Shown here: positions 1-64,000 of the stretch, piece by piece | Layout of the letters: every line of letters begins with the position of its first letter | Numbering within the stretch: position 1 is the first letter of the stretch | Assembly: GCA_038222225.1 (NCBI GenBank) | Contig: JBBRHV010000006.1 | Coordinates: 1,626 to 65,625 of the forward strand | Length of the DNA: 64,000 nucleotides | Source: Candidatus Omnitrophota bacterium | GTDB lineage: Bacteria > Omnitrophota > Gorgyraeia > Zapsychrales > JANLHA01 | Direction of reading: 5' to 3' | Notes under the pieces: generated by a model | Seen by the model: the letters and a program-made list of their open reading frames with translations, nothing else | Database searches by the model: none | Told to the model about the DNA's origin: nothing | Translations under genes and position numbers: made by a program

Positions 1-2
1 AG

Positions 3-3000
3 TCTGATCAAAGGCCCAATTCTTCAGAGCCACTAGAAAACAATAAAGCGGTTGTTTCCAAGCTTCTGGCCGGGGTTGTGGTTCTGGTGAGCTTGGTATG
101 GCCGCTTGTTTTGTCCAAGGCCTTTGTATCAAAATATCTGGCGTTCACGCTTTGGGGCACATTGGGAGAAGGATATGTTTGGCAGCTCCTCACGTACAGT
201 TTTCTCCATACGAATCCTTTGCATTTGACCTTCAATGTGATCGCGTTTGTTTTCTTCGCGAATTTCATAGAGAGGGCAGTGGGGGTCAAAAGATTTTTGA
301 CTCTCTTTATCGGAGCAAGTGTTGCCGGAGCAGTCTTCCAGGTGCTGGCAATGGCCGCAAACAGTTTCACCTCGCCGGAATTAGCGGAGGCACTGGATAT
401 CACTCCTCTCATCGGACTCTCAGCAGTAGTAGCCGGGCTGATCGGAGCCTTCGGCGTTGTGCTGCGTGATCAGAAAGTGACATTCTTACTGTTGTTCATT
501 ATTCCGTTCCGCATCAAGGCGCAGCGGTTGGCGCAGATGTTGGTCACCGTCAGCATTGCGGCGATCATTTTCAATATAGTTCGCGGGGCCCAGGGCGGGA
601 TCGCCCACGGGGCGCACCTCGGCGGGCTTATTTTTGGTTGGGTTTATACGGAATATTTGCGGCGTGCAGGAAAGATCGATACGTTCATTATTGAAGAGGA
701 GAAACCCAAGGATCCTTCCGGAACCAACGCGGCGGTATTATCCAACTCAGATCCGGAAGGGGGAGTTGTTTCTTATCCGGCCCGTTCCAGCATCAGCGCT
801 GAAGAAAGGGAAGCAGCAAAACAGGGTACGGGCCCGGAAAATCTCAAGGGCTATGTCGTCAATTCACGGAAGATTCTGGGCGTTCCGGTTGAAGGTCTTG
901 AGATCAGTTATTCGGACCGCAGCGGACAAACAGTTGCTGAATATAAGCCGGGCCGTGTTGCCATTGATCTTTTGGGCCTTGGAGCCCGGGCGCCGCCGAT
1001 CGATCTCGAGCATTCTGCAAAATCCCGTCGCTTCCAGAGCATTATTCATGATGTTGTACGACAAATTATATTAGCTTCTCATTATTATGCCCTTTCAGAG
1101 AAAGATGTCCGTCAGGTTTCAGCCCGGCACTTTATCGGCCGGCAGCAAAAAGTTCAGAATTTTCTGGATCAGGAATTTAATCTTCGCGAATTCGGTCTGG
1201 TGTTTGATCCTGCCTATCTTGAGCTTTTAAGAAATTACCAGAGAATTGATCCTCAAATCGAAAGAATTAAAGAGCAGCTTGATCTCTTCAAGGGCGGGGC
1301 TGTGTCGTTTGAAGAGCTGTGTGAAGCTCTGGATGCGCGCGTTATTCTGAATGTGGCATCGCGTGCCTTATTTGAAGTGGGGAACAGTCCGTACCTGGTT
1401 AAAATTTACCGCGGCGGAACGCTGACGGCGAAGGCGTATGCCGCCGAAAAACAATTTTATAGAGAATATAACCCAACGGTCCAGCCGGAGCTGGTTTATT
1501 GTGATGACAATCTGCAGGCCTTGGTTGTGACGGATTTGAACCAGCTGGGATTGGTGCGCATGTTTGATTTTATTCAAGGGCCGTTCATTACGGAAGAATT
1601 GTTGGGTTGTTCGATTTCTTCCATGGCCCATGCCTTGGCGCAGCTGCATAGCAGCGCTGACGTGGCCTCGCAAACCGGTGAGCGGAAATTTGCTGAACTC
1701 AGGCATGAAGTGGACCGGGCGGTGGAGGTCTTAAGAGCGGCCGGGTTCCAAGGCCTTCCCGATGGAAAGAGCCTGGAGGATTTTCTTGCGCGATTCCAAG
1801 ATTCAGTAGTCGGAGAAAATGAACGATTGGTTCACGGCGATTATCTGATGTGGAATATTTTTGTTGACCCGGCAAGCGGAGAGGTGCGGGCCCTCATTGA
1901 CGGTGAGATGAGCGGTCTTGATTCTGCCGCTAAAGAGATGGCGAACACGATCCTGGGATTGATCGATGCCCGCAAGAATCATCCGTTCTTAATCAGTCAA
2001 ACTGCGGAGATGTTACGGTCGTTTTGGAGAGAATATATCCGGGAGACGAAAGACATTACCGGGCAGGAGATTTCTCCGGCGTTTGAGACTCGGGTCCATT
2101 TTTATTGCGCGGTCCAGTTGCTGATTGGCGCCAGAGTTGCGCATGAGAAATGGGCTAAATGGGCCCATTTCAGAATTGAGATGGCCAGGTTTTTCCTTAA
2201 TCAGGAAGCATTTTCATTGGAAGCTTTCATTGAGTTTTTGAATCATAATATTGGCAAACAACCGATCGGTTGGGTCGGGAATTTTGATGTTGCGACTCAG
2301 CACGGGCAGAGGCCGGGCTCGGGCGTTGAGATAATGATTGATGAAACAGGTTGGGCTGATTTCTTTGCCGAGGTTTGGGTTCCAGGAAACATCGGGGATC
2401 CGATTTTTGCATTGGGTATCGGAGCGGAATTACGTGTGACAAACAGAGACACCGGCGTTGTTTCGATTTGGAGGCCAGTGGAATTTTGTCATTTTGCGGG
2501 GAATAATTATCAATTTAGAGGAAGCGTGTTTTATCTCCAGGCGGGATCGTATGATGTGGAACCATCCTTCTCAGCGGATATGGGAGAAACGTGGTTTATT
2601 CCGCAACTCCCTTATGGCCCGTGTCATCTGACAGTGACAAAAGCATTGTCTGGGGAAGCGCCTTCAGAAAAGATAGTGAGTGTGGTCTTTTCTGACCTTC
2701 ACGGTGAGTTGAATGGTTTCCGTTCAGCGCTTGTAAAGCTCGGTATGATTTTACCGCAAAATAACCCGATGGAAGATATTTGGATTTCTCAAGATGTGAC
2801 GGTGGTTGTGGATGGAGATATCATGGATCGTGGTTTGCGACAGAAAGAGTTATACCACTATATCTGCCATCTCATGTTGACCGCCGAAGAAAGCCGTAAT
2901 CGGGTCATCTTTATCTTAGGAAATCATGAGCTGCTTCATCTTCAGGGGACTCCGGATGATTGGACAGCTCATGCGCTTACAGAAGTGATTAGAGAAGGTA

Positions 3001-6000
3001 TTCTTCGAGGAGATATTGTGGCAGCCGCGTATCTAGGTGGGCGTCTGATAGTTCATGCGGGAATTTTACCTTTTATTACCATGGATTTGATAAAGACATT
3101 ACGCCCAGGATTTTTGACTGTCGTTGCCCATCGGTCAGGAAAGTTCGTAAAGGATCTTACCGCGGTTGAAGTTGCCATCGAATTGAATAAAACACATAGC
3201 GTTCTTTCTGCTGACTCTATCGTGAATGAATTCAATCGGAGATTGCGGTTGGCGGTTGAGAAAGGCGATTATTCTGACGTTATTTTCCAGAGAGGGAACG
3301 CTCATTTTGGCGAGAACAAAAGGCCTGGAGAGTCGGGATATATACCCGGAGGCATATTCTGGGCAGACTATGAAAACGAATTGCGGCTGGTTGACCCGCG
3401 TGCGCTTATAGCGCAGATCGGAGGACATAGGGAGGGGAATGCGCTCCGTTGGACAAAGGGAGCCAGGGCTGTGAACGTCAATCTTTGTTATAAAGAGGGA
3501 TTTGGACGCAGCTCCGGAGTCGCTGTGTTTGATGGACAAAACTGGAAAGCTGTTTATTTTGATGGCCGGCCCATGCAAATTATTCCTGCTGTTATGGAGC
3601 GTGCTGTAAAACGACAGACAACAAATTCGGCAGCAGGTCAAGGCGGAACCAACGCGGCTGTTCTTGAGGGTGCGCCTTTTGAAGAACCGGAAACGGGTCG
3701 GATGAGCAGGCGAAGCATGCTGAAAATGCTGGCGCTGGCAGGAGCAAGCTTGCCGTTCATGACAACGACTGCTTTTGCTGATGAACCGACGGTTGATGAA
3801 GTTTTGACGGAACTTTTGAGCACTCAAACAGCGCATGGCCTCATTAAGAGTTTCAAGGGCACAACCGATACCTTCATGCAGAATCAGGCCGTGACCTATG
3901 ATCAGGCAGCCGCCGGGATCGCAGCTCTTGCGGCCGGAAGGACGGCGGAAGCGGTCAGGATTTTTAATTTCTTTTATAACCAGCATAATGGAGGAGATCC
4001 TGTCTGGAACGGGTTTGTGAATATGTATGATGCGACCCGCGGGGTCAAGGGCAACGAGCGCACGATCCACACAGGCCCGAACATCTGGATGGCGATGTTC
4101 AGCCTTCATCTTTATATGGCAAGCAGCGGTCAACAGGCCACGAAGGCCTTGACCCTTGCCAAAGCGCTCATGCAGTGGGCCAGGGGTTTGAATCATCGCG
4201 ATGGAGCGGTTGCCCTTGGACCGGTCCCCAATAATAATATTTTCTCAACAGAACATAACCTTGATTATTTCGCCTTCCTTAAAGGAATACAGTCGTTTTT
4301 GTCCGCGGCAGAAGCGGCGATCGTTCAAGCAGAAATGGACGGGGTTGGAACATGGTTAAAGACACATGCTTATGACCCGGCCAGAAGATTGTTCAAACGC
4401 GGAGCATATGAAAACCCGGTTGTCTATGCTACAGATACGTCAAGCTTTGCATTTTTATTGGGATCGCAGGTTCTGGAAGATTGGGGCATTGTTCGCTCAA
4501 CATTCATCGGCCAGTCCGATGCTGCCTATCGTGTCGGGACACGCGGTTTTGATGTGGCGAGTGTCGAGAACGCCAATTGGACCCCGCGTTCACGTTATGT
4601 CTTCAGAGAGTTTACTCTTCAGATGGCGGTAGGATTTTTGGTGATGGCTGATGATGAACACGATCGAGGCAATTTCACGCTGGAAAAAACGTATCGTGAT
4701 AAGGCTCAGCTCTATGCTTCTCAATCTGGCATAGATGGTGATTATCAATATTGTGAACAGACCGGGGTTCAGCTCTTTTATGATATTCCGAGCTGGAAAA
4801 CAATTAATGGTCAGTCGGCTTCGGTCATGGCCTGGAAGATATTTGCACTTCTCGGTTTCAACCCGTTTGGATTTGTTACAAAGGTGCGGCTGTCCGTCAG
4901 GCGTCTGGCGGCAACTGGAAATATGGAGTTGACTTTGCGCAAGGAAAGTATGGCGTCGCTCACTGCCGAGATTCTTTATTCAGATGACCTGGGAGATCAG
5001 AAAGAATGGAAGAGCGCCGGTTCAGTGGATTTGAGCGGCCTAAGGGCGGTTTGGGTCGATAACGGTTCTCAGACCACAACACATCCGTCGCAAAGCTCAA
5101 GGAGATTCTACCGAGTCTCGGCTGTAAATTCGTCTGTCCAGGGATTGGGCGCAGTCCATCAGGAGTCTAACGGTTTAGTGCCAGAGACGGTATTAATTGG
5201 GTCAAGCGCAGAGTATGGTCAAGAGTTCAAAGATGCGAATGCAGCAGTTTTGCAGGGGAAATTTGTTCAGACAGTGAAGACCAAAGGATCTGGGCTTAAT
5301 CGCTTTGACCTCGGGCGTTGGGGACGCGGGGCACTGCATTCAGTTCTTGCGCTAACACTGCTCACATCCGGTTGTGAGAAAAAAGAGGATACCCAGGGAG
5401 ATGCGTTGTCGGGAGTCGCGGTTCAGCCTGTTGATAGGAGCGCATTGGAGAACAGGATCAAGGAAGAGGTCCGGAAACTAGAGTATTCTGACAAGAACGC
5501 GGAGGATTTTGTAACGATGCTACGTCAATGGAAGAATGCTCAAGGCCAACCGGTTCTTACTGCGTGGGAGCAGAGCATTCTTAATGCCCGGAAACAATAT
5601 GAGCAGGGAGCCATGACAGCCGATCAGTTGGCCGGGATCGAAGCCGGGGTTGTTGGAGAAGTTGCGATGAGGATCGCTGAAGAATTTTCCGCGAATAATA
5701 ATGCTTTTGAATTGACCGATCTGATTGAAAAGAAACAGTCACAGTGTGTCAGCAGGTCAATGGCGGTAGCTATCGTCGGGAATGTACTTGGATTTAAGGT
5801 TGACTTTCTTGATGTTGATGCCAAGGAGATCAGGGCGATTGACGTTCCATTGGCGGAAAGAACTGTGGCGCATGCGGCCACCCTTGTACATTTGACCGGC
5901 GGGACCGTGATCATCGCCGATTCAGCGCTACGGTTTGTAAGCCGGCCGTTTTTAATGGAAGAAACCTACGCCGCAGTCGGGAACTATTGGGAACTTAAGA

Positions 6001-9000
6001 ACAGGAACGAACCGTTGTTGCTGCATGGACGAATCAGGAAGGCGTCTCTTTTAGCAGAGATTTATAACAATCGAGGCAACGCCTATGGAAGAGCCGGTCG
6101 TTATGAGGAAGCCTTCGCGCTGATGGCGAAAGCGATGGAAATCGATCCGGCATTGGCTGCAGCTTATTACAATCGGGGAGTTCAATATCAGGATCTAGGC
6201 CGGGTAGCCGAGGCAGTGGCGGACTATACAAAAGCGATCGAGCTTGATCCAAGAGATGCTGCTCCATATTGCAATCGGGGGAATATTTACAATACCGCAG
6301 GACGGGATGCTGAGGCTGTTGCTGATTATACGAAGGCCATTGAGCTTGATCCGCAATTAGCAGTGGTGTATTTCAATCGGGGAAATATTTATGGCAGATC
6401 AGATCGGCCAGAGGAGGCGATTGCGGATTTGACGAAAGTGATCGGGCTGAATCCGGAAGATGCCCAGGCTTATTACAGGCGGGCAGTGATTTACGGAAGA
6501 GTCGGTCAGTTAGAGAGCGCCAAAGCAGATCTCTTAAAGGTGCTGAATTTAAGTTCGGATGAAAAGCAAAAAGAACAGATCAAAGCTGCTGTTCGCAAGA
6601 TTGATGACATGCTTAAAGAAATGCCTAAGAAGAGCGCATCATCCAGCCACTCTGTTAAAAACGCTGAAACCAACGCAGCGATCCTTTATCCGTCACGCTT
6701 GGTGCCTGGACAAACGCCGGACTGGGCAATAAAATTCAGAACGACGTTGCCTAGCGATTTTGTTGAGGCGGCCGAGTCAGAGGATGGAGAGCAGGGCGTT
6801 GACAAGGTCATGTCGCTGGGGATTTGCCAGGATTCGCCGGACGTCTCGGAGCTTTTATCAAGATTTTATCGAGGATTGATGGAGAATAGCAACCCATCCG
6901 AGGTCCGCAGTCATTTGATTTATGACACGTGGTTAAAACTTAAAGAGAAGAAGATGGATGAATGGAACGCGACATTGGCGGTGTGGTTTACGTATGTGGT
7001 CTTTCAAAAAGCTTTAAGCATAGAAGCAAAACGATTAGCACAAAAGAATGCTCCGGCGCCTTCTGTTGAGGCATCCACAGAAGTCGCTACAGAACCATCT
7101 TCAAAAGGGCAGGAAGAAGGGGCGTCTGCCCGGGAAGATGAGCGTTACTTGGGGATTGTGATCGAGGTGGAAGGGTTTGGCCAGGTCACACTGACCGAAC
7201 GCATCGCCCGAAACAGCCGGACGCTTCTTTTTAAGACGAATCACCCTGGGCTTTTGATCAAACTTTTTGATCTGAACCACACCAGCATCGCCGGAGCCTT
7301 TGATCCGGTGATCGTCCAGAATTTTGAATTGGAACGCAATAATTTTGTCGAGGTCGCGAAGATCGATGAGCTGAGGCCGTATATTCCGCATTATTATCAG
7401 AGCGGCATCATCAAAGAGAGCAAGTACGCTTTCATCGCCATGGAATACATTGAAGGCACGGACTTAAAGAGCTGGCGGGAACAGGTTATTAACGGACGCA
7501 GTGAAAAGACTTTGACCGCCATTGAGTTCTGGCAGATGATGTCCCAGGCGATGAGCATTTTAAGAATATTCCACAAGTATGACCTGATCTTTTCTGATTA
7601 TAAACTTGAGAATATTCTAAGGCTGGCAGACGGACGTCTGAGGTTCGTTGATCTGGGAAGTGTTTTCCTTATTCATGGCTCGATCAAACCGCAGGATTTT
7701 CCGTATTCAGCAACAATGGAGGATTCGGAAGTTTTTGAAAACGCTGTCACTTTGAAGAACGGAAAGCCGCTGGCGAAAATTTCCGATATCTTCTGTGTGG
7801 GTGTGAGCCTGTTTGAATTCGCCACAGGCCAGGACCGTTTGACGCTGAGTCGTGAATATGCGGATATGCTTTTGACTCATTTACGCGTTATCAACCCGCG
7901 GATGTCTGAAACCCGGCTGTATTTTAATTATTATCCTCATCTTAAGGGAAAATTACCGACGCTGGAAGATCAGCTGCGTGAAGGATACGTCTTTTTTGCT
8001 GATTTTTGGCATTTGCTGCACGAAGTTCTTAAATATACCCAAGACGGTTATGAAGACATGGGACAGGCTGAAAAGGATGTTGTCCTGTTGTCGGCGGGGA
8101 TCGATTTTATCCGTAAGCAGCTTGGGCCTCTGGGCTGGGTGGCAGAGCCTGTTGCCCGGGCGACAGTTCTTAGACGCGTCCGGGTTGACAGTATTCATGA
8201 TCTGCTTTTGACGTTCCACAGCCCCTTGGGAGCGGAGGTCGTTGATGACCTTCGCCGTCACAACTGTTTTGTTGGTTGTGCTGAATCACAGTTCGGACAG
8301 CAGGGTTTCGTGGAACAGATGAGCACTTGGGACGTGCGTCTGAATTCGCACACTCAGCATTGGGCGGTCCAGGCGCCGGTCGCATTCAGGCATGATACAC
8401 AAGAAGCCGGTGCGTTGTTCTTGCAGCAGACCTACACGGATGAGGATGGCCATCGGTATTATCACATCACAAGCATGGAGGAGGCGGATGAATTGCCGAA
8501 CGGGGAAAAATTGACCCTGGCGCATTTGGAGGATGATCCGTACGCTTGGCTGGGAGCTCCATCGCAGGAAGATAATCAGGGTGGAAACTCTAAGAAAAAG
8601 CCTGTTCCAGCTCCTGAGAAAGAAAAGATAGTCATTGCGGGTAACGAAAGTGAGAAGCAGAAGAAAAAAACCAAAAGAAAATCCAGGAGGCAAAAGCTTC
8701 CAAAACCGACGACACGAGAGGAGGCCATCGCGTTGCTGATCCAAGCGGCCGGACGTGTTCCTTCGAACATTGCAAAAACCCCGCATCTTGTGGCCGACTT
8801 TTCACGCGGAGAGTTGACCGCAGCCAAGATCAAGAGCATGGCAAGGCAATGGGGGATTACGGGATATGATGTGCCGATCTCGAATTTGCCTTTTAGAGCG
8901 TATTCACGGAATGCTTCTTCAGACGAGCAAACAAATTCCTCTGTTCTGAACGAAGATATTTCAAAAACCGGACCTCCGCAGGGCTTTATTCATGTGGATG

Positions 9001-12000
9001 TCCATCCGGAAATTTGTTCGTTTAACGCCCTTGCTGAAGTTCAGCATCAATTTGGGGAGCTCACCACCATTGTTGTTGTTTATAGACGAGCCGCCGCTCT
9101 TCTTCAAAGGAAGCCGGTTTATGCCTCGCGTGAAAATGATATCATCATTCATTCCGACGGGATTATTTCTCAGGATCAGCTTATTTCGAAAATAAAAGGC
9201 CCTATCGCGCGCCTGTTGGTAACCGGCAATGAATTTGAAAGCTGTGTTGCCCGGGCTGTTTTTTCCATCAGAGAATTTATGCGGGATCAATATTCTGCCG
9301 GGTTTGTCTTGGATGTTCATTTTCCGATGGATTTGATCGTTGCCAATCGTCATGACTATCGCGATGGGGGATATCAAAAGATGATCGCGAATATAAAAGG
9401 CGGGGACTTTTTCTACAGCTATAAATTTCAAGCCCGTCGGATTGCCTATGACATCTATGATGGAACCGAACTGATCTGCCCTTGTGGGGAGGGAAGCGAA
9501 AATATTTCCAATCTTTATGTATGGCCATCTTTACAGAGCATGAAAGATGAATTAAGCCGAGGAACCGGCGGGACCAACGGGGCTGTTCTTGAATCAGGAG
9601 AGGGCGGCGCCTACAAGGAATTGATTTGTCGGTTTGACATGAAAGAAGATTATGAGGCGGATGATTGGAAGGAATCACGGGTTCTTAAGCGCGTGGCACT
9701 TATGAAACAGATCAGGTTGGGTTGGAAATATCCTCAGATGGGAGAACCGTCGGAACAATGGCTCAATGAGCTGAGAGAACTCGTTCTTCATCGTCTTTGG
9801 ACAAAGCTTCAAAAAGCACATCGTGGAGACATGTTTTTCCCTCAAGACATGGTTTCTCTCAATCGGTCGCTGAATCAGCCGTTTGTTTTTATCGTCGATG
9901 AACTTTTAAAGAACGCCCTTGATGCCCAGGCCTTGGCAGGGCAAAGCGGAAATGTCCATCTTGCGAGATCGTTGCAAGGCGGAACATTCGTGATGGCGGT
10001 TTCTGATAACGGAATCGGCGTCCGTCGCCCATTCTTAGGCTCAGAGCAGCTGGCTTGTATTGAGTCTTTGGCAGATCAGCAGAAGAGACGTAATACTCGT
10101 TTGGAAGCAAGTGATGGGGCTGGATTGATCTGGGTTCAGTATCTGGTCGCCATGCGGGGAGGTAAGCTTGAAGTCGAATCTCCCGGTCGCAATGAAGCCA
10201 GGACTACGGTTGTTGTGTCCTTGCCGGCGGATGCGTTAACGGTCATTGACAAGACGGGCTTAGGTTCTCAGACAAATGCTGCAGTCCTTCAAAAGAGAGA
10301 AGATGTCGCTACGCGGTTTATTTTTAGGTTAGCTGATCATTATGGTCTTTCTTCCACTTGTGATCCGCAGGAGATCCTTCAGGTTCTTCGTGCCAGGGGA
10401 ATCTTGAGTTCAGGGGAAGAAAGGGCGTTTGTCAGATATAGAAAAATTTTAAAACAGATGTATCCGGAGCTGAGCCTTGGGCAGGCTGAAGCACGCTGGA
10501 CGGAGGGCTACACATTTTTCGGGAATAATTCTTCTGAGGATTGGGAGCTTTCCGGACTGACGGAAGATTTTACGGTCATGGTTAAGAAACACATCGAAGG
10601 GATCCGGGCCGTTGAACACACCGATCATCCTGCGGATCAGGGCTGGTGGAAGGAAGATGGGCTGAAAATAAGAGTGATCCGGATTACGGATAGTCTTGAT
10701 TTAAAGGCGGCGTTACCGAACGAAAAAACAGAAAACCTGCCGCTGTCATCTGATGATGAAAACGGTTCACTGCACCTCTTTGAGTTTTTGTTCAAGAAGA
10801 TCTTTATTGAGCCAAAATATTTTGGCCTGGTAGCTTTCAAAGAAGGAAGGCCTGTTGGTGTATATGGGGTTTTTGTTTTAAATGATTGGAGAACGATCTC
10901 TGGGCGCGGATTATATGTCGTTCCATGGGAAAGGTATAAGAAAACAAATATCGGGTGGATGCTGGTCTCAAGGATGGCGGAATTGTTCGCGCTCAATGGC
11001 TATAAGTATCTTTATATCCCTGTGGCCAACCGTCCGTCGGCGCAGAAATTTTTTGAGAACGTGTCGGACAATACTGGACGCTTCCAGTTTTTCACAGAAA
11101 CAAAACGGAACGATGACGGAAAAATTCAAAAGGTTGCTGTGAAGCTGCAGGAAAGGTTCACTCCGGTTCAATGGGACATTGATCTTAAGCGTCAGATCGG
11201 CCAAGTCAACAGCGCGGTATTAAATACGAGCCTGTTGCAGCAGGTCCAAAATATGGAGGCAATGTTTAAAGCCTATGAATCGATTCTTAGTGACCATGGC
11301 CGACAGATACACGAGAGAGTTCGAGTGGTTTTAAGAGCAGCTTCTCAAGGCGTGATGAATGCAGAGCAGCAAAAAGAAGTTCGGGCGCTCGTGGCGTTGA
11401 TGCCTGATCCGCAGCATATTGATATTGAATCCGGCGGAGAAAAGAATTGGATCCGTTGGTTTGATTTAAGCCCGGAAAGACTGGGCGCATCTTTAGATCA
11501 AAGCATTGCCGATGGATGTGCGTGGCCGTGCCTGCATTGTGCGGCGTACAATGGCCATGCCAAAACAGTGATGGAGCCGCTTCCTGTTGTGATCGCAAAA
11601 ATTTTAAGCAGAACACAAACGGATATTATTTATCCATTCCAGTTCGATCTGATTTCTTGGCGGGATCTTTTCTTTGGAGTCGGCATTTCGGGATTAGCAG
11701 AGTTTATATCACGGTATAACCCGCAATATCAATTACGGTCATTGCCGACACGAGGTTGGGATAGCGATGATGCCTTTGTTCAGAACGAAGCCCTGCATCT
11801 TGCGCAGCTTAAAATCGCTAGTGGTATGTTCATTCTTTCATTCCATCTGTGCCATCAGCGGTATGACATCTTGCCGGCTATTGCGCAGGCGGTCAGGAAC
11901 GGAGACCGTGCAGAACTCGATGCACTGATCGATGTTTATGCAGCACGTTATGCGAATGTGATCGCTACGTTAAGTCCTGCGCTTGATCGGGTCAGCGTAT

Positions 12001-15000
12001 TTTTACCCGGAGATGTATACGCTCCCGTCTTTGAAGAGGCGACGATCCGGGCATTGAAAAAAGTGTTGAGCATCTTAAACGCTTCGCATGAAGAGATCAA
12101 GCCGCTTGTTGGTGAGATCAGTCATGGGGTCCTTGGGATCCGGGATATGAGATTTTTAAACATCGGCGGAAGGCAGATTTCGTTTATTTCTCGAACGATC
12201 CAACACGACGGCCGCGGGCGTGACTTTTTGGGACGATTGTGCATGGCTGAAAGCGGGGATTTGAACGGCAGGAAGGCGAATATGAATTTGCTTCGCATGG
12301 TCAAAGAACATGGCCGTCCGTATCCGGTTTCTGTCCTGTTTGCCTCTGGACGAACGATTGTCCAAACGCCGCAAGTCAACAGCGCGGTGCTTTTGACCGA
12401 ACCGCTGAGAAAAATGTTCCGCGCATTGAAACCGTGGCTGGTTATCGGCGCCGTTGCTGCCTGGGTGGGTTTTGAAAGAATGAATGCGAATCTCTTTTCT
12501 GGCCCTGAAGGGGGCGCGCATGAGAAATGGATCTTTCTCGACCTTGTTTTAGCCGCCGGTGTTATTGAAGAAATTCAATACAGGTTTGGCGTGTACAGGC
12601 ATGTCTTGAGGCCTTATTTCGGCGTTGTGCTGTCAGTCATCATCAGTTCTTTAGTTTTTGTGGCGGTCCATCTGATCTTTGCGGATGGGACCTTGATCGG
12701 TTTAATATATGTCCTGTTGTTTGGTGTAATTTCTGCCTTGATTTATGAAACCAGCGGCAAGCTGCGCTACGCTATTCTTCTGCACATGATCTCGAACTTG
12801 ATTTGGATCGGCATGAGCGCCGGTCCGTTTGCATATTTTATATTCACGGTCTCGCTTATGGCGCTGATGAAATTAAGCTTTGTTCTATTTATCTTCTATC
12901 ATACGGTCATCGCTGGCGTTAATGAGAGAGGAATCAAGGCCTTTGAACGTTTTGGAAAAACTGATTCGATTGATGAATGGTTAGGTCAAAAAGTTATCAG
13001 ACCGGCGGTGGCTGTGATTAAAAGCCGATGGGCAAAACTTGGCATGAATAAAATGTGGCGAGCAAAAAGCCCGGATGGAAAAGAACATCGCCGCATATAT
13101 GCTTTGGCATTCACAATCAGTGGATTGATCCTGACCTTGCAGTTTGCCGGAGACAGGATGTTCAGATTGTTCTATCCGGTCTCGCCAAGACCTTTGATCA
13201 CTCAAGAAGAGATGCGACAGAACATTCAGCGGGAGAGGGATAAGTTTGAAGCAGCAAAACGTGCCGCCCTCGCACAGACGCCAGGACTCACCACCAATGA
13301 TATTTTTGGTGTGATGTATTCTTACAAAGCGGATCTTTCATTGATCCGGGTTGTTTTATTCCATGACGGTCGCGCATACAGCGTGGAGGTGACATCGTCA
13401 GGTGAGACAATTGTCGATCCGGTAGCGTTATCATGCTACGAGGGCATTCTTACGCTGTTATTTTCCGACGGGCATATGGACAGACATCGTGAACTTCCTT
13501 TAAACGAACGGACTTGGAATGAAGTTGAAGCTTGGAAAAATAGATTGCCTCAAAAACCTGCACCTAAAGTACGGTCGAAACAGGGCGCGCAAAATTCATA
13601 TCATAAATTCAATACAGCGAGTTTGTACAAAGGGGTCAACAGCGCGGTGTTGTTGGGTTACTCGGATAAAGAAGCGTGGAACAAAGAGTCCGGGTTTTTG
13701 CTGGATACATTTTTTACATTTGAGCAGTATGTCGCGGCGGCTTTATATGATCCGGCCTGGGGATTTTATGGCAGTGGGAAGATCAAACTAGGGTTTGATT
13801 TCGGAACCATGCCGATCGCGCTGTCGCCGTTTTTCGGAGAGAAGGTCGCTGAGCGTGTGTACGAGATGTATATCGGCATGCTGAAAGCCGGTACCATCAG
13901 GCCGGATGAGCCGTTTTACATGATCGAGTTTGGGGCGGGAACCGGCGTGTTGGCAAGGGACGTACTGGCATTCTTTAGAGAACAAGCTAAACGCGGACGG
14001 GTTTATAAACGATTCTATGACAATTTGCATTATGTGATCAGCGACCGATCTAGCCCGCTGCTGGAAAAACAAAAGCAGAAGAATGCGGAGTTCTTGGAGG
14101 AAGGCAAGATCCAGTTTGTGATCGGCGATGCTCAAGAGCTTGAAACATTCTTGGAGAAAGAGCGTCCGATCAAGGGAGTTGTATTCTCCAATGAGCTTTT
14201 GGATGCCTTCCCGTCCCATAAAGTTTACATGGATGAACAGGGAGTGGCACATGCCATGGTCTCGATACCGGCTCTTGTCGATCAGCACAGTCCTGATCTC
14301 AGGCCTGGCAGCAGAGGCCGCCTATCGTCAACGATCAGCTTGTTGGCGCAAGTCGGAAAGGTGCTTAAGGCCCACGGGCTTTCGCTTGAAACATTAACTC
14401 AAAAAAGCCGTGAGTTCGCAGGGCGGTCGAATGTAGTCAAACAGATGGTGGATGATGGGGCCGTTGTTTTAAGTCGGGAGGATTTCTGCCGTATCCAGGA
14501 AATTTTCTCCGGTGAGAAAGTCAGTATGTATCGCGAGCTTATCCACAGGGTTATGGCGTTCTCTGAGATGACGGTTCCCGCGGCGCTGGTGCCCGGTTTA
14601 AAGGAATATTTAGATTTCCACAAAGATGAAATGAGGACGGCCCTTCAGGGAGAGTCAGGATGCGCAGTTGTCTCTTCCGGGTGGCTTTCGTTTGCAAAGC
14701 ATGTTTCCGGTTTGATCGATCAGGGATATGTCTTTACGATCGATTATGGAGAGACTACGGCGACATTGTTGAGCGCCAGGCGCAGAGAGAATTTTCCGAT
14801 TTCGATCTATCATCGACGTTTGGGAAGAGAGCGCAATCCTTATCTTCACCCTGGTGATGTGGACATATCGGTTGCGCCGGATTTCACGGTCTTTGCCCAG
14901 GCGGGGCTTGTTCATGGCTTGGTTCCGGTTTATCACGGGGAGCTCCGGTTCTTGCAGGCAGATTCAACCGAAAGGATTGACTCCGCGCAAACCGCTTCAC

Positions 15001-18000
15001 GGGTTAAGCGGCTGTTTACCCAGATGGCGATCGAGGCCAATATTGAAATTAATGCTCTTCGAGCACATGGATTTTCGGGTGATCAATCTCAGAGCATCGC
15101 TGCTGCGATGGAGCGTTATTTTAAAGAGGGTCGCCAGCCTGCGCCGGGAGAGCTTGACGCTAAAGCTCAGGCGGAATTTGACAGCCTTCTTCAATTCGGA
15201 CGTAACGATGCCGATGACAAATATCCTATCTGGGTTGAGCGTTTCTTGCATTCATCCGGGCATAAGATCTTGATCCAGCAAAAGGCGGGCACAGATCCAC
15301 ATTATTCGTTTGGCCAGCCGATCTTGCCGCTGTTTCAGGTGAAGCCCAAGACATCTTTGGCAGTTTCGAATGATTTTATCGGAACAAATTCATCCGTGAT
15401 CGACGATCAAAAGGTTGTTGTTGATATCCGCAGCCTGGCTGAAGATGCCTACGATGAAGCGTTTGCCACACGCCATTCGAATTATAGACGTCATGACTCC
15501 CATCGAGTCCATCATTGCGAGGTCAACACCAATATTTTGCAGGGATTCCTTCAGCTAAAAGGATACAGGGCTATTCAAGTTTTTCATACACCAAAAGGTG
15601 AACCGCAATATTTTGTTATGTTTATGGTTAACGGTGAGGTTTGGGTTGCTGAGCCAACTTGGCAGCTCATGATTCCTGAAGAGAATCGCACTGATGATCT
15701 TCCGCATTGTCTGGTTTTCAAAGAAGCGGATCTTGAGAAAATCATGCAACAATTCGGTATTGTTGAACATTGCCGCGTAAGTTGGCGCAAATCGGTGAGT
15801 GAGAATCGAGACAAACTATTTGAGACCGGGACAAGGGATTCTCTTGGGACGAACGGATCGGTTTTAAATTCAGGCATAACAGGTGTTAAAAAAGGAATAG
15901 GGTATGTGAGTTCGCTCTGGCAAAGGATGCGGCATGGGCGCGCAGACTCTTTTGATCTTCATCAGATGGAGGCTGCCTTCGGATTGCATGTTTTGGGACG
16001 GTTCCTTCGCCGTCGCCCAACGGTTCTGGTGATTCGCGGGAAGGGGCCGTTAAGCGGGCTGCAGGTTCTGGCAGAGGGCTTGGCCGCTCAAAAGTATAAT
16101 GTTGTTCTGTTCAATTATGATTACAGATTGCCGATCAGACAACTAAGCGCTTCGCTGATCGCAGCCTGGAGAGTATTCCAGAAGGCCCATCCACGGCGGA
16201 CGGAGTTTGGGGTGGTGGCGTATTCTTACGGGACAACAGTTCTTCGTTTGGCTGTGGTGAAATCGTTAGATGAGGTCTTCAGAGAGGGGCACATCATTGA
16301 GCTGGCACCGCTCTTGGGCGGATCTAGGAGCGCCTTGAGCGCATCGACGCCGGAGGGGATTGCCTTGGCGCGGTCTTCCGGCAAAGCGGATATGATCCAG
16401 ATAGGGAAGGCCTTGGATCCGAATGGTGAGTTCCAGGCGGAGTTGTTTAATGAAATCAATATTGGATTATATGAGGACCGGTTCAGCCGTGCTTCGCGTT
16501 TTGTGATTATCGCCGAAGGAGATGAACTTGCGCCGCGCCTGGACCGCCGGCCGGATCATTTCACGCGAAGGTATCAGGAGAATCTCGGAGAACATGTCGA
16601 AGTCCGTATTAAGCGGCAGCCGCATGATGCTTTGCCCTCAGAGCCTGCGGCGGTTACAAAAGTGATCGAGCGGTTGAACTCTCGACTTAGACCCGGTGTC
16701 GATACCGCTGAGAGAAAAGCAGACGGCCGTCAAGGGAGAGACATCAATAGCGCGGTGTTGTCCTCTGGGGCTGAGCCGGATTTTTCTTTCGACAAAACAA
16801 TTTCGCCCGATGTTCATCGTGCCAAGATTCGTTATGTAAGCCAAAAGAGAATCGCTCAGGATATGTCACGCACTAGCCATGACCGGGTTCGGGCTAAGGA
16901 AGCCTATTTGCTTGCAGTTCGCGATACGGCGATCAATTTAGCCCGGGCTAGGGATGAGCGGGTCGCTGCTGTACTGCGGAAAATATGTGATACGATCGTG
17001 GTTCGTGCCGGCCCTATGAAATATTTATTGGGGGCCTACCGTTCAAAAGAATTGTTCCTTGATGAATCTCTGCTTTCTGATCCTCAACAGTATTATGAAT
17101 TAATTCTCACATTATTGTATGAAGCGCGAGCGATTGCTTACCCGGCAGGTTTTAATGCGGAAAATGAGGGGTTTGCCCAAGATTGTTTGGTCAACGGGCT
17201 TATTCCAGAACGGATCCATCCGCGCACCGCCAAAGAGCGTCAAAAGATCGTGGAGGCGCTCAAGCTTTTACCAAAAATTCAATCCCCGGTGAATTATCTT
17301 TTAGTCGTGCCGATGTATAAGGAAATGTTCCGTTTGAGTCCTGAGGGCGAAGACGCGTTGCGGCGCAAGGTTTTGGCCATGGCTGTTCTGCATCGGTTGA
17401 ATCCGAATTTGAACGGCCGCATGCTTCTGGTTGATGACGGAACTCCATCCCTGGCATCTGAGGCGTGTGCCCGTGAGATTTGGCGTCAGATCCAAAAGGA
17501 ATTCCAGGCTCGCGGCGAGGTACTGGATCCGGAAGCCGTTACGTTTGCCCATGTCTCCGTTGAGGAAAAGAAAAGCAAGAAGAGCAGAAAAGGATGGGCG
17601 GTTCTGCGGGGGATGCGTTTGGCGCTGGAGCAGGGATGGGCAGATTATATTGGTTATACCGATACGGATATTTCAACAAATCTGCTTCAGATGCCGTTTA
17701 TTTTATGTCCCCTGATCGAGCGCACGGCTGACGTTGCGATCGGATCCCGTTGGGCCAGCGGCGGCAAACAGGAAGGTGTTTCGTTTAGACGGATGGTTTC
17801 AAGTAAAGTCTTTAATATGGCGGTTCATATGTTTCTGCCGGTTTTGTGGCGGATCAGGGATACTCAGCGGGCGTTTAAATTGTTTAACCGGTCAGTATTA
17901 AGAACCATTTTGCCGTATGCCAAGGAACCCGGCTTAGCGATTGATACAGAGCTATTAACACTTGTCCGTATCGCCGGACGGAAAATCATTGAAGTTCCTA

Positions 18001-21000
18001 TTGCATGGATTGATTCTGCCGAGGCAAGTACGATCGATCTGGGGAAGTCTGCCAAAGAAATGCTTTTGGCAATTATGCTGCAGTCGCGCCATATGTTCGA
18101 TCTCAGGCTGATTTTGAATCTTCGGCTTGCAGAGAGGCTGAACCCTGAAAGGAAAGGAACAGATCTCGAGGTTAATAGCGCTGTTCTGGATGCAGAGAGT
18201 TTAAGTTGGAGTGGCTTCATTGAATTTGAACATGCCGGAATGAAACTGCTGGCTATTCAACGCAAGACAGAAGGGCTTGCCGGACGCAGCCTGGCCCGCG
18301 CGAGTATCGAAATTTATCAGCTGATCAGAGGTGTTTCTGAGCCTGCGCTGACCGGATTTGTTGACGTCTGGTTCCGGGAAGACCGAACAGCGGCGGTCCA
18401 TAAAGAATTTTCTTGGAATGATTATTATGCCTTAGGTGTCTTGGGACATGCCCATGGGCCGTTGAAATTAGGTTATTCTTTAGACGGGTATGATACTGTC
18501 TGGAGCTATGGCGAACGCCGGTTTCTGGTTGGGGAAGACCATCCGGCCTTGTGGGTCCATGCGCAATCACGCAATCAGGGGTTAGGGAAGGTCCTGTTTG
18601 GGGCCGCAGCCGAACTGGCCCGCTTGCGCAATTGTCATCTGCTTCGTGTTGAAGAATGCCAGACAGGCGGGCGCAGTCTGTATAGACAGTTTGTTCCGGC
18701 GGATCAACAGCAAAATATTGACGGATCTTCGGTCGTGCTTCAGCTGCAAGGCCGTGATGCACAAAAGACGGGTGAATCTCAAAAGGAAACGAATGCGTCG
18801 ATTTCTGGCGTTGAGGCGGAGCATAACAGTTCGGCTGGGATGCAGGAAAGGTTGGCAAGACTTTGTGAGGAGGCCCTTCATCAAACAGTTTTCCCTGTTC
18901 GAGGCCAAAGCACGGAGGATGTGAAGCGGCTTCTTATCGAGGCGGATAAACAGACGCATAGTATTTTCAGATTCCATTTGGCAAGACTGGTTCTGGCAGA
19001 ATTAGGCCGTTGTTGTTCAGGGGCTAAAAAAGGATGGATCTTCGGTGATGTCGGGGAAGGAACACTTGATCGGATCGGTCCGTTGGGCGATATTGATCTC
19101 ATTATCGGAGTCGCGACCGAAGAAGATAAAGTTGGCGCGGCCCAAAATTTAGCGAGCATTAACGCGTATGTGACGTACTGGTTAAATAAGCTGCAGCATA
19201 CCAAAATAGAGGAGCTCATTGAAACAAGGAATGCGAAAAGAATTTTAACATTGGCAGAGATTGAGGGTAACCCGTTCTATATCCACAATGTCGACAGTCC
19301 TGCTTCGCTTCTTTTTGATGCCGAAACAATTTCAGATGTTCGACGCGCAAACGGATCTGAGTCTGCCGAGGCCAACAGCGCGATCCTGAATCGAGAGGAC
19401 GCGCTGGCCCGGCTTCGCAATCCGGATTATGTTGAGCCGCAAGAATTGACCAGCACCGATCTTTTGGGGACGTGTGAAAAAATCACGCGCTGCACAAATA
19501 CAAGAGTTCAATGCTCATTTGTTCCTCATCAGCAGCATGCTCCCGGAGGTGTCTATGTTGCGGCAGGCGTTGCGCAGACAGCAAGGATGACGGCAACGGG
19601 GCAGGTGCATACACAGACTCAATTTGAAATCACGATCAGGGCAGGTCAAAGAGAGGACATGAAACATGTTTTGCGCATGATCTTAGAGAAGCTGGTGCGT
19701 TTGAGGGATAAGGTGGCTCCGGAAGCATTGGACGCCTTTGATGTTCTGGCGCAAAGAAAGGCCGCCGACATTTCTCTTCATGCCGCAGAGGGAGAATCGG
19801 CGCTTAGGTGGTCACATATGATCGGGCTTAAGGTTGAGGCGGAGAAGCATTTTAATCATGTGCCGGTGAGCATTCAGGCAGATGTGATCTTGACTACGAT
19901 GCCCCGGAGGGAGGCGGCACAGCGTTTGGTTGTTAAATTAAGTCAGGAACAACGGTTTATGATATTGGCTCCGACCGGGTTAAGCCCGCGGGAGATTGTG
20001 GATCAGCTTCTTGCGAAAGAAACCGTTGAGGAGGCAATTAAAAATATCTTGAGGAAAGGGATCCTTCGCGGGATTCATGCCCATGATGATATCCGAAAAG
20101 CGTTTCAGGGCAGCGGGATTTTATGTGAAGCGCTCGTGTCGGATGCCAGGGTCAACCGGATCCATATTTTCAGCGTGCCCAAAAGGATCACGGTTTTAAA
20201 AAGTTATCACTCAACGCCGGAAGATGTGTGGGACGCTTTGCGCCGGGAGAAGGGGCTTAATAATCAGCTTCAGGCGGATTTTGCTGAAAGCGTTCATTCT
20301 CAGATTGCCGCTGATATAGTCATGCGGCGTTTAGGTTTGTGGCGTCTAAAAGAAAAGAAAGACGGGTCTCTGTTTAGAGTCTTAACCCGTTTATTCCGGT
20401 TGAGGCGTTCGTCTTACGGTTTGGCCCAGGCCAGGGAAGACGTGGCACACATCAATTCCCAAATGGCAGGATCTGTTGCAGACTCCCTGACGTGGGTTTC
20501 GGCACCAACATATTTCTTGAGTCTTTCTGATGAGGAACGCAAGGGCCTTGAGGAGGAGATCAAATTTCAACTTCGAAAATTTGGGCCGAAGGCTGTTGAC
20601 CAGGAAGAATTTCAATTGAAATTGAGAGAGTCGATCGCGCAGCGTTGGAGAATCCAGAAGGGGATGACGCCGGAAGAAGTTTTTGACCAATGCGCGCTGT
20701 ATTGGATCGTGGAAGTTGCAAATAACTTCATTCCGAAATTCAATGCCATGAGGTCACGCTCAGAGCGGTTTGAATTTTTGAAGGCCCAGCTTCCGCAGTG
20801 GTATCCGGCGTTGGTAGAGACGTTAGATTCTCTTCAGAGTTTATTAAATGACGGAAGTACATCTTTTGATGTTCGACAGCAGATAGGAACACTGGGCATC
20901 TCAGTTGCGGAACAGGACCTTTTATCAAAAGCATTTTTAGATGAATTTGGGTTTGTGCTGCTTTTGGGACAGTCCGCTCAGGGAACAAAGTCAGATTTAT

Positions 21001-24000
21001 CGACAAGCGCCAGTGTTCTAAATGGAGAAAGCCAGGAAAGTGCGGACTTTGGCGAGGATCAAGATTTATCTCAGATTCTGTTGATGGCCCAAAGGGACCT
21101 CCGGTCTGGGAACCTTTCGCGGTTTGCCGGGATCAATGCTGAAAATCATAAAGAGCGATTATCAGGATTTATTTCTGAGAGCATTCTTCAGAATGAGCGT
21201 TTTGCGCAGGTCATCGGCCTCTTGTCATTTATTTCTGATAATCAGGCTAGGTCTGCTTATGGCTATTCGCCGATTTGTGAACATATGAGTCAGGCGGTTG
21301 CGGTTGAGACGGCAATAAAAGAATTCCAGGTATTAGGCTTGGCGGGCTGGAAGGTCGATTCGAGAGTTTTGACCGGTGTCAAGGATTGGTGGCCCATCGG
21401 TTCTCATCATTCAGCCGCGATCGTTGTGATCGGGGATATTCGTTTCTTTGTCGATATGACATTTCCTGTTCTCATCGAAAGCAATTCAGATTATGCGGAT
21501 TTAAGCAAGCCTCATGGGCTTGTGATGATCCCTGAACAAGTTTTGATCGAACATCCTTCGTTCCTTCAGCTTTATCAGACAGGGATCGCCAGATCCATGG
21601 ATTGCGGATTTTCTGAAATCAAGGGCGTCCAAAGGGAGGATTTAAAATTGACCATGCGGCTCCTTTCTTTAGACGAATTTTCTGATGTGATCGAAACTAT
21701 TCCCGATGATTTTGTCGCTGAACGCTACTCCAAAGAAGAGAGAGCTGCTTTACCAGCCCAAATTGAGAGCCAGGCACTCAAGATCTATTGTTTCTATCTT
21801 CCTCGGGCGGTTTCTCAGGGAGTCCTGGCAAAAGGAGTCGGCATGGTTTTTGTCCGCCAGGAGGGAACGGGCCGTCGCGAGATCGATTTCTTTTTCTTGC
21901 GATGCAGCCTCACTTATATGGGATTTGGGCCGGAAATGATTAGGCGCGTTTTGAGAGAACTTCGCAAAGGAACATCAGGCGTGAAGGAAGTTGGAATAAG
22001 CTCCGGGTTCTTGAAGATGCTTCCGGAAGACAACGGGTCTTCAAAACGGGCAAGGCTTTCGAGAAAGTTCTTTTGCTATCTGGGATTTGAAGGTGATCCG
22101 TTGACGTTGCGTTTGCAAACTTCCGAGGAAAAAAACAAGGTCCCCTCCGCAGCGACAAATGCTTCGGTCATTTTGGATGGAAAAACCTTGAGCGAACAGA
22201 AACCGCTAACGGTTGAAGAATCGTGGCAGCTATTCGCCAGAAAGTTGGAGAAGGGGGCGCGTACGAATAGTCATTCTGGATTGGAAGACAATCCGGTCAT
22301 GTCGCATTTTAACGAGACGAAAAAAAGGAACGCGAATAATTCCTTTGAAACAAATGCGTCCATTCTTCTGGAATGGAGATTGAGGAAAATCATGCAGCCG
22401 TTTTTTGAAGGCGGATATTACGTCGAGAAGCAGGGGGATTCACGTCATGAAATGTTTCTGCGCGTGTGCCATCCGGAGCCAGAGAGACAGGGCGTGTTTC
22501 GTGGTGAAGACAAGACCCGCGCTTTCTGGGTTCAAGCGAGGGAAGATGAGTTTGAGGTCAACTGGGTCTTTCCGGATCTTCCGCCTGGCAAAGGTCTGGG
22601 GCGTGCTTTCATGGCCAGTGCACTTTTATTGCAGGATGGTTTTTGTGGAGGAAAGAAAAAGTTTATTATTGAAGACACAAAAATCTGGTTGTGCCGCAGC
22701 TTCAGAAAGCTTCCCGGATTCGGGATTTTTTATTGGGCGAAAACGTTTCAGTTTGTTGCGTTGCTGTTTTGGTTGGCGGGCCGCCGGGATGTTCTGAAAT
22801 ACAGGCTGACCGGGCGCGTACCCGAGGTTTCAGCGAAATTTAAAGCCTGGCTGCATGAAAGAAATGAACACAACAAGGGCAAGGCTGTAGGGACAGAGCT
22901 TCGAACGACCAATGCCGCGGTGTTGGGCCGTTGGGTGCATGCGTTCGAAGAGGGGTGGGGGCGTGCGGCGAAAACAACCTTGAGCAGGGTTGCTGATGAA
23001 TCGCTTGCATGGAAAAGAAAAATTAATGAGTGGGTCTCTTGGCTGAAAATTTGCCTGCACGTGACGGACCGCAGTGATCGAGTGGTTGCGGCACAGCAAC
23101 AGGATATCCAGATTATTGGAAACAATTTCGGTACGGAGCAACACCCAGCCCGCGTCGGATCGGTAGTTCATATGTCCAGTTCGCATGAACAGGACCCGGG
23201 ACTACCGGTCTGGCGCACATATTTCGAAGGAAAACTCAGCGGCGGGGTAAACGCGGCTGTGCTTGTCCCTGATCGCATGGGCAAGACGTCGGCGGACTAT
23301 TTTGATGAACTTGTCGCGCAGTTTAATGATCAAAACAATGAAGTTTGGCAGAGATTTCGTGCTTCTGTTGAAGCGAACCCCGATCAGTACGATTCAGTTT
23401 GGTTGAAAGTTTTGAAGCAGGCGCGTGCATTAGAGGTTGAAACACAGAAGCAGGTTCAAGAACCCGTGAAGATATTTTTATCGCTGGATTCCGTCTTGAT
23501 CGTTCCTGAAGATGGAAGCATGACCGGTCCTTTATTGCCGTTGGCGCCGGATTCGGAAGCAACGCATCATTTGCCTGCCCTGCCTGTGGTGCCGGAAGCA
23601 ATTCTTTTATTCATTTTCGTTTTGAGCCGCAAAAGACAAGGCCGCGGGGGGAAAGGCAGGGAGTACAGTTTAGCTGCATTCGTTGAGAGCATGCAGAGCC
23701 GATGGAAGGCCGTGAAACGTGCTGGTTTTACGGGCAAAGATTTCTTTGGAAAACGCCATGTCTATAATCTCACGTTGCGGTCTTCGTGTCGGAATTTTGC
23801 GTCAACAGGGTTGAGTGATCCGTCCGTAAAGTTTGCAGGAGAAAGTAACGCATCAGTTCTGAAGGATGCAAAGAATCGTGAGAAGCGTGACAGTTTCAGA
23901 AGTGGACGGCGGTCTCTTTCTGTCGTGTTCACCGTTCTTGGAGTTGCGATCGTTTTGTTTATCGCGCAGACAGCTTTGGCAGGATTGGAAAGGGCGGCCT

Positions 24001-27000
24001 TGGGGTCGGTTTTTGGAAAAACTTTTGAACTGTGGAAACAGTTCCATGGTCCAGACGTGGTTATTTCCATCTTGGCAACTGCAGTGATTTGGACTGTTTA
24101 TCGGGTCCTTGTTTCATTCAGGGCCATGCGGGCCCGGCTGGGTGAGCCGGCATTATTTTCAGGTTGGCCTGGAATTGCGCGTGTGATCATCGCAAAGGTT
24201 TTAAAGCGGATTGTCTATCCGCACAATAAAAATGCGAAATGCGCATCGGCGGCGGGTTTCCGTTCCTTTGCCCGGAGTTCTCGCCGGAAAGAGGTCCGTG
24301 AGGCCCTGATGCGCGCTTCAGCTCTGCTGCGCGAGTCCCAGCGGCCTCTTCTGGTTAAACACAATGATATAAGGAACGTCCTGTTTTTATTATTCCCGGG
24401 CCACATTCCAGCGGCGGTACGTTTGAAGGGCGAGATTATCTGGTCGCCATGGTGTCCGAGCAAGGAGGCCTTGATTTCACATTTGACCAGCGTGATGGGG
24501 ATTCGTCAGGAAGAGGCGCAGCTCACAGCCGATCTGGTTGAGATCTGCCTTTCCCAAGAGGAAAATGTCTGGCCTCATTGGCAGGCTGCCCGCCGGTATT
24601 TCAAGTCCATCCGTTTCAGGGTTCAGCAGGAAACTTGGCGGCTCATTGGACGTTCTTCAGATCGGCAATTAAAGGTTTACCGCAAGGCTGTCGAAGACCT
24701 CGTCCTTTTTAGGCTTGAGCCGGCCGGCGGGAAATCGGCTCCCATAGTATTTTCGAAGTTCCGGGAGAGGCTGGTTAAGTTCTTTGGTGAGCGGCCCGAA
24801 ACTGCGTATATCGCAGGCTTCGATGGTGAACTGATCGAATGGCTCTATGCCATATACGATGGCGGACTTGGAGAAACAGCGTTTATCCAGGAGGTGGTTC
24901 GCCTCATGGATGTTGCTAATAATGTGGATCATGCGATGTCCGACCATGTTGAGGGCGCATTGAAGGATGCCGGAATTGAGAACCTGAAACCAATGTCCGT
25001 TGTGTTTGCTTTTGATCCGCACAGCGGGACTGCGGCAGATATTCTCAACGGAAAACTCAGAATTAATTATTATCAGTACATGTCGAGTGTGGCTAAGGTA
25101 GAGGAATTGCTGGAGACCCTTCTGTATGATATTTACTTCCATATTATTTATGCGGATCAAATGCGCTCGAATGAATTTTGTGATCAGGCTTCGCGCTCTG
25201 AAGCGCCTGGCGTGGTCAAGGGAAGTTATTTGCGAGGAGAATCGTATCCGGTTTCAAGTTTGGAACAGGGGGACCGTATTCGTCTGCATGAACGATTGGC
25301 CAAGCTGACCGCAGAAAAGATCGCCGCACAATTGGTGTTTGGGAAGGATTCTCAGATCGCCGGTTTGAGGCGGCGCTTTGTGGCGACGTGTGCTAAGTTC
25401 AAGTCCGGAGCGTCAGTCGCAGAATTAGCACTGGAAGTCGCTTCGCGAAGAGCCGTCCTCCAGGTCGAAGGACATGCCGGAACCTTGACAGAATCCGCCC
25501 GACAGCTAACGGAGTATTTGAAGGCTGCGCTATCGGCTGATTTGCCGGAACAGAAGCAGGTTATGGATTATATTGAGATTCAGGCACAAGCCATGGCGGT
25601 ATTTTTTGAGAAGATTGAACTGACCTCCGATTTTCGCGTCAGGCTTATGTCCACAGCGGGCTTTTTTGGGGAAGGCGCGCATGATCGTCACGGCATAGCT
25701 GAGGTCGGCATGAATGGGATTGGGATCATTCCTGTCAATCGGCTTTCTTTTGATTTCTTATTTGAAATAAAGGCCCGCGTTGCGGCTGCGCTGACCGGAT
25801 TCCGTTACCGCAAGATGGTCAATGATCAGCAGGCTGTAGTTCATGGTCAGGCTAATTTGCTGTTGTCCAATCCGATGGCGCGCGAGCTTTTGATCAAGAC
25901 GTTCCGTTTAAACGGAAGCCGGGATCCAGAAAAACGCGCGGATGATGTCCTGGCCGGGCAGCATGATCTTTCCCGTTTTGAGGAGGAATTGAAGGCAATG
26001 CTGAGTGCGTTGGGATCCCGTTATGTGAAGGTTGGATGGGATGAACAGGGAAGAGTGATCTGTCCTTTGCTTGATCCAAGTCAGATGAAAGAGGAGATCC
26101 TTAAAACGCGCTTGCGCGGCAACGTGATCGTTTTTGCGATCCGCCCAACGGTCGGCGGCCGCGCTTTATTCTCGACCTGCCTTCCGGATGACGATGATAA
26201 TTTTATTTATTATCATCTTCGCGGAGCTATAGAATTTGATGAACAGGGAGAATGTAAGGGGATCATTCTCCAGGGAGGGGAACCGCGCGATCCTGACTTG
26301 TTCATGAAATATCATGGATATTTCGGCGTATATTCAGAAAAAGACCTGATGGCGATCCTGCGCAATGACATGATCCTGGCAGCCCGCCGGTTCATGAAGA
26401 GCGGCCTGTTTGATCCGCATACGGAGGTGGGGATTTTATATATTGATCAAAACGGAGTTGATCAGTCGGAGAAGGTCCGGCTTGTCGACCTTGCCCGTGA
26501 TGTTCTGTACCGTCAGCACGATGCTCCCCAGCAGAATCACCCGAGCTATGTTCCTCAGACCCGCATACTTGCCTTAGGAGAAATTCTGCTTTGGTACAAT
26601 TATTTCCATTTGAAAAACAGACTTGGGTTATTGCTGGATTCAGAAGCGAGAGAGTATCTCAGCGCCGTCAGATCGCTCCCTTGTTATGAGAGCCTTGTGC
26701 GTCATTTTCCGACGGTGGAAATTGCTGAGGTTGACGCGCTGCCCCTGGTGGACTCCTCAGGGGAAAAGACCGGTACCAGGGTCGGAGATTTAAGGATGTT
26801 CGGTTCATGGAAGCCGTTCCTGACAGCAGAAGATGCGCATTCGAATAAGACAATGTCTTGGGAACAGCGAGTCATGACGAATGCATCGGTCAACAGCGGA
26901 ACAGAAGACGATGAAGGACCTTTGAGGGAATCATTGATCAGGAAAGAGGCGGGTGAAAGTATAGCGGCGGAAGCTTGGTACATGGGACAGGAAAACGGGA

Positions 27001-30000
27001 AATATCGCGACTTTGGCAGTTATTTGGCAACCCATCCATGGGTGTATGATCTGAAAAAAGGAAAAGCCGACAGCGGGGCCAATTCATCCGTACTGGGACG
27101 CAGAGTTGAGCTAAAGGATTTAGTTTTTCAATTTGCTTTTGAGATGGAACGCCGCGGCCGCGTGATCCGCACCCGGGCAGGAAGGATCCTTGATATTGAA
27201 GAAGACACTGAACTTAAGCGTTCCAGGGTTATAAAAGAGGAGGGGATGAGCACGTACCTCTTGGCTGACCGTTATGAGAGAGGATCGTCCTTGATGGCCT
27301 GGGTTGCGCAGGGAGAGATCATTGGTTACGGCTCTTATGTTCTGTCAGAGAACGATTCAGCGTGGATCGGATTCTGCATTTTTGAAGAGTATCGTGGCCG
27401 TGGGTTTGGCAGCCGGGCCTATTCAAAGTTGATCAGCGTTACACAAAACATTGGCCTAAGGCCAGTTGTGCAGTGGAGATATCCGCCTATTACTGTTTTA
27501 AACAAGAAGCTTTATCCAGGTGCGCGCTGGGATCTTTTGCCGTTTTTGTTGAGAAAGGGATTCCGTCCGTGGTTTGCTGATATTTCAGAAGAACACATTG
27601 AGCGTATTGCCAGAGGGGAACATGTCGGTTCCCGTATTGTTCACCGGTTGGTCCAACAGCCGTTGGTCTTGACGGACCACGCGAATTCCGCTGTTTTGAC
27701 TTCAACAACAGTTGGTCACGAACCGTTCGCTTACCGTGTGTGGGTCAAAACACCTCCGGTGTTAGCCGAAGGTAAATTTGCGGAATTGAGTGTAAAGGGT
27801 GGCTTATTGAGCGCGGCCAGATGCGCCGAGCTTAACGCCGAGTTGGAAGGAGCGAAGAAAAAAATTCTAGCCGAAGGATTCTTTGATGAAAAAGATTTTG
27901 ATCTGGAAGTCCGCATTCTCCGACGTGCCTACCATAGTGAATCCTTCACGCGACAAGTTAAAAAGACAATTCTTTTCCTTGATGAGCGGACATTCCAACA
28001 TTCGTTTGCTCTTTATCTTGCCGTTAAACATGCCATAACAGATCTCTGGGTGGATAAAAATGCGGAAACGCTGATCGCGCATGATCAGTTCGGACATCTG
28101 AAAGATTATATTTCGGAATCTTCCAAAGGAAGATCTTTTAATCCGGCCTGGCGTGAGATTTTCACGATCTTAAACGTTAATGTTTTTGAGTTTTTGCTTT
28201 TGCGTGATCAAGCTCTCAAGAAAGCTGAAGAATTCATTCGTTCGATCGGAAAAGAGGCGGCCGTGCACGGGCTGTTTTGGCTTTATGTATTGATGCTGTC
28301 TGATAGAGAAAAAAAGACGCCCATAGAATGGATCGGCGTGGTTTTCGCCCTTGTCTCTTACAGCCCTGCTGTTTATCCGGCTATCCGAGCACGGGCGCAT
28401 GCTTTTGGTATGTATGAGAATCCGCAGAGGGCACAAGCTTTAGCGCGGAGTGTGGAAGGGGTTTTTGCAACCAAGGACTTGCAGATCGGGGCACAGGCTC
28501 AAGCCAGGCTTCAGGAGTTGCGCGGCTATCAAAAGCAAAGCGAGATTGACCGTTTGGCGGAAAGCATGAGAGCTCTGGTTTCTGCAGTGCAGCGCTTGAC
28601 GGATGAGGGATACAGGCCAGAACAGTTGACGTTGGCGTTTTTCAAAGACGTTCCTATTAATCCGGTTGATCGTAAATCGTGGTTTAAGCCGTTTAAAAAA
28701 TGTCAATGGGATGATCCGTTGCAGAGGAATTTGAGTCTCGGGCGGACATCGCGCGTGAGGAAATCTCCGGGATCTAACAGTGCGGTGCTTAATGGTTTTG
28801 AGCCGTCCGGGTCCTCTATAGGGCATCCGGGCCCAGCTGCTTCCAATAAGGTTTGGCTGATCGTTGCGTTTGTGCTGCCCATCGTTCATGGACTGAGCAT
28901 TGTGCTGGCGAAATATATTCTGGGCGTTCAGCTGGTGCATCCGATTGGGTATTTGTTTGCGTTTTTTGCTTGGACAAATATCTGGATGTTTTTGTTCCGG
29001 ATCGCACAGAGCTTCAGCAACGGCCAGCGTAATGAACAAACGCCATGGAGCTTGTTGCGCCATTGGAGTTTTACTCATCGGGAATGGACGGTGCTTGAGC
29101 AGTCGACCCGGGCAGAAAAGTGGATGATCCGCGTGAACGCGTTATTCAGCCAGTTTATTCTCACGCTGTTATTTATTTGGTCACTGAAAAGCGGCCTTTT
29201 AACAGCGGTTTATTCCATTTTGCAGACCTCCGGCTTTGTGTTCGGCCTGTTTCTTGGAGCGCTTGTTCTGGGAAAAATTCTAAATATTCACGCGGAAAAA
29301 TTACGGTTCCGTCATTTCGCCGGCATTGGTTTAGCTGTGACCGGGGTTGTGTGGGCTTTGGCAAGTGTGGGCATAAGTCAGGGCCGCGGGATCCGGGGCC
29401 TAATTGAAATGGTCATCAGCGGCTTAACCAGTTCGGGAGCAGGGTATGCCATCGGGTTGGCCGGGCTGGTCGGCTTTCAGGCCCTTCTGCAGAAGATCAT
29501 TATCAGTGTGATGAATAAGGGCAAGCCGTACCGGCAGAAACAATTGCCTTATGTTATGACAAAATACGGATACCGGTTTGGGATCACGACAGCGTTGTTA
29601 ACGCTTCTCGGATTAGCCATCATTTCTCCTGCCGTGGCTCCGTCGGTCGCTGAGATTGCAGCGTGTTTTTTCAATCCGTATTTGATCGCCTTGGCGGGAA
29701 TTTTTCCAATGATATGGATCACGACCTATACCTTGTACCGCAAACTTCCTTTATTGCAGCTGACCTTTTTCCGTGCAACCATTCCTTTCTGGGTCATGCT
29801 CGGGTCATTTGCCGCAATGCATACAGCGGTGACGTTCAGCCAGGTCATATCCGGGCTTTTTGTTCTATCGGCGGCGGTTGTGGCAGCGACGGGCACTCAG
29901 AATGGAAACAATCAAGACGCGGTGCCGGATTTTCAAGCAGAGAACGGCCAGGACAAAAGAGAAGTTGTCGTACGCTGCCATTCTTGGTTTAAGCCATGGG

Positions 30001-33000
30001 AAAAAAGGAAGAACCGGATCCATTTGCGTCCGGCCAGTAGAATTGTTTATGTTGCGAAGTACATCTGGGATCAATTGAACATTCGTATGATCGTTGAAAA
30101 GGAAGGAGATCAACAACAGGTGGATGCCCGAAGTATCAACGGCCTTGCACGTCTGGCAATCTTTGACGGGGAAAAAATTTCAATTCGAACAGAGGGCTTG
30201 GCAGATAGGCAGATCAAAGGCAAAGCGGTTGAACTTTTTGCTAGGATTTTGAGAGACCCGGGGGTTCTTCAGCACAAAACGATTTGGGACATTTTTTATT
30301 TCTTTGATGAAGGGCGGGGGATAGATCAATTGTCCTTGCGTAAATATAAGCGTGCGGTTGATTTGATCAAGCTGGATGCGGCGGAGTCGGACCGACCTGA
30401 TAGGGCGCAAGTCAATTCCTCAGTTCTATTCGGAGCATCTCTGGCGCAGATCGATGCCTCTATCGTTGGTGATGTGGTCGGAATGATCATGTTTGCTTTG
30501 GGGTCGGCGGTTACCTGCATTGCGGCCCTGTTGATATGGCTGGTTAGAACACAGCGGTTCCGTATTCATGGGTTCTGGGTTAGGAGCTATACACCGGAGG
30601 AGATGAAAATTCGCCGGAGCGTTCATGCGCGGATGATCGATTTTTGCATCGGAAGCAAGCATTCTCAGAGAATGGCAGCTCAACGCATGGCGGGCCGTTT
30701 TACGCATTCGGCACGCAAATCATACAGATATCTTGTTGATATCTATGGAAGAGAAAAAAGCAAAACGGAATTTTTAAAATTTTTGAGAGAAACAGAAAAG
30801 GATCGACTGGTTACTTTTTTAGTTTTCTTAGAAAAGAAGAAGATGCGGTTGATCGTCGCTCCGCGATTTGTGGAAGGCGGAAAAGAATTCCGTCATCTGG
30901 ACATGCAGCATGGGTTCGCTTTGGAGGGCGTTCTAAAAAATTATGTTTACGGATATTTTGAAGGGATTGACCCAACGGACGATCAAGGAAAGATCGTGCT
31001 GATGTATTTGGCGGGGGAGGAGGGGTTCAAACAGCTACAAGAGTTGGCATTTTTATTTATTACAGGCGGAATATCCATAGTGAAGCCAGTCGAGCTCTTT
31101 ATGGATTCGGGAACGATAGGTGAGATCAAGACTGTGCGTGATCTTTTGCGTGTTGAGTATTTCTATCAGATAAAAAAGCAGAAGCAAAAAGAGGCGTTAG
31201 AAAAACGCATTGCCGAGGATAGGGCCGCGCAAGACGGGACCAACGCGGCGGTTTTAGAGAACGGCACAGCGGATCATGAACAGGACGGTGGCGAAACAAA
31301 TGCCGCGGTGCTGGATTCCGAAAACGAAAGCAAAGGGGAATTTTTGGCCGGGACCCAGCAGGGGATTCGGCTTGGGCTTTTGACACTTGAGGAGGCGCGT
31401 CTTTGGGAGAGGGCGGCAAAGATTGTTGATGCTCCTGTCGGCATGGAGATAGAATTCAGTCATCCGGAAATTGCGACATTAGGTGATGATGAGTATGATC
31501 TTCCCTATTATATTAGCGAACATTATTCGGATCCTCATTTGGAATTTAATCTTGAGCCATCTTGGAATCTTGGCATTCAAAGATATTTGGTAAGGCATAT
31601 TTACCGCAGTATGGGGTTGTCTGAGGATGATGTGATCTCGGTCCAGTTAAACTGCGGTATCCGCAAGAAAGATTATGAGGGGCTTTCTCAAGCTTCCCGC
31701 GGATTATTTTTATCTATGGCGCATTATTTAATGCTTGCGGTTACGATCGTTTATGCATCAAATCAAAGGATCTTATCAAAGAAATCAGAAAAGGTGGCCG
31801 AAAAACGGGATTGCGCTGAACCGCTTGATGGAGAACCCTACATTCGGATCGAATACGGTTTTCTTGATACGATCGATGAGGGGTGGCTGGTTCTCTGGAT
31901 CTTGCATCAGGTTATTTGGAAAACTGCAAGGTTCAGCGACGATCAAAAAATTTCCGGCAAACTCATTCGTGAAGAGGAGCAGTTGCTAATCAAGATCGGG
32001 CAGGACATGGTTATTCAATTGCATGAACGTCTTCCAGGTATTAGAGGATTAAGTGCGAATGATATATTTGACCTGTCGGATGCTCGGACGTGGTTTAGGT
32101 TGGTTCCGTGGCGCCAGGAAAATCCTGCTACGGTGAAGGCCATTGACAATCTTCTCCAGAAAACTGTGCTTCAAGTTTTGTCCACTTTAGGAGGGTCAAA
32201 CCATACGCCAGAGAAGGAAGTGCCGGTTTGGATTTTACCGGCTGGAAATCGGGAGACATTTTTAAGATGGTTTGGTAATCGGGAGCAGGCGATTGCTCAT
32301 ATTCCTGAGCCTACAGGTGGACAGGACGAGGTAAGGGATGGCGGAGTTAATTCTGCCGTTTTGGATCAGAGAAACATTGTTGGTGTTGAAGTGCACTGTC
32401 CGGCAGGATCAGGATATTGGCTGAGAGATATTCTTTATGAAGGGATCCCGGTTCAAGGCGGGCTGGTGATCCGGTATTATGATCAGTCGCGGTGGTCGTC
32501 AGGAATTGCAGGGATACGGACGGTTCGCAGTGATCATGGATTTTTTACAGAAGTGGATATGTTAAGAATATTAAATGGAGAGGTCCCGACAGACATTTTC
32601 TACGTGGGGGCTTTTCATTTGGGATGTGTTCGGCATGCGTTTGAAAGCGCGCTTCAAATTCAAAAGACAGGCCTGTGGAACGGGTCTCAAGCAAATCATC
32701 ATTTCATTTCAAACCGCATTGCCTGTGATTGTGATGATTTCGATATTCGTGTCAGTGATGCTTTGCCGAGGCTGAATCTGAGGACTGCAACGCCGTTTGC
32801 CTGGCGCAGAAATTGGAGTGTCAAAGCAGCGGTTATTCGGGGAGATGAGGTTGTAAGTAACACACGATTTATCGATCAGCTTCAAGCGAGGCTTTATTAT
32901 TGGAACGATGTGCCGGAATTTAAGGAATGGATAAGCCGTGGGATTCAGCAGACAAACGCAGCGGTTTTGAACCAGAGAATGTTTGAGATCGTGGATACAC

Positions 33001-36000
33001 ATATGATCAGGCGCAGAGTAGCGCAGAATCTTCAGGCATTGGAAGGCCTGCTGCGACAAAATTTTTCAGATCAAATGCTGGCAGAGGCTGCGCAATATCT
33101 TGCGCCGTTCACCACAGAACCGATCCTGTTCCATGAGATTTCAGATCAGGAGCGTGGGGAGCTGACGGTCGTTGATTTAGGCAACCGGCCGGCGGGATCG
33201 TTTAAGCCATGGATCATTTATGGTGTGATCAAGGCTATTTTGGAAGGGAAGACAACGATCGTGACCGCCAGCACAGGAAATCAGGCTATTGCTGTTCAAA
33301 AGATCATTGAGCAGATCAATGCAACGCCGTCGTTGATCGGTATCAACGCCCAAAGGCTTGGAATAAAAGTTGTTCTATTTGTGGGCCGTCATACTCCGCT
33401 GGAAAAAATCGACCGCATCAAGCACGGTGACGGACTTGTTGAGATTGTCGGAGATCCGAGGGAGAACGGCAGGTTGTTTGAGAACTATGAGGGGGCCTAT
33501 CGCGCCGCACGAGTCTTTGCAGCCCAAGAGCCTTCTAAGAATTATTTTGTTGAACATGCCGGGCGGGAGGCCATTGCCGGGTATATTGTTTTGGCAAACA
33601 GGGTCTTTGATCAGTGGCTCGCTCAGGGGCGAGATCTTCATCAAATGACAATACGGGTTGGGGTTGGCGCCGGAGGTTTGGCCAGCGGGTTTGCGATCGC
33701 GGCATTTTTAAGGGGAGCGGGCGTACGGATCATTGGGGTTCAGACCGATCGGACTCGTCACGCCTTTGATTCTCTATTTCAGGGAAGGATTCTCCCCTTT
33801 GTTTCAGGGGATACGAGTGGTGAATTTGATGAGGATGGGATCGACACAAAGACGCTTGAACCGATGGCGTTTTGGGCATTATCACATTTCTTGGATGGAT
33901 TGGTTCTCGTTGATCATCAGGAAGTTCCTTCGGCGATAGATTCTTATACACAACATGGAGTTGCGGCTGAAGGCGCGGCAACGCTGCCGTTCATTTCTTT
34001 AGAAAGATCAGCCCGTTTGTTTGATGATGAAGGGTCCCGTCAGCAGATTTTGATCGCCACCGGAAGAAACCGCAGAATACAACCGGGCTTGAACAGTGAT
34101 CAAGAGGCTAATGCCGCGGTACTTGGCGTCATGACCCCGCATGATTTTGTACATGATGGACGAATTTTGAATGAAGTTCATGCGTCAGGATCGGTTGTGG
34201 GGATCGTCCGCGAGATCAAGCGCGGCGCATCGCGTGTGGCAAAAACACCGGATCATGTCCGGCAGTTGACGCAGAGTGGGCTGATCGTTTTGGTAGAAGC
34301 TAAAGCTGGCGAACGCAGCGGGTACAGTGATGATCAGTACCGGCAGGCTGGCGCGTTCATTGTCCTTTCGGCTCGTGAGGTTTGGGAGCGGTCGGATATC
34401 ATCGTCAAGGTGAAAGAACCTCTGCCGCAAGAATATCAATATTTCCGCCGGGGATTGATCTTGTTCACCTATTTCCACTTAGCAAATCCGGAAAACAAAA
34501 ATTTGACAGAGGAGTTGTTGCGCACCGGGGTGACAGCTATTGCCTATGAATCTGTTGTGAAGGATGGACGGACAGTTCTGTTGGAGCCTATGTCGCATAT
34601 TGCCGGATGGTCTGCGGCGATTCTTGGTTTGTTGTATTCCCGCGCGTCGCCGGATTACAAGTTCATGATCGAGCCCGATGGCCGTATAAAAGCGGAGTTA
34701 GCCGCTGATATTCAGCAGTCCGCTGAACCGCTGGCCGGGCAGATGCAAAAAGAATTCGACACTTTGCGCGAGTCGCGGTTCTGCATGGACGAACCCGGAT
34801 TAAGGATTTTGATAGAAAAATTTGGAGGGCTTGGTAATGTCGTGGTTCTGGGTGGAGGCAATGTTGGACGTCAGGCGGCCTATATGGCGATGTTATTACA
34901 ACCACGTTCGGTCACGGTTTCCCAGTTGCCACACTTGCAGGAGGCGTTGCGTGAAGATCTCAGACGGTATCAGGGTCAAACGGTATTTAAGATCGTCACG
35001 CCTGATTCGGCTGAACTCATGGAGGCTTTAGAGCAGGCGGATGTCATTATTAGCGGGATCTATGCGCGCACTGCTGAGGGCGCTACCCGCGCATTGAAAG
35101 TTATTGATGAAGGCCTTCTTGAGAAGATCAGCCGCGGCAAGAAAAAGGTCATTATCGATGTCGCCATTGATCAAGGAGGGAATATTGAGCCGGCATTTGA
35201 CCGGCAGGAAACGGATCCGTTTACCTATCTCGACCGCCCGGCTCGACTGGACAAATTTGGTAATTTGCGCATGGATATTCCTAACATGCCGGATGCGTTT
35301 GGTCCGGTCGCTTCTCCCTATTTGTCACATGCCACCCAACCGTTTCTTCTTTCGCTGGTCCGCATGTCAAACGCGCAGGATATCCGCGAGAGGGATCCAG
35401 TGCTTTGGACCGGGGTTGCCGTAATCGATGGGCAGTTACTGGATAGGGCTGTGGCACAGTCCCATGGGTTGAAACACGGTGGTCAGGGGACAAACAGCGC
35501 CGTGGTGATGAGTGATTCCTTCGGCAAAGAGAGTGACGATCGTGTCAGATTAAAAGGTTGTGGGTCAAGGTGGGCGCAGGTTAAGGCTGTTATCGGCCGC
35601 TCGAGTATCCGGGAAGAAGATTCCATTGAAGTCACTCTTCCGGGCAAAGATTTCCGCATGGATCTTAAGGCTCTTGCGCTGACGGGGTTGAAGGATATTG
35701 GATTGGCCAATTACCGCAGGGTTATGGAGGCTATGGAGCTTAAACACATTTGGAAACAGGTCTTTCTATCGGACATTCTTAAAGCCCTGGCCAGAGTGAA
35801 GTTTGTTCTAATCGATGATCCCCAGCGGAATGGGTCAGCGTCCCTGATCGCTGATGGATGGAGACGATTTATTGCTGCGGCCGTTTCCGTTGAAGCCCCT
35901 GGCCGGATCTATTTGTCACGGTCTCTTGTTAAGGACATAAAGAACAGAAAAGAATTCGATGCCCTGATCGGATTTGTCTGGAGTGCGGGTTTTTGGATAG

Positions 36001-39000
36001 CAGCGCAAGACAAGGGTCTTCTGAACAATGAGGACCTGAGGCGCGCAGCCGTGGCCATGGAAGGTTTGCCTGGCATTATTCTGGATGAGGGGTCGTATAT
36101 GCAAAGCGATTTAAAGAAAGCAAGCGAGTTTGATTTTGTGATGGCTGACCGTATGGTTGAAGAATTCCGGCTGAGATTGGGGAATCCCGGGGTAACCCTG
36201 GTGGCGGAATCGTTAAATTGTGACGAGGAGGATCCAGACCATCAGACGGGGTTGATCATCGCTGCTGTGATGGACCATCCTGCCATTACCAGGGTGCTGG
36301 ATTATAATTCGATGAGTCCTTTTGTAAGACATGGTGGATTCTTGATCACCGACGGACAACAGAGAAATTCGGTGCCGTTATTTGACGGTGTGCAGGAGAT
36401 TGTGTTGGTCGGCGGGAATTTAAGCGCGTGTCTTAAGACGCAGCTTTTTATATGGTTATTCGCCTTGCGGCATGAGTTTGAACAGGGGGTTGTATCGGGT
36501 AACTGGGTCTTTCATATTCCTTCGGGCGCAGTGTTTGATGTTAACGAACAGATGACGGGTAATGAATTTTTAAGGAGAACGGATGGCGTGCGGAAAACAT
36601 TTTTAAAAGAGTTTTCCATTTTAAACGAAGGGTTTGCGGCAGATCGTTTCGGGTTGATTCGCGTGTATAGACAAGAAAAGTTTTCAGTGACTTTAAGGCT
36701 GTGGAAAAATTTTGAAGATTTTATGAGGCGATTGGATTCTGTGAAGAGGATGGCCCGCTTGGGTACGTCTAACTCCTCCGTATTGAAGCCGATGGCCGTT
36801 GGGATTGGCGTGCATGACGGAAGCCACATGAGTGAGGCGGCGGCGAAACGTACATGGGCGGCGCTTGAAAACGGAGAGCGCGTGAAGTTTGCCGATATAA
36901 GGGATCATGTTTTACCGGGGATGATTGATCCGATTGCTCAAAGCCTTTTGCGGGATGAAAGGGTTTGGATCTTTGTTCCGGATGTTATGGCGGGAGAGCG
37001 CGGTCCGCCGGTGCTGTGGTTTGATTCTTCTGAATATTTTGTTGTTTCAGCTATTTTAAATCAGCAAATCATTATTCCTGTCGGGCTTTTGGACCATCCT
37101 TCCCTGATCGAAATTTTGCGTTTTGAAATGGTGAATGTTATTTCTGGTGAAGAAGACGTCGCGCAGGGAGCTCTTTTGGCACAAAGTGTTTTGCGGTCTG
37201 TTCTCATGGTGATCAATAAGGGAAAAGAAGTAAAAAATAAGTCGAAAAAAGACCATGCTGCTGAAGAGATCAATTCTGCCGTTTTGAGCGGAAAGGACAA
37301 AGAATACCGTGTGATTTTTGAAGGCAACAAAACAACGATCCGTGGTGAAGAGGGATATTGGGTCCATGTTCAAGTTTTGATTGATATGGGGGAGATTCCC
37401 GCCGAAGGCAAGACGATTCGCAACGGGGACCGCTGGCAGCAGGAAACGTCCGAAGAAGTCTTTGGACAGGGAAAAATTATTGCGGTTCAGGGTGATTATT
37501 TAAAGGCCGAATTTGGGACCAAAGGAATGCGGCAGTTCAATTGGAGGGTGGCGGATATTGAGATTTTTGTTTCATTGAAGAGCCTTTTGTTTAAAAAAAT
37601 CCGCGACTCCGAGGAGGAAAAAAATAGGGCTTTTGCCGAAATTCAGAGGGGCGAGCTAGCCGGGTTGATAGACTCGGCGCTGCGTTGCGGGTATCGATTG
37701 CAGGATTTAGCCCGGGAAGCGGTTATATCCCCCAGTTATATAACAGGTATCGTGAAGGGGAGGATGCAGCCATCGACAGACGTTATCCGTAGGCTTGTTG
37801 CTGCAACAAAGAAGGCCATGGCCCATCCAAAAATGATTGGGCGAAAAAAGGGCGGGATGTTGATTAGCGCAGAAGAACGCCAAAGGATAGTAGCTCGTCT
37901 GCAAGCGCTTATTCAAAGAGGGTTCTTGCCTGCCCGGATCGCGGAAGAAGCGAAAATTTCTTTAGCACTTCTTTCACGCGTGCTTAATAACGGATGGGGG
38001 TTGGGTACCCATGCTCATGAAAAAGTGATGAGTGCTGTTGAGAAGATGGAGAAACAAAAACCGAATCTTGATCAGATAAGGGATGTCTTAGTCAAGATTT
38101 TAAACAGCGGTTATTCATTTGTTGAAGTGGGAGAAGTGGTCGGAGTGAGTGACATAAAACTGAGGCGCATCTACAAAGGAGAAACCGGTTTTGCTGTTGA
38201 CGAAAAAGAACTGTTAAATAAACTTCGGATTTTGAGCGGGCAGCCACATCCGAATGCTGTTTTAGGGAAAGCATTGTACCGGTTAGCCGTCCTTTTGGGT
38301 TCGCAAAAACGTGTGGCACAAATCTGCGCAGAGAACACGTTTGTCATCAGCAAACTCATCCGCGGTTCAGGCGGGGTTAAAGCCGATAAACGGAAAAATT
38401 TATACGCCTGCATTGTGCGCGCGTTACCAAAGATCGCAACGTGTTTGACTCTGGAATTGTCCGGTAAAGGGCTTGGTTCTTTAGCTGGGTCCATGGCAGA
38501 GGTCTTGCGCAACAGATCAGGCGCCGTGCGCTTGTTTACCGATGTGGACTATTTGACCTTTAACGCAGCCCGGATCCACGAGTTCCTGGCGGTTGAGAAT
38601 GTTCTACTTGAGCTGACGCAAAACATTTTCCTCAAGAAAGCGCGCGAATGGATCGATGAACAAGGTGTACATGTCATTTATCATGTTGTCCCTCAAGATC
38701 AGGCTGACTTAAATGGAAGAAACAAACCGTTAACGTTATCGAAGGTCCAGGGTGAACGTGATTGGATTGGCGCGGAGTTTTTTGACGAGCGTTCAGGACA
38801 TGCCGTCAATTCCTCTGTTTTGAATGCCGTTCACTCAGATATGTGGGTCAGGGTGAAGAATACAGTCCCGGCTCTGGAGCAGATGAAGCAGATGTTTGAT
38901 GCAGATCAAGATTTGCTCACAGAAGAAGGAGTGAGAGTGGAGAGAGACGTCCGCGACACGTTGATGGCGTTGCGCTCTTCTTTGAGAAACGAATGGGCTT

Positions 39001-42000
39001 TGGCGTTCGCGGAAGATCTTGTTGCCCTCATGCCGGATCCTGAACACTTTGATGAAACGGGTGAGTGGATGACGTGGTTTAAGCCTCATGCATTTAATGG
39101 GAAATTCACCCTTGAAGCATGGGGTCTCGGGCAGGAGTTCATCGATCGGTTGAACAAGGTGCGCGGGGCAGACACGAGCAAAATCAACAGCGTCGGGGTT
39201 AATTCGTCTATTTTTGGTCATTTATTCGGGGCAAAGAAAGAAGCGGCAGACATTGATTCTACGGAGGTCAGACAGGAGATAACAGAGTGTGATTTTGATC
39301 AGGCCGTGCGCGGAGTTCGACGCCTGGTTAATGAAACGCCGACAAATGAAATTGCAAAAGTTCTTTACGGCCTGCTTCAGTATGAGGAGGACTATTTGTA
39401 TTATCAGATTGTTCGTTATGAGGCTGCCAAGAGAATAGCCAAGGCATCGGTGGAGGAATATGAAGATCTGAAACAGTTGATCAGCACATTGCGGATGCTC
39501 GGGAAGATGATTGAAGATCGCCAAAAATTGTTTGAGGAAACAGGGGAAACGAACGTTGACTTTTATTTATTAGCCCTTCGACAGTCTCGACAGAAGTTAG
39601 CAAGATTATTCCGTTTTCATATTCGGGGGTATGAGAATCTTGACCGGGTCGTTCAACGGTTGGACAGCGACACGGTGGAGTATTTATTTTCGTTCTTCAG
39701 CAGGGCATCAGTTCAAGAATTCACCAGCTTAGATGAGCTCATGCAGATCATGACATTTGTCCGGCGGCGCACTTCTTTGGTGGATGAAGATCTGTTGGCG
39801 CGCGCCAAAGAAAGCCTTGAACGGATCATGGTGGAATGGGTTTGTGAAGTCGGCGGAGAAAAGGATCCTGATCTAAGGAGCCAAGAAGTCAGGAATATTC
39901 TAGAATACATTACACAGCATGATCGGACATTCCGTCAGAAATTGAAAGAAGGCATCAAGAGGGCCATTGGTTTCTTAGCCCGTCAAATCAGAAAGAGTCA
40001 AGATGACGCAAGGGAGGCGCAAAACTTGGCAGATAAGAAGGCCGTTGAAGGACGGCAAAACACACTGATTGATTTAAGCGTGAGTTATTCGGCGCTGATG
40101 ACAGCAGTGGATGATGAGTCAGGAGACGGAAATCTTGATGGAAACAATTTATGGGAAAGCCAAGACAGCCAACAGACAGATAAAAAATCAAACAATGATT
40201 TGGGTGCAAATGCTTCTGTATTGATGGGAAGAGAAAATTACAGGCATCTTAAAAAAAGATTTGATGATACAAACGCGGCGCTATTGATTGGAAGAAGTGA
40301 CAGGTCACAGACAAACAAGGAAATAAGGGCGAAGAGGCTCATTCAGGGGTCGATTTTAAATGCGTTTCTCTTTTGTCTTCCTGCTTTGGTCATTGCGGTG
40401 ATCGCTGTTGTGACTTGGGGGCCAAGCTGGAAGATATTTGTGGCGGTCTGGGTTATTCTGGCGTTAACACGGTTTGCAATGTCCATGCGCCATATTCCCG
40501 ATATTTGGAGAACATTGCAGGGCTTAGGTACGCCAACGAAGGGCGGCATCATTGAATTGGCTAAGGCCACTAAGACCAAGATGGAAAGGAAAGCTGTGGC
40601 GCGTGAGCAAGCCCGCAAGAAAGCGATTCATCAGGCCAAGGCTGCTATGGGCAGGGTTTCTCCCAAGAGTTATGCCATACAAGAGGAGTATAGCACCGAG
40701 GTGGGCCGAAAGATCCCGGCGGAACTTAGAAACGACGAAGAAATTGTTGAGCAATATGAAAAATTGACAGCCCGTGCGGAAGAATTTTTTGCGCGCAAAG
40801 TACGTTCACAAAAACCGAAAGAGACTGCGCCGCAGCATATTCCTGAGGTGGCACCAATACCGATAGAGCCTGTCCAAAGACAGGAAGCGCCTGAGGCGCG
40901 CGAAATGGCCAGAAAACGGTTCATTCGTCGACAGCTGGCTGAGGCGCGCCGTTATATTGAAAAGCTGGACAGCCGCGGGTTTATGAGCGCGCATGAGTTT
41001 TTGAACGCCGCCGAAACGTTTAAACCGGAGTGCGTTAAAACATATCCGGATGATGCTCAGGTGAAGGATTTTCTGACGTGGTTTGATTGTGCAGTTCAGG
41101 CTGTGGCACAACAGGTCGCGGATAATGTTCGGCGCATGGAATTTGAGGAGCGCAAAAAGGAACTGCTGGCATCATGGCGAATGATGGTTGAGAAATTGGA
41201 AAGAGCCCGGCAACGGCTGGATCAGGCTATGGCGGCAAGGATTTCCAAAGACCGCGCTTCGTTGGCAGAGTTGCAGAGAAGGATGGATCAACAGGTCGCG
41301 GATAATGTTCGGCGTATGGAATTTGAGGAGTGCAAAAAGGAACTGCTGGCATCATGGCGAATGATGGCTGAGAGATTGGAAAGAGTTCGGCAGCGGCTGG
41401 ATCAGGCTATGGCGGCAAGGATTTCCAAAGACCGCTCTGCGTTAAGTGAGTTGCAGGTAAGGATGGATCATCTGGCAGCGACCATAGAACAGCTTCGTCA
41501 GGCAAAAGATGTTTTGCGCGCGTTGACTTTGCCATCCGCGACCGCCGGTGAGGATGATTTGCGATCCGCGATTTTACAGGTGCTTCCCGTTGAAGTCAGA
41601 GAAGACCCGCGCTTGGCGCTTTTTATCGAACAGGCCAGGTTGCGGTTGTATGAACACGCTGTGACGCGGGTTTTGGATATTTTGTCTCAGTCTTCAGTTG
41701 ACCCCAGAACTTTTGATGACAGCGAGGCCTTCCGCCAGGCATGGATTGCGAAAGTGCCGGTATGGATGCAGGAGGATCAACGTATCATTGCAGCCCTTGA
41801 AGAGCGTATTGATCAAGGCCTTTTGGTAATAACCGAACAGGAGAAAAAGTCTGCTCAAGTTAAAAGGGAACAGGCATTAGAAAAAAGAGCGACTATTGGG
41901 GAACTTTATACCGCCTTAGGAAAAAATGATTTTGGAACGGCACTGACGAAAGCCTTTAAGTTGCGCACATTGGTTGCTGATATGCCGGTAGAGGATTGGT

Positions 42001-45000
42001 TGGAATTTCTTGAGATGTTTGTTGTGCAGGCAGCTCAGAGAATCGAACAATTACGTCGGGAAAAAAGGCATAAAGAGGCCGAACATGCCATCCAAGGAAT
42101 GCGTAGGCTTTTGGACAAGACCCCGCTGGCGGAAACTTTCAAGCAAATGCTAGGAGACATTGACCGCCGTTTGCAAGAAACACAACATAGAACGCCGGTT
42201 TCCGAGCGTATCCAAGAAGGAGCAAATGGCAATGAAACAAATTCTGCTATCGCGCATGGGACTGACAATGCAGATAATACGGGCAATGTACCGGATGAGG
42301 TAGGAGCAAGGCTTAGTGCTGAGGTCTGGCTGGATGTGGCGCATTTGGATGCGGAGGCGGTCAATGGGGTTTTGAGATTTAAGGGGAACGATGGCTCTGG
42401 ATTGACGTCTTTGACTTTGACAGACCTTCCGGTGAGTGCCGCTCTGGATCAATTATGGTTTTTGTGGTTTAAATGGAAGAATGACAGAGAAGCATTTTAT
42501 CGTGATTGGCTTTCTCATCTCCGAAACATTCCTTTATCGTTTTCTCACTTAAAACAAGAAGACAATTTAAAACAAGCTGTGCTCAGTAAAGGGCGCATGG
42601 CTTTTGCGATTCATGTGGCTGCCAATATGCGTTCTGACCGTTGTTTGTACGAACGATTAGAGGCAGCCGCGAGATCAGGAGCGCATACGGTGCTTGTCGT
42701 TTCCGGCGGAGGCCTTTATCAGAAAATTTTACGAAGAGTACCGTTTGGACGGTATGTGTTCCGTGATGGATCTTTGAAATTGATTCACATGTGGGCCAGT
42801 TTGTCGCGTGAGGGAAAGGTCCCTCCGGGTGTGAGGATCGCCGTTGCGCTTAATTCGAATTATATCGGCTCGAAGGCAAAGCGCGAAGCGGTTCGTTTGG
42901 TAAAGAAAGTGAAGTTGGCTCAAGAATTGGGCATTCCGCTTTCTCAGATCGAAATTCATACCATGGCTCCTTTGACCGGGTTTGAGTGGGTTGACGGTAT
43001 CGGGCTTTGGAACTTGCGCCATGTGGATGCGATCGCGTTTTTCAGGGACATCTTATTACCAGTTTTAGCAAAAAATGGAATTGGTACTAAAGAGTTAACC
43101 GTTCGTTTTGGTGTGGCCCATGTGATGAATGCAACAAACTATGCATTTTGGGTGTATTTGGCTGGCCGATCCGTCGATGAAAAGAGTGCGGGCCGGGCGT
43201 ATGACACTTGGCGAAAGCATTCACGTGCTGATCAACTGGCAAAAGCATGGTGGAGAGTTCAGTATGAAGTCAATAAGCGGATTCAGGAGCAGGCGTCTTT
43301 TGGTCACGTCGCATTGATCTTTCAGCCGGCGGCAAAGAAGGCGGGGGATGCGGTTATCCGTTGCGCGTCTTTTGTGCAAAGTGTGAATAGCGCGGTTTTA
43401 AAGACAGCAAGACAAAACGGGCTTATCAGCGATTCAATCATTATTCAGGAATTAGGTTTTATGCGCAGGATGTTTACGGCCTATGAGGGAATATTAAGTG
43501 AACAAGGCCGCAGAGCCATACAGAATATCAGTGAATTCATGAGTAGTCTTCAAAGAGGCTCGGCGGGGGATGATGTTCGCCGGAAAGCCGTCGAGTGGAT
43601 CTATAAAATGCCGGAACCGTTGCAGTTGAATATGGAAGACGAATGGCTGACGTGGTTTGATCACAAGAAAATCCAGTTGTTCCCTTATGGTTTAGGGGGC
43701 GGGTGCACGGAGCCTTGCTTGCATTGTTTTTGGGGGAATCCTGTTCCAGTGGCGAATCTAAATCCTCTTCCTGCCGTATTTCTCGGCGCGAAAAACAGCA
43801 AACGAGAAGTTCTTACGTGCGGACATTTTGATGATCTGGAATGGTATGACCCCTTATTCGGAATTGGGCTAGACAGCATTGTGAAGTATTATTTGAATTC
43901 AAATCCACGGCAAAGGTTAAGTCTTTTGACTCGCGGTTGGGAAAAAGAACATGCAAGAAAACAACAGGTTGTTGAGAACATTGTTCGTATTGTATCCGGC
44001 GCTGATTATAACTTTGAATTTGGAGTTTCCTTTAATCTTGCTCAGTCTGGAAAATATGATCTCGCTAAGGCGATTCAAAGTGGAAGGCTGGAGTCTGTTT
44101 TAGAACTGTATGCTCAGCGTCATCAACACATTTTAAGGACGCTTCGAGGCTTGTCGAAGATCCGATACGTGGTTCGTCCGCTTCTGCAGGAGCGGGAGTT
44201 GGATCATCCCACAGAGAAATTGCTTGGCATGGTCTTGCGCAAAGCTGAGGTTGCGGCTGCGGACGTGAGAAGGGCGGAGGCGACCGTCATTGGAAGCAAT
44301 AGAAACAGCCGAATCCCCTGGGGCCCAGGAACGCTCACGATCGAATGTGATCAATGCATCAATGAGACCGGTTCCGGCGGTGAGTTTATTCGAAGCATTG
44401 ACTCGGCGATTCGCGGAGAAGATTTTGTGCGAAGTTCCTACGGGCACATATATAGAGAAGGCATGCCGTGCGCTCAAATACACGGTGCTACAAATGAGAT
44501 CGTTGTTGTTCTTCCCAGCGGAAAGCGGGTGATGCGAGGACCGATAAGCGATTTTCCGATGAGGACGGTAAGGCAAAAGGGCGCTGCTCAAGGTGGCAAC
44601 TCTGCAATTTTAGCTGAGAAATTCAGTGATTGCGTTGATATCGATTTTGAGAGGATGTTACAAGACCGGAAAAAGAAGTTCTCCTCCAGTTGGCCGCATC
44701 TTGATTTTACAAATCGCATTTTGATTCCGTTTCCTCTGCCAATGTTGCGGGTGTACGGAAAAGAACCATTTCATGACGAAGATATTCAGCGCGTTATTTA
44801 TGAGCTTTTAACCAATGCTCACGATGAGGCGCCGGCCGGGCTGATCAGAGTGAATTTTGAATTGGGAAGCATTGATTCGCAGAACGGCCTAAGTCTTTTT
44901 ACGATCCAGATCGAAAATGAGCGCACCGGAGAGATCCCGTTTGATCAGATGTTTCGGTTCCTGTTGGGACAGGCAATCACCGGGAATCTGTGGCGTAATA

Positions 45001-48000
45001 AGACGACGGATCAGCCGGTCATTGAACGGATCCAGAACCGTTGGGAAGTTGGGGAATTGGAAAACATGCCGGACATTTACGAGCGCGTACCTGACCGTCT
45101 TCAGGCCCTTGCGCTGGCCCACCGCTATGTTCGTCAATATGGGCTTAAGTCGATCCTCTTTCTTGAAGGAGTCGGTCGAAGAAAAAGTAGAGAGAGAAAC
45201 GAGATCGGCGGAGTGGGCGTGGGACTTTATAACAGCCGGTATACCATCAATCGATTAGGGGGAAAGATTGATCTTGATGATACGCGCTCGGGCCGGACCA
45301 CGTTCGCGATCGGATTTTTTGTCCGGGAATTTTCATTGAGGCAAAAAGGATCGGATGCGTTTGTTAGCGGTGCTAACTCTGCGGTTTTTAGGGGATCGAA
45401 GGATTCTTCTCTTGATTCTCTGCTTGAGAGCATCATGGCGTCCCACAAAGAGAGCGGGGTGCGATCAACGCCTTGGGCTGCAAGGATGGACAAGCCGCTT
45501 GACCGCACAGGATTCAACGGGCCGCACCTTTTCGCGAATATTGAATTAACGAACGAGCAGGTTCGGTTGTTCCTTATCCTTAAAGAGCATAAACAGGCGC
45601 TCCTCAATTTACTTGGTGAAAGCTTCAGAGCTGTATTTGGGAAAGCGGCAGGGATCCTTCTTAATCAAAATGTTTCTGGATTTAAGGCAACACAGGTCGA
45701 TGAACAGTATTTAACTTGTACCGTTGGTGATCTTTTTATTCCAGCCATCGAAAATGCTTTTGATGCCTATATGAAAAAGAGCGGCCAATCATCCGATGTT
45801 CCGTTGGTTCTTGAATTTTATATTTCCTTTGATGGCCGGGTGATGATTGCGGAGATGCGCACCAATGGTCTGTCGTATGATTCCGGTGAGACCGCGACCT
45901 CCGAAAAGAAAAAGGACTCGGATCAATTGGGTGGAAAAGGGCGCGGACTGAAAGCCATTGATGAATTTGCTGCATGCATCGGCGGGATCCAGTGGGATAT
46001 CCGAAACCGTAAAGATCTTTTTCCTGAGGATGCGGAAGGATCTGTTTTTTATGTATCTCTTCAACGGGATAAGCTTTCTCAAATCGTCAGTCATGCGGCG
46101 AAGTTTTTTGGTCTGGGTTCGTGCGCGACATGCCCAGAGGATAGCGTCAGAAGAAATGCCGACGCAACGAGCAAGAATAGTGGAGCGAATTCTGCAGTCT
46201 TGAACGGAAACACGGATGATTCGACGGGAAGTGATTCTCAAAAGAAGCGCTTGGAAGATTTCTTGAGCATGGCTAAAAATTCACAGTTGGAGGCGTTTTG
46301 GTTAATTCATGAATTAAAATTGGATCAAATTGAGCGGGCCGTTTCCGTTGGCAGCGGCGTGCTTGCGTTGGCGCCGTTTGAAATGATTTTAATCGAAAGC
46401 GGTGTTGTGGTTACGATTTTTGATCCCGATCCAAACGTTCAGGAAAATTGGGCGCAGTATAAAGCGCGAAGGCTTAATGGCCATTGTGTTGACCTTGTAC
46501 CGTTATCCAGATCAAAATTTGGAAGTTCAGCACAGCCGATCCAGGGTGCGCAGATGTATATTACGATGAATGTTTTTGGTCGTTCGGGCATTCCTATGAC
46601 AGAACGTGCACAAATGTTAGGCCTCTTAGCGAAAAGTTTTAAAAACGGGGACTTTCTTTTGAATGGATGGTGCAGTCCGCTGGCGTTTGAATTGATTGCA
46701 AATTCGCCGGCACCCCAAGAGGATGTCAGGGTCGAGACCGCGCTCAATCACGAGCATATGCTGGCCTTGGTGAATCTTTTGGAATCGCGGCATATGATGT
46801 TGGAGCCTGTCCGTTTCGGCAGGAAGGAGGACGTTCTTCATCAGAGGGACTTTTATCGAATTATTCCGCTCGGATCACCGGTGATGCCGGTAGCTGATAA
46901 AAATCGAAAAAAGAAGGGTGAGCGCCAGCCTGGAAAGAGGATGTCCGAAGATAAAGGCGCCAATGCTGCTGTTTCGCAAAATAATGAAGGCGTTCCGGCG
47001 GATGATCGAGGGATCGATTGGAAAGGATTAAGGGCAGGGCTTGAGCAGGGAAGTTCCTTGTCGTTCGGCAAGGTCAAGCAGCTGATCCGGGCAGGGAACA
47101 AGAAGGTGTTTGGTCTGCTGCAATCTGTCGTCGCCGGCCACAGCAAACAAGAGGCTGCGGTTTGGCATTTTATTTTGACGGTGGATCTTGATCGGGAATA
47201 TTCAGCCCATTTGGGTTCGAACATGAGAAATTTGAAAATGGCTGTTATCCGGGCCGCGCAAAAGGATCTTGAAAAAGGCGGTGTGCCCGGGTCCGATCTT
47301 CTGGAGCAGTCTGTGTCCTATGGTGATGAAGATTCTTTGAGCGCTCTTCAAAGGGTGGCCTTCGGTGTCAGCAAAGGGAAATTCCTTGCGATCAGAGTAA
47401 TCTTTGAGGCGCAAAAGGAAAAGAGTCCGGCGTCTCCGCAAATACGGGCTGTTTGCCGGGGATTTTTGAACACGATCGCCTATAAATTAGGCGAAGGGAT
47501 CGAGAGGGATCCAGAAACGGGGTTACTCATACTTGGAGCGCTTGTTTTTGAGATGCCTTGTGAACCGATAGGGGAAGGGGCCCGCGGGATATTAAAAAAT
47601 ATCGTCGATGGGAAGTGCCGGTTGACTAAAGAGAAAAGGATTGAGGCGTTGAATTCTTTGGTGGAATGCGTTCGTGACGGAGGCTCTGTCGATTTGCTGG
47701 AGTGGATTTTGAAGGGCGTGGCCGCGCTTGACGGCAAAGGCTTCCCGCGTCTCAATAGCTGGAGCGTTCAAGAGATGCTGGGTTCGCTTTTCCACAATGT
47801 TTCGGTGGCGCCAGTATTGCGCTTGTATGCTTATGGACTGATGCCATTGCCGGAAAACGAGACCGAAGCGCTTGTATTAGCTAAACGTGTGTTACATGAA
47901 AAGGCCCATTTGACCTCCTTGGAACTATTTTCAGACAGCGGTGTTTGGCACAATGAAGAGCTTAAGGTTTATATCTTGGCCGTGTATTTGATTATGGTTG

Positions 48001-51000
48001 CGAAAATAAAAAGAAGCAGTTCCTTTTTTTCACGATGCCAGAATCAGGAAGATGACATCGACAGCATTATGACCGGCACGATGCTGAAAGAAGATTACGG
48101 CGGGATTGGTAACAGCAAGCTGCAGTTCGGGCGCAAAGATCTTATCGAGGACCGCAATGAACCGAAGATGATGTTCGGTACCTGCGCCCACGAGTGGACG
48201 CATATTTTTAACCGTTGGATTATTGAAATTTATAGGATCGAAGAAGAGGATGGACAGGATGCGATCGATGAATTTTTGGCGGATCTGGGTGCGGAAATGT
48301 TTTTTGGAGAAATGGGCTGGCAGCAGGCAAAAGAGGTGCGCCGGAATAAATTTGTATTTCAGCACGCGAAAGTATTTGGGCGGAGTCCCCGGGCAGATCA
48401 GATCAGCCATGAGCAGCATGAGGCGGCCCGTGTCGCCTATAAGGAGATGCAGCGGTTTTTGGAAGCCAGGGAAAGGGAGACCGGTGAACGCGTTCCTCTT
48501 TCTGGAGAGATGCTGTTTTATCTTTGGGGTGCTTTGGGAGAGAGGAAAGCAGAGGAGATATCGTTTGTCATGTTGCAGGATTTGCTGCAGGTCCGGTATG
48601 GTTATGCGGAGTTTGTTCATCGGCGGAAAAACAAGTTCCAGTCCCGTCCCCTCGCGGATAGCGAGATGGAAGAAAAAGGAGTAACGCAACGTGAACCTGA
48701 TAAGGACATTGTTTATGTGATCAGATGTTGGCATGTAGAGGAAGAGGAGCGCGCCGAGCTGTTTGAAGGACCAAATGTTTTACGAATTGCTGTTTCATCC
48801 GGCACAGAACCGCAGGCCAGCGGATCCCAGGATATTCAGGTCATACAAGAGGCAACAAACCCGAAGGATGGAGAAGCGCCATCTTCTAACGCCAACTCTG
48901 CGGTTTTAAACTATTGCGTCGCGTGTTTTGCCGGCGTTGTCGCGTCTCCCTGGGTCGCATTGCCGGTTGACGTTGTCGCAAGCATTGCCATGATGTGGGG
49001 AATCATTGTTATGTCTGAGGGGATCGAGATGCGGCACTCTTTAATTTTTAGGGCTCTCACCTGGATCAAAGACCGTTATGAATCACGCAAGGTCACGATC
49101 GAATTTTTGAAAATGGTCTTGAGGTTTGCAAACATGGTTGGTTTGTATGCGCTTTTATCTTTTTCGTGGGGAACGCTCATTTTGCAATGGATCTCGTTAT
49201 TAAGCATAAAGCTGGATTGGCCTGAGTGGATGACTTTTATAGCAGCGCTCCTACCGGCAGCAGCCTTCATCAGCGGAGTAAGTATGGTGGTGGTCCCGGA
49301 GATCATCCGGGTGCATAAGGAATGGAAGAGATATCTTAAGAATATCCGGGGAGATCGTGCTCCGGAATGGATGGCCCAAAAATACAGCCATATCTCCGCG
49401 GAAGAATTGCTCCACCGTTCGGTGAGGATGAAGCGTATTGGGCGGGTCTTGTTAGCTGCTGTTTGGGGAATAGGTATCATTCTTTTGGCGATGTCGTTCC
49501 AGCATGCTCCGCACATGAAAGTTCTTAAAGGCATAAGCATTGTTGTTCTGTTTTTTTATTATCAGACATTGGTTGCAGCCCGGGAAATGAAGAAAATGGC
49601 AGAAGAATTGGAGCAGACAAAAATTCTAAGGGAGGCTTCTTTAAAAGCCAACCGATCCAGGGCAGGGCCGCCGGTCAGTTCTTATTCGGATTTTAAAGGT
49701 GGTATCAATTCAGCAGTATTGAGTGAACAGAGCGAACCGGATCATACGTCTCCCAATAAAGCAATTTTTGATTTTGTTCGACAGAGTCTCGGGGATGGAA
49801 CAACCCAAACAGTGAATGAGGTGGCGGAAGCGCAAAGACCCGTGATTCTGCAGGGTGGCAGAGATCAGGCGCTTAGAGCAGGTAATGATTCTTTGCCTGA
49901 TGATTTAAGAAAAGTCAATGCCGGTTATCAAGCGGACATTTATTTCTCGCCGAGTCGACGGATGTTTTATAAGGTCAGGAAATCCACGCTGTCTGCCTAC
50001 TATAGGTCATTACGGAATCATCTTCTTGATCGCGGGCTGTTCAGAACATCGGCGTATCTGTGGATTATGGACACGCTGCGGAAAAATTATCAAAGGTCCG
50101 CTGGAATGAAGACCGTGGAGGGTCAGCCTTTTTACGATATTCTTTCGCAGGCCGGTAAGGCCGGACGGCCGAACACCGGTGTTCTTGTCCGCATAACGAA
50201 GATGCTTAAGGCCTTCAGAGCGGTTGTTAGTTTTTGTATTGTTATGGCTGGCAGTATGTTTATTTTTTCAAAGACGGTCAGGGCTGAGAAGGCGCTTTTC
50301 CATGACAATTATTTCAAGGGTTATGAGGACATGCTTAAGTTTGGGTTTGTGCAGCAAGGATATGTGGCAGATTTTCGAGTGATCAGTGTCCCTGCGGAGG
50401 ATCGGAATGGAATTTTTAAATGGAGATGGTTGGAGCGGAACCGAAAGGTCATTGAACAGTCGGAAGTGGTTGAACTGATACAGGTGTTGCGGGAAATGAC
50501 GGATGCGCAGTTTTATGTAGCGGTCGAGCGTTACATTGAGATCCAGCATGCGTTTTGGCGCTGGGGATTTTTTAATCATGCTTTGGGATTTTTGGGAAAT
50601 TATGGATATGTCAAAGATAATGGTCAGACCAACGGACCACTGGTCCTTTTTGACCCGGGAGAGATCGTTAGTAATGGTGATAACGCCGAAGATAAAATTT
50701 TGGAGGTAGTCGAGCGCAAGAAGGAAGGGGCGTATAAGGACCTCAACGCATTGAATCCAGTTTGGGGGCAGTATTACAAGGTTAGAGTTGAGGCTGAACT
50801 AAACCGCTCCAAATTTTACGAGCTTTGGTGCAGTGAAGCCGGGTGCCGGATAGAGACAATCCAAAATTATTCCACTAACGCCGCGGTCGGTTCCAAATCC
50901 CGTTTCGTTAGCCGAAAAAGGGAAAGAGAAGATCGTCCCGCGATGGCCTTGCCGAGTTGGGAAGAGTTCAAGGACCCTCGACGGTCATGGCTGGTAAAAT

Positions 51001-54000
51001 TATATATTCTTTTGGTGCGTCAGCCGGTAAGAGAAGAATATAAACTTTTAGCCGAAATATGGAGTGTTGCGGGCTGGCTTGGGGAGCATGGCGTCAATGA
51101 GAGCAATATGCATGAGCGGTGGGTTCAGGAGCTTTTGGAGCTGCGTACGACGATTAATGCTTTTACCCGGTATCCGGTCCGGTGGTTCGGCCTCTTTGGT
51201 GCAGTACTGATGTACTGGCCTGCGGTGTTCATACATTTTGTTTATAATGCCCGATGGTTGGTGCGCAGGGTTATCCGGGAGGTTTTGTCAGGGGTGAAGG
51301 GTTCGACAGCAACTGTTTTTGTCGGCGAAGCTGCCATGGTCAGAGAAAAGAAAACATCCTCGGCATATCAAGTCATTGTTGAAGAGCTTTGGAATTTGAG
51401 GAGTTTTTATCCTGGGAAGATCTATCTGCGATCAAAGACTATCCTTTGGCTGATGGTGTTCGCTGCCCGATGGATTCTCCGGAAACAGTTATCCACCAGC
51501 TCGGTCGTGGTGCTCGAAAAGAGCAATAACCAGGGTGAAATAGGAAGTGGGCATTTACGGGTTTTCCGGGCATTTGTTTTTAGTTTTGGTTTGAAGTTGG
51601 AATTATTCAGGGCAGATGAGTTTTTGCTGATATCGACAGAAGAGCAGTTTCCAGCCCAATTCGACAAGTTGAAAAATTTATATGCGATGATGAAGCCTTC
51701 CCAGGCTTTTCCCTTAATGGGGGGATGGGCGGCCTCACCGGATCTCGCTATGATCATAGTTTCTTATATCATGAAATATCGTCCAAAAGTTGTTCTTGAT
51801 TTGGGCAGCGGAACTTCGACAATCATCATTGCTCAGGCTTTGAAAAATTTATCCTGCAGCCAGTCCCGCCGCACTTCTGCGGAACGGGCAGGATTCCGCC
51901 TAACGGGTGAAAAGATTTTGGGGGCTCCACAGACAGGGCATGTGTGGTCCATGGAGCAGGACGCAGCCTATGCAGGAAAGACGCGGCAAAATTTGGATGC
52001 CCATGGGCTTGGTACTTACGCGACGGTTATTCATGCTCCGATCAGAGAATATTCGAATCACAACGGCACGGGAAGATGGTATGACGTTTCCCGGCTAGAG
52101 GGTATCGGCCCGATTGATTTGGTGATTGTTGATGGGCCGCGTGGCTCAGGTCAAAGAGCTGGGGCCATGCCGATTCTTTTTGATCATTTAAGCGATGAGG
52201 TTGCGGTGATCATTGACGACACGAGCCGGGTGGCAGAACAGGAAATGGTTGAGAAATGGCTGAGAGATTTTGAAGGGTTCCGCGCGCAGGAAATTGACAC
52301 GGAAAAGGGGACGATTATTTTAAGAAAAACAAAAGCCGCCATGGATGGCGAAGAGGCAGAGCCTATTTCCTTAGAGTCTGAAATCAATGCCGCGGTGCTT
52401 GGAAATGAATCTTCGCCTAAAGAGGATGGGACAAATCACCAGGAAAAATGGTTTTTCCGAGATGCAAAATCCGGTGCGGTCGAAGTCCATGAAATTGCCG
52501 ATGATAATGGGGAAACAATTTGGCAAGTTCTCCAGGAACAGGAAGCGAGAGAGCAACCGGTTTCTGACAATAGCGGGAATAAGATCCAGGGAGCGACAAG
52601 CGCTGCGGTGCTGGGCAGTGGAAAAGTTGGCCGCAATGATCCTTGTCCCTGCGGCAGCGGGAAAAAATACAAGAAGTGTTGTGGGGGGGCTTCCGCTACT
52701 CAACCTTTCGCAGCGCCGGCATTGAACACAAGAAAGAGCGTCGGACGATCGTTCAGGTTTATTGCCATGGCTGATGGTCAGGTTCAAGATCTTTCTCCGC
52801 CGGCAGCGTGGGAATCAGGTTCCGTGGCCGTTTCTCCCCAGCCTGTCCATGGGCGCGCTGCTTTAACCGGGACGGTCATTCCGGCCAGACTTGAGCATGC
52901 TGAGCGCATACTCGCGCTATCCAAGAGGGTCTCCTCATCTACCCCTGTTTCGATGAATGTGATCATCAGATCCATACAGTCCATAGCTGAAGATTTCAAT
53001 GGTGAGCCGAGAATTTTTGTTTACATAGAGAAGAACGTGGTCTTAGGGTATACGTTCGCTTCCATTTATCCTTCAAGGAAACTGGTTTATATGGTTCAAA
53101 CATCCGTTGATCAACAGCATGAAGGCCGCGGGATCGGACGTTATCTGCATCAGTATTTGTTTGATGTTGTGCGAAGCCAGGGACACAAAAAAATCTTTTC
53201 AATATCGAATCCTCGTGCGGCGAGCATCCTTTGTAAGGATGGTTTTCAGGTTTTGACAGACGCCCGAAAACTTCCAGTGATCAGCATTGATCTGCGCGAT
53301 GATGAAAATGTCGTATCTTTGAATGCGACGTTGGAGGATGTTCTCTGCGTGGGGATTATGCGGGTTCTTCTGCCGACCAATCTGGTTGCCATTGATCAGG
53401 CGTTAATTCATGGGGATATGCCCGGGGTTCAGCATCTTGTCCGGACGAATTTTATTTTTGCCTGGCTGCGAGCCAGCGGCATTCTTCCTTCGGATGAATT
53501 CCGACGGAAGATCATTGCGGATTTTAACAGACGAGGGGCTGGTAGGGCTATGCAGCAGAATGAAGAGACGCTGGTTGTGGCCTGTGCGGTAGGGACTTCA
53601 CAACATCCGTCCTCGAGAGATGAAAAATTATGGCAAAGGGAGGGACGTACATTGCCGGCGTCTTTTGATCCGTTAGAAGATTTTGCGCAGCATTGTGTGG
53701 ATGTTGTTTTCCACCCCAAAGAATATGAACAGAGGTATCATTCGGCTGATGAAAAAGATCGACCTCGTTTATTGGCGCAGTATGCAGTTGTGAGGGATGT
53801 TCTTCAGCAGTCCCTTCCTGGCGCAAGAGATAGAGGACAGTCTTCTGGCGGAAGGGGACAGTCCCCCCGCGGGGACAATCCCCAATCGACCAACGCCGCG
53901 GTGCAGGTTTCTGATTCCATTCCGACGCCTTTGACTTCTGAATTTATTCGAACGTTGTCCGTTGGAAAGAGAAGTGTAACGTCATCCGAAAAACGCATCC

Positions 54001-56891: not shown

Positions 56892-57002
56892 CTGGCCGGG
56901 ATTTCTATAAAATGGTTTTGGTAAAAATAAAAAATTATATGAATTTTAGATTTTATGTATAATAAGTGAACTTGCGGTTGTTTTATTAGGGATATTGAAG
57001 AC

Positions 57003-57011
57003 GAAGGAGAG
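57003..57011 (+). promoter_or_regulatory. Shine-Dalgarno sequence (GGAGAGG) for the aldolase gene
   Basis: aaggagaggaaaaa ATG: a purine-rich SD lies 6-8 nt upstream of the ATG at 57018. The 125-bp AT-rich intergenic region upstream also contains TATAAT at about 56957-56962. Confidence 0.5.
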
Positions 57012-57017
57012 GAAAAA

Positions 57018-57968
57018 ATGTATAGACCGGAAATTCGGGTGTTTGACTGCACGATCCGCGATGGCGGGTTGATGAACAACCATTTATTTGATCACAGTTT
57101 TGTCAGAGATGTTTATAAAGGATTATCCGAGGCTGGGGTTGACTATATTGAGCTCGGATATAAAAATTCCAAAGATCTTTTTTCGCCGGAGGAATACGGC
57201 GCCTGGAAATTCTGTGAGGATGACGAAATCCGAAAAGTGACCGAAGGCATTGAATCCAATGCCAAGATCTCGGTGATGGTGGATATCGGCCGGGTGAATA
57301 TGGAAGATATAAAACCGGCTTCTGAGAGTCCCGTGCACATGGTCCGCGTGGCCAGTTATGTGAAGGATATTGATAAGGGGATCTCGATGGCCAATGAATT
57401 CCATGATAAGGGTTATGAAACCACCATTAATATCATGGCTATTTCCAAAGATCAGGGGCCGGACCTCGAAGCCGCTCTTTATCAGATCGAAAAGGAAAGC
57501 AAGGCGGATGTGGTGTATATTGTGGATAGTTTTGGGTATTTTTATCAGGAAAATATTGAGCATTTGACCAAGTTGTATAAGAGGATTTTAAAGACACGCG
57601 AGATTGGTTTTCATGGTCATAATAATCAGCAGTTGGCCTTCGGCAACACGATTGAAGCGATTATCCATGGGGCGAATTTTCTGGATGCAACAATTTTCGG
57701 GATCGGCCGGGCTGCCGGGAATTGTCCGATCGAGCTTTTGCTCGGGTTCTTAAAGAATCCGAAATTTGATATCCGTCCGGTTCTTGATCTGATCTCCCGG
57801 GATTTTGTCCCGTTGCGTGAAAAGATCGAATGGGGATATGTCATTCCTTACGCGATCGCCGGTATGCTCAATGAGCATCCTCGCGCTGCTTTGGCTTTGC
57901 GAAAGACGGAGAAGAAAGAGAATTACCGTGATTTTTATGAGAGTTTGACTAATACGGGGTTGGATTAA
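57018..57968 (+). CDS. DRE-TIM metallolyase, 4-hydroxy-2-oxovalerate aldolase (DmpG/BphI)-like / pyruvate carboxyltransferase family
   Basis: DCTIRDGG resembles the DVTLRDGxH start, VYIVDSFG resembles IYMADSGG, and GFHGHNNQQLAFGNTIEAIIHGANFLDATIFGIGRAAGNCPIELL resembles [45 protein letters not shown] of HOA aldolases. A strong SD lies upstream. Confidence 0.8.
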   Translation: MYRPEIRVFDCTIRDGGLMNNHLFDHSFVRDVYKGLSEAGVDYIELGYKNSKDLFSPEEYGAWKFCEDDEIRKVTEGIESNAKISVMVDIGRVNMEDIKPASESPVHMVRVASYVKDIDKGISMANEFHDKGYETTINIMAISKDQGPDLEAALYQIEKESKADVVYIVDSFGYFYQENIEHLTKLYKRILKTREIGFHGHNNQQLAFGNTIEAIIHGANFLDATIFGIGRAAGNCPIELLLGFLKNPKFDIRPVLDLISRDFVPLREKIEWGYVIPYAIAGMLNEHPRAALALRKTEKKENYRDFYESLTNTGLD

Positions 57969-58147
57969 AAGACAGCGTAAAGGGAAGCGGCAGGTGATAG
58001 AAATACAATTGAAATATAATGGAAATACATAGAAATAAGAAATTCGGAAAAAGAGAAAGCTTAATCAGAGCAAGTAATCGTTAGGGTTTTTTATTTCAAT
58101 GTATGTCTATATTTTTCCATGTATTTCAATCTGTTTTTAATTTGAGT

Positions 58148-58777
58148 ATGAATATTTCCCAATTTAAAAAACTTCCTATTCTGGGCATCTTGCGCGGGAT
58201 CGAAAAGAAACAGGTTTATCCTCTGACCCGGGCCGTGATGGCCTCTGGTCTTAAGAGTATTGAGATCACCATGAATACGGCAGGCGCTGAAGACATGATC
58301 CGTGAGATGATCGCGGTTTCTGACGGTGAGCTGACCGTTGGGGCCGGAACAGTTTTAAATGCCGATGATATGGAGCGAGCGCTGAAGGCCGGAGCAGAAT
58401 TTATTGTGTCGCCTGTCTTTATTGAAGAGGTGGTCGCCTCCTGCAACGAACTTGATATTCCGGTTTTTCCCGGCGCGTTGACGCCTCAAGAAGTTTTTCA
58501 TGCGTGGAATGCCGGAGCCACCATGGTCAAGGTTTTTCCTACCAAACAATTAGGCCCCGGTTATATCAAAGAGCTGAAAGGGCCGCTTGATCAAATTGAA
58601 CTCATGCCCTGCGGCGGTGTGAGCAAGGACACAATCGCTGAATTTTTTAAGTGCGGAGCCTCAGCGGTTGGGTTTGGCGGAAGTATTTTCCGCAAAGAAT
58701 GGCTTCTGGCAGGTCAATATCAGCACATCACTGACGCTATTCGGGAGCTGATTTCAGCCTCTCAACAAGTGGCGTAA
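58148..58777 (+). CDS. eda: 2-dehydro-3-deoxyphosphogluconate (KDPG) / 4-hydroxy-2-oxoglutarate aldolase
   Basis: FKKLPILGILRG, GAGTVL, FIVSP, PGALTPQE, VKVFP and PCGG match Eda signature blocks in order. The ORF track gives an upstream ATG at 58103, but this would add a 15-aa hydrophobic extension not seen in Eda; the ATG at 58148 (MNISQFKK...) is preferred. Confidence 0.8.
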   Translation: MNISQFKKLPILGILRGIEKKQVYPLTRAVMASGLKSIEITMNTAGAEDMIREMIAVSDGELTVGAGTVLNADDMERALKAGAEFIVSPVFIEEVVASCNELDIPVFPGALTPQEVFHAWNAGATMVKVFPTKQLGPGYIKELKGPLDQIELMPCGGVSKDTIAEFFKCGASAVGFGGSIFRKEWLLAGQYQHITDAIRELISASQQVA

Positions 58778-58805
58778 TGTCTTGTGATGATAAGAGGCAT
58801 AGATA

Positions 58806-60353
58806 TTGCAGGGTGATAATATGAAAACTAAAAATGTTCAGGGAAGCGCGAAAAGTTTTTTTTCGGCAAGACGGATATTTTTAGTTGCAATCGTGGGCTA
58901 TGGGATCGGCATTCGTTTGGGTGAGTATTTAGCGAATCGCTCACTCTGGTTTGATGAGGCCATGTTGGCTTTAAATATCATCCACAAATCCTCCTGGGAA
59001 CTTATTACTCAGCCGTTAGATTACAATCAAACCGCTCCGATCGGATTCTTGGCGCTCACCAAACAATTGGTTTTGATGTTTGGAAACGGTGAACTTGTTT
59101 TAAGAGCTGTTCCTTTCTTGTCCGGTATTATTTCAGTCCCTCTTTTTTATAATGTCATTAAAAAATTCAGCGCAAGAAAAACGGCTTTGATCGCCTTAGT
59201 TCTGTTTTCCTTTTCCTCTTCCTTGTTGTTCCATAACACAGAATTCAAACAATATTCTAGTGATGTTTTCTTCGCTCTCATTATTTCATTGCTAGGAGTG
59301 GTTTTTTTAACGAAAAAGTTGACCTTTCAAAGGGGCATTCTTTTGGGAATGGGCGGGGCGGCTATGATATGGTTTTCACACCCGGCCGTTTTTATGCTCG
59401 GCGGAATTGGGCTGACGCTGTTGGTTTTTTATTTTTCAAACAAGAGGTGGAGAGAGTGTGCGCTTTTGTGTGCCAGTTTTATTCTTTGGGGGTTGAGCCT
59501 TATCGTTTTGTATGGTCTTTCTTTAAAAGCAATGGGGAATAATGTGTTTCTTGAGAATGCTTGGCAGCGTAATTTTATGCCTTTTCCTCCGCAATCTATC
59601 CGTGACCTGGGATGGTTTGTTGACTCATTTATTCAATTGTTTTCCGATCCAGGCGCGATCCGGCAGACTTTTTTTGGGGCAGCAGCTTTTGTTTTGGGAA
59701 GTTATTCCATGTTTAAAAGAGACAAATATCTCTTTTGGATGGCGTTGATGCCGATCATTCTGGCTTTGGGGGTTTCCGGCATTGGTTACTATCCGTTTAC
59801 GGGAAGGCTGCTTTTATTTTATGTTCCTTTCTTGTATCTTTTTATTGCAGAAGGTTTGGTGTTTTTAATGGATAAGCGTTCATATGTTCTCCGGGGAGCA
59901 GGCGTTGTTATGTTGGCGATTATCGTATGGTCGCCGAGCATCACGGCCTACAGACAGGTAACTCAGCGGATGTTTTATTCGGAAGAGCTTAAGCCGGTCT
60001 TGGATTATTTAAGAGAACACAGGGAAAAAGAGGATTTTATTTATATATACTATGGAGCCGAATACGCCTTCCGTTATTACGCGGGGCAGTATGGGTTTGA
60101 TGAGGACAATTTCATAAAGGGAAGTAAGTCGCGGAAGGATTGGAAGAAATACTGTGACGATCTTGATCAGTTCGAAAGGGGCGGGCGAGTTTGGTTCATT
60201 TTTTCGCATGTTTATTTTCGGGAGCAAAGGTCGGAAGAGAAGTATATGGTTGATTATTTAGAATCTATTGGGGACAGGCTGGATACTATTCAGGCCACTA
60301 GCGCCTCCGCGTATCTTTATGAATTTGCTGCTATCAAGACGGAGGGGATGTGA
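58806..60353 (+). CDS. GT39/PMT_2 (ArnT-like) membrane glycosyltransferase
   Basis: About 10 TM helices, with the N-terminal RSLWFDEA loop motif (DE catalytic dyad typical of ArnT/PMT GT-C enzymes) and a C-terminal soluble domain. AGAGG SD about 11 nt upstream. Confidence 0.7.
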   Translation: MQGDNMKTKNVQGSAKSFFSARRIFLVAIVGYGIGIRLGEYLANRSLWFDEAMLALNIIHKSSWELITQPLDYNQTAPIGFLALTKQLVLMFGNGELVLRAVPFLSGIISVPLFYNVIKKFSARKTALIALVLFSFSSSLLFHNTEFKQYSSDVFFALIISLLGVVFLTKKLTFQRGILLGMGGAAMIWFSHPAVFMLGGIGLTLLVFYFSNKRWRECALLCASFILWGLSLIVLYGLSLKAMGNNVFLENAWQRNFMPFPPQSIRDLGWFVDSFIQLFSDPGAIRQTFFGAAAFVLGSYSMFKRDKYLFWMALMPIILALGVSGIGYYPFTGRLLLFYVPFLYLFIAEGLVFLMDKRSYVLRGAGVVMLAIIVWSPSITAYRQVTQRMFYSEELKPVLDYLREHREKEDFIYIYYGAEYAFRYYAGQYGFDEDNFIKGSKSRKDWKKYCDDLDQFERGGRVWFIFSHVYFREQRSEEKYMVDYLESIGDRLDTIQATSASAYLYEFAAIKTEGM

Positions 60354-60409
60354 GAAAAATAAGCATTAGCTGGGTTTCCCGCTTGAGGAAAGCGGGGAGG
60401 CCGGCGGTT

Positions 60410-61468
60410 TTAAGGAAGGATCTGCGGGACCGGAAAGTCTTTGTGAAAATGAGGGGAATCTCCCCACTGGTCGTATCCGATCCGTTCTCCGATCGAATCA
60501 ATGCGGTTTTCCAAACATCCCCGGCAGAGCACGGCATTTTCATCCAGGCAGGGCTTATTGTCATAGAGGCGGTAGCTTTTGCGGTATTTGGTCGGCGTCA
60601 TATTCGGCATGATGATATTGGCGCCGGCCTTAAGCCCCAGTTCACGGCCTTCGGGCGACAGGGATTGAAGGGCTGTGGTGGAGGCGATGTTGACATCTTT
60701 CAACAGGATTCGTGTTAAGGCGATCATTTTTAATCCTAATTCCAAATTGTGCGGTCCGTCAAAATTTTTGGCTTCAGACGCCAGCGGCGTATCTTCATGC
60801 ACAATGTAGGGTCCCATTCCGATCATATCCATATTCTGGTTTTTAAAAAACAAAATATCTTCCGCCAGGTCTTCAATGGTTTGAAAGGGCAGCCCGATCA
60901 TGACGCCAGTCCCAACCTGATAGCCGTTTTGGCGTAAAACCTTAAGACATTCAAGACGTTGCGCGAAGTCGTGGCCTTCAGGGTGGATTTTTTGATAAAG
61001 TTTTTCGTTGGAGGTCTCGATGCGCAAGAGATACCGGTGCGCTCCGGCGGTAAACCAACGGCGCAGGGTGTCTGGGGAGTGCTCTCCCAAAGACAAGGTG
61101 ATGCCCAGGCGTCCTTCGCTCACGCGTTTGATGCCGTGTATAACCCGTTCGATAAAGTTTGTAAAAGCATCATCCTGACGTTCGCCGGACTGAAGGACGA
61201 TGGATCCGTATTTCATCTGGTCCGCTAAATAGGCGGTTTGAACAATTTCATCTTCGGTCATCTGATAGCGTTCAACGCGCTTGTTGCCTTTGCGGATGCC
61301 GCAGTAGAGACAGTCTTTTTGGCAGAGGTTGCTAAGCTCAATGATGCCGCGAAAATACACGATCGGGCCGACGTGCTCACACTTGATCCGGTAGGCCTCT
61401 GCATAGAGTTCTTCCAAGCGGGAAGGGTCGGTTGTTTCAAGCCATTGGATCAGTTCAGTTTTGTTCAT
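60410..61468 (-). CDS. Radical SAM protein of the HydE/BioB/PylB subfamily (probable [FeFe]-hydrogenase maturase HydE-like)
   Basis: CQKDCLYCGIRKGN is a CxxxCxxC radical-SAM motif in the HydE/BioB-like context (SNxCxxDCxYCGxR). Length 352 aa. Start overlaps the mnmA stop by 4 nt, consistent with an operon. Confidence 0.6.
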   Translation of the reverse strand: MNKTELIQWLETTDPSRLEELYAEAYRIKCEHVGPIVYFRGIIELSNLCQKDCLYCGIRKGNKRVERYQMTEDEIVQTAYLADQMKYGSIVLQSGERQDDAFTNFIERVIHGIKRVSEGRLGITLSLGEHSPDTLRRWFTAGAHRYLLRIETSNEKLYQKIHPEGHDFAQRLECLKVLRQNGYQVGTGVMIGLPFQTIEDLAEDILFFKNQNMDMIGMGPYIVHEDTPLASEAKNFDGPHNLELGLKMIALTRILLKDVNIASTTALQSLSPEGRELGLKAGANIIMPNMTPTKYRKSYRLYDNKPCLDENAVLCRGCLENRIDSIGERIGYDQWGDSPHFHKDFPVPQILP

Positions 61469-62559
61469 GGTTTGCCCCGGTCATTAGCTGTGACGAATAA
61501 GATGATGCCGCCACCGAGCAGTGTTCCGTCTTCGTCAAACAGAACAACGGATTGTCCTGGGGTGACGGCTTTTTGCGGTTCATCAAAAATAATTTTGGCC
61601 ATTTTTTTGGGAAGCATCTCAGCCCGGCAGGGCAATAAGTTTTTTCCGTAGCGGATTTTCGCAAACAATTTTTCGGGAAGAGGATCAGTGAAAAGGTTGA
61701 TGCTTCCGGCCAAAAGGGTCGTGGATCTCAGATCGGCCTCATCGCCGATCATCACGTCATGCGTATCGGCGTTTAAAGACACAACATATTGAGGTTTGCC
61801 AAGTGCAACTCCCAGTCCGTCGCGTTGTCCGATTGTAAAATGGATAATGCCGTTATGCTGTCCCAAGACAGTGCCTTTTGTATCAATAATATTTCCGGGC
61901 TCGACTGTTGGAACCCATTTTTTTACAAAGTCCGCGTATCCCTCGTCAGAAACAAAACAGATGTCCTGGCTTTGCGGTTTATTGGCCACCGGAAGACCGG
62001 CCGCGTGAGCGATTTTCCGCACTTCATCTTTGGTGTAGTCGGCCAGCGGAAAAAGGATGGAGTCTAAACTCTCCGGCGCAATACAGTAGAGAAAATACGA
62101 TTGATCTTTATTGGTGTCTTTGGCCGGCGTTAGAAAAAGCTGACCGTTGATGTCAGTCATTCTGGCGTAATGGCCGGTGGCCAGATAATCATAGCCGTTG
62201 TCTTTGGCGTATTTGAGAAGTTTTCCGAATTTTAGAAATCGGTTGCATTCCACGCAGGGATTGGGGGTGCGTCCTTGAGTATATTGTGTGACAAAATCCT
62301 TGATCACATGTTCCTGCATATCTTTGGAGAAATCCAGGACATAAAAAGGGATCTTGAGATGCTCGCAGACGGTTCTGGCATCGGCGATCGCGTCGCGCCC
62401 GCAGCAGCGCGTTTTGGGATTCTCCGGCCCGCCGTCAGGAAGGCCCAGACACATGGTGACCCCTTCGACGATATAGCCTTGTTCTTTCAGCAGATAGGCC
62501 GCTGTTGAAGAATCCACTCCGCCGCTCATGGCGACTAAGACGCGTTTAGGTTCGGACAT
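61465..62559 (-). CDS. mnmA: tRNA-specific 2-thiouridylase MnmA
   Basis: VAMSGGVDSS (PP-loop), RTPNPCVECN and ATGHYAR signature blocks; 364 aa. Confidence 0.9.
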   Translation of the reverse strand: MSEPKRVLVAMSGGVDSSTAAYLLKEQGYIVEGVTMCLGLPDGGPENPKTRCCGRDAIADARTVCEHLKIPFYVLDFSKDMQEHVIKDFVTQYTQGRTPNPCVECNRFLKFGKLLKYAKDNGYDYLATGHYARMTDINGQLFLTPAKDTNKDQSYFLYCIAPESLDSILFPLADYTKDEVRKIAHAAGLPVANKPQSQDICFVSDEGYADFVKKWVPTVEPGNIIDTKGTVLGQHNGIIHFTIGQRDGLGVALGKPQYVVSLNADTHDVMIGDEADLRSTTLLAGSINLFTDPLPEKLFAKIRYGKNLLPCRAEMLPKKMAKIIFDEPQKAVTPGQSVVLFDEDGTLLGGGIILFVTANDRGKP

Positions 62560-62687
62560 GATCTTGTTTTCCAGGTTATTGATCGTTAAGCCAGGGGTTC
62601 TACCCGTGGGCGTTCATTATACAGATTTTGGGGGGAAATATCAACCCGTAAACCACCTGGGGTTTTCGGCTTTGGTCCGTGGTGGAG

Positions 62688-63023
62688 TCAGCGAAGGGGT
62701 TTATACTTGGGACGAAAAAGCCGTATGAAACAGTTAAGGATAAAGACAGTTCCAAATCCCCAGAGCAGACTGTTGGCAAGAAAGACAGCCCATTCCAGGA
62801 CATCCGGCACATTTCCACTCATCCATGTTGTCCAGATGAATCGCCCGGGAAGCGAGAGAATGCCGGAAAACATACTAAATGGATCAAAGGAGGCGAGAGA
62901 CAGTTCTCCTTTATCAAAACGGATCATTGATGAGCTAAACGAAACCAAGATGCTGCAAAATGCGGCACCGGCATGAATAGCGGAAAAAAGCGCACCTAAG
63001 AAAATAAAGGTTGTTTCGTTCAA
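62688..63023 (-). CDS. Small hypothetical membrane protein (111 aa, TTG start)
   Basis: ORF with TTG start preceded by a good SD on the minus strand (AAGAGAGG-6nt-TTG). Two to three hydrophobic helices. Lies between mutL and mnmA in the same orientation. Confidence 0.45.
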   Translation of the reverse strand: MNETTFIFLGALFSAIHAGAAFCSILVSFSSSMIRFDKGELSLASFDPFSMFSGILSLPGRFIWTTWMSGNVPDVLEWAVFLANSLLWGFGTVFILNCFIRLFRPKYKPLR

Positions 63024-63060
63024 AAGGGACCTCTCTTAATACGAGCGATACTGTTTATGG

Positions 63061-64000
63061 TCAGGACCTTAAGAATTGTTTGTCAAGAAAATCGAGCGTC
63101 ATTTCCACCACTGTCGGCCGGCCGTGCGGACAGGTGAACGGATCCCGGCAGGTTAAAAGTTGTTCCCGCTGGAATTCTGCCTGTTGGGGCCTTAACACAT
63201 CGCCGGTCATAACGGAAGAGCGGCAGGCACGTCGGGCAATGGTTTCATGGTCACAGCGGGCGGGGTTGTCCCCGGCCAGCAGTTCGCGTACCGCGGATTC
63301 CGGATCTTTCACCAGAGTGGGATGAGTATGGATAGCGATCGTTTGGTCATCAAATTGCGATGTGGAAAATCCGATTTGTTCTAAGGTCTCTTGGGCTTCT
63401 TCCCAGACATTCAATTCCTGGGGGGAACTTTTCAAAAGATAAGGGGACAAAAGGTTTTGGATCTCAATACGGCTTTCCTGCATTTGCAGGATGAACTGTT
63501 CGAACATGATCCGTTCTTGGGCCGCATGCTGATCGATCAGAAGAAGGGCGGAGGAGGCTTCAAACAGAAGATACTTGTTCAACAAGGGGCCGATAAAGCG
63601 GCTGTTCTCCAATTTGGTTTTAAGCGATCCTGCGGTTTGTTCAAACAACTGGCTGCCCCAGCCTGAGGAGGCGAGCTGTTGAGGAAAGGTGTATTGTTCG
63701 GTTGCGTGTTGTTCCGCGGAAGTAAAGGGTTCGATATCGAAACTTTTGTCGAGGACATTTTGAAGGTCTTCCCGCCGGCGCACGGCCTGATCAATCAGGG
63801 CACGGATATTGGCGCCTGCCGGGTTTTGGGACTCATTCGGCACAGGGCTCATGGCCTGCTTGGGTCCGCTGGCTTGCAAGAGGCCTGATTCACAGATTTT
63901 CCGCAAAGCAGAGCAGACCGCCTGTTCGTCTTTGATCTTCACCTCTCGCTTGGTGGGGTGAATATTGACGTCGAGCGTGTTGGCCGGAAGCGTGAGAAAG
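63061..64000 (-). CDS. mutL: DNA mismatch repair protein MutL (C-terminal part; N-terminus beyond window end)
   Basis: C-terminal dimerisation-domain motifs ...CPHGRPT... and, continuing to the window edge, DVNIHPTKREVKI (the MutL DVNVHPTKxEV motif). Frame open to nt 64000. Confidence 0.85.
   Translation of the reverse strand, partial: FLTLPANTLDVNIHPTKREVKIKDEQAVCSALRKICESGLLQASGPKQAMSPVPNESQNPAGANIRALIDQAVRRREDLQNVLDKSFDIEPFTSAEQHATEQYTFPQQLASSGWGSQLFEQTAGSLKTKLENSRFIGPLLNKYLLFEASSALLLIDQHAAQERIMFEQFILQMQESRIEIQNLLSPYLLKSSPQELNVWEEAQETLEQIGFSTSQFDDQTIAIHTHPTLVKDPESAVRELLAGDNPARCDHETIARRACRSSVMTGDVLRPQQAEFQREQLLTCRDPFTCPHGRPTVVEMTLDFLDKQFLRS

Follow-up and report, generated by a model that had tools for sequence, protein, structure and literature searches.

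Spacer heptapeptides mark unit boundaries in a giant Omnitrophota open reading frame, and a lipoprotein-type signal just after one of them suggests a polyprotein

In a giant open reading frame (ORF) of an Omnitrophota genome, a lipoprotein-type signal located just after a short recurrent spacer motif suggests that the giant translation product is processed into numerous individual proteins. The spacer motif is selected at the peptide level and marks the boundaries of the units, and membrane and export signals lie preferentially just after it, an enrichment that depends on how a signal is defined. Based on these sequence features, we consider it rather probable that the ORF encodes a cellular polyprotein which would be cut at lineage-specific spacers, so that N-terminal Tat, lipoprotein and Sec signals would be freed. 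All coordinates refer to the window, i.e., the whole stretch of 64,000 nucleotides that was analyzed, and are collected in Table 1.

The giant ORF and its spacers

The giant ORF is listed from a GTG codon, and its frame is free of stops from nt 3, at the 5' end of the window, so the gene probably extends upstream of the window. It is split into about 51 units (median 311 aa) by about 50 spacer motifs, and it contains about 17 distinct Pfam families and about 45 hydrophobic segments with no dominating repeat. With these features, it belongs to the giant multi-enzyme ORFs of Omnitrophota, as defined by an Omnitrophota genome, a length of at least 10,000 aa, many Pfam families and TM helices. The HMGL-like gene located downstream shares 71-85% identity with about 60 Omnitrophota MAG loci, and neither a giant ORF nor the motif was found upstream of this shared gene in any of 80 Omnitrophota loci. 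Homologue searches with the lipobox region returned two weak matches and nothing else, those with the duplicated C-terminal unit returned zero homologues, and the exact MnmA protein had no match in the protein collection searched. A PDB sequence search with two 5,000-aa blocks of the ORF returned TPR proteins and one glycosyltransferase only.

The spacer consensus is [G/E/Q][T/A/V/I]-N-[S/A]-[A/S]-V-L, in which the Asn is invariant. In the 18,937 aa, a strict regular expression gave 44 matches compared with 0.7 in shuffled sequences, and a PSSM gave 52 matches above 8 bits compared with 2.4 expected, which is the same number of motifs as counted in the original prediction. The strict motif occurs 44 times in the coding frame, compared with 0-2 times per frame in the remaining five, and the motif density of 23.2 per 10,000 aa is 70 times higher than that in the ORFs of 80 other Omnitrophota loci (0.33). 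The codons for N, S, A, V and L show synonymous variation at background usage, and both Ser codon families are used; this scatter of codons with the amino acids kept indicates selection on the peptide. Around the spacers, K, P, S, N and D are overrepresented and hydrophobic residues are underrepresented. A clean 6-aa indel was observed in one linker, where one paralogous copy has the spacer and the other lacks it, and tandem spacer copies are found 19-21 aa apart. Two other candidate roles were rejected: a DNA- or RNA-level motif in the window, given the background codon usage, and internal translation starts after the spacers, where Met occurred 18 times compared with 17.4 expected and zero Shine-Dalgarno sequences were present.

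The spacers respect the borders of domains and of whole proteins. None of 50 spacers lies inside a Pfam domain across 19 matches, whereas 6.6 were expected (P ~0.001); Pfam domains are never split, and the units start and stop at the same places as their free-standing homologues. For example, free-standing homologues of the radical-SAM-like unit (380-420 aa) begin 3-56 aa before an MFTAY anchor, and in the giants the local spacer ends 13-45 aa before this anchor and the next spacer follows 2-9 aa past the C-terminal TLDELDP anchor. As in known polyproteins, each segment corresponds to a complete independent protein, and a conserved short motif is located at the junctions.

Table 1. Features of the giant ORF in the window. 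In the lists of spacers, each position is the first base of the Asn codon; the four parts comprise the 44 strict motifs and NAALL (40272).
Feature	Position (nt)	Position (aa)	Strand	Remarks
Giant ORF	78-56891		+	Listed from GTG at nt 78; at least 18,937 aa
Rhomboid intramembrane serine protease domain	171-662	32-195	+	Pfam PF01694, 2.4e-23; HxxxN, GxS and H motifs present
Previous spacer GTNAAVL	3645-3665	1190-1196	+	23.3 bits
Tat-signal unit	3666-5231	1197-1718	+	Domain related to secreted proteins P0001 and P0002
Twin-arginine (Tat-type) signal RMSRRSMLKMLALAGASLPFMTTTAFA	3699-3779	1208-1234	+	11 aa past previous spacer; SRR core 13 aa past
Spacer DANAAVL	5232-5252	1719-1725	+	PSSM 17.3 bits
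Unit with lipoprotein-type signal	5253-6671	1726-2198	+	473 aa; signal, ~220-aa orphan domain, TPR repeats
n-region QGKFVQTVKTKGSGLNRFDLGRWGR	5253-5327	1726-1750	+	3 K, 3 R, 1 D
h-region and lipobox GALHSVLALTLLTSG-C	5328-5375	1751-1766	+	PS51257 core, G+LPP core
TPR repeat block	6051-6593	1992-2172	+	Pfam TPR_1, 9e-39, and related families; PDB consensus TPR proteins
Next spacer ETNAAIL	6666-6686	2197-2203	+	Closes the unit, 27 aa past last TPR
First TM of CPBP-protease unit	12432-12473		+	13 aa after spacer at aa 4101
CPBP/Rce1-like intramembrane protease domain	12528-12803	4151-4242	+	Pfam PF02517, 5.5e-13; NCBIfam MrtJ/MrtS-like, weak
Signal or TM segment	23913-23987		+	17 aa after spacer at aa 7924; N flank 7 K/R
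First TM of ~8-TM unit	28851-28910		+	20 aa after spacer at aa 9567
Single TM	30474-30545		+	15 aa after spacer at aa 10113; charge bias indicates N-out, C-in
TM hairpin	40338-40430		+	17 aa after spacer at aa 13399
TM	48909-48962		+	Begins directly after spacer at aa 16273
Sec-type signal peptide MLKAFRAVVSFCIVMAGSMFIFSKTVRA	50220-50270		+	11 aa after variant spacer NTGVL at aa 16699
First TM of ~7-TM unit	55119-55181		+	15 aa after spacer at aa 18328
Spacers (strict), first part	726, 3651, 5238, 6672, 8934, 9576, 10275, 11208, 12378, 13638, 15387, 15852		+	
Spacers (strict), second part	16746, 18174, 19374, 22158, 22353, 22911, 23250, 23847, 27081, 27684, 28776, 30414		+	
Spacers (strict), third part	31242, 31299, 32349, 32955, 34110, 35493, 36771, 37272, 38808, 39201, 40209		+	
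Spacers, last part	40272 (NAALL), 43386, 44598, 45375, 46188, 48894, 49707, 52386, 55059, 56070		+	
Weaker spacer variants	5127, 18792, 42240, 46962, 50172, 52599, 53892, 54573		+	

Signals encoded just after the spacers

The original prediction placed a lipoprotein-type N-terminal signal right after a linker motif, KDANAAVL, which begins at aa 1717 (nt 5229), and the sequence pattern agrees with it. A K/R-rich n-region (6 K/R) precedes the uncharged h-region GALHSVLALTLLTSG (aa 1751-1765), which is within the 7-22 residues usual for such signals and is flanked by 4 K/R on the N side and 2 on the C side; the lipobox reads LTSGC, and EKKED follows the codon of Cys1766 (nt 5373-5375). The peptide from QGKFVQ to EKKED is present as described, although its span, first given as 5236-5385, was a few bases off at each end and is actually nt 5253-5390 (aa 1726-1771). 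Both broader lipobox cores match. Only two of the 139 Cys match the PROSITE PS51257 core, one being Cys1766 and the other lying in a radical-SAM Cys cluster without a hydrophobic core, and the G+LPP core has its single match in the 18,937 aa at Cys1766. The classical lipobox [LVI][ASTVI][GAS]C is not matched at Cys1766 because the -3 residue is Thr, and the n-region is long: Cys1766 is residue 41 after the spacer, where the rules ask for 15-35, and the last K/R would be at residue 25 if the chain were cut right after NAAVL, where the rules ask for K/R within the first 7-14.

As encoded, the signal is internal and not at a protein N-terminus, and neither a start codon nor a Shine-Dalgarno sequence was found upstream of it. 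The position of the lipobox by itself is not significant, since the one core match would fall no more than 45 aa from a motif by chance in about 12% of cases, and no second lipobox was found after a spacer in the window or in any related protein checked. The TPR module that had been proposed downstream of the lipobox is confirmed by matches to Pfam TPR families, and homologues of the unit outside the TPR region were not found. From its sequence, the unit is predicted to be a TPR lipoprotein.

This signal had been regarded as the second case of a sorting signal embedded after a motif, and the preceding unit does provide another one, in which the previous spacer is followed by a twin-arginine signal. 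Here, SRRSMLK is followed by MLALAGASLPFMTTT and then AFA, in the manner of Tat signals, with M and not F at position 5. The unit aligns to P0002, a free-standing protein of 512 aa whose N-terminal signal is in the equivalent relative place, and all three Tat-like signals found (one here and two in P0003) are located 8-16 aa after a spacer. Eight further spacers are followed by a signal peptide or a first TM helix within about 25 aa.

The enrichment of such signals after motifs, which the original prediction had proposed to check, was obtained with two definitions and not with a third. Of 34 clusters, 11 had a first hydrophobic segment that started no more than 45 aa after a motif, compared with 4.1 expected (P ~0.001), and under a stricter definition this was seen in 6 of 12, compared with 1.4 expected (P ~0.001), but the loose definition, which counts every uncharged hydrophobic stretch, gave 14 compared with 12 and hence no enrichment. 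In the other proteins, when pooled, TM segments were not significantly enriched after spacers (4 vs 4.0). The outcomes that had been named as speaking against the original prediction, a failing lipobox or a lack of enrichment of sorting signals after motifs, were not what we found: the lipobox patterns match at the core, and sorting signals are enriched after motifs under the first two definitions.

Spacers of other lineages and candidate proteases

Other long Omnitrophota ORFs carry recurrent spacers with different sequences, namely SSSP[VI] 17 times in P0003, [AS]SSP[VIL] 18 times in P0025, DRTSP[VM] 9 times in P0018, RRSPSG 5 times in P0013, and (S/R)AAPAGR in P0009 and P0014, and several of these proteins have the NCBI name Candidatus Omnitrophota. 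The spacer sequence is lineage-specific, at equivalent boundaries. At the nucleotide level, 9 of 17 SSPV spacers in L081, a 40% GC gene, come from an identical 12-mer (AGCTCGCCGGTG), and in L082 the spacer codons are scrambled with the amino acids kept. In about ten other long matches no recognisable spacer was found, so the architecture is not universal. Particularly, a complete sigma-70 factor begins 5 aa after a spacer in P0025; a sigma factor must bind RNA polymerase, which is hard to square with its staying in a 4,000-aa chain.

Trypsin-like units are found in some of these ORFs. In P0018, a complete ORF of 2,849 aa, a Trypsin_2 unit is flanked by two spacers; P0012 has a Trypsin_2 unit too, and P0015 contains a GDSGSP sequence with no Pfam match. 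Each lineage-specific spacer would presumably have its cognate protease. No processing protease was identified in the 18,937 aa of the giant ORF within the window. The only recognisable peptidases there are the rhomboid and CPBP units, which are poorly placed to cut soluble linkers because they are intramembrane enzymes, and the matches of the rhomboid unit to NCBIfam rhombosortase and GlpG are below cutoff. Searches of the window with the GxSGxP signature, a small HMM and phmmer found no trypsin-like protease. For the HExxH unit at aa 16038, a candidate metalloprotease, the searches gave one weak homologue, in P0025, and no Pfam match, and the single-sequence AlphaFold model of this unit was unusable (pLDDT 37). 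Self-cleavage by Asn cyclisation was set aside because the spacers of other lineages lack Asn.

The rhomboid can be regarded as a lead only. In 2009, Strisovsky and co-workers reportedly described a rhomboid substrate motif with a small P1 and hydrophobic P4 and P2' residues. A hypothetical cut between A and V of N-S-A-V-L would give A/S at P1, L at P2' and T/V/A/I at P4, and the rhomboid unit in the same giant ORF retains its catalytic motifs. However, the spacers are located in polar soluble linkers and not in or beside TM helices, the active site of the rhomboid is on the periplasmic side, and the SSSPV and RTSPV spacers of other lineages accompany trypsin-like units instead of rhomboids.

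Processing model, alternatives and known systems

In the proposed polyprotein, at least 50 units, each equivalent to an ordinary free-standing protein, would be joined by polar spacer-bearing linkers, and an endoprotease would cut the chain at or beside each motif, so that each unit would gain an N-terminus of its own. Roughly one in five units would then reach the membrane or periplasm via Tat, Sec/lipoprotein or signal-anchor segments, and the kinases, acetyltransferases, alanine dehydrogenase, PLP enzyme, HPr and HTH units would remain in the cytoplasm. For example, Sec would export the unit at aa 1726-2198, Lgt would lipidate its Cys1766, and signal peptidase II would trim the unit, which would then act as a TPR lipoprotein. 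More generally, the 'multi-enzyme' giant genes of Omnitrophota may be operon substitutes, in which dozens of unrelated proteins are made in one chain, released by a protease and self-routed by their exposed signals, a generalization that we regard as evenly balanced between true and false.

Alternatively, the product could remain uncut as a giant polytopic membrane protein, in which the heptapeptide would be a hinge, docking or modification site and the signals would be internal TM or signal-anchor helices. This agrees with the literature, in which whole chains were given a DeepTMHMM topology (Nielsen and Lui 2026, 10.64898/2026.06.07.730766), with the frequent TM helices along the ORF and with the lack of an identified processing protease in the window, and, formally, the chain would be back in the cytoplasm after the two consecutive helices at aa 1217 and 1751. 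However, K/R-rich N flanks precede both the Tat h-region (aa 1217-1234) and the lipobox h-region (aa 1751-1766), and the stretch between these two contains no TM; both h-regions should therefore be N-in, which contradicts the required alternation and cannot be satisfied by one continuous chain. A Tat signal also implies that a folded domain is exported, and this cannot happen while 17,000 residues are attached to it. Moreover, the single TM at aa 10133 would leave the PLP enzyme, the NAD-dependent alanine dehydrogenase and the HTH units on the wrong side. In addition, a hinge needs neither an invariant Asn nor a different strict motif in each lineage, both ends of the units fall exactly at the ends of free-standing homologues, and the sigma factor within P0025 is against an uncut chain as well. 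We consider this explanation unlikely.

The units could also be separated during translation, if the spacer were a nascent-peptide signal for ribosome skipping or release-and-resume, like viral 2A. In favor of this, selection acts on the peptide and not on the DNA, most spacers of other lineages (SSSPV, RTSPV, AAPAGR and RRSPSG) contain Pro, which is typical of ribosome-arrest and 2A sequences, and no processing protease was identified in the window. Nevertheless, the window's own spacer has no Pro, it is conserved over about 7 residues only, whereas 2A needs about 18, and the spacer-bounded trypsin-like units in P0018 and P0012 point to proteolysis. Such a separation mechanism is not known on bacterial ribosomes, and we find this explanation very improbable. 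We give the least credence to the possibility that the motif is a joining footprint, i.e., an in-frame recombination or cassette-insertion site with no protein role, and that the lipobox is a chance resemblance. The motif does act as a small portable cassette, as seen in the 6-aa indel between paralogues and the tandem copies, and both the repeated 12-mer of L081 and the non-significant position of the lipobox alone are consistent with this idea, but the scrambled codons with kept amino acids in the window and in L082 require selection on the translated peptide, and a DNA site would leave the enrichment of export signals after the motif unexplained.

Omnitrophota commonly encode giant ORFs, with lengths of 10,000-147,000 aa. 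Previous studies treated their product as one membrane protein or merely speculated on cleavage (West-Roberts et al. 2023, 10.1101/2023.11.21.568195; Nielsen and Lui 2026; Seymour et al. 2023, PMC10066038), and the words cleavage and motif are absent from Nielsen and Lui 2026 (10.64898/2026.06.07.730766). The ORF described here resembles the giant 'multi-enzyme' ORFs of these reports in its phylum, its length of more than 10,000 aa, its scattered TM helices and its many unrelated Pfam domains (HATPase_c, GNAT, methyltransferases, radical-SAM-like, kinases). In the literature on Omnitrophota giant ORFs, we found no description of a recurrent spacer, its lineage variants or export signals after it. 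A peptide-selected spacer at unit boundaries before export signals makes the question of cleavage testable, with about 50 predicted junctions in this gene and analogous junctions with other spacers predicted in other genes. If the giant genes are indeed operon substitutes, a cellular organism would for the first time be seen to express polyproteins on a proteome scale, and exact predicted cleavage coordinates would become available for hundreds of giant ORFs. If the predicted junctions are right, genome annotation, proteome counts, the reading of whole-chain topology predictions and our view of bacterial gene expression strategies would change, and new protease/site pairs could be used as tools.

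Compared with bacterial lipoprotein precursors (Lgt, LspA, Lnt; PS51257), the signal described here has the same charged n-region, uncharged h-region of about 14 aa, small residues at -1 and -2 and Cys at +1, but it is located 1,750 residues inside the ORF and not at a translational start, its -3 residue is Thr instead of L/V/I, and its n-region is about 10 aa over the standard rules. Viral polyproteins (flaviviruses, picornaviruses and nidoviruses) likewise comprise many proteins in one ORF with a recurring short junction motif, and their embedded chymotrypsin-fold protease resembles the motif-bounded trypsin-fold unit of related Omnitrophota ORFs. In flaviviruses, internal signal sequences after junctions direct products across the membrane, and the signals after the Omnitrophota junctions would similarly send some products across. 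Unlike the viral ones, however, the giant ORF is on a cellular chromosome and comprises 50 units or more, among them ordinary metabolic enzymes, its junction motif is unlike any viral site, and its cleavage is one that we infer, with no processing protease identified in the window. Multi-cassette precursors, such as the cyanobactin PatE-type RiPP precursors, Porphyromonas gingipain polyproteins, nematode polyprotein allergens and polyubiquitin, use repeated recognition sequences and a dedicated protease. Short recognition sequences repeated around each cassette and read by such a protease would be a feature shared with the giant ORF, but those precursors contain copies of one peptide or a few domains, whereas the Omnitrophota chain contains dozens of unrelated full-size proteins with different predicted destinations.

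Sorting signals behind spacers

The peptide KDANAAVL, a copy of the heptapeptide spacer that recurs through the giant ORF, was found from aa 1717 (nt 5229) as originally predicted, and is followed directly by QGKFVQTVKTKGSGLNRFDLGRWGRGALHSVLALTLLTSGCEKKED. The lipoprotein-like layout is also present: the n-region is rich in K/R, about 14 uncharged hydrophobic residues come next, and positions -1 and -2 ahead of Cys1766 are occupied by small residues. The predicted TPR module follows downstream. Only two of the 139 cysteines in the ORF match the PROSITE PS51257 core pattern, namely Cys1766 and a cysteine in a radical-SAM Cys cluster that has no hydrophobic core, and the single match to the G+LPP lipoprotein core in the entire ORF is the Cys1766 site. 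The proposed lipobox fits both core patterns, but the classical L/V/I lipobox fails, having Thr at -3. If the protein began right after NAAVL, the cysteine would be residue 41, about 10 residues beyond the standard rules. Judged from the sequence, the lipobox at Cys1766 is a single, slightly atypical case, and no second lipobox after a spacer was found in the related proteins.

The preceding spacer is followed 11 aa later by a twin-arginine (Tat) signal, RMSRRSMLKMLALAGASLPFMTTTAFA, and after eight further spacers a signal peptide or a membrane unit's first helix lies within 0-25 aa. The original prediction had called for a test of whether sorting signals are enriched after spacers, and the outcome depended on how a signal was defined. 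Using hydrophobicity-based segment detectors, which are crude, the first segment of a hydrophobic cluster began no more than 45 aa after a spacer in 11 of 34 clusters (4.1 expected, P about 0.001), and a stricter segment definition gave 6 of 12 against 1.4 expected (P about 0.001). When every uncharged hydrophobic stretch was counted, there was no enrichment (14 versus 12), which indicates that the signal is specific to the starts of membrane-targeted units. Pooled enrichment of TM segments after spacers was not significant in other long proteins. The Tat and lipobox h-regions are consecutive hydrophobic segments, with four K/R in the N flank against none in the C flank for the former and four against two for the latter. 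By the positive-inside rule these K/R-rich N flanks place both segments N-in, and the same bias is seen in 7 of 10 unit-first segments. Such a predicted N-in/N-in pair fits two independent signal peptides and is impossible for successive helices of an uncut chain. In addition, a Tat signal means that a folded domain is exported, and this could not happen with 17,000 residues still joined. Internal translation initiation as a cause of the post-spacer signals was rejected, since there is neither Met enrichment after spacers nor a Shine-Dalgarno sequence ahead of these signals.

Spacers as boundaries of protein-sized units

The spacer has the consensus [G/E/Q]-[T/A/V/I]-N-[S/A]-[A/S]-V-L. A strict regular expression gave 44 matches against 0.7 in shuffles, with 44 in the coding frame and 0-2 per frame in the remaining five, and a PSSM cut-off above 8 bits reproduced the predicted count of 52 (2.4 in shuffles). 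The density is 23.2 per 10,000 aa in the giant ORF versus 0.33 in the ORFs of 80 Omnitrophota loci. Spacer codons vary freely: both AAC and AAT, Ser codons of either family and every Ala, Val and Leu codon are in use. They match the background usage of the gene, which shows that selection acts on the peptide and at neither the DNA nor the RNA level. In the flanks, K, P, S, N and D are over-represented and hydrophobic residues under-represented, as linkers exposed to solvent should be. Two pairs of spacers in the window lie close together and, if cut, would bound 'empty' units of about 15 aa; close pairs also occur in the related long ORFs P0025 and P0015. Of two paralogous units with 46% identity, the first has the spacer GGVNAAVL as a clean indel of 6 residues, flanked by FEGKLS and DRMGKTS, and the second lacks it, so a linker can gain or lose spacers.

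The spacers split the ORF into about 51 units, whose median length is 311 aa, and they coincide with the unit boundaries. None lies inside any of the 19 Pfam domain matches, against 6.6 expected (P about 0.001). The families include Rhomboid, APH, Metallophos, Pkinase, two HATPase_c, Rce1-like CPBP and Methyltransf_28, as well as several GNAT, PTS-HPr, PALP, alanine dehydrogenase, HTH and SEC-C. The unit preceding the lipoprotein-type unit can be aligned over its length to the free-standing 512-aa protein P0002, whose signal peptide is at the same relative position. In a HMMER scan with aa 2948-4105 against 1.84 billion representatives, the radical-SAM-like unit was recovered both as free-standing proteins of 380-440 aa, which start 3-56 aa before a conserved MFTAY anchor, and as copies within long proteins, in which a spacer ends 13-45 aa ahead of this anchor and the next one comes within 2-9 aa past the C-terminal TLDELDP anchor. 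The SEC-C zinc-binding motif, which in SecA is normally at the extreme C-terminus, lies 6 aa past a weak spacer variant, ATSAAVL. Within a long coiled-coil-like unit, about 60 aa are duplicated in tandem.

Ahead of the listed GTG start the frame is open from nt 3 to nt 77, so the gene probably extends 5' beyond the window. The rhomboid domain need not, then, be where the protein begins and is probably an internal unit. Ordinary bacterial genes lie 3' of the ORF. The first of them encodes an HMGL-like aldolase that shares 85% identity with one Candidatus Omnitrophota MAG and 71-77% with dozens more; the organism belongs to the Omnitrophota. The giant ORF was present in 0 of 80 syntenic Omnitrophota loci. 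Minus-strand ORFs of 150-350 aa opposite the giant gene are probably shadow ORFs of the long stop-free frame, not genes.

Table. Positions of features in the window and in related long ORFs
Feature	Sequence	nt	aa	Strand	Detail
Giant ORF	window	78-56891	18,937 aa	+	listed GTG start at nt 78
Rhomboid domain	window			+	N-terminal in visible ORF; PF01694, 2e-23
Spacer before Tat signal	window		1190-1196		
Tat h-region	window		1217-1234		
QGKFVQTVKTKGSGLNRFDLGRWGRGALHSVLALTLLTSGCEKKED	window	5253-5390	1726-1771		
Lipobox h-region	window		1751-1766		
TPR repeats	window		1992-2172		Pfam TPR_1, 9e-39
Paralogous unit, first	window	22926-23861	7617-7928		
Paralogous unit, second	window	56085-56888	18670-18937		
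Spacer pair	window	31242-31313			GTNAAVL...ETNAAVL, 19 aa apart
Spacer pair	window	40209-40286			GANASVL...DTNAALL, 21 aa apart
Tandem duplication	window	41109-41470			QQVADNVRRMEFEE[R/C]KKELLASWRMM...AMAARISKDR
HExxH motif	window	48189-48203	16038-16042		FGTCAHEWTHIF...DEFLADLGAEMF
SEC-C motif	window	52599-52685	17508-17536		PF02810, 1e-9
Antisense ORFs	window	3135-4196, 28440-29078, 48030-48734		-	
Long ORF P0003	contig L081	1-16658	5,552 aa		whole 16.7-kb contig; S-S-S-P-[V/I] x17
Long ORF P0018	locus L082	1190-9739	2,849 aa		D-R-T-S-P-[V/M] x9
ORF fragment P0025	P0025		4,224 aa		[A/S]-S-S-P-[V/I/L] x18
Sigma-70 factor	P0025		3643-3866		regions 2, 3, 4
Close spacer pairs	P0025		940/950, 4008/4017		
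Close spacer pair	P0015		2034/2050		
Spacers	P0009, P0014				(S/R)-A-A-P-A-G-R
Spacers	P0013				R-R-S-P-S-G x5

Related long ORFs and candidate peptidases

Almost no close relatives of the giant ORF were found among 5.8 billion proteins. More distant long proteins have their own recurrent short motif at a spacing similar to that in the window, and lineage-specific equivalents of the spacer exist; P0003, P0006, P0009, P0013, P0014 and P0015 are labelled Candidatus Omnitrophica/Omnitrophota at NCBI. P0003 carries Tat signals (TRRHFLKF..., TRRSFLT...) 8 and 16 aa past two spacers and an alanine dehydrogenase N-terminus directly after one spacer. In its contig (40% GC), the identical GC-rich 12-mer AGCTCGCCGGTG encodes 9 of the 17 SSPV/SSPI spacers, whereas spacer codons are scrambled in the window and L082; this could reflect recent cassette spread or a nucleotide-level constraint in that lineage. 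Besides a Peptidase_M28 unit, P0025 includes a complete sigma-70 factor that starts 5 aa past a spacer. P0018, which adjoins moeA, tatA and tatC in a normal genomic setting, is a complete ORF. It opens with a signal peptide and also has a radical-SAM-like unit, HEAT repeats and varied spacer codons. Its second unit is a Trypsin_2 protease between two RTSPM spacers, and this 'mini' version of the architecture looks tractable as a test case. Protease units bounded by spacers thus occur in related ORFs; P0012 has another Trypsin_2 unit, and P0015 has a GDSGSP sequence in a region without Pfam match. About 10 other long matches have no recognisable spacer, and some of these may not be Omnitrophota or may lack the shared architecture.

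The only recognisable peptidases in the 18,937 aa of the window are the rhomboid and the CPBP domain, both intramembrane enzymes, which makes processing of soluble linkers by them unlikely. Rhomboids prefer a small P1 and a hydrophobic P2', and a cut of N-S-A-V-L between A and V would fit. No trypsin-like unit was found in these 18,937 aa with the GxSGxP signature, a small HMM or phmmer, and the gene for the processing enzyme may lie upstream of the window or in another part of the genome. An HExxH motif lies in a unit without Pfam match that is weakly homologous (E 4e-5) to a P0025 unit with FGTMAHEIAHNY...FFAEL, and this may be a zincin-like peptidase common to giants with different spacers; its single-sequence AlphaFold model (pLDDT 37) was unusable.

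Polyprotein reading and its rivals

The most economical reading, which we consider somewhat probable, is that the giant ORF encodes a polyprotein. In each lineage, a protease that co-evolved in specificity with the spacer would cut the chain at or next to every copy, and the freed units would fold and sort independently. The unit behind KDANAAVL would then be exported by Sec, lipidated at Cys1766 and cleaved by signal peptidase II to give a TPR lipoprotein. We infer the occurrence of cutting, the bond cut and the enzyme responsible from sequence comparison.

The implicit view in the literature is a single uncut giant membrane protein, in which the motif would be a hinge or docking site. This is unlikely, as an uncut chain is contradicted by the N-in/N-in orientation and the Tat signal, by cytoplasmic enzymes after odd numbers of helices and by the sigma factor, and a hinge or docking role by a motif so strict and so particular to each lineage. 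Separation during translation, as with 2A peptides, would agree with peptide-level selection and with spacers that contain Pro in other lineages, but the spacer in the window has no Pro and such separation is not known in bacteria, which leaves it very improbable. A recombination scar combined with a chance lipobox is marginally less credible still; the cassette-like indel between paralogues, the tandem spacer copies and the uniform 12-mer in L081 favour it, but the scrambled spacer codons in the window and L082 contradict it.

A search for bacterial or prokaryotic polyproteins returned nothing relevant, and no description of spacer motifs or post-spacer export signals was found in the literature searched, most subscription journals being outside the scope of both. 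A survey of huge proteins names unknown proteases and motifs as the obstacle. Giant Omnitrophota ORFs themselves are already known (Seymour 2023, PMC10066038; West-Roberts 2023, bioRxiv 10.1101/2023.11.21.568195; Nielsen and Lui 2026). Nielsen and Lui (bioRxiv 10.64898/2026.06.07.730766) interpreted whole-chain topology, never mentioning cleavage or motifs, and described a 'multi-enzyme metabolic cluster' class, into which the giant ORF fits.

Follow-up and report, generated by a model that had tools for sequence, protein, structure and literature searches.

Paralogous three-cysteine modules in a giant Omnitrophota open reading frame and their probable relation to radical SAM enzymes

A giant ORF divided by a repeated peptide

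The window analyzed here, 64,000 nucleotides of a Candidatus Omnitrophota contig (JBBRHV010000006.1), holds a plus-strand ORF of 18,937 aa (positions 78-56891) in which the peptide delimiter x-N-[AS]-[AS]-[VI]-L marks off about 54 modules of protein-like size. The strict form of this delimiter occurs 37 times in the ORF against 0.2 expected, and its codons differ synonymously between copies. The gene-sized units have a median length of 336 aa, and the domains found in the ORF are Rhomboid, APH, Metallophos, TPR, Pkinase, HATPase_c, Rce1-like, Methyltransf_28, GNAT, HPr, PALP, AlaDH, HTH, and SEC-C. If Omnitrophota giant proteins are defined as single ORFs of more than 10,000 aa with many enzyme domains, this ORF is one of them. 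Like the Archaeovorin-type giant multi-enzyme proteins of this phylum (bioRxiv 10.1101/2023.11.21.568195, 10.64898/2026.06.07.730766), it strings together a large number of unrelated enzyme domains, among them HATPase_c, GNAT, methyltransferases, TPR, kinases, and radical SAM. Neither of those two studies reports cleavage sites or a delimiter motif, and the N-[AS]-[AS]-V-L delimiter that is explicit in this ORF is not used by the related giant ORFs we compared. The roughly 54 delimiters that cut the ORF into protein-sized units are more striking than the radical-SAM-like modules described below.

Two paralogous modules, M1 and M2

Two delimiter-to-delimiter units on the plus strand, M1 (385 aa, 11223-12377) and M2 (399 aa, 43401-44597), had been singled out in the original prediction because they share a W-x-x-WFD motif and a CxxxCxxC cluster. 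Both motifs are indeed present in both modules, in the single plus-strand reading frame of the ORF, and the predicted module coordinates were off frame by 1-4 nt. Copies of the delimiter, each reading NSAVL on the plus strand, lie directly 5' (11208-11222) and 3' (12378-12392) of M1 and directly 5' of M2 (43386-43400). The proposed descent from one ancestral module is borne out by a similarity that extends far beyond the motifs: BLASTP aligns the two modules over their full length of about 390 aa at E=8e-33 and 25% identity. CX3CX2C occurs exactly twice in the 18,937 aa, once per module, where 0.007 occurrences are expected, and none of 2000 shuffled versions of the ORF reached two; WxxWF occurs four times against 0.26 expected. 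These counts rule out coincidence. Since M1 is closer to homologues of other genomes (33-35% identity) than to M2 (23%), the two are not recent duplicates. They are an old pair of paralogs that go back to a single ancestral unit with a conserved three-cysteine cluster, and M2 is a deep-branching paralog of M1.

The landmarks of M1, all on the plus strand, begin with an N-terminal helical domain (11223-11498) of three helices marked by MF-x-AY-x-x-ILS-x-x-G, LMPDP, and W-x-x-WFD. The last of these reads WIRWFD (11448-11465; family conservation of W79 and F80 at least 90%) and is followed by the CX3CX2C motif CAWPCLHC (11517-11540), whose C99, C103, and C106 do not vary in any of the 26 aligned family sequences. 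The WRDLFFG block (11658-11678; family consensus W-x-D-P-F-F-G, with D148 invariant) lies just past the position aligned to the canonical radical SAM GGE motif. TRGW (11748-11759, strand 3; G178 at least 90% conserved) and SFHL (11838-11849, strand 4; S206, F207, H208, and L209 at least 90% conserved) are positional analogues of 'TNG' and 'S-x-D/S', respectively, and GRGRDF (12210-12227) opens a conserved C-terminal G-x-G-x-[DE]-F-x-x-R-L helix. The M2 counterparts on the same strand are WLTWFD (43644-43661), CTEPCLHC (CX3CX2C, 43704-43727), WYDPLFG (43842-43862), TRGW (43929-43940), SFNL (44028-44039), and the C-terminal motif GSGGEF (44370-44387). The near-invariant Pro of D-P-F-F is missing from M1, and M2 has Asn in place of the near-invariant His of S-F-H-L. 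The predicted C-x3-C-LH-C arrangement is found in both modules; the aromatic residue said to follow it is there in M2 (C-F-W) but not in M1 (C-A-A-Y), and across the family the position after the cysteine cluster is not conserved.

A third W-x-x-WF occurrence, placed by the original prediction near 39060, is the homologous WMTWFK (39066-39083, plus strand), although the module that carries it (module 3, 126 aa, 38823-39200, plus strand) has only the N-terminal domain in common with M1 and M2. It matches the family N-domain at E=1.2e-17, and the shared domain is also recognized by BLASTP at E=3e-12 and by hhalign at 98%; the Fe-S core is absent, and a stretch at 39123-39152 gives a weak co-linear match to the C-terminal G-x-G-x-E-F-I-D-R-L segment. 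Module 3 appears to be a copy that lost its core. A fourth WxxWF(K) at 42456-42473, missed in the original prediction, is not homologous (hhalign probability 0.4%).

A rare and so far unannotated family

An exhaustive HMMER profile search with the M1/M2 family against 1.84 billion representative proteins found 48 relatives (clusters), 23 of them at E<=1e-30, and nearly all 48 combine CX3CX2C with WxxWF. Besides the invariant C99, C103, C106, and D148, the family alignment of 26 sequences is at least 90% conserved at P102, G178, S-F-H-L, Y239, G330, and F335, while the residue before the third cysteine varies (H, Q, F, P, or I). Most members come from Candidatus Omnitrophota, and a few are in MAGs labelled Elusimicrobia, Saganbacteria, and Dehalococcoidales. 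We assign M1 and M2 to a rare, so far unannotated protein family that is too diverged for standard tools. Its unit consists of an N-terminal three-helix domain of about 90 aa that closes on LMPDP...W-x-x-W-F, a core of alternating strands and helices whose first strand leads into the invariant G-C-x2-P-C-x-[HQF]-C loop, and a C-terminal alpha/beta region with the G-x-G-x-[DE]-F-x-x-R-L helix.

Family members are either free-standing genes (350-440 aa) or modules within giant multi-enzyme ORFs; the latter include contig-spanning giant ORFs in Omnitrophota MAGs with homologues of M1/M2. The ends of the stand-alone genes coincide with the module boundaries.

Relation to the radical SAM superfamily

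Direct comparisons gave no support for the radical-SAM identity that the original prediction had proposed. M1, M2, and the family consensus have no match to PF04055 or NCBIfam radical SAM models even at E<=5-10; M1 and M2 have no match in Pfam, in NCBIfam, or among PDB sequences, and the family profile found no radical SAM chain in PDB. With hhalign, the family was compared with MiaB and LipA of E. coli, with an alignment of the MiaB family, and with a canonical radical SAM gene that lies in the window; the probability was about 1-4% throughout, on the Cys loop only. This last gene (60410-61468, minus strand; HydE/BioB-like, cluster CQKDCLYC, GGE-type motif 'QSGE') served as positive control: Pfam detects it readily at E=4.8e-21. 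The gene stands apart from the giant ORF, on the strand opposite to M1 and M2; CX3CX2C is common to both, but there is no detectable similarity past the Cys loop (hhalign 0.9%). The AlphaFold model of M1 (pLDDT 90.9, pTM 0.89) starts its core with a strand-loop(Cys)-helix element, with strand 96-98 directly preceding C99, continues in repeated strand/helix units, and has an all-helical bundle as N-domain. When searched against PDB and BFVD with Foldseek, the 385-aa model found nothing at E<0.001. It is uncommon for a true radical SAM core modelled with such confidence over this length to lack a significant match.

The link to radical SAM enzymes comes from the relatives. A domain found by the M1/M2 profile at E=2e-9, in P0039, matches PF04055 at 31.6 bits (E=2.3e-7), above the gathering threshold of 29.5 bits, from the Cys cluster through HMM position 133. 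P0046 remains below that threshold (24.6 bits, E=3e-5), and matches of P0041, P0042, P0044, P0045, and P0047 (16-20 bits) and of the core members P0004 (16 bits) and P0010 (13 bits) are weak; all of these sub-threshold matches, like that of P0039, begin at HMM position 1-3 and are in register. A bridge group aligns with the core family in hhalign at 99.6% (E=3.5e-24, 238 columns), its members' weak NCBIfam matches are almost all to radical SAM families, and radical SAM enzymes make up about 15 of the top 20 weak matches of its profile in PDB. Among the weak Foldseek matches of M1 in PDB and BFVD, lipoyl synthase, TM_1862, and phage radical SAM proteins recur (TM <=0.43 on target length). Membership by PF04055 is transitive only, because the homologue P0039 passes whereas M1, M2, and the consensus do not. 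The radical SAM superfamily is the sole one to which any of the evidence points, and the relatives support membership indirectly.

Most of the weak radical SAM matches are anchored on the Cys loop, and the top Foldseek matches also include acetate kinase, SGNH esterases, and terminase nucleases at similar, non-significant E-values. Both would be expected of an unrelated alpha/beta fold in which zinc or some other metal is bound by C-x3-C-x2-C, possibly joined by the frequent His, with a convergent likeness driven by the short Cys motif. We consider this quite improbable. The PF04055 matches of P0039, P0046, and P0004 run 95-143 HMM positions past the Cys loop, and the bridge profile aligns with HydE in register over 91 residues that cover the cluster, helix 1, strand 2 (GED-P vs s-D-P), helix 2, and strand 3. 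In addition, the His is replaced by Q, F, P, or I in other members and cannot be a fixed fourth ligand, and no alternative family recurs in any search.

Compared with the radical SAM superfamily (PF04055; nearest weak matches MiaB/RimO methylthiotransferases, HydE, and lipoyl synthase), the family likewise places its CX3CX2C loop directly after a strand, has H, Q, or F before the third Cys, and has a predicted secondary structure that alternates strand and helix. Its conserved blocks follow the cluster at roughly canonical spacing, with acidic/D-P, T-R-G, and S-F-H about 45, 75, and 105 aa after it, respectively. The family differs in its N-terminal W-x-x-W-F helical domain and C-terminal G-x-G-x-[DE]-F-x-x-R-L region, which it alone has, and in being devoid of TRAM, UPF0004, SPASM, and B12 accessory domains. 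The downstream site where a glycine-rich SAM-binding motif had been sought, the GGE position, is not glycine-rich: it reads F-Q-F-D in M1, H-F-D-D in M2, x-N-[DE] in the family, and S-G-E or G-D-P in bridge members. The glycines are gone, and the acidic residue is mostly retained.

The loss of the GGE glycines, the unrecognizable state of the other SAM-contact motifs, and the lack of a direct profile or fold match to canonical enzymes, down to a consensus invisible to PF04055, would also suit a radical-SAM-derived protein that is no longer a radical enzyme. Such a protein would have lost SAM binding and cleavage, and its Cys3-ligated Fe-S cluster would be structural, redox-sensing, or electron-transferring. 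That outcome seems rather unlikely to us, as H, Q, or F stays before the third Cys, an acidic residue is mostly kept at the 'E' of GGE, and the D-P, T-R-G, and S-F-H blocks keep canonical spacing. Because these motif residues and the block spacing are kept, the core looks like a conserved active site and not only a cluster-binding loop. We favor a remodelled enzyme that is probably [4Fe-4S]- and SAM-dependent, with a core best explained as a radical SAM domain that has been strongly altered. The three cysteines would ligate a [4Fe-4S] cluster, S-adenosylmethionine would bind at its free iron, and reduction of this putative cluster would yield a 5'-deoxyadenosyl radical that acts on the substrate.

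Genomic context and candidate substrates

The original prediction further raised the possibility that M1 and M2 are maturases acting on sibling modules, which would make them RiPP-type radical SAM enzymes that modify modules or peptides of the same giant polyprotein. The modules do sit in a polyprotein-like ORF with peptide delimiters, and the module after M1 (to 13637) is an Rce1-like/CPBP intramembrane protease; proteases of the CPBP type are in some cases linked to bacteriocin systems. Among the weak NCBIfam matches of the bridge members, one is to PoyD epimerases. The in-ORF neighbours of the two modules differ, however (GNAT and CPBP for M1, an unannotated module and HATPase_c for M2), and no SPASM/twitch Cys-rich extension is found: no family member has a PF13186-type match, and the family has no conserved Cys beyond the triad save a frequent one in 'GD-x-x-C-L' that M1 and M2 lack. 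Pfam likewise gives no RRE/PqqD match in the modules, and no match of any kind for the N-domain. Stand-alone copies lie amid varied housekeeping genes (MutS, PheRS, ArgRS, PriA, RsfS, Dus), and none of the five stand-alone loci with flanking genes has a conserved partner or a precursor-like small gene. A maturase role is therefore highly improbable. The housekeeping context of the stand-alone copies and the lack of a conserved neighbour suggest instead that the remodelled enzyme acts on a general cellular substrate and not on a dedicated peptide precursor.

Implications for giant Omnitrophota proteins

The family forms a compact set of 48 clusters left blank by standard annotation, for which a remodelled radical SAM core with an invariant Cys triad and a new N-terminal domain is a testable assignment. 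M1 (11223-12377) or the stand-alone P0012 provides construct boundaries for biochemistry. For radical SAM enzymology the value is modest, one more divergent subfamily. A 2026 catalogue found PF04055 in 90 of 916 long proteins (10.64898/2026.06.07.730766); the Pfam model of the giant-protein catalogues does not see the M1/M2 family.

That one family is found as ordinary genes and also inside giant Omnitrophota ORFs shows directly that such ORFs are built from whole-protein-equivalent units. The N-[AS]-[AS]-V-L delimiters may be the points at which the modules are released. More tentatively, the ORF could encode a true bacterial polyprotein, in which a lineage-specific x-N-[AS]-[AS]-V-L cassette is the processing site between about 54 fused gene-sized units, many with free-standing homologues, and from which M1 and M2 are freed to work in the cytoplasm as separate Fe-S enzymes; these would belong to a new radical-SAM-derived family that has a W-x-x-W-F domain of its own at the N terminus. 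Both the delimiters and the module boundaries bear directly on whether giant bacterial proteins are processed or function as a single chain, and, if true, the polyprotein reading would give Omnitrophota giant proteins the cleavage points that the literature calls missing.

Two Cys-cluster modules and a core-less relative in one giant reading frame

The host open reading frame (78-56891, + strand) runs stop-free for 18,937 aa and contains all coordinates of the original prediction. Within it lie two in-frame modules, M1 (11223-12377, 385 aa) and M2 (43401-44597, 399 aa), each of which is an exact unit between consecutive copies of a delimiter peptide, x-N-[AS]-[AS]-[VI]-L. BLASTP aligns the two modules end to end (25% identity, 47% positives, E=8e-33), confirming the proposal of two paralogous modules that share W-x-x-WFD and CxxxCxxC motifs. 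CX3CX2C occurs only twice in the host ORF, at 11517-11540 and 43704-43727 (0.007 expected), a number reached in none of 2000 shuffles. The W-x-x-W-F motif count is four (0.26 expected), all on the + strand: 11448 in M1, 43644 in M2, 39066 and 42456.

The predicted third W-x-x-W-F site, at 39066, is also real. Its module (module 3; 38823-39200, + strand, 126 aa) shares the ~75-aa N-terminal domain of the family (BLASTP E=3e-12, hhalign 98%, hmmsearch E=1.2e-17), lacks the entire Cys-cluster core, and has a weak, co-linear match (E=0.002) to the C-terminal family motif G-x-G-x-[DE]-F-x-x-R-L, here G-x-G-x-E-F-I-D-R-L. Since both the N-domain and the weak C-terminal segment are present, module 3 looks like a family member from which the whole Fe-S core has been deleted, and it could be a copy in decay or a unit that is core-less by design. 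The occurrence of the W-x-x-W-F domain on its own in module 3 suggests that this domain is an autonomous accessory unit. The fourth site, absent from the original prediction, is a W-x-x-W-F-K sequence (WFLWFK) at 42456-42473 (+) in the module that directly precedes M2 and is non-homologous to the family N-domain (hhalign 0.4%).

No relevant match to M1, M2 or module 3 was found in Pfam, NCBIfam, PADLOC or PDB sequences, and the Ank_4 and thymidylate-synthase matches from their annotation were set aside as noise. A crude hydropathy count, too rough for topology, detected no hydrophobic segments in M1 or M2 and shows both to be soluble.

Family members and conservation

Word-indexed homologue searches for the M1/M2 family found nothing. 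With the M1/M2 profile, an exhaustive HMMER search of 1.84 billion cluster representatives retrieved 48 proteins (E<=1e-30 for 23), which are either stand-alone proteins of 350-440 aa or segments of far longer, mostly partial proteins. The named members are Omnitrophota MAG proteins and one protein binned as Dehalococcoidales. A scan of GTDB species genomes found 8 loci, six of them in Omnitrophota and one each under the labels Elusimicrobia and Saganbacteria, with two copies each in 2 genomes and most copies in contig-spanning open frames; two metagenome scans revealed no close relatives. The family has no Pfam or NCBIfam coverage.

In nearly every member, W-x-x-W-F precedes C-x2-P-C-x-[HQF]-C by ~20 residues. 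In one member (P0040), six 'WVSWF' repeats match at a domain E of about 0.01 and do not make convincing N-domains. In a 26-sequence alignment (A2; M1 numbering), C99, C103, C106, D148, L22 and G26 are invariant, and F15, Y18, P61, W79, F80, G98, P102, P149, G178, S206-F207-H208-L209, Y239, G330 and F335 are at least 90% conserved. The near-invariant Pro149 is Leu in M1, and His208 is Asn in M2.

M1 clusters with P0012, a stand-alone member, and shares 33-35% identity with homologues in other genomes, whereas its identity to M2, a deep branch of the tree, is only 23%. The two modules are old paralogs. The view of M1 and M2 as diverged duplicates of one ancestral module stands as regards paralogy, and a recent duplication within the host ORF does not.

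A link to radical SAM enzymes through divergent members

Direct profile tests of M1 and M2 failed to support the predicted radical-SAM identity. Neither module, nor a family consensus built without the bridge sequence P0039, matched PF04055 or a radical SAM NCBIfam model even at permissive thresholds, and the family profile recovered no radical SAM chain among PDB sequences. The core family gave hhalign probabilities of 1-4%, over the Cys loop only, against E. coli MiaB, E. coli LipA, a MiaB alignment (a search with the E. coli MiaB core yielded no sequence below 77% identity, a range too narrow to build a good profile) and a radical SAM gene in the window. The latter gene (60410-61468, - strand) is canonical and HydE/BioB-like, with PF04055 at E=4.8e-21, a CQKDCLYC cluster and a 'QSGE' motif, and shows no relationship to the M1/M2 family outside the Cys loop. 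It adjoins a MnmA-type tRNA 2-thiouridylase gene (61465-62559, - strand).

Indirect tests, centred on a divergent bridge subgroup (P0039 and P0041-P0047), were positive and mutually consistent. This subgroup is clearly homologous to the core family: hhalign gives 99.6% (E=3.5e-24) over 238 columns that span the N-terminal helices, the Cys loop and the D-P, T-x-G-W, S-x-H-L and Y-x-x-R-Y blocks. P0039 exceeds the Pfam Radical_SAM threshold (31.6 vs 29.5 bits, E=2.3e-7, HMM positions 3-133); P0046 scores 24.6 bits (E=3e-5, HMM 2-143), five other bridge members 16-20 bits, and two W-x-x-W-F-bearing core members 16 and 13 bits. The Cys cluster is where all these matches start (HMM position 1-3), and PF04055 is the only Pfam family matched by more than one member. 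The weak NCBIfam matches of the subgroup are nearly all to radical SAM models, including MiaB/RimO, PoyD, MoaA, CofG, NrdG and ArsS. Radical SAM enzymes make up ~15 of the top 20 sub-significant PDB matches of the bridge profile, and its HydE alignment of 91 residues begins at the cluster, passes strand 2 and helix 2 and reaches into strand 3. Against the four radical SAM comparators the bridge group reached 7-49% probability; phmmer with P0039 found no radical SAM chain in the PDB.

We consider it probable that the M1/M2 family is a remodelled radical-SAM-derived enzyme. We regard an unrelated metal-binding alpha/beta fold as improbable.

Predicted structure and motifs

AlphaFold with M1 and M2 alone (a two-sequence alignment) was unusable (pLDDT 40.7), and alignment A2 gave a confident model (pLDDT 90.9, pTM 0.89). 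The model has a three-helix N-domain (residues 4-58) followed by the W-x-x-W-F turn. A strand at 96-98 runs into the Cys loop, and the chain continues as H120-129, H155-165, E174-176, H184-194, E203-207, H216-250, E254-261 and H268-300 before a C-terminal alpha/beta region.

A check for downstream glycine-rich SAM-binding motifs had been proposed originally. PF04055- and HydE-anchored alignments place the GGE position at S-G-E or G-D-P in the bridge subgroup and at x-N-[DE] in the core family (F-Q-F-D in M1, H-F-D-D in M2). The glycines are gone, and the acidic residue is mostly kept. An Fe-S protein that has lost its radical chemistry would fit the missing glycines, whereas the mostly retained acidic residue speaks against it; we hold such a loss to be possible, if rather unlikely. 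T-R-G-W and S-F-H-L stand where MoaA/SPASM-type enzymes carry their 'TNG' and 'S-x-D' blocks, a comparison that is only a lead. The family alignment contains no further conserved Cys cluster, indicating that a SPASM or twitch domain is absent.

Genomic neighbours and possible function

Stand-alone members sit beside varied housekeeping genes: MutS and PheRS; a PHP protein, FAD oxidoreductase and PriA; RsfS, a CARDB protein and Memo; ArgRS, a class IV aminotransferase and ACPS; FAD-linked oxidase and Dus. No recurring partner or precursor-like small gene occurs beside them, and PADLOC gave no defence link. Inside the host ORF the neighbours differ, M1 being flanked by GNAT and Rce1-like modules and M2 by an uncharacterised module and HATPase_c. 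With such varied neighbours, no recurring partner and no precursor-like gene, the idea of maturases acting on sibling modules is unsupported. A RiPP-like maturase, to which the weak PoyD match of the bridge subgroup might point, appears very unlikely. As a remodelled radical-SAM-derived enzyme, the family would rely on a Cys3-[4Fe-4S] cluster, and probably SAM, to act on what is probably a general cellular substrate.

A delimiter peptide punctuates the host ORF

The delimiter punctuates the host ORF ~54 times (strict matches: 37 vs 0.2 expected; loose: 51 vs 3 expected), for example at 726, 3651, 11208, 12378, 43386, 44598 and 56070 (+). Synonymous codons alternate at its sites (AAT/AAC, GCN/TCN/AGC, GTN, TTG/CTN), which places the signal in the peptide and not in the DNA. 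T, S and G are over-represented in its flanks and hydrophobic residues under-represented. The intervening pieces (median 336 aa) match mutually unrelated Pfam families: Rhomboid, APH, Metallophos, TPR, Pkinase, HATPase_c, Rce1-like, Methyltransf_28, GNAT, HPr, PALP, AlaDH, HTH and SEC-C. The piece at 44598-46187 (+) holds two features, the first a Pfam match (E=7e-8) and the second judged from sequence alone. A coiled-coil-like module (40209-42239) contains a 180-bp tandem duplication (41109-41470, +; two copies, 91% identical) encoding two near-identical 60-aa segments (QQVADNVRRMEFEE...).

In a second paralogous module pair (22911-23846 and 56070-56888, +; 47% identity, E=1e-57), the first copy has an internal 'GGVNAAVL' delimiter at 23250 where the second has 'MAEA' and a gap of six residues, so the delimiter behaves as a discrete cassette open to gain or loss within otherwise co-linear sequence. 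Homologous modules in giant ORFs on four other Omnitrophota MAG and SAG contigs end with S-[ST]-L-D-E-L-D-P, a conserved tail, after which an S-rich linker ('ASSSV', 'SSSP') takes the place of N-[AS]-[AS]-V-L. The delimiter, and inter-module linkers generally, thus appear lineage-specific. 'S-S-L-D-E-L-D-P' was rejected as a general delimiter because stand-alone proteins end in the same tail, which makes it a family-specific C-terminal motif.

The delimiter resembles a signal at which a bacterial polyprotein is processed or cleaved. P0012 has 17 residues before the conserved M-F-x-A-Y, the NSAVL delimiter of M1 starts 18 residues before it, and the two lengths agree (380 and 385 aa), so the module corresponds to a whole protein. 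This supports, and does not prove, a giant ORF processed at its delimiters. The sole recognisable proteases of the host ORF are a Rhomboid intramembrane serine protease domain, the first module (78-725, +), and an Rce1-like/CPBP intramembrane protease directly after M1 (12378-13637, +). Both are processing candidates, with no link between protease specificity and the delimiter.

The architecture agrees with the giant 'multi-enzyme' proteins of Candidatus Omnitrophota (bioRxiv 10.1101/2023.11.21.568195; 10.64898/2026.06.07.730766), for which neither report gives cleavage points or a delimiter motif. Radical SAM domains of such proteins have already been catalogued via PF04055 (bioRxiv 10.64898/2026.06.07.730766). 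The M1/M2 family, outside Pfam and NCBIfam, joins a divergent core to new flanking domains. More surprising than this radical-SAM-like family is the putative delimiter-punctuated polyprotein architecture that surrounds it.

Follow-up and report, generated by a model that had tools for sequence, protein, structure and literature searches.

The window analysed here, a 64,000-nucleotide stretch of a Candidatus Omnitrophota contig, contains one giant open reading frame (ORF) that encodes 18,937 aa (78-56891; this and all other features below lie on the + strand). Its start is taken as the first GTG, and the frame is open back to nt 3. The ORF is a chromosomal bacterial gene flanked by housekeeping genes. 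One of these, MnmA, places the host in the Omnitrophota: it is 81% identical to a protein from Candidatus Omnitrophota bacterium RA.bin146, and the next-best match is 52% (partial), with the best full-length matches at 44% or less. The RA.bin146 contig carries a syntenic open giant ORF that ends with the same unit (copy 2, below) and is followed by the same downstream genes.

Pfam families tile the ORF, and none dominates: Rhomboid, APH, Metallophos, TPR, Pkinase, HATPase_c, Rce1-like, two methyltransferase families, GNAT, HPr, PALP, AlaDH, HTH, and SEC-C. The units include metabolic, signalling, regulatory, and membrane proteins; one chain alternates HTH DNA-binding units with membrane units, and contains at least eight separate membrane-spanning regions. 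In size and tiling the ORF matches the class 1 multi-enzyme giants (at least 10,000 aa, with many distinct Pfam families). It also comprises several complete, unrelated proteins, as a polyprotein does.

A recurrent junction motif

A hexapeptide with the consensus [T/V/A/I]-N-[A/S]-[A/S]-V-L is present in 41 copies, which divide the ORF into 42 protein-sized units (median about 420 aa). The exact string NAAVL occurs 12 times, and the relaxed pattern N-[AS]-[AS]-[VIL]-[LIVM] 41 times, whereas 300 shuffled sequences averaged 1.0 and never exceeded 6. No site falls inside a Pfam stretch (0 of 41, versus a random mean of 5.6; P = 0.002), and the flanks are enriched for polar or flexible residues (z = 8.1 upstream and 5.2 downstream). 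The Asn always precedes a small residue, A or S, in what we term the N-type motif. This is not the N-glycosylation sequon N-X-S/T, since A is as common as S in the third position. Literature searches on the motif strings, and on polyprotein together with Omnitrophota, found nothing relevant.

Codons differ at every motif position. Ser is encoded by both AGC and TCN, and V by GTT, GTC, GTA, and GTG; where the residue is I or L, the codon is ATC, ATT, or CTA. The GTT/GTC/GTA and ATC/ATT/CTA usage also rules out internal translation restart at the V/M codon. The motif is selected as a peptide: 41 copies are found where 1.0 is expected, with codons that differ between copies.

The first site, TNAAVL (723-740; aa 216-221), is followed by TNAAVL (3648-3665; aa 1191-1196), ANAAVL (5235-5252; aa 1720-1725), TNAAIL (6669-6686; aa 2198-2203), TNSSVL (8931-8948; aa 2952-2957), TNAAVL (10272-10289; aa 3399-3404), and three copies of VNSAVL (11205-11222, 12375-12392, and 13635-13652; aa 3710-3715, 4100-4105, and 4520-4525). 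Next come TNSSVI (15384-15401; aa 5103-5108), INSAVL (16743-16760; aa 5556-5561), VNSAVL (18171-18188; aa 6032-6037), ANSAIL (19371-19388; aa 6432-6437), and TNASVI (22155-22172; aa 7360-7365).

Nine sites are common to this ORF and a related ORF, L001, with 42 of 54 residues identical in the motif versus 70 of 156 in its flanks. Among those conserved are TNASIL (22350-22367; aa 7425-7430), the two sites that bound copy 1 of the paralogous unit described below, ANSSVL (27078-27095; aa 9001-9006), ANSAVL (27681-27698; aa 9202-9207), SNSAVL (28773-28790; aa 9566-9571), VNSSVL (30411-30428; aa 10112-10117), and TNAAVL (31239-31256; aa 10388-10393). A second TNAAVL (31296-31313; aa 10407-10412), 19 aa past the last of these, is absent in L001. 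Between relatives, five unit-level insertions, deletions, or replacements all start and stop at motif sites. A conserved short motif at the junctions, as in a polyprotein, is evident both from the 41 copies and from its conserved position in L001.

Beyond VNSAVL (32346-32363; aa 10757-10762), one TNAAVL (32952-32969; aa 10959-10964) opens a PLP-enzyme unit and ANAAVL (34107-34124; aa 11344-11349) opens an alanine dehydrogenase unit. The PLP enzyme occupies one whole inter-motif span (aa 10960-11344) and, like the GNAT units, has a normal single-protein size; alanine dehydrogenase aligns from its residue 2, 28 aa past site 11345. The remaining sites are TNSAVV (35490-35507; aa 11805-11810), SNSSVL (36768-36785; aa 12231-12236), INSAVL (37269-37286; aa 12398-12403), VNSSVL (38805-38822; aa 12910-12915), ANASVL (40206-40223; aa 13377-13382) with TNAALL 21 aa farther on (40269-40286; aa 13398-13403), VNSAVL (43383-43400; aa 14436-14441), GNSAIL (44595-44612; aa 14840-14845), ANSAVL at both 46185-46202 and 48891-48908 (aa 15370-15375 and 16272-16277), INSAVL (49704-49721; aa 16543-16548), INAAVL (52383-52400; aa 17436-17441), ANSAVL (55056-55073; aa 18327-18332), and the site that opens the last unit.

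A pair of paralogous units

A preliminary description of this DNA held that two distant regions of the ORF are homologous, and pairwise alignment bears this out (BLASTP, 118 of 253 residues identical, or 47%; E = 1e-56). Both peptides are in the frame of the single + strand ORF; in frame, the first region begins at nt 23031 rather than 23030. The search for further paralogues that the same description proposed, conducted as a chunked self-comparison of the ORF, recovered the pair (aa 7600-7876 versus 18651-18916; 44% over 280 aa, E = 7e-55). The homology reaches beyond the regions first noted, spanning nt 22875-23705 in copy 1 and nt 56028-56825 in copy 2, and MAFFT extends it to both unit ends: 22911-23846 for copy 1 (aa 7612-7923) and 56070-56888 for copy 2 (aa 18665-18937). 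Each copy begins exactly at a TNAAVL junction motif (22908-22925 and 56067-56084; aa 7611-7616 and 18664-18669). Copy 1 is internal and is closed by a motif at its other end also (SNASVL, 23844-23861; aa 7923-7928); copy 2 is the last unit and closes the ORF.

The units share a layout: long N-terminal helices, a compact four-helix core, a proline-rich stretch, a hydrophobic helix, and then a basic cluster. The N-terminal part of copy 1 (22911-23180; aa 7612-7701), with its long helices, contains WLKI..VTDRSDR and RVGSVVHMSSS, and is modelled with low confidence. The cores lie at 23181-23459 in copy 1 (aa 7702-7794, module residues 91-183) and at 56340-56588 in copy 2 (aa 18755-18837). In the copy 1 tail (23571-23660; aa 7832-7861), the hydrophobic helix LPALPVVPEAILLFIFVL accompanies the basic cluster SRKRQGRGGKGR; in that of copy 2 (56703-56759; aa 18876-18894), the helix is LSAFPVMSGSIFLFISILV, then GRRR. 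Among 5.8 billion proteins searched by word index, none matched copy 1. The two-copy alignment likewise recovered nothing from GTDB genomes, because that scan relied on exact peptide patterns, which miss the orthologues.

Judged from their sequences, the two regions are ancient paralogous copies of one unit. Each half of copy 1 on its own matches copy 2 (E = 7e-31 and 8e-28). Between the copies, dN/dS is 0.15-0.23 and synonymous sites are saturated (pS 0.72); moreover, their divergence from one another is as great as that from the L001 orthologue. Therefore, the event that formed the pair predates these lineages. Internal duplication is real, but ancient and rare. The claim that the gene grows in this way stands as regards the paralogy itself, but weakens on the scale of the ORF: only two paralogue families exist among the 42 units (the second has three members, in units starting at aa 3711, 12911, and 14437), most units are unrelated to one another, and the synonymous saturation marks the event as old.

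Alternatively, the pair may represent the ends of two formerly separate giant genes, fused through loss of a stop codon rather than formed by duplication within one. We consider this origin possible, if somewhat doubtful. A stop always follows copy 2 and its orthologues, which keep the same synteny with HMGL-like and aldolase genes, and the unit after copy 1 opens with two hydrophobic helices; the divergence and saturation noted above also suit such a fusion. However, no relative turned up in which a stop codon follows a copy-1-type unit; in L001 the frame stays open into the same downstream unit, and the region after copy 1 has no similarity to the N-terminal rhomboid unit.

A junction motif gained within a predicted fold

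Copy 1 reads KLS-GGVNAAVLVP-DRMGK where copy 2 reads KLS-MAEA-DRMGK (MAEA, 56394-56405; aa 18773-18776), a length difference of six residues with V-L aligned to M-A. As the preliminary description stated, the motif thus is present in one copy and absent from the other within otherwise continuous homology. The difference is an 18-nt insertion, GGC GGG GTA AAC GCG GCT (23241-23258; aa 7722-7727), which encodes GGVNAA and is unique to copy 1 of the window; no repeats flank it. Together with V-L in place of M/V-A, it yields a motif of full consensus, GGVNAAVL (23241-23264; aa 7722-7729), which ranks 10 of 41 in a leave-one-out weight-matrix score. The six residues are missing from 14 of 15 homologues: copy 2, the syntenic orthologue L001, three copy-2 orthologues, and nine distant homologues. 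Because so many homologues lack the residues, L001 among them, the difference is a lineage-specific gain in copy 1 rather than a loss.

Where in the fold does the new motif lie? The structure models derive from a shallow alignment of 14 sequences, and have a mean pLDDT of 60-62 overall. Nevertheless, AlphaFold2 predicts one four-helix core in both copies, with pLDDT 83-97 for the helices of copy 1 and 89-95 for the core of copy 2. The preliminary description proposed a structure prediction to see if the motif splits one fold; in the models, the site falls within what is predicted to be a single fold, in the first loop of the core, which joins helix 1 (WRTYFEGKL) to helix 2 (TSADYFDELVAQ). The short version of this loop in copy 2 is confidently modelled, whereas the N-A-A residues of the gained motif have pLDDT below 50 and occupy the inserted stretch. 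The prediction agrees with the view that the motif is no structural element of the domain. It speaks against the motif here being a linker between modules: the site is inside one confidently predicted core, in a loop that both copies possess, which is the finding that the preliminary description had set against its own reading.

A second motif type in distant homologues

Homologues of the unit from other assemblies belong to proteins punctuated by D-x-[AS]-M-L rather than by the N-type motif. The two types never are mixed within one protein, which would suit a single reader in each lineage. In this D-type motif the residue after Asp often is bulky (F, K, Q, or H). The loop between helices 1 and 2 carries DKAML in two distant homologues, P0005 and P0012, and six of nine have D[FQ]AML immediately ahead of helix 1. 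At the latter position copy 1 has QDPGLPV (23190-23210; aa 7705-7711), possibly a relic junction site, to go by the alignment. In P0012, two D-type sites are 13 residues apart; this pair, if cut, would release helix 1 as a tiny peptide.

Processing site or linear motif?

Our interpretation is that the window encodes an Omnitrophota multi-enzyme giant whose roughly 42 units are joined at the hexapeptide, and that the hexapeptide probably serves one lineage-specific protease as a site for endoproteolytic processing. If the motif is such a site, then the giant ORF therefore would be a polyprotein. In copy 1, the new site would allow a cut or nick that gives pieces of 113 aa and 199 aa within a single fold; these might stay associated, or helix 1 might pass to the upstream part. 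Three observations sit less easily with processing. First, a location inside a compact helical bundle is odd for a cleavage site. Second, the release of a tiny peptide in P0012 would fit a binding or hinge motif equally well. Third, Pfam, NCBIfam, and PDB sequence searches of the ORF revealed no dedicated soluble protease, nor is there one among the flanking genes.

These same observations are easily accommodated if the motif is an uncleaved short linear motif within one working chain, either a hinge or the place where a partner such as a chaperone, targeting factor, or modifying enzyme docks. The extra motif in copy 1 then would be an added docking point on a surface loop; its place in a folded core, the motif pairs 13-21 residues apart, and the missing soluble protease all pose little difficulty. 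We nonetheless judge this explanation unlikely. An uncut chain of 18,937 aa would tether HTH units, soluble enzymes, and the membrane-spanning regions to one another. Moreover, units are swapped, inserted, and replaced at motifs regardless of their neighbours, as expected if units act independently after release.

Cleavage could in principle proceed by itself. Here the invariant Asn, or Asp in the other lineage, would form a cyclic imide and so break its own peptide bond, with no protease involved. This route is known from asparagine peptide lyases and from intein C-terminal cleavage. Only the N residue switches to D between lineages, and these are the two residues capable of such chemistry; furthermore, Asn in the N-type motif always is followed by A or S, and a dedicated protease was not found. 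We regard self-cleavage as improbable all the same. Known Asn-lyase sites depend on a folded catalytic environment, but the motif is in polar, variable linkers or a low-confidence loop; the D-type motif often places a bulky residue next to the Asp; and the conserved V/M-L two to four residues downstream would have no role.

It is extremely unlikely, finally, that the motif is a translated DNA-level element (mobile cassette, recombination site, or uptake sequence): although site 1192, of all other motif copies the nearest to the insert region, matches it at 19 of 24 nt, amino-acid identity alone explains such similarity, most copies share only 10-16 of 24 nt, codons are free at every position with two unrelated Ser codon families, the insertion lacks flanking repeats, and the D-type lineage shows the same pattern. 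The insertable cassette of the preliminary description thus finds no counterpart in the DNA, where copies of the motif differ in codons and match at best as well as their shared peptide predicts.

Candidate proteases

If the motif is a processing site, which enzyme would read it? Only two peptidase domains are recognisable in the ORF, both of them candidates: an N-terminal rhomboid domain (171-662; aa 32-195), with HxxxxHxxxN, GLSA (Ser), and AHLGG (His) motifs, and a Rce1-like or CPBP intramembrane protease domain (12528-12803; aa 4151-4242). Lenient Pfam scans of 19 mostly unannotated units revealed no further peptidases. The second paralogue family, whose units open with VNSAVL, VNSSVL, and VNSAVL at aa 3710, 12910, and 14436, was considered as the missing protease and rejected: two members carry CX3CX2C (GCAWPCLHC), which suggests a radical-SAM-type enzyme.

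The rhomboid scores 35.8 bits against the rhombosortase model TIGR03902, its best NCBIfam match but below the cut-off of 84 (GlpG, 25.8 bits). Neither paralogous unit, nor its tail, matches GlyGly-CTERM or any other CTERM sorting model in NCBIfam at E up to 1. On both counts the ORF falls short of a rhombosortase/GlyGly-CTERM sorting system.

The rhomboid recognition motif features a small P1, a hydrophobic P2', and a large hydrophobic P4 residue, and Asp is deleterious in most positions for AarA (Strisovsky et al. 2009, PMC2941825). With the scissile bond assumed to follow the second small residue, the sites have P1 = A31/S10, P2' = L38/I2/V1, and P4 = T15/A9/V9/I4/S3/G1; P1 and P2' then fit, and P4 does so only in part. 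Topology is a further concern. A rhomboid active site is expected to face away from the cytoplasmic side (GlpG topology), whereas the first junction (aa 217), about 20 residues past the last rhomboid helix, is expected on the cytoplasmic side; by this analogy, the rhomboid would be poorly placed to act there.

Comparison with known systems

Giant proteins of the Omnitrophota have been described by West-Roberts et al. 2023 (bioRxiv 10.1101/2023.11.21.568195), and the class 1 multi-enzyme metabolic cluster giants subsequently (10.64898/2026.06.07.730766). Post-translational cleavage already was suspected (10.1101/2023.11.21.568195). C39 and S8 peptidase domains were named as possible processing enzymes, and the cleavage points were stated to be unknown (10.1101/2023.11.21.568195, 10.64898/2026.06.07.730766), which blocked unit-by-unit structure prediction (10.1101/2023.11.21.568195). 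The word polyprotein appears in neither report, and neither refers to a rhomboid or to a recurrent junction motif. The present ORF resembles these giants in phylum, in length (more than 10,000 aa), and in its many unrelated Pfam domains, including GNAT, HATPase_c, methyltransferases, and kinases. It differs in its peptidase domains, here rhomboid and CPBP, and in that 41 candidate cleavage points are defined.

Viral polyproteins are cut at short linear motifs, for example by the picornavirus 3C protease, the coronavirus main protease, and birnavirus VP4, which recognises (T/A)-X-A|A. The Omnitrophota ORF likewise has many units in one chain, a short motif in flexible linkers that differs between lineages but is uniform per protein, and short spacer peptides between doubled sites. 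Unlike them, it is a chromosomal bacterial gene of 42 units, in which cleavage is inferred.

Rhomboid and rhombosortase sorting offer a second parallel: the ORF opens with a rhomboid unit that has the catalytic Ser and His motifs, and the paralogous unit ends, like a C-terminal sorting signal, with motif, hydrophobic helix, and basic cluster. In contrast to rhomboid substrates, P4 here is T, A, V, I, or S rather than large and hydrophobic, Asp is invariant in the D-type motif, and most junctions are neither in nor near a membrane helix. Copy 1 also recalls the autoproteolytic SEA and GPS domains, which are nicked internally yet stay assembled, in having a candidate site in a loop within a compact fold. 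The SEA and GPS sites, however, are self-cleaving and structurally strained, whereas that of copy 1 is a copy of the inter-unit motif inserted into a loop.

Implications

For the question of whether Omnitrophota giants function as a single chain or are cut up, the 42-unit junction motif offers explicit, testable cut points. The motif is the first concrete candidate for cut positions in these proteins. It also provides a rule for splitting giant ORFs into units for annotation, and the co-varying N-type and D-type motifs give a handle for the protease search. The paralogous pair is a natural experiment, one fold with and without a site, 18 nt apart, and so is suited to asking whether the motif suffices for cleavage and how a folded unit responds to being cut.

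More tentatively, a bacterial phylum may translate dozens of enzymes, regulators, and membrane proteins with no relation to one another as a single chromosomal polyprotein, which a site-specific protease would separate at a six-residue junction; the code would be switched between lineages (N-A-A-V-L versus D-x-A-M-L), and sites would be gained and lost inside folded units. If true, this would define the long-missing cleavage points of Omnitrophota giants, and would establish a virus-like expression strategy as a general gene organisation in cells.

The giant reading frame and its relatives

The giant ORF (+ strand, nt 78-56891) encodes 18,937 aa without an internal stop, and ends in copy 2, the second of the two paralogous units discussed below. 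The GTG at nt 78 is merely the first possible start: the frame is open from nt 3, with no stop codon before that GTG. Another frame in window 1-80 stops with TAG (nt 34-36), and an upstream gene may end there. With a start at this GTG, the rhomboid would be the first domain of the ORF.

Housekeeping genes lie 3′ of the ORF: an HMGL-like enzyme, KDPG aldolase, a PMT_2-type glycosyltransferase, a radical SAM enzyme, mnmA, and mutL. The best match of the MnmA protein, at 81% identity, comes from Candidatus Omnitrophota bacterium RA.bin146; the second-best reaches 52% (partial), and the best full-length matches at most 44%. A contig of RA.bin146 (L003) carries the same neighbour genes, then an ORF that runs off the end of the 21 kb read and has a copy-2-type unit (57% identical) as its last unit. 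L002, a JGI metagenome contig encoding protein P0001, has the same arrangement. (Related contigs were read over 13-21 kb only.) The ORF is an Omnitrophota chromosomal gene of the 'multi-enzyme' class of giant proteins (2026 preprint 10.64898/2026.06.07.730766).

The junction motif

The ORF is punctuated by the N-type junction motif, [T/V/A/I]-N-[A/S]-[A/S]-V-L. Exact NAAVL occurs 12 times, and the relaxed pattern N-[AS]-[AS]-[VIL]-[LIVM] 41 times; 300 shuffles gave 1.0 on average and never more than 6. The residue preceding Asn is T, A, V, I, or S at 40 of the 41 sites; two before Asn, G is commonest. Codons vary freely among the copies, with Ser encoded by both AGC and TCN, and therefore selection acts on the peptide.

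The 41 sites delimit 42 segments, or units, mostly of 200-1000 aa. None lies within the 21 Pfam stretches (5.6 expected at random; P(zero) = 0.002). Flanks are rich in polar or flexible residues: 0.70 in the 14 aa before a site and 0.65 in the 15 aa after, versus 0.54 (z = 8.1 and 5.2). A PLP-dependent enzyme occupies aa 10960-11344, whole between two sites, and solved alanine dehydrogenases align from their residue 2, 28 residues past site 11345.

Near-motifs beyond the strict pattern are GGTNGAVL (aa 3167), LGTNGSVL (5259), SGANSAVF (15100), KGANAAVS (15629), QSTNAAVQ (17939), GATSAAVL (17508), HDTSSAVL (18166), SAVNSSVQ (1684), and TNASVN (8935). Those at 8935 and 17939 resemble decaying sites, because they align with intact sites in L001 (metagenome contig ERZ795055 NODE-178). 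Near-motifs considered, the true junction total may be 45-50.

Turnover of units

In L001 a related frame stays open over 4,428 aa and is collinear with window aa 6586-10419. At the nine sites in common positions, the motif is identical at 42/54 positions and the flanks at 70/156. All large differences have both ends at sites: about 450 aa that the window alone has (about aa 6975-7425, up to site 7426); a GNAT-like unit that L001 alone has, bounded by L001 sites 571 and 791; three additional L001 units where the window retains the decayed TNASVN; and one unit replaced by an unrelated unit between conserved sites. Similarly, P0001 exceeds L003 by one unit, inserted at a site. These ORFs therefore evolve by whole segments bounded by sites.

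At the upstream edge of the window-only segment (window 19374-22350 versus L001 1-1170), the window reads QGTKSDL and L001 has an intact site, SETNSSVL. Apparently a unit and a site were added here at an existing site, and the older site copy later decayed.

An ancient paralogous pair

Both peptides quoted in the preliminary description are in the frame of the giant ORF, and the two regions are indeed homologous: 118/253 identities (47%; BLASTP E = 1e-56). A chunked self-comparison recovered the pair as aa 7600-7876 and 18651-18916 (E = 7e-55). The homology exceeds the coordinates first flagged and spans two whole segments in the MAFFT alignment: copy 1 (aa 7612-7923, nt 22911-23846, + strand) and copy 2 (aa 18665-18937, nt 56070-56888, + strand). 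A junction motif opens each exactly (aa 7611-7616 and 18664-18669); copy 1 closes at another (aa 7923-7928), and copy 2 at the stop codon.

AlphaFold2 models, built from a shallow 14-sequence alignment, are of low confidence overall (mean pLDDT 60 and 62). Nevertheless, a confident four-helix core is predicted in each copy: module residues 91-183 in copy 1 (helices 99-110, 127-138, 144-155, and 162-183; pLDDT 83-97) and residues 91-173 in copy 2 (pLDDT 89-95). Long low-confidence helices and the conserved WLKI..VTDRSDR and RVGSVVH.SSS precede the core. The core is followed by a proline-rich stretch, then by a hydrophobic helix (copy 1, LPALPVVPEAILLFIFVL; copy 2, FPVMSGSIFLFISILV) with a basic cluster behind it. 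These tails (23571-23660 and 56703-56770) resemble a C-terminal sorting signal: P-x-[LF]-P-V-x-[PS], hydrophobic helix, R/K cluster.

The pair had also been taken to show that the gene grows by internal duplication. The two copies are paralogous, but their synonymous sites are saturated (pS 0.72), and in the core copy 1 is as far from its L001 orthologue as from copy 2; therefore the duplication is ancient. Only one other paralogue family was detectable among the 42 units: three units at aa 3711, 12911, and 14437 (window 11208-12377, 38808-40208, and 43386-44597), all starting at a junction motif. Two of these carry GC..PCLHC, the CX3CX2C typical of radical SAM enzymes, with no Pfam call. The TPR unit (window 6050-6550) contains tandem repeats (aa 1999-2056 versus 2101-2158, 45% identity) that are ordinary TPR repeats. 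Most units are mutually unrelated, and duplication is a minor route of ORF growth. Fusion of two genes, each formerly ending in a unit of the copy 1/copy 2 type, stays a live alternative origin of the pair, because copy-2-type units are always gene-terminal.

A motif gained within a fold

The motif seen in one copy and missing from the other corresponds to an 18-nt, six-residue indel: KLS-GGVNAAVLVP-DRMGK in copy 1 versus KLS-MAEA-DRMGK in copy 2. The insert (GGC GGG GTA AAC GCG GCT, nt 23241-23258) encodes module residues 111-116, with N-A-A-V-L at 114-118. A profile search yielded 12 homologues of the unit among 1.84 billion representative proteins. Across a 15-sequence alignment the six residues are confined to the window's copy 1, and thus the motif was gained in the window's lineage. 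The syntenic L001 orthologue reads KLSVAGADLMGK at this position; copy 2 and three orthologues read KL[SA][MI][AT][ED]ADRMGK. Chance cannot explain the match of the new motif to the extended consensus GGVNAAVL, or its rank of 10 among the 41 sites (leave-one-out weight matrix).

The motif lies in the loop between helices 1 and 2, with N-A-A at pLDDT <50; the loop of copy 2, shorter by six residues, is modelled with confidence. As the preliminary description proposed, the motif is no structural part of the domain. Nor is it an inter-domain linker, because its position is inside a single domain, the predicted four-helix core. Nor does the DNA suggest an insertable cassette: the closest other site matches at 19/24 nt, as identical amino acids predict, and the 18-nt insertion has no flanking repeats.

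Seven distant homologues from other assemblies (P0004, P0005, P0007, P0008, P0010-P0012) lack the N-type motif and instead carry a D-type motif, D-x-[AS]-M-L, also with varying codons; P0011 has seven copies in 1,657 aa. The two types never occur together in one protein. In six of nine distant sequences (counting two repeats of P0004), the D-type motif directly precedes helix 1 (e.g., KDFAMLAWREW), where the window reads QDPGLPVWRTY. P0005 and P0012 have DKAML in the helix 1-helix 2 loop, where the window's insert lies; P0009 has the unit tail only, preceded by a degenerate site. Junction motifs have thus been gained and lost repeatedly within the unit, and this loop, where the window acquired one, is a recurrent location.

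A conserved spacer of ~40 aa, SSPVP.FPGSPERKEKTGALG..GTG..., recurs beside D-type sites on different contigs of GCA_035477715.1, L083 (P0011) and L084 (P0012); one P0011 spacer has sites on both sides. P0003, from the HMM search of cluster representatives, is 51% identical in the MAFFT alignment and has long exact words in common with copy 1. A word-indexed protein search with copy 1 found no match although P0003 exists, so such negatives are unreliable for giant-ORF fragments.

Proposed processing of the giant protein

The motif most likely serves as a site of endoproteolytic processing, with the ORF encoding a polyprotein. We infer proteolysis because the motif occurs only between protein-sized units, in flexible linkers; is kept while its flanks drift; is where units are inserted, deleted, and replaced; and is of one type per protein, with another type in the other lineage, the pattern that co-evolution with a single reader should produce. 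Moreover, DNA-binding HTH units, soluble enzymes, and many membrane-spanning regions would hardly function if tethered. A single reader protease would cut at the junctions, freeing the units; a cut at the new site would turn copy 1 into pieces of 113 and 199 aa inside one fold.

That site within a fold, and sites 13-21 residues apart, are better accommodated by an uncleaved docking or hinge motif, the main alternative though a rather unlikely one. Self-cleavage through Asn/Asp cyclisation, suggested by the N-to-D switch, is highly improbable: there is no structural context for it, and the conserved V/M-L would have no explanation. The codon data contradict a DNA-level element, which can practically be dismissed.

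Only two peptidase domains are recognisable in the ORF: the N-terminal rhomboid (nt 171-662), with catalytic Ser and His motifs, and a CPBP/Rce1-like domain (aa 4151-4242, nt 12528-12803). A cut after the second small residue would put A/S at P1 and L/I at P2′, in agreement with the published rhomboid recognition motif (PMC2941825), but P4 would agree only in part. In NCBIfam, both intramembrane protease domains are closest to processing enzymes for C-terminal sorting signals: the rhomboid to rhombosortase (35.8 bits, cut-off 84) and the CPBP domain to the MrtJ/MrtS CPBP proteases. All protease scores are below curated cut-offs, and NCBIfam sorting-signal models did not match either unit tail; the co-occurrence of two sorting-type domains and two signal-like tails in one ORF is a lead only. 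Given GlpG topology, the expected cytoplasmic position of most junctions speaks against a rhomboid. The rhomboid is at best a doubtful candidate for the junction-cutting protease, and a protease encoded elsewhere and acting in trans is just as possible.

A 2023 paper on Omnitrophota giant genes (10.1101/2023.11.21.568195) proposed cleavage by C39 or S8 domains and described the cleavage points as unknown; the 2026 preprint (10.64898/2026.06.07.730766) mentions no cleavage, motifs, rhomboids, or polyproteins. Literature searches on the motif strings, and on polyproteins with Omnitrophota, found nothing relevant. The searchable literature describes neither the junction motif nor its second dialect nor the turnover of the motif. 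As a kind of system, the polyprotein with linear sites is already familiar from viruses. The giant ORF resembles viral polyproteins in being one chain with linear sites, here of putative cleavage.

Some sites are doubled: aa 10389/10408, 19 residues apart (window 31239-31313; the second is absent from L001), and aa 13378/13399, 21 residues apart (window 40206-40286). If both members of a pair were cut, tiny spacer peptides would be freed along with the units.

Follow-up and report, generated by a model that had tools for sequence, protein, structure and literature searches.

The window analysed here, 64,000 nucleotides of a Candidatus Omnitrophota genome, carries a giant open reading frame (ORF; 78..56891) of 18,937 aa with no stop codon, which about 53 copies of a short peptide tag divide into 54 segments. 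We identified this tag, [T/V/A]-N-[A/S]-[A/S]-V-L, as a selected peptide delimiter at cassette boundaries. The hexapeptide appears to mark the limits of roughly 50 independent cassettes fused in a single Omnitrophota ORF; on balance we read it as a probable cleavage site of a polyprotein, and the few very short intervals between neighbouring tags as orphaned linker. The frame is also open from nt 3, at the 5' edge of the window, and thus the giant gene may begin further upstream. All features described below lie on the forward strand.

The strict form of the pattern, N[AS][AS][VILM][LIVMF], occurs 43 times in the ORF; 1000 shuffling runs gave 1.2 on average and never more than 6, and the other five reading frames contain it one to three times. 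A sequence logo of 93 sites from two species confines the information to seven positions (-2 to +4), with less than 0.6 bits per position in the flanks. The Asn is the most invariant residue (90/93 sites). The next residue, +1, is always among the smallest (Ser in 46 sites, Ala in 45, Gly in 2), +2 is Ala in 64 of the 93, and the Val and Leu at +3 and +4 are constrained as much as the small residues. Both flanks (-14 to -2 and +5 to +16) exceed the average of the protein in polarity, and the V-L pair forms a small hydrophobic island between them: the tag sits in polar linkers between complete, unrelated domains. Literature searches with the motif strings returned nothing relevant.

The codons of the tag vary freely, indicating that selection acts on the peptide and not on the DNA. 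Serine is encoded by both AGC and TCN, leucine by five of its six codons and valine by all four, and the codon comparison revealed no conserved nucleotide core among the copies; even the two TNAAVL copies that stand in tandem differ at 6 of 18 nucleotides. This bears on the idea that the tag is no selected peptide but merely reflects something at the DNA level, be it a recombination site or a tandem duplication of recent date. Cassettes are indeed gained and lost at tags, and one insertion carries tag copies on both flanks (see below), but with neither the codons nor any nucleotide core conserved we find this explanation hardly credible.

Several other roles were considered and rejected. Internal translation starts would call for an enrichment after tags that is not seen: Met has a frequency of 0.011-0.028 there, against a background of 0.021, and Shine-Dalgarno-like sequences precede 11% of the Met codons after tags and 9% of those elsewhere. 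An N-glycosylation sequon is at odds with the prevalence of Ala at +2, and an alternative genetic code with the lack of a constant codon in the tag. Intein or Hint splicing, which requires a Cys, Ser or Thr nucleophile after the Asn, was discarded on account of the frequent Ala at +1 and of the absence of any Hint match in the ORF.

Between the tags, the giant ORF holds several complete, independent and unrelated proteins. About 20 distinct Pfam families were found, none of them dominating, and every best-stretch match reported lies between two tags. They include Rhomboid, APH, Metallophos, TPR, Pkinase, HATPase_c, GNAT and Rce1-like domains, as well as Methyltransf_28, HPr, PALP, AlaDH/PNT, HTH and SEC-C. 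Ten orphan cassettes had no match in relaxed Pfam and NCBIfam scans, and sequence searches against PDB gave output that was either swamped by TPR matches or empty. A crude hydropathy scan placed transmembrane helices at intervals along the ORF, with none between aa 216 and 4183.

Three cassettes are protease candidates. The first (78..725) is a rhomboid intramembrane serine protease with both residues of the catalytic dyad, Ser (GLSAVV) and His (GAHLGG), and with the first tag directly after it. The second (12378..13637) is an Rce1-like/CPBP intramembrane protease with its catalytic motifs EEIQYR, FVAVH and HMISN intact. The third, an orphan cassette (46962..48893), is a putative metalloprotease with two HEXXH motifs, HEKAH and HEWTH, the latter followed by DAIDEFLAD; Pfam, NCBIfam and PDB sequence searches gave no confirming match, and its AlphaFold model, computed without an alignment, had a mean pLDDT of 40.7 and gave no confirmation either. 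Rhomboids in their usual topology have an active site that faces the periplasm, at odds with the cytoplasmic location expected for most linkers. No protease could be linked to the tag in the Pfam and NCBIfam scans of the ORF.

Relatives of the giant ORF were found only in metagenome-assembled genomes (MAGs) classified by NCBI and GTDB as Candidatus Omnitrophota, at 48-82% identity. A second Omnitrophota species has a collinear giant ORF with the same tag (at least 19 copies in 6949 aa of L001, and 17 in 6662 aa of P0014). At about 18 alignable junctions the tag is retained between linkers that have diverged. Fifteen of 22 ends of homology blocks fall within 12 aa of a tag, compared with 6.6% under random placement. 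Judging from these alignments, the tags are where cassettes are acquired, lost or exchanged, as independent units. The CPBP cassette is absent from the syntenic region of the relative, a point against the cleavage reading. The tag GGVNAAVL (23241..23264) is a window-specific 6-aa insertion in an otherwise conserved stretch. When 1.84 billion representative proteins were searched with a profile of the tag, 12 matched: three with the same architecture, all from one Omnitrophota MAG, and nine unrelated tandem-repeat proteins. A metagenome scan recovered only the organism already known from the genome scan. The 3' end of the giant gene also matches a contig from SRR19962012. The tag is known from just two species, which makes for a small comparative sample.

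The initial annotation had drawn attention to a tandem motif separated by a 13-aa acidic peptide, and to several other intervals of 59-65 aa. The tandem is present in the translation of nt 31239-31313, which reads TNAAVL-ENGTADHEQDGGE-TNAAVL, and the longer intervals lie where they had been placed, with lengths of 59, 61 and 65 aa. The first TNAAVL (31239..31256; aa 10388-10393) ends cassette 28 and is conserved in the relative as VNSAVL. The acidic spacer ENGTADHEQDGGE (31257..31295) has a longer, N/G-rich homologue in the relative, where the second tag is missing: GMIASL stands in place of the second TNAAVL (31296..31313; aa 10407-10412). Homology between the two species stops at this second tag, after which the relative has a different cassette of 1212 aa.

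The 59-aa polar interval (nt 22173-22349) lies between TNASVI and TNASIL (22155..22367), and the 61-aa interval (nt 26895-27077) between the degenerate tag TNASVN and ANSSVL (26877..27095). The 65-aa acidic interval (nt 52401-52595) is bounded by INAAVL and the variant TSAAVL (52383..52613) and is followed by a SEC-C zinc motif. Three of the tags bounding these intervals are degenerate variants. We also detected two short intervals that had escaped the initial annotation. One is a near-tandem pair, ANASVL and TNAALL (40206..40286), separated by a basic spacer of 15 aa (nt 40224-40268). The other is a 31-aa interval (nt 5142-5234) between the degenerate tag VNSSVQ and ANAAVL (5124..5252), on the upstream border of a TPR cassette that is inserted in the window and not in the relative.

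As for what these intervals are, they had been described as too short to be folded domains, and as possible signalling or antimicrobial peptides or spacer remnants. The argument from length does not hold as such, given that small domains of 59-65 aa exist; the intervals are nevertheless far more polar than real cassettes, with a mean hydropathy of -1.0 to -2.1 (-0.26 for the 31-aa interval), against an average of -0.21 for cassettes of at least 150 aa. A single AlphaFold prediction for the 65-aa interval gave a mean pLDDT of 49.7 and a weak hint of a beta-meander.

A comparison of orthologous giant genes, which had been proposed as the way to decide, favours the remnants: none of the four comparable intervals is kept as a unit in the relative. 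The 59-aa interval is missing there together with the preceding cassette of 384 aa, leaving a single tag at the junction. The place of the 61-aa interval is taken in the relative by three full cassettes, 622 aa in total. The 31-aa interval arrived with the window-specific TPR cassette, an insertion with tag copies on its flanks, and the relative reads straight through one tag at this point; the fourth case is the acidic spacer of the tandem, expanded in the relative. Conversely, intervals of 25 aa that are peculiar to the relative have no homology to those of the window. Neither aa 6433-9202 nor a chimera of three regions, two mini-intervals among them, gave a match in homology searches, and the intervals at nt 40224-40268 and 52401-52595 consequently have no orthologue for comparison.

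Functional signalling or antimicrobial peptides released between paired sites are thus very improbable in our view. Cutting at both flanking tags would indeed free peptides of 13-65 aa, and some of the intervals are strongly charged (net -5, -8 and +2), but they have no Cys pairs, amphipathic cationic helices or leader-like features, and none of the four comparable ones is conserved as a unit. Nor are close tags commoner than random spacing predicts: two gaps of at most 21 aa were observed, against 3.0 expected from random placement of the same number of sites, and gaps of at most 150 aa are depleted (8 observed, 17.7 expected, P ~0.0005). Pairs of close tags are within chance expectation, and short gaps are not enriched. 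From the sequence comparison, the mini-intervals are best read as linker remnants rather than special peptides, a deflationary outcome in which no hidden class of bioactive peptides appears. In the mechanism that we propose, the gain, loss or swap of a cassette would not always be perfectly flush, and some linker would be left orphaned between two tags. The mini-modules of 19-71 aa (measured from tag to tag), including the one with the 13-aa acidic spacer, would have originated in this way. Cleavage, if it takes place, would set them free as spacer peptides, by-products without conserved sequence.

Export signals located just after tags are informative on whether the giant chain is cut. In three cassettes, two of them mutually orthologous, a predicted twin-arginine (Tat) signal starts 16-27 aa after a tag. 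One of these, MSRRSMLKMLALAGASLPFMTTTAFA (3702..3779), begins 17 aa after the tag at nt 3651, and a Tat signal is likewise present in the orthologous cassette of the relative. The three cassettes match only the Pfam family TAT_signal, with E = 0.002-0.004 and scores of 17.5-18.4 bits, which is below the gathering threshold of 22.7. In the relative, one tag is directly followed by a lipoprotein-type signal, RARTVLAAGLAGLVALSGC, as judged by eye. The Tat signals could be relics of recent fusions; their position after tags suggests that the cassettes acquire their own N-termini.

The alternative is that the tag stays uncut, as a linker or docking element in one membrane-anchored multi-enzyme chain whose mini-intervals are longer linkers; the TPR cassettes or a chaperone are conceivable as a shared binding partner of the tags. 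The V-L island in a polar linker would suit a binding motif, and no cognate protease emerged from the domain scans. In addition, Nielsen & Lui 2026 (preprint, 10.64898/2026.06.07.730766) describe their 'multi-enzyme' class as single membrane-anchored chains, with internal signal-peptide calls suppressed. Against an uncut chain stand the Tat and lipoprotein-type signals, which need a free N-terminus, and the presence of one Tat signal in the orthologous cassette of both species. Moreover, owing to the lack of transmembrane segments between aa 216 and 4183, an uncut chain would put the kinase, ATPase and GNAT domains on the same side of the membrane as the Tat-exported cassette. The same hexapeptide also stands beside dozens of unrelated folds in cassettes that behave as independent units of gain and loss. 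We therefore regard an uncleaved chain as rather unlikely.

Under the processed-polyprotein explanation, the tag would most likely be both the recognition and the cleavage site, and the products would be separate enzymes, membrane proteins and exported proteins. From the sequence patterns, we infer that proteolysis probably occurs at the tags; there are candidates both for the bond that would be cut and for the protease. With a cut after +1, P1 and P1' would be small residues and P3 a small or aliphatic one, as in the sites of herpesvirus assemblin (VQA-S and YLQA-T; PMC4498786), signal peptidase I (the 'A-X-A' rule) and rhomboids. The likeness does not go beyond pattern: neither an assemblin-like nor an S26 domain was found in the ORF, and the tag linkers have no hydrophobic segment of the kind normally needed by signal peptidase I and rhomboid. 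A legumain-type enzyme, with the invariant Asn at P1, would be an equally good fit.

The strong conservation of this Asn, followed always by a very small residue, together with the absence of a linked protease, would also be consistent with a separation that requires no protease, either by self-cleavage at Asn via succinimide, as in asparagine peptide lyases, or by 'skipping' of the nascent peptide at the tag. Known Asn lyases, however, need a folded catalytic environment, and the tag sits in variable polar linkers. The tag is also unlike the NPGP motif of 2A peptides, and we know of no bacterial precedent for translational skipping. The constraint on Val and Leu at +3 and +4 fits the subsites of a protease better, and we consider both forms of protease-free separation improbable.

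Among known systems, viral polyproteins (picornavirus, flavivirus) encode in one ORF many unrelated mature proteins, including membrane-spanning ones, with short consensus sites in the linkers, and in retroviral Gag closely spaced sites free the small spacer peptides SP1 and SP2. The giant ORF shares with them the unrelated units in one frame and the short consensus at junctions, and its mini-intervals, if cleaved, would resemble the Gag spacer peptides. It differs in residing in a bacterial chromosome, in having about 50 units instead of 10-15, and in using one uniform tag throughout, and neither a chymotrypsin-like nor a 3C or aspartic protease was detected in it. MARTX toxins are large bacterial proteins whose unrelated effector domains are freed by linker cleavage via a cysteine protease domain. 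Here we found no Peptidase_C80 domain or RTX-type repeats anywhere in the ORF (Pfam, E <= 0.01); in contrast to MARTX, the cargo includes housekeeping-type enzymes and polytopic membrane proteins, and the tag is unlike the MARTX Leu-X sites. We give slightly less than an even chance to the reading in which a bacterial chromosome encodes a polyprotein, a single chain of more than 50 unrelated proteins (enzymes, polytopic membrane proteins and Tat-exported proteins) with one uniform hexapeptide as the cleavage site.

Giant genes are a recognised puzzle of the Omnitrophota. The 'multi-enzyme metabolic cluster' giants, as described by Nielsen & Lui in the newest survey, which has 176 complete Omnitrophota genomes (10.64898/2026.06.07.730766), share with the ORF reported here a single frame of more than 10,000 aa, many Pfam families (methyltransferase, HATPase_c, GNAT, kinases and TPR) and interspersed transmembrane helices. 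The Archaeovorins (10.1101/2023.11.21.568195) are characterized by dockerin, C39 peptidase and SecA domains, none of which the Pfam scan detected in this ORF. Term searches of Nielsen & Lui (10.64898/2026.06.07.730766) and of West-Roberts et al. 2023 (preprint, 10.1101/2023.11.21.568195) brought up no recurring delimiter motif; in the latter, cleavage points are given as unknown, a lack that blocked the authors' analysis.

The conserved tag makes the question of cutting directly testable, at about 53 predicted sites, and offers a rational way of splitting the giant protein for structure prediction. If the polyprotein reading is true, the tag would for the first time allow the cleavage map of an Omnitrophota giant protein to be drawn concretely, with the mini-intervals as spacer peptides, and the giant gene would amount to an operon implemented at the protein level. 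Giant genes of this kind appear to evolve by the shuffling of cassettes at tags.

We found that one ORF on the + strand (nt 78-56891, 18,937 aa) occupies most of the window, and that it is punctuated by a recurring hexapeptide tag, [T/V/A]-N-[A/S]-[A/S]-V-L, which sets apart successive protein units (hereafter cassettes). The strict pattern N[AS][AS][VILM][LIVMF] occurs 43 times in the frame of the giant ORF; it occurs 1-3 times in the remaining five reading frames, and on average 1.2 times (maximum 6) in 1000 shuffles of the protein. One-residue variants (e.g., TNGAVL, TSAAVL, TNASVN and TNAAVQ) add 10 sites, so that with about 53 tags the protein falls into 54 segments, each 19-1038 aa long, with a median tag-to-tag gap of 304 aa. 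The tag is conserved as a peptide, not as DNA, since its codons vary freely: both AGC and TCN serve for Ser and five of six codons for Leu, and 6 of 18 nt differ between the two tandem TNAAVL copies. In a logo built from 93 sites of two species, information is limited to positions -2 to +4 relative to the Asn, with less than 0.6 bits at each flanking position. The Asn itself (4.6 bits) is present in 90 of the 93 sites; it is preceded by mostly G, E or Q at -2 (1.0 bit) and by T (45), V (20) or A (13) at -1 (2.1 bits), and followed by S (46), A (45) or G (2) at +1, A (64) or S (29) at +2, V (82) at +3 and L (80) at +4. Averaged over sites, the tag is a small hydrophobic island within a linker that, at positions -14 to -2 and +5 to +16, is more polar than the protein average.

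Pfam scans gave each segment its own distinct and complete domain set: Rhomboid (aa 1-216), APH and Metallophos (aa 217-1191), TPR (aa 1721-2198), Pkinase (aa 2199-2952), HATPase_c (aa 3167-3399), Rce1-like/CPBP (aa 4101-4520), Methyltransf_28 (aa 4521-5103), HPr preceded by about nine hydrophobic segments in a row (aa 9567-10112), PALP (aa 10960-11344), AlaDH/PNT (aa 11345-11805), SEC-C with GNAT (aa 17508-17938), and, in several other segments, GNAT (about five in all) and HTH. No domain crossed a tag among the reported best-stretch Pfam matches in the giant ORF, and the AlaDH domain pair starts 30 aa past one tag and ends 17 aa short of the next. By a crude hydropathy scan, polytopic membrane cassettes are scattered among cassettes needing cytoplasmic cofactors; they include the rhomboid, the CPBP protease, one cassette of about nine hydrophobic segments and further ones of about five or six. 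The SEC-C zinc-binding motif NDPCPCGSGKKYKKCC (window 52599-52690) opens the GNAT cassette, 12 aa past a tag; the usual place of this motif is a protein terminus. An orphan cassette of 1011 aa (window 23847-26879), without a match in Pfam or NCBIfam, carries two hydrophobic helices at its N-terminus; it is 82% identical, without gaps, to its copy in a related species, the best-conserved cassette seen.

The frame of the giant ORF is also stop-free across nt 3-77, so the gene start may lie upstream of the window, possibly with other cassettes ahead of the rhomboid. Three antisense ORFs of 212-353 aa on the - strand (window 3135-4196, 28440-29078 and 48030-48734) are probably spurious, because they are located within this 57-kb coding frame. 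The downstream genes (window 57018-62559) are ordinary bacterial ones, encoding HMGL-like, KDPG aldolase, PMT_2-like glycosyltransferase, radical SAM and MnmA proteins, and a 4.6-kb Logan contig (run SRR19962012) matches nt 54530-59152 with full identity.

The giant protein is almost an orphan, with one match in total from homology searches. A scan of genome collections identified a 20.8-kb stretch (L001) of a Candidatus Omnitrophota MAG, JAKLFA010000005.1, with one reading frame open end to end and 19 perfect tags. A profile built from 53 tag sites, searched against 1.84 billion representative proteins, gave 12 matches. Three of these, all from one NCBI Omnitrophota MAG, share the architecture, and their clusters led to P0014, of 6662 aa with 17 tags, and to shorter fragments; the others are unrelated tandem-repeat proteins. 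In P0008 and P0006, two short unrelated proteins, TNAAVL recurs within tandem repeats (VIATNAAVLGSKANQ four times and RETNAAVLTGLIDST five times, respectively), probably by coincidence. A metagenome scan returned the same organism as before. Thus, within the collections searched and at the sensitivity used, the tag architecture was found in only two species. The second (hereafter the relative) has other cassettes, at least 3940 aa in all, ahead of the homologue of window aa 1179, and further unrelated families among its cassettes (Bac_transf, CofD, VTC, Sa_NUDIX, PPDK_N and methyltransferases).

The two giant genes are collinear and differ by whole cassettes. With mere fragment ends left aside, 22 homology-block ends remain; 15 of them fall no more than 12 aa from a tag, compared with 6.6% of random positions. 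At about 18 alignable junctions the tag is kept in both species and the linker around it has diverged; the GGVNAAVL tag (nt 23241-23264) represents a 6-aa insertion in an otherwise conserved stretch, and the relative has no tag there. On this alignment evidence the cassettes are the unit of evolution, with breaks at tags. In one cassette (window 49707-52385, L001 17828-20848) the N-terminal 330 aa are 62% identical between species and the C-terminal halves are unlike (Methyltransf_24 in the window versus PPDK_N in the relative) with no tag between the halves, indicating that domain swaps occur within cassettes too. The last cassette (window 56070-56888, aa 18665-18937) shares about 43% identity with the relative's cassette that is truly orthologous to window aa 7612-7923; diverged paralogous cassettes are thus present within the giant ORF.

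Some neighbouring tags are very close. The initial annotation had described a tandem motif with a 13-aa spacer, and the translation reads exactly so: AAQDG-TNAAVL-ENGTADHEQDGGE-TNAAVL-DSENE. Six gaps are short (19, 21, 37, 65, 67 and 71 aa, Asn to Asn), above which the distribution breaks, its bulk beginning at 113-155 aa. Gaps of 21 aa or less are not enriched (2 observed versus 3.0 under random placement), and those up to 150 aa are underrepresented (8 versus 17.7 expected, P ~0.0005). The short intervals are far more polar than full cassettes: their mean hydropathy is -1.0 to -2.1 (-0.26 for the 31-aa interval) versus -0.21 for cassettes of at least 150 aa, and their polar fraction 0.65-0.92 versus 0.56. 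For the interval at nt 52401-52595, an AlphaFold model made without an alignment had a mean pLDDT of 49.7 and showed no more than a weak beta-meander.

The comparison with the relative covered four intervals, those other than nt 40224-40268 and 52401-52595. The interval at nt 22173-22349 and the 384-aa cassette ahead of it are missing in the relative, where one tag joins the homologue of the end of the aa 6704-6974 cassette to that of the cassette from aa 7426. The interval at nt 5142-5234 arrived with the TPR cassette, at that position in the window only; the relative reads uninterrupted RRFYKVSASAATNAAILPSKLVPGQTPGW there and has its TPR cassette elsewhere in the gene. In place of nt 26895-27077 the relative has three full cassettes (622 aa in all). 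The 13-aa spacer is homologous to a longer N/G-rich spacer, NSNGKNGNANGNGHEEEG; the second tandem tag is GMIASL in the relative, and homology stops there, before an unrelated 1212-aa cassette. The relative has 25-aa inter-tag intervals of its own (L001 aa 3267-3297, and aa 905-935 of its protein piece P0011). The intervals had been proposed to be either released bioactive peptides or spacer remnants. Being absent, replaced or altered in the orthologous giant gene, the outcome that the initial annotation had named as a refutation of functional peptides, they are best read from this comparison as linker remnants of cassette turnover.

Export signals bear on whether the tag also separates cassettes physically. 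A candidate twin-arginine signal, MSRRSMLKMLALAGASLPFMTTTAFA, with DEPT after it, begins 17 aa past the nt 3651 tag. In the relative, the orthologous cassette carries a counterpart, MLSRRQMLKGLVLAGMALPFMTSRAYA, also with DEPT after it, and another tag is followed by a third such signal, NRRGFLKSLAVLCGG. Each matches Pfam TAT_signal alone, with E = 0.002-0.004, below the curated cut-off in all three cases. By eye, a lipoprotein-type signal, RARTVLAAGLAGLVALSGC, directly follows a tag in the relative. Signals of both types work at a free N-terminus. The crude hydropathy scan detected no transmembrane segment in aa 216-4183, so that in an uncut chain the Tat signal would be inactive, or the kinase, ATPase and acetyltransferase cassettes would be taken out of the cytoplasm. 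Internal translation starts at tags were ruled out, since no enrichment of Met codons or of Shine-Dalgarno-like sequences is seen after tags. Together, the signals, the topology and the lack of internal starts make proteolytic processing at or close to the tag the favoured reading, to which we give about an even chance.

A cut after the Asn, the most invariant residue, would suit legumain-type enzymes or Asn-lyase chemistry. A cut after position +2 would place a small residue at P1 and a hydrophobic one at P2', as in rhomboid substrates; one after the Leu is also conceivable, and MARTX toxins are cut after Leu. A cut after position +1, between [T/V/A]-N-[A/S] and [A/S], would resemble the A-X-A rule of signal peptidase I, and also the VQA-S site of assemblin (PMC4498786). 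Candidate proteases in the giant ORF are the rhomboid, with Ser and His present, the CPBP cassette (EEIQYR, FVAVH, HMISN), and an orphan cassette (window 46962-48893) with HEKAH and HEWTH...DAIDEFLAD. The two HEXXH motifs of the latter are about 100 aa apart, with 27 aa from the second (AHEWTH) to DAIDEFLAD; it looks gluzincin-like by eye and is a candidate only, the database searches and the structure prediction run having given it no support. No recognisable protease was found among the cassettes of the relative.

Giant multi-enzyme ORFs of Omnitrophota are described in two preprints. In the first, proteolysis is suspected and the cleavage points are stated to be unknown (West-Roberts et al., 10.1101/2023.11.21.568195); in the second, the giant proteins are taken as single membrane-anchored chains (Nielsen & Lui, 10.64898/2026.06.07.730766). 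Term searches of both preprints found no recurring delimiter motif, and a literature search with the tag strings returned nothing relevant. Viral polyproteins (among them retroviral Gag, with its spacer peptides) and MARTX toxins are the closest functional analogues; the protease domains that define these systems are absent from the giant ORF. The short intervals belong to a larger feature, a peptide tag without a description found in the literature searched, which delimits about 50 cassettes of a probable bacterial polyprotein and is directly testable.
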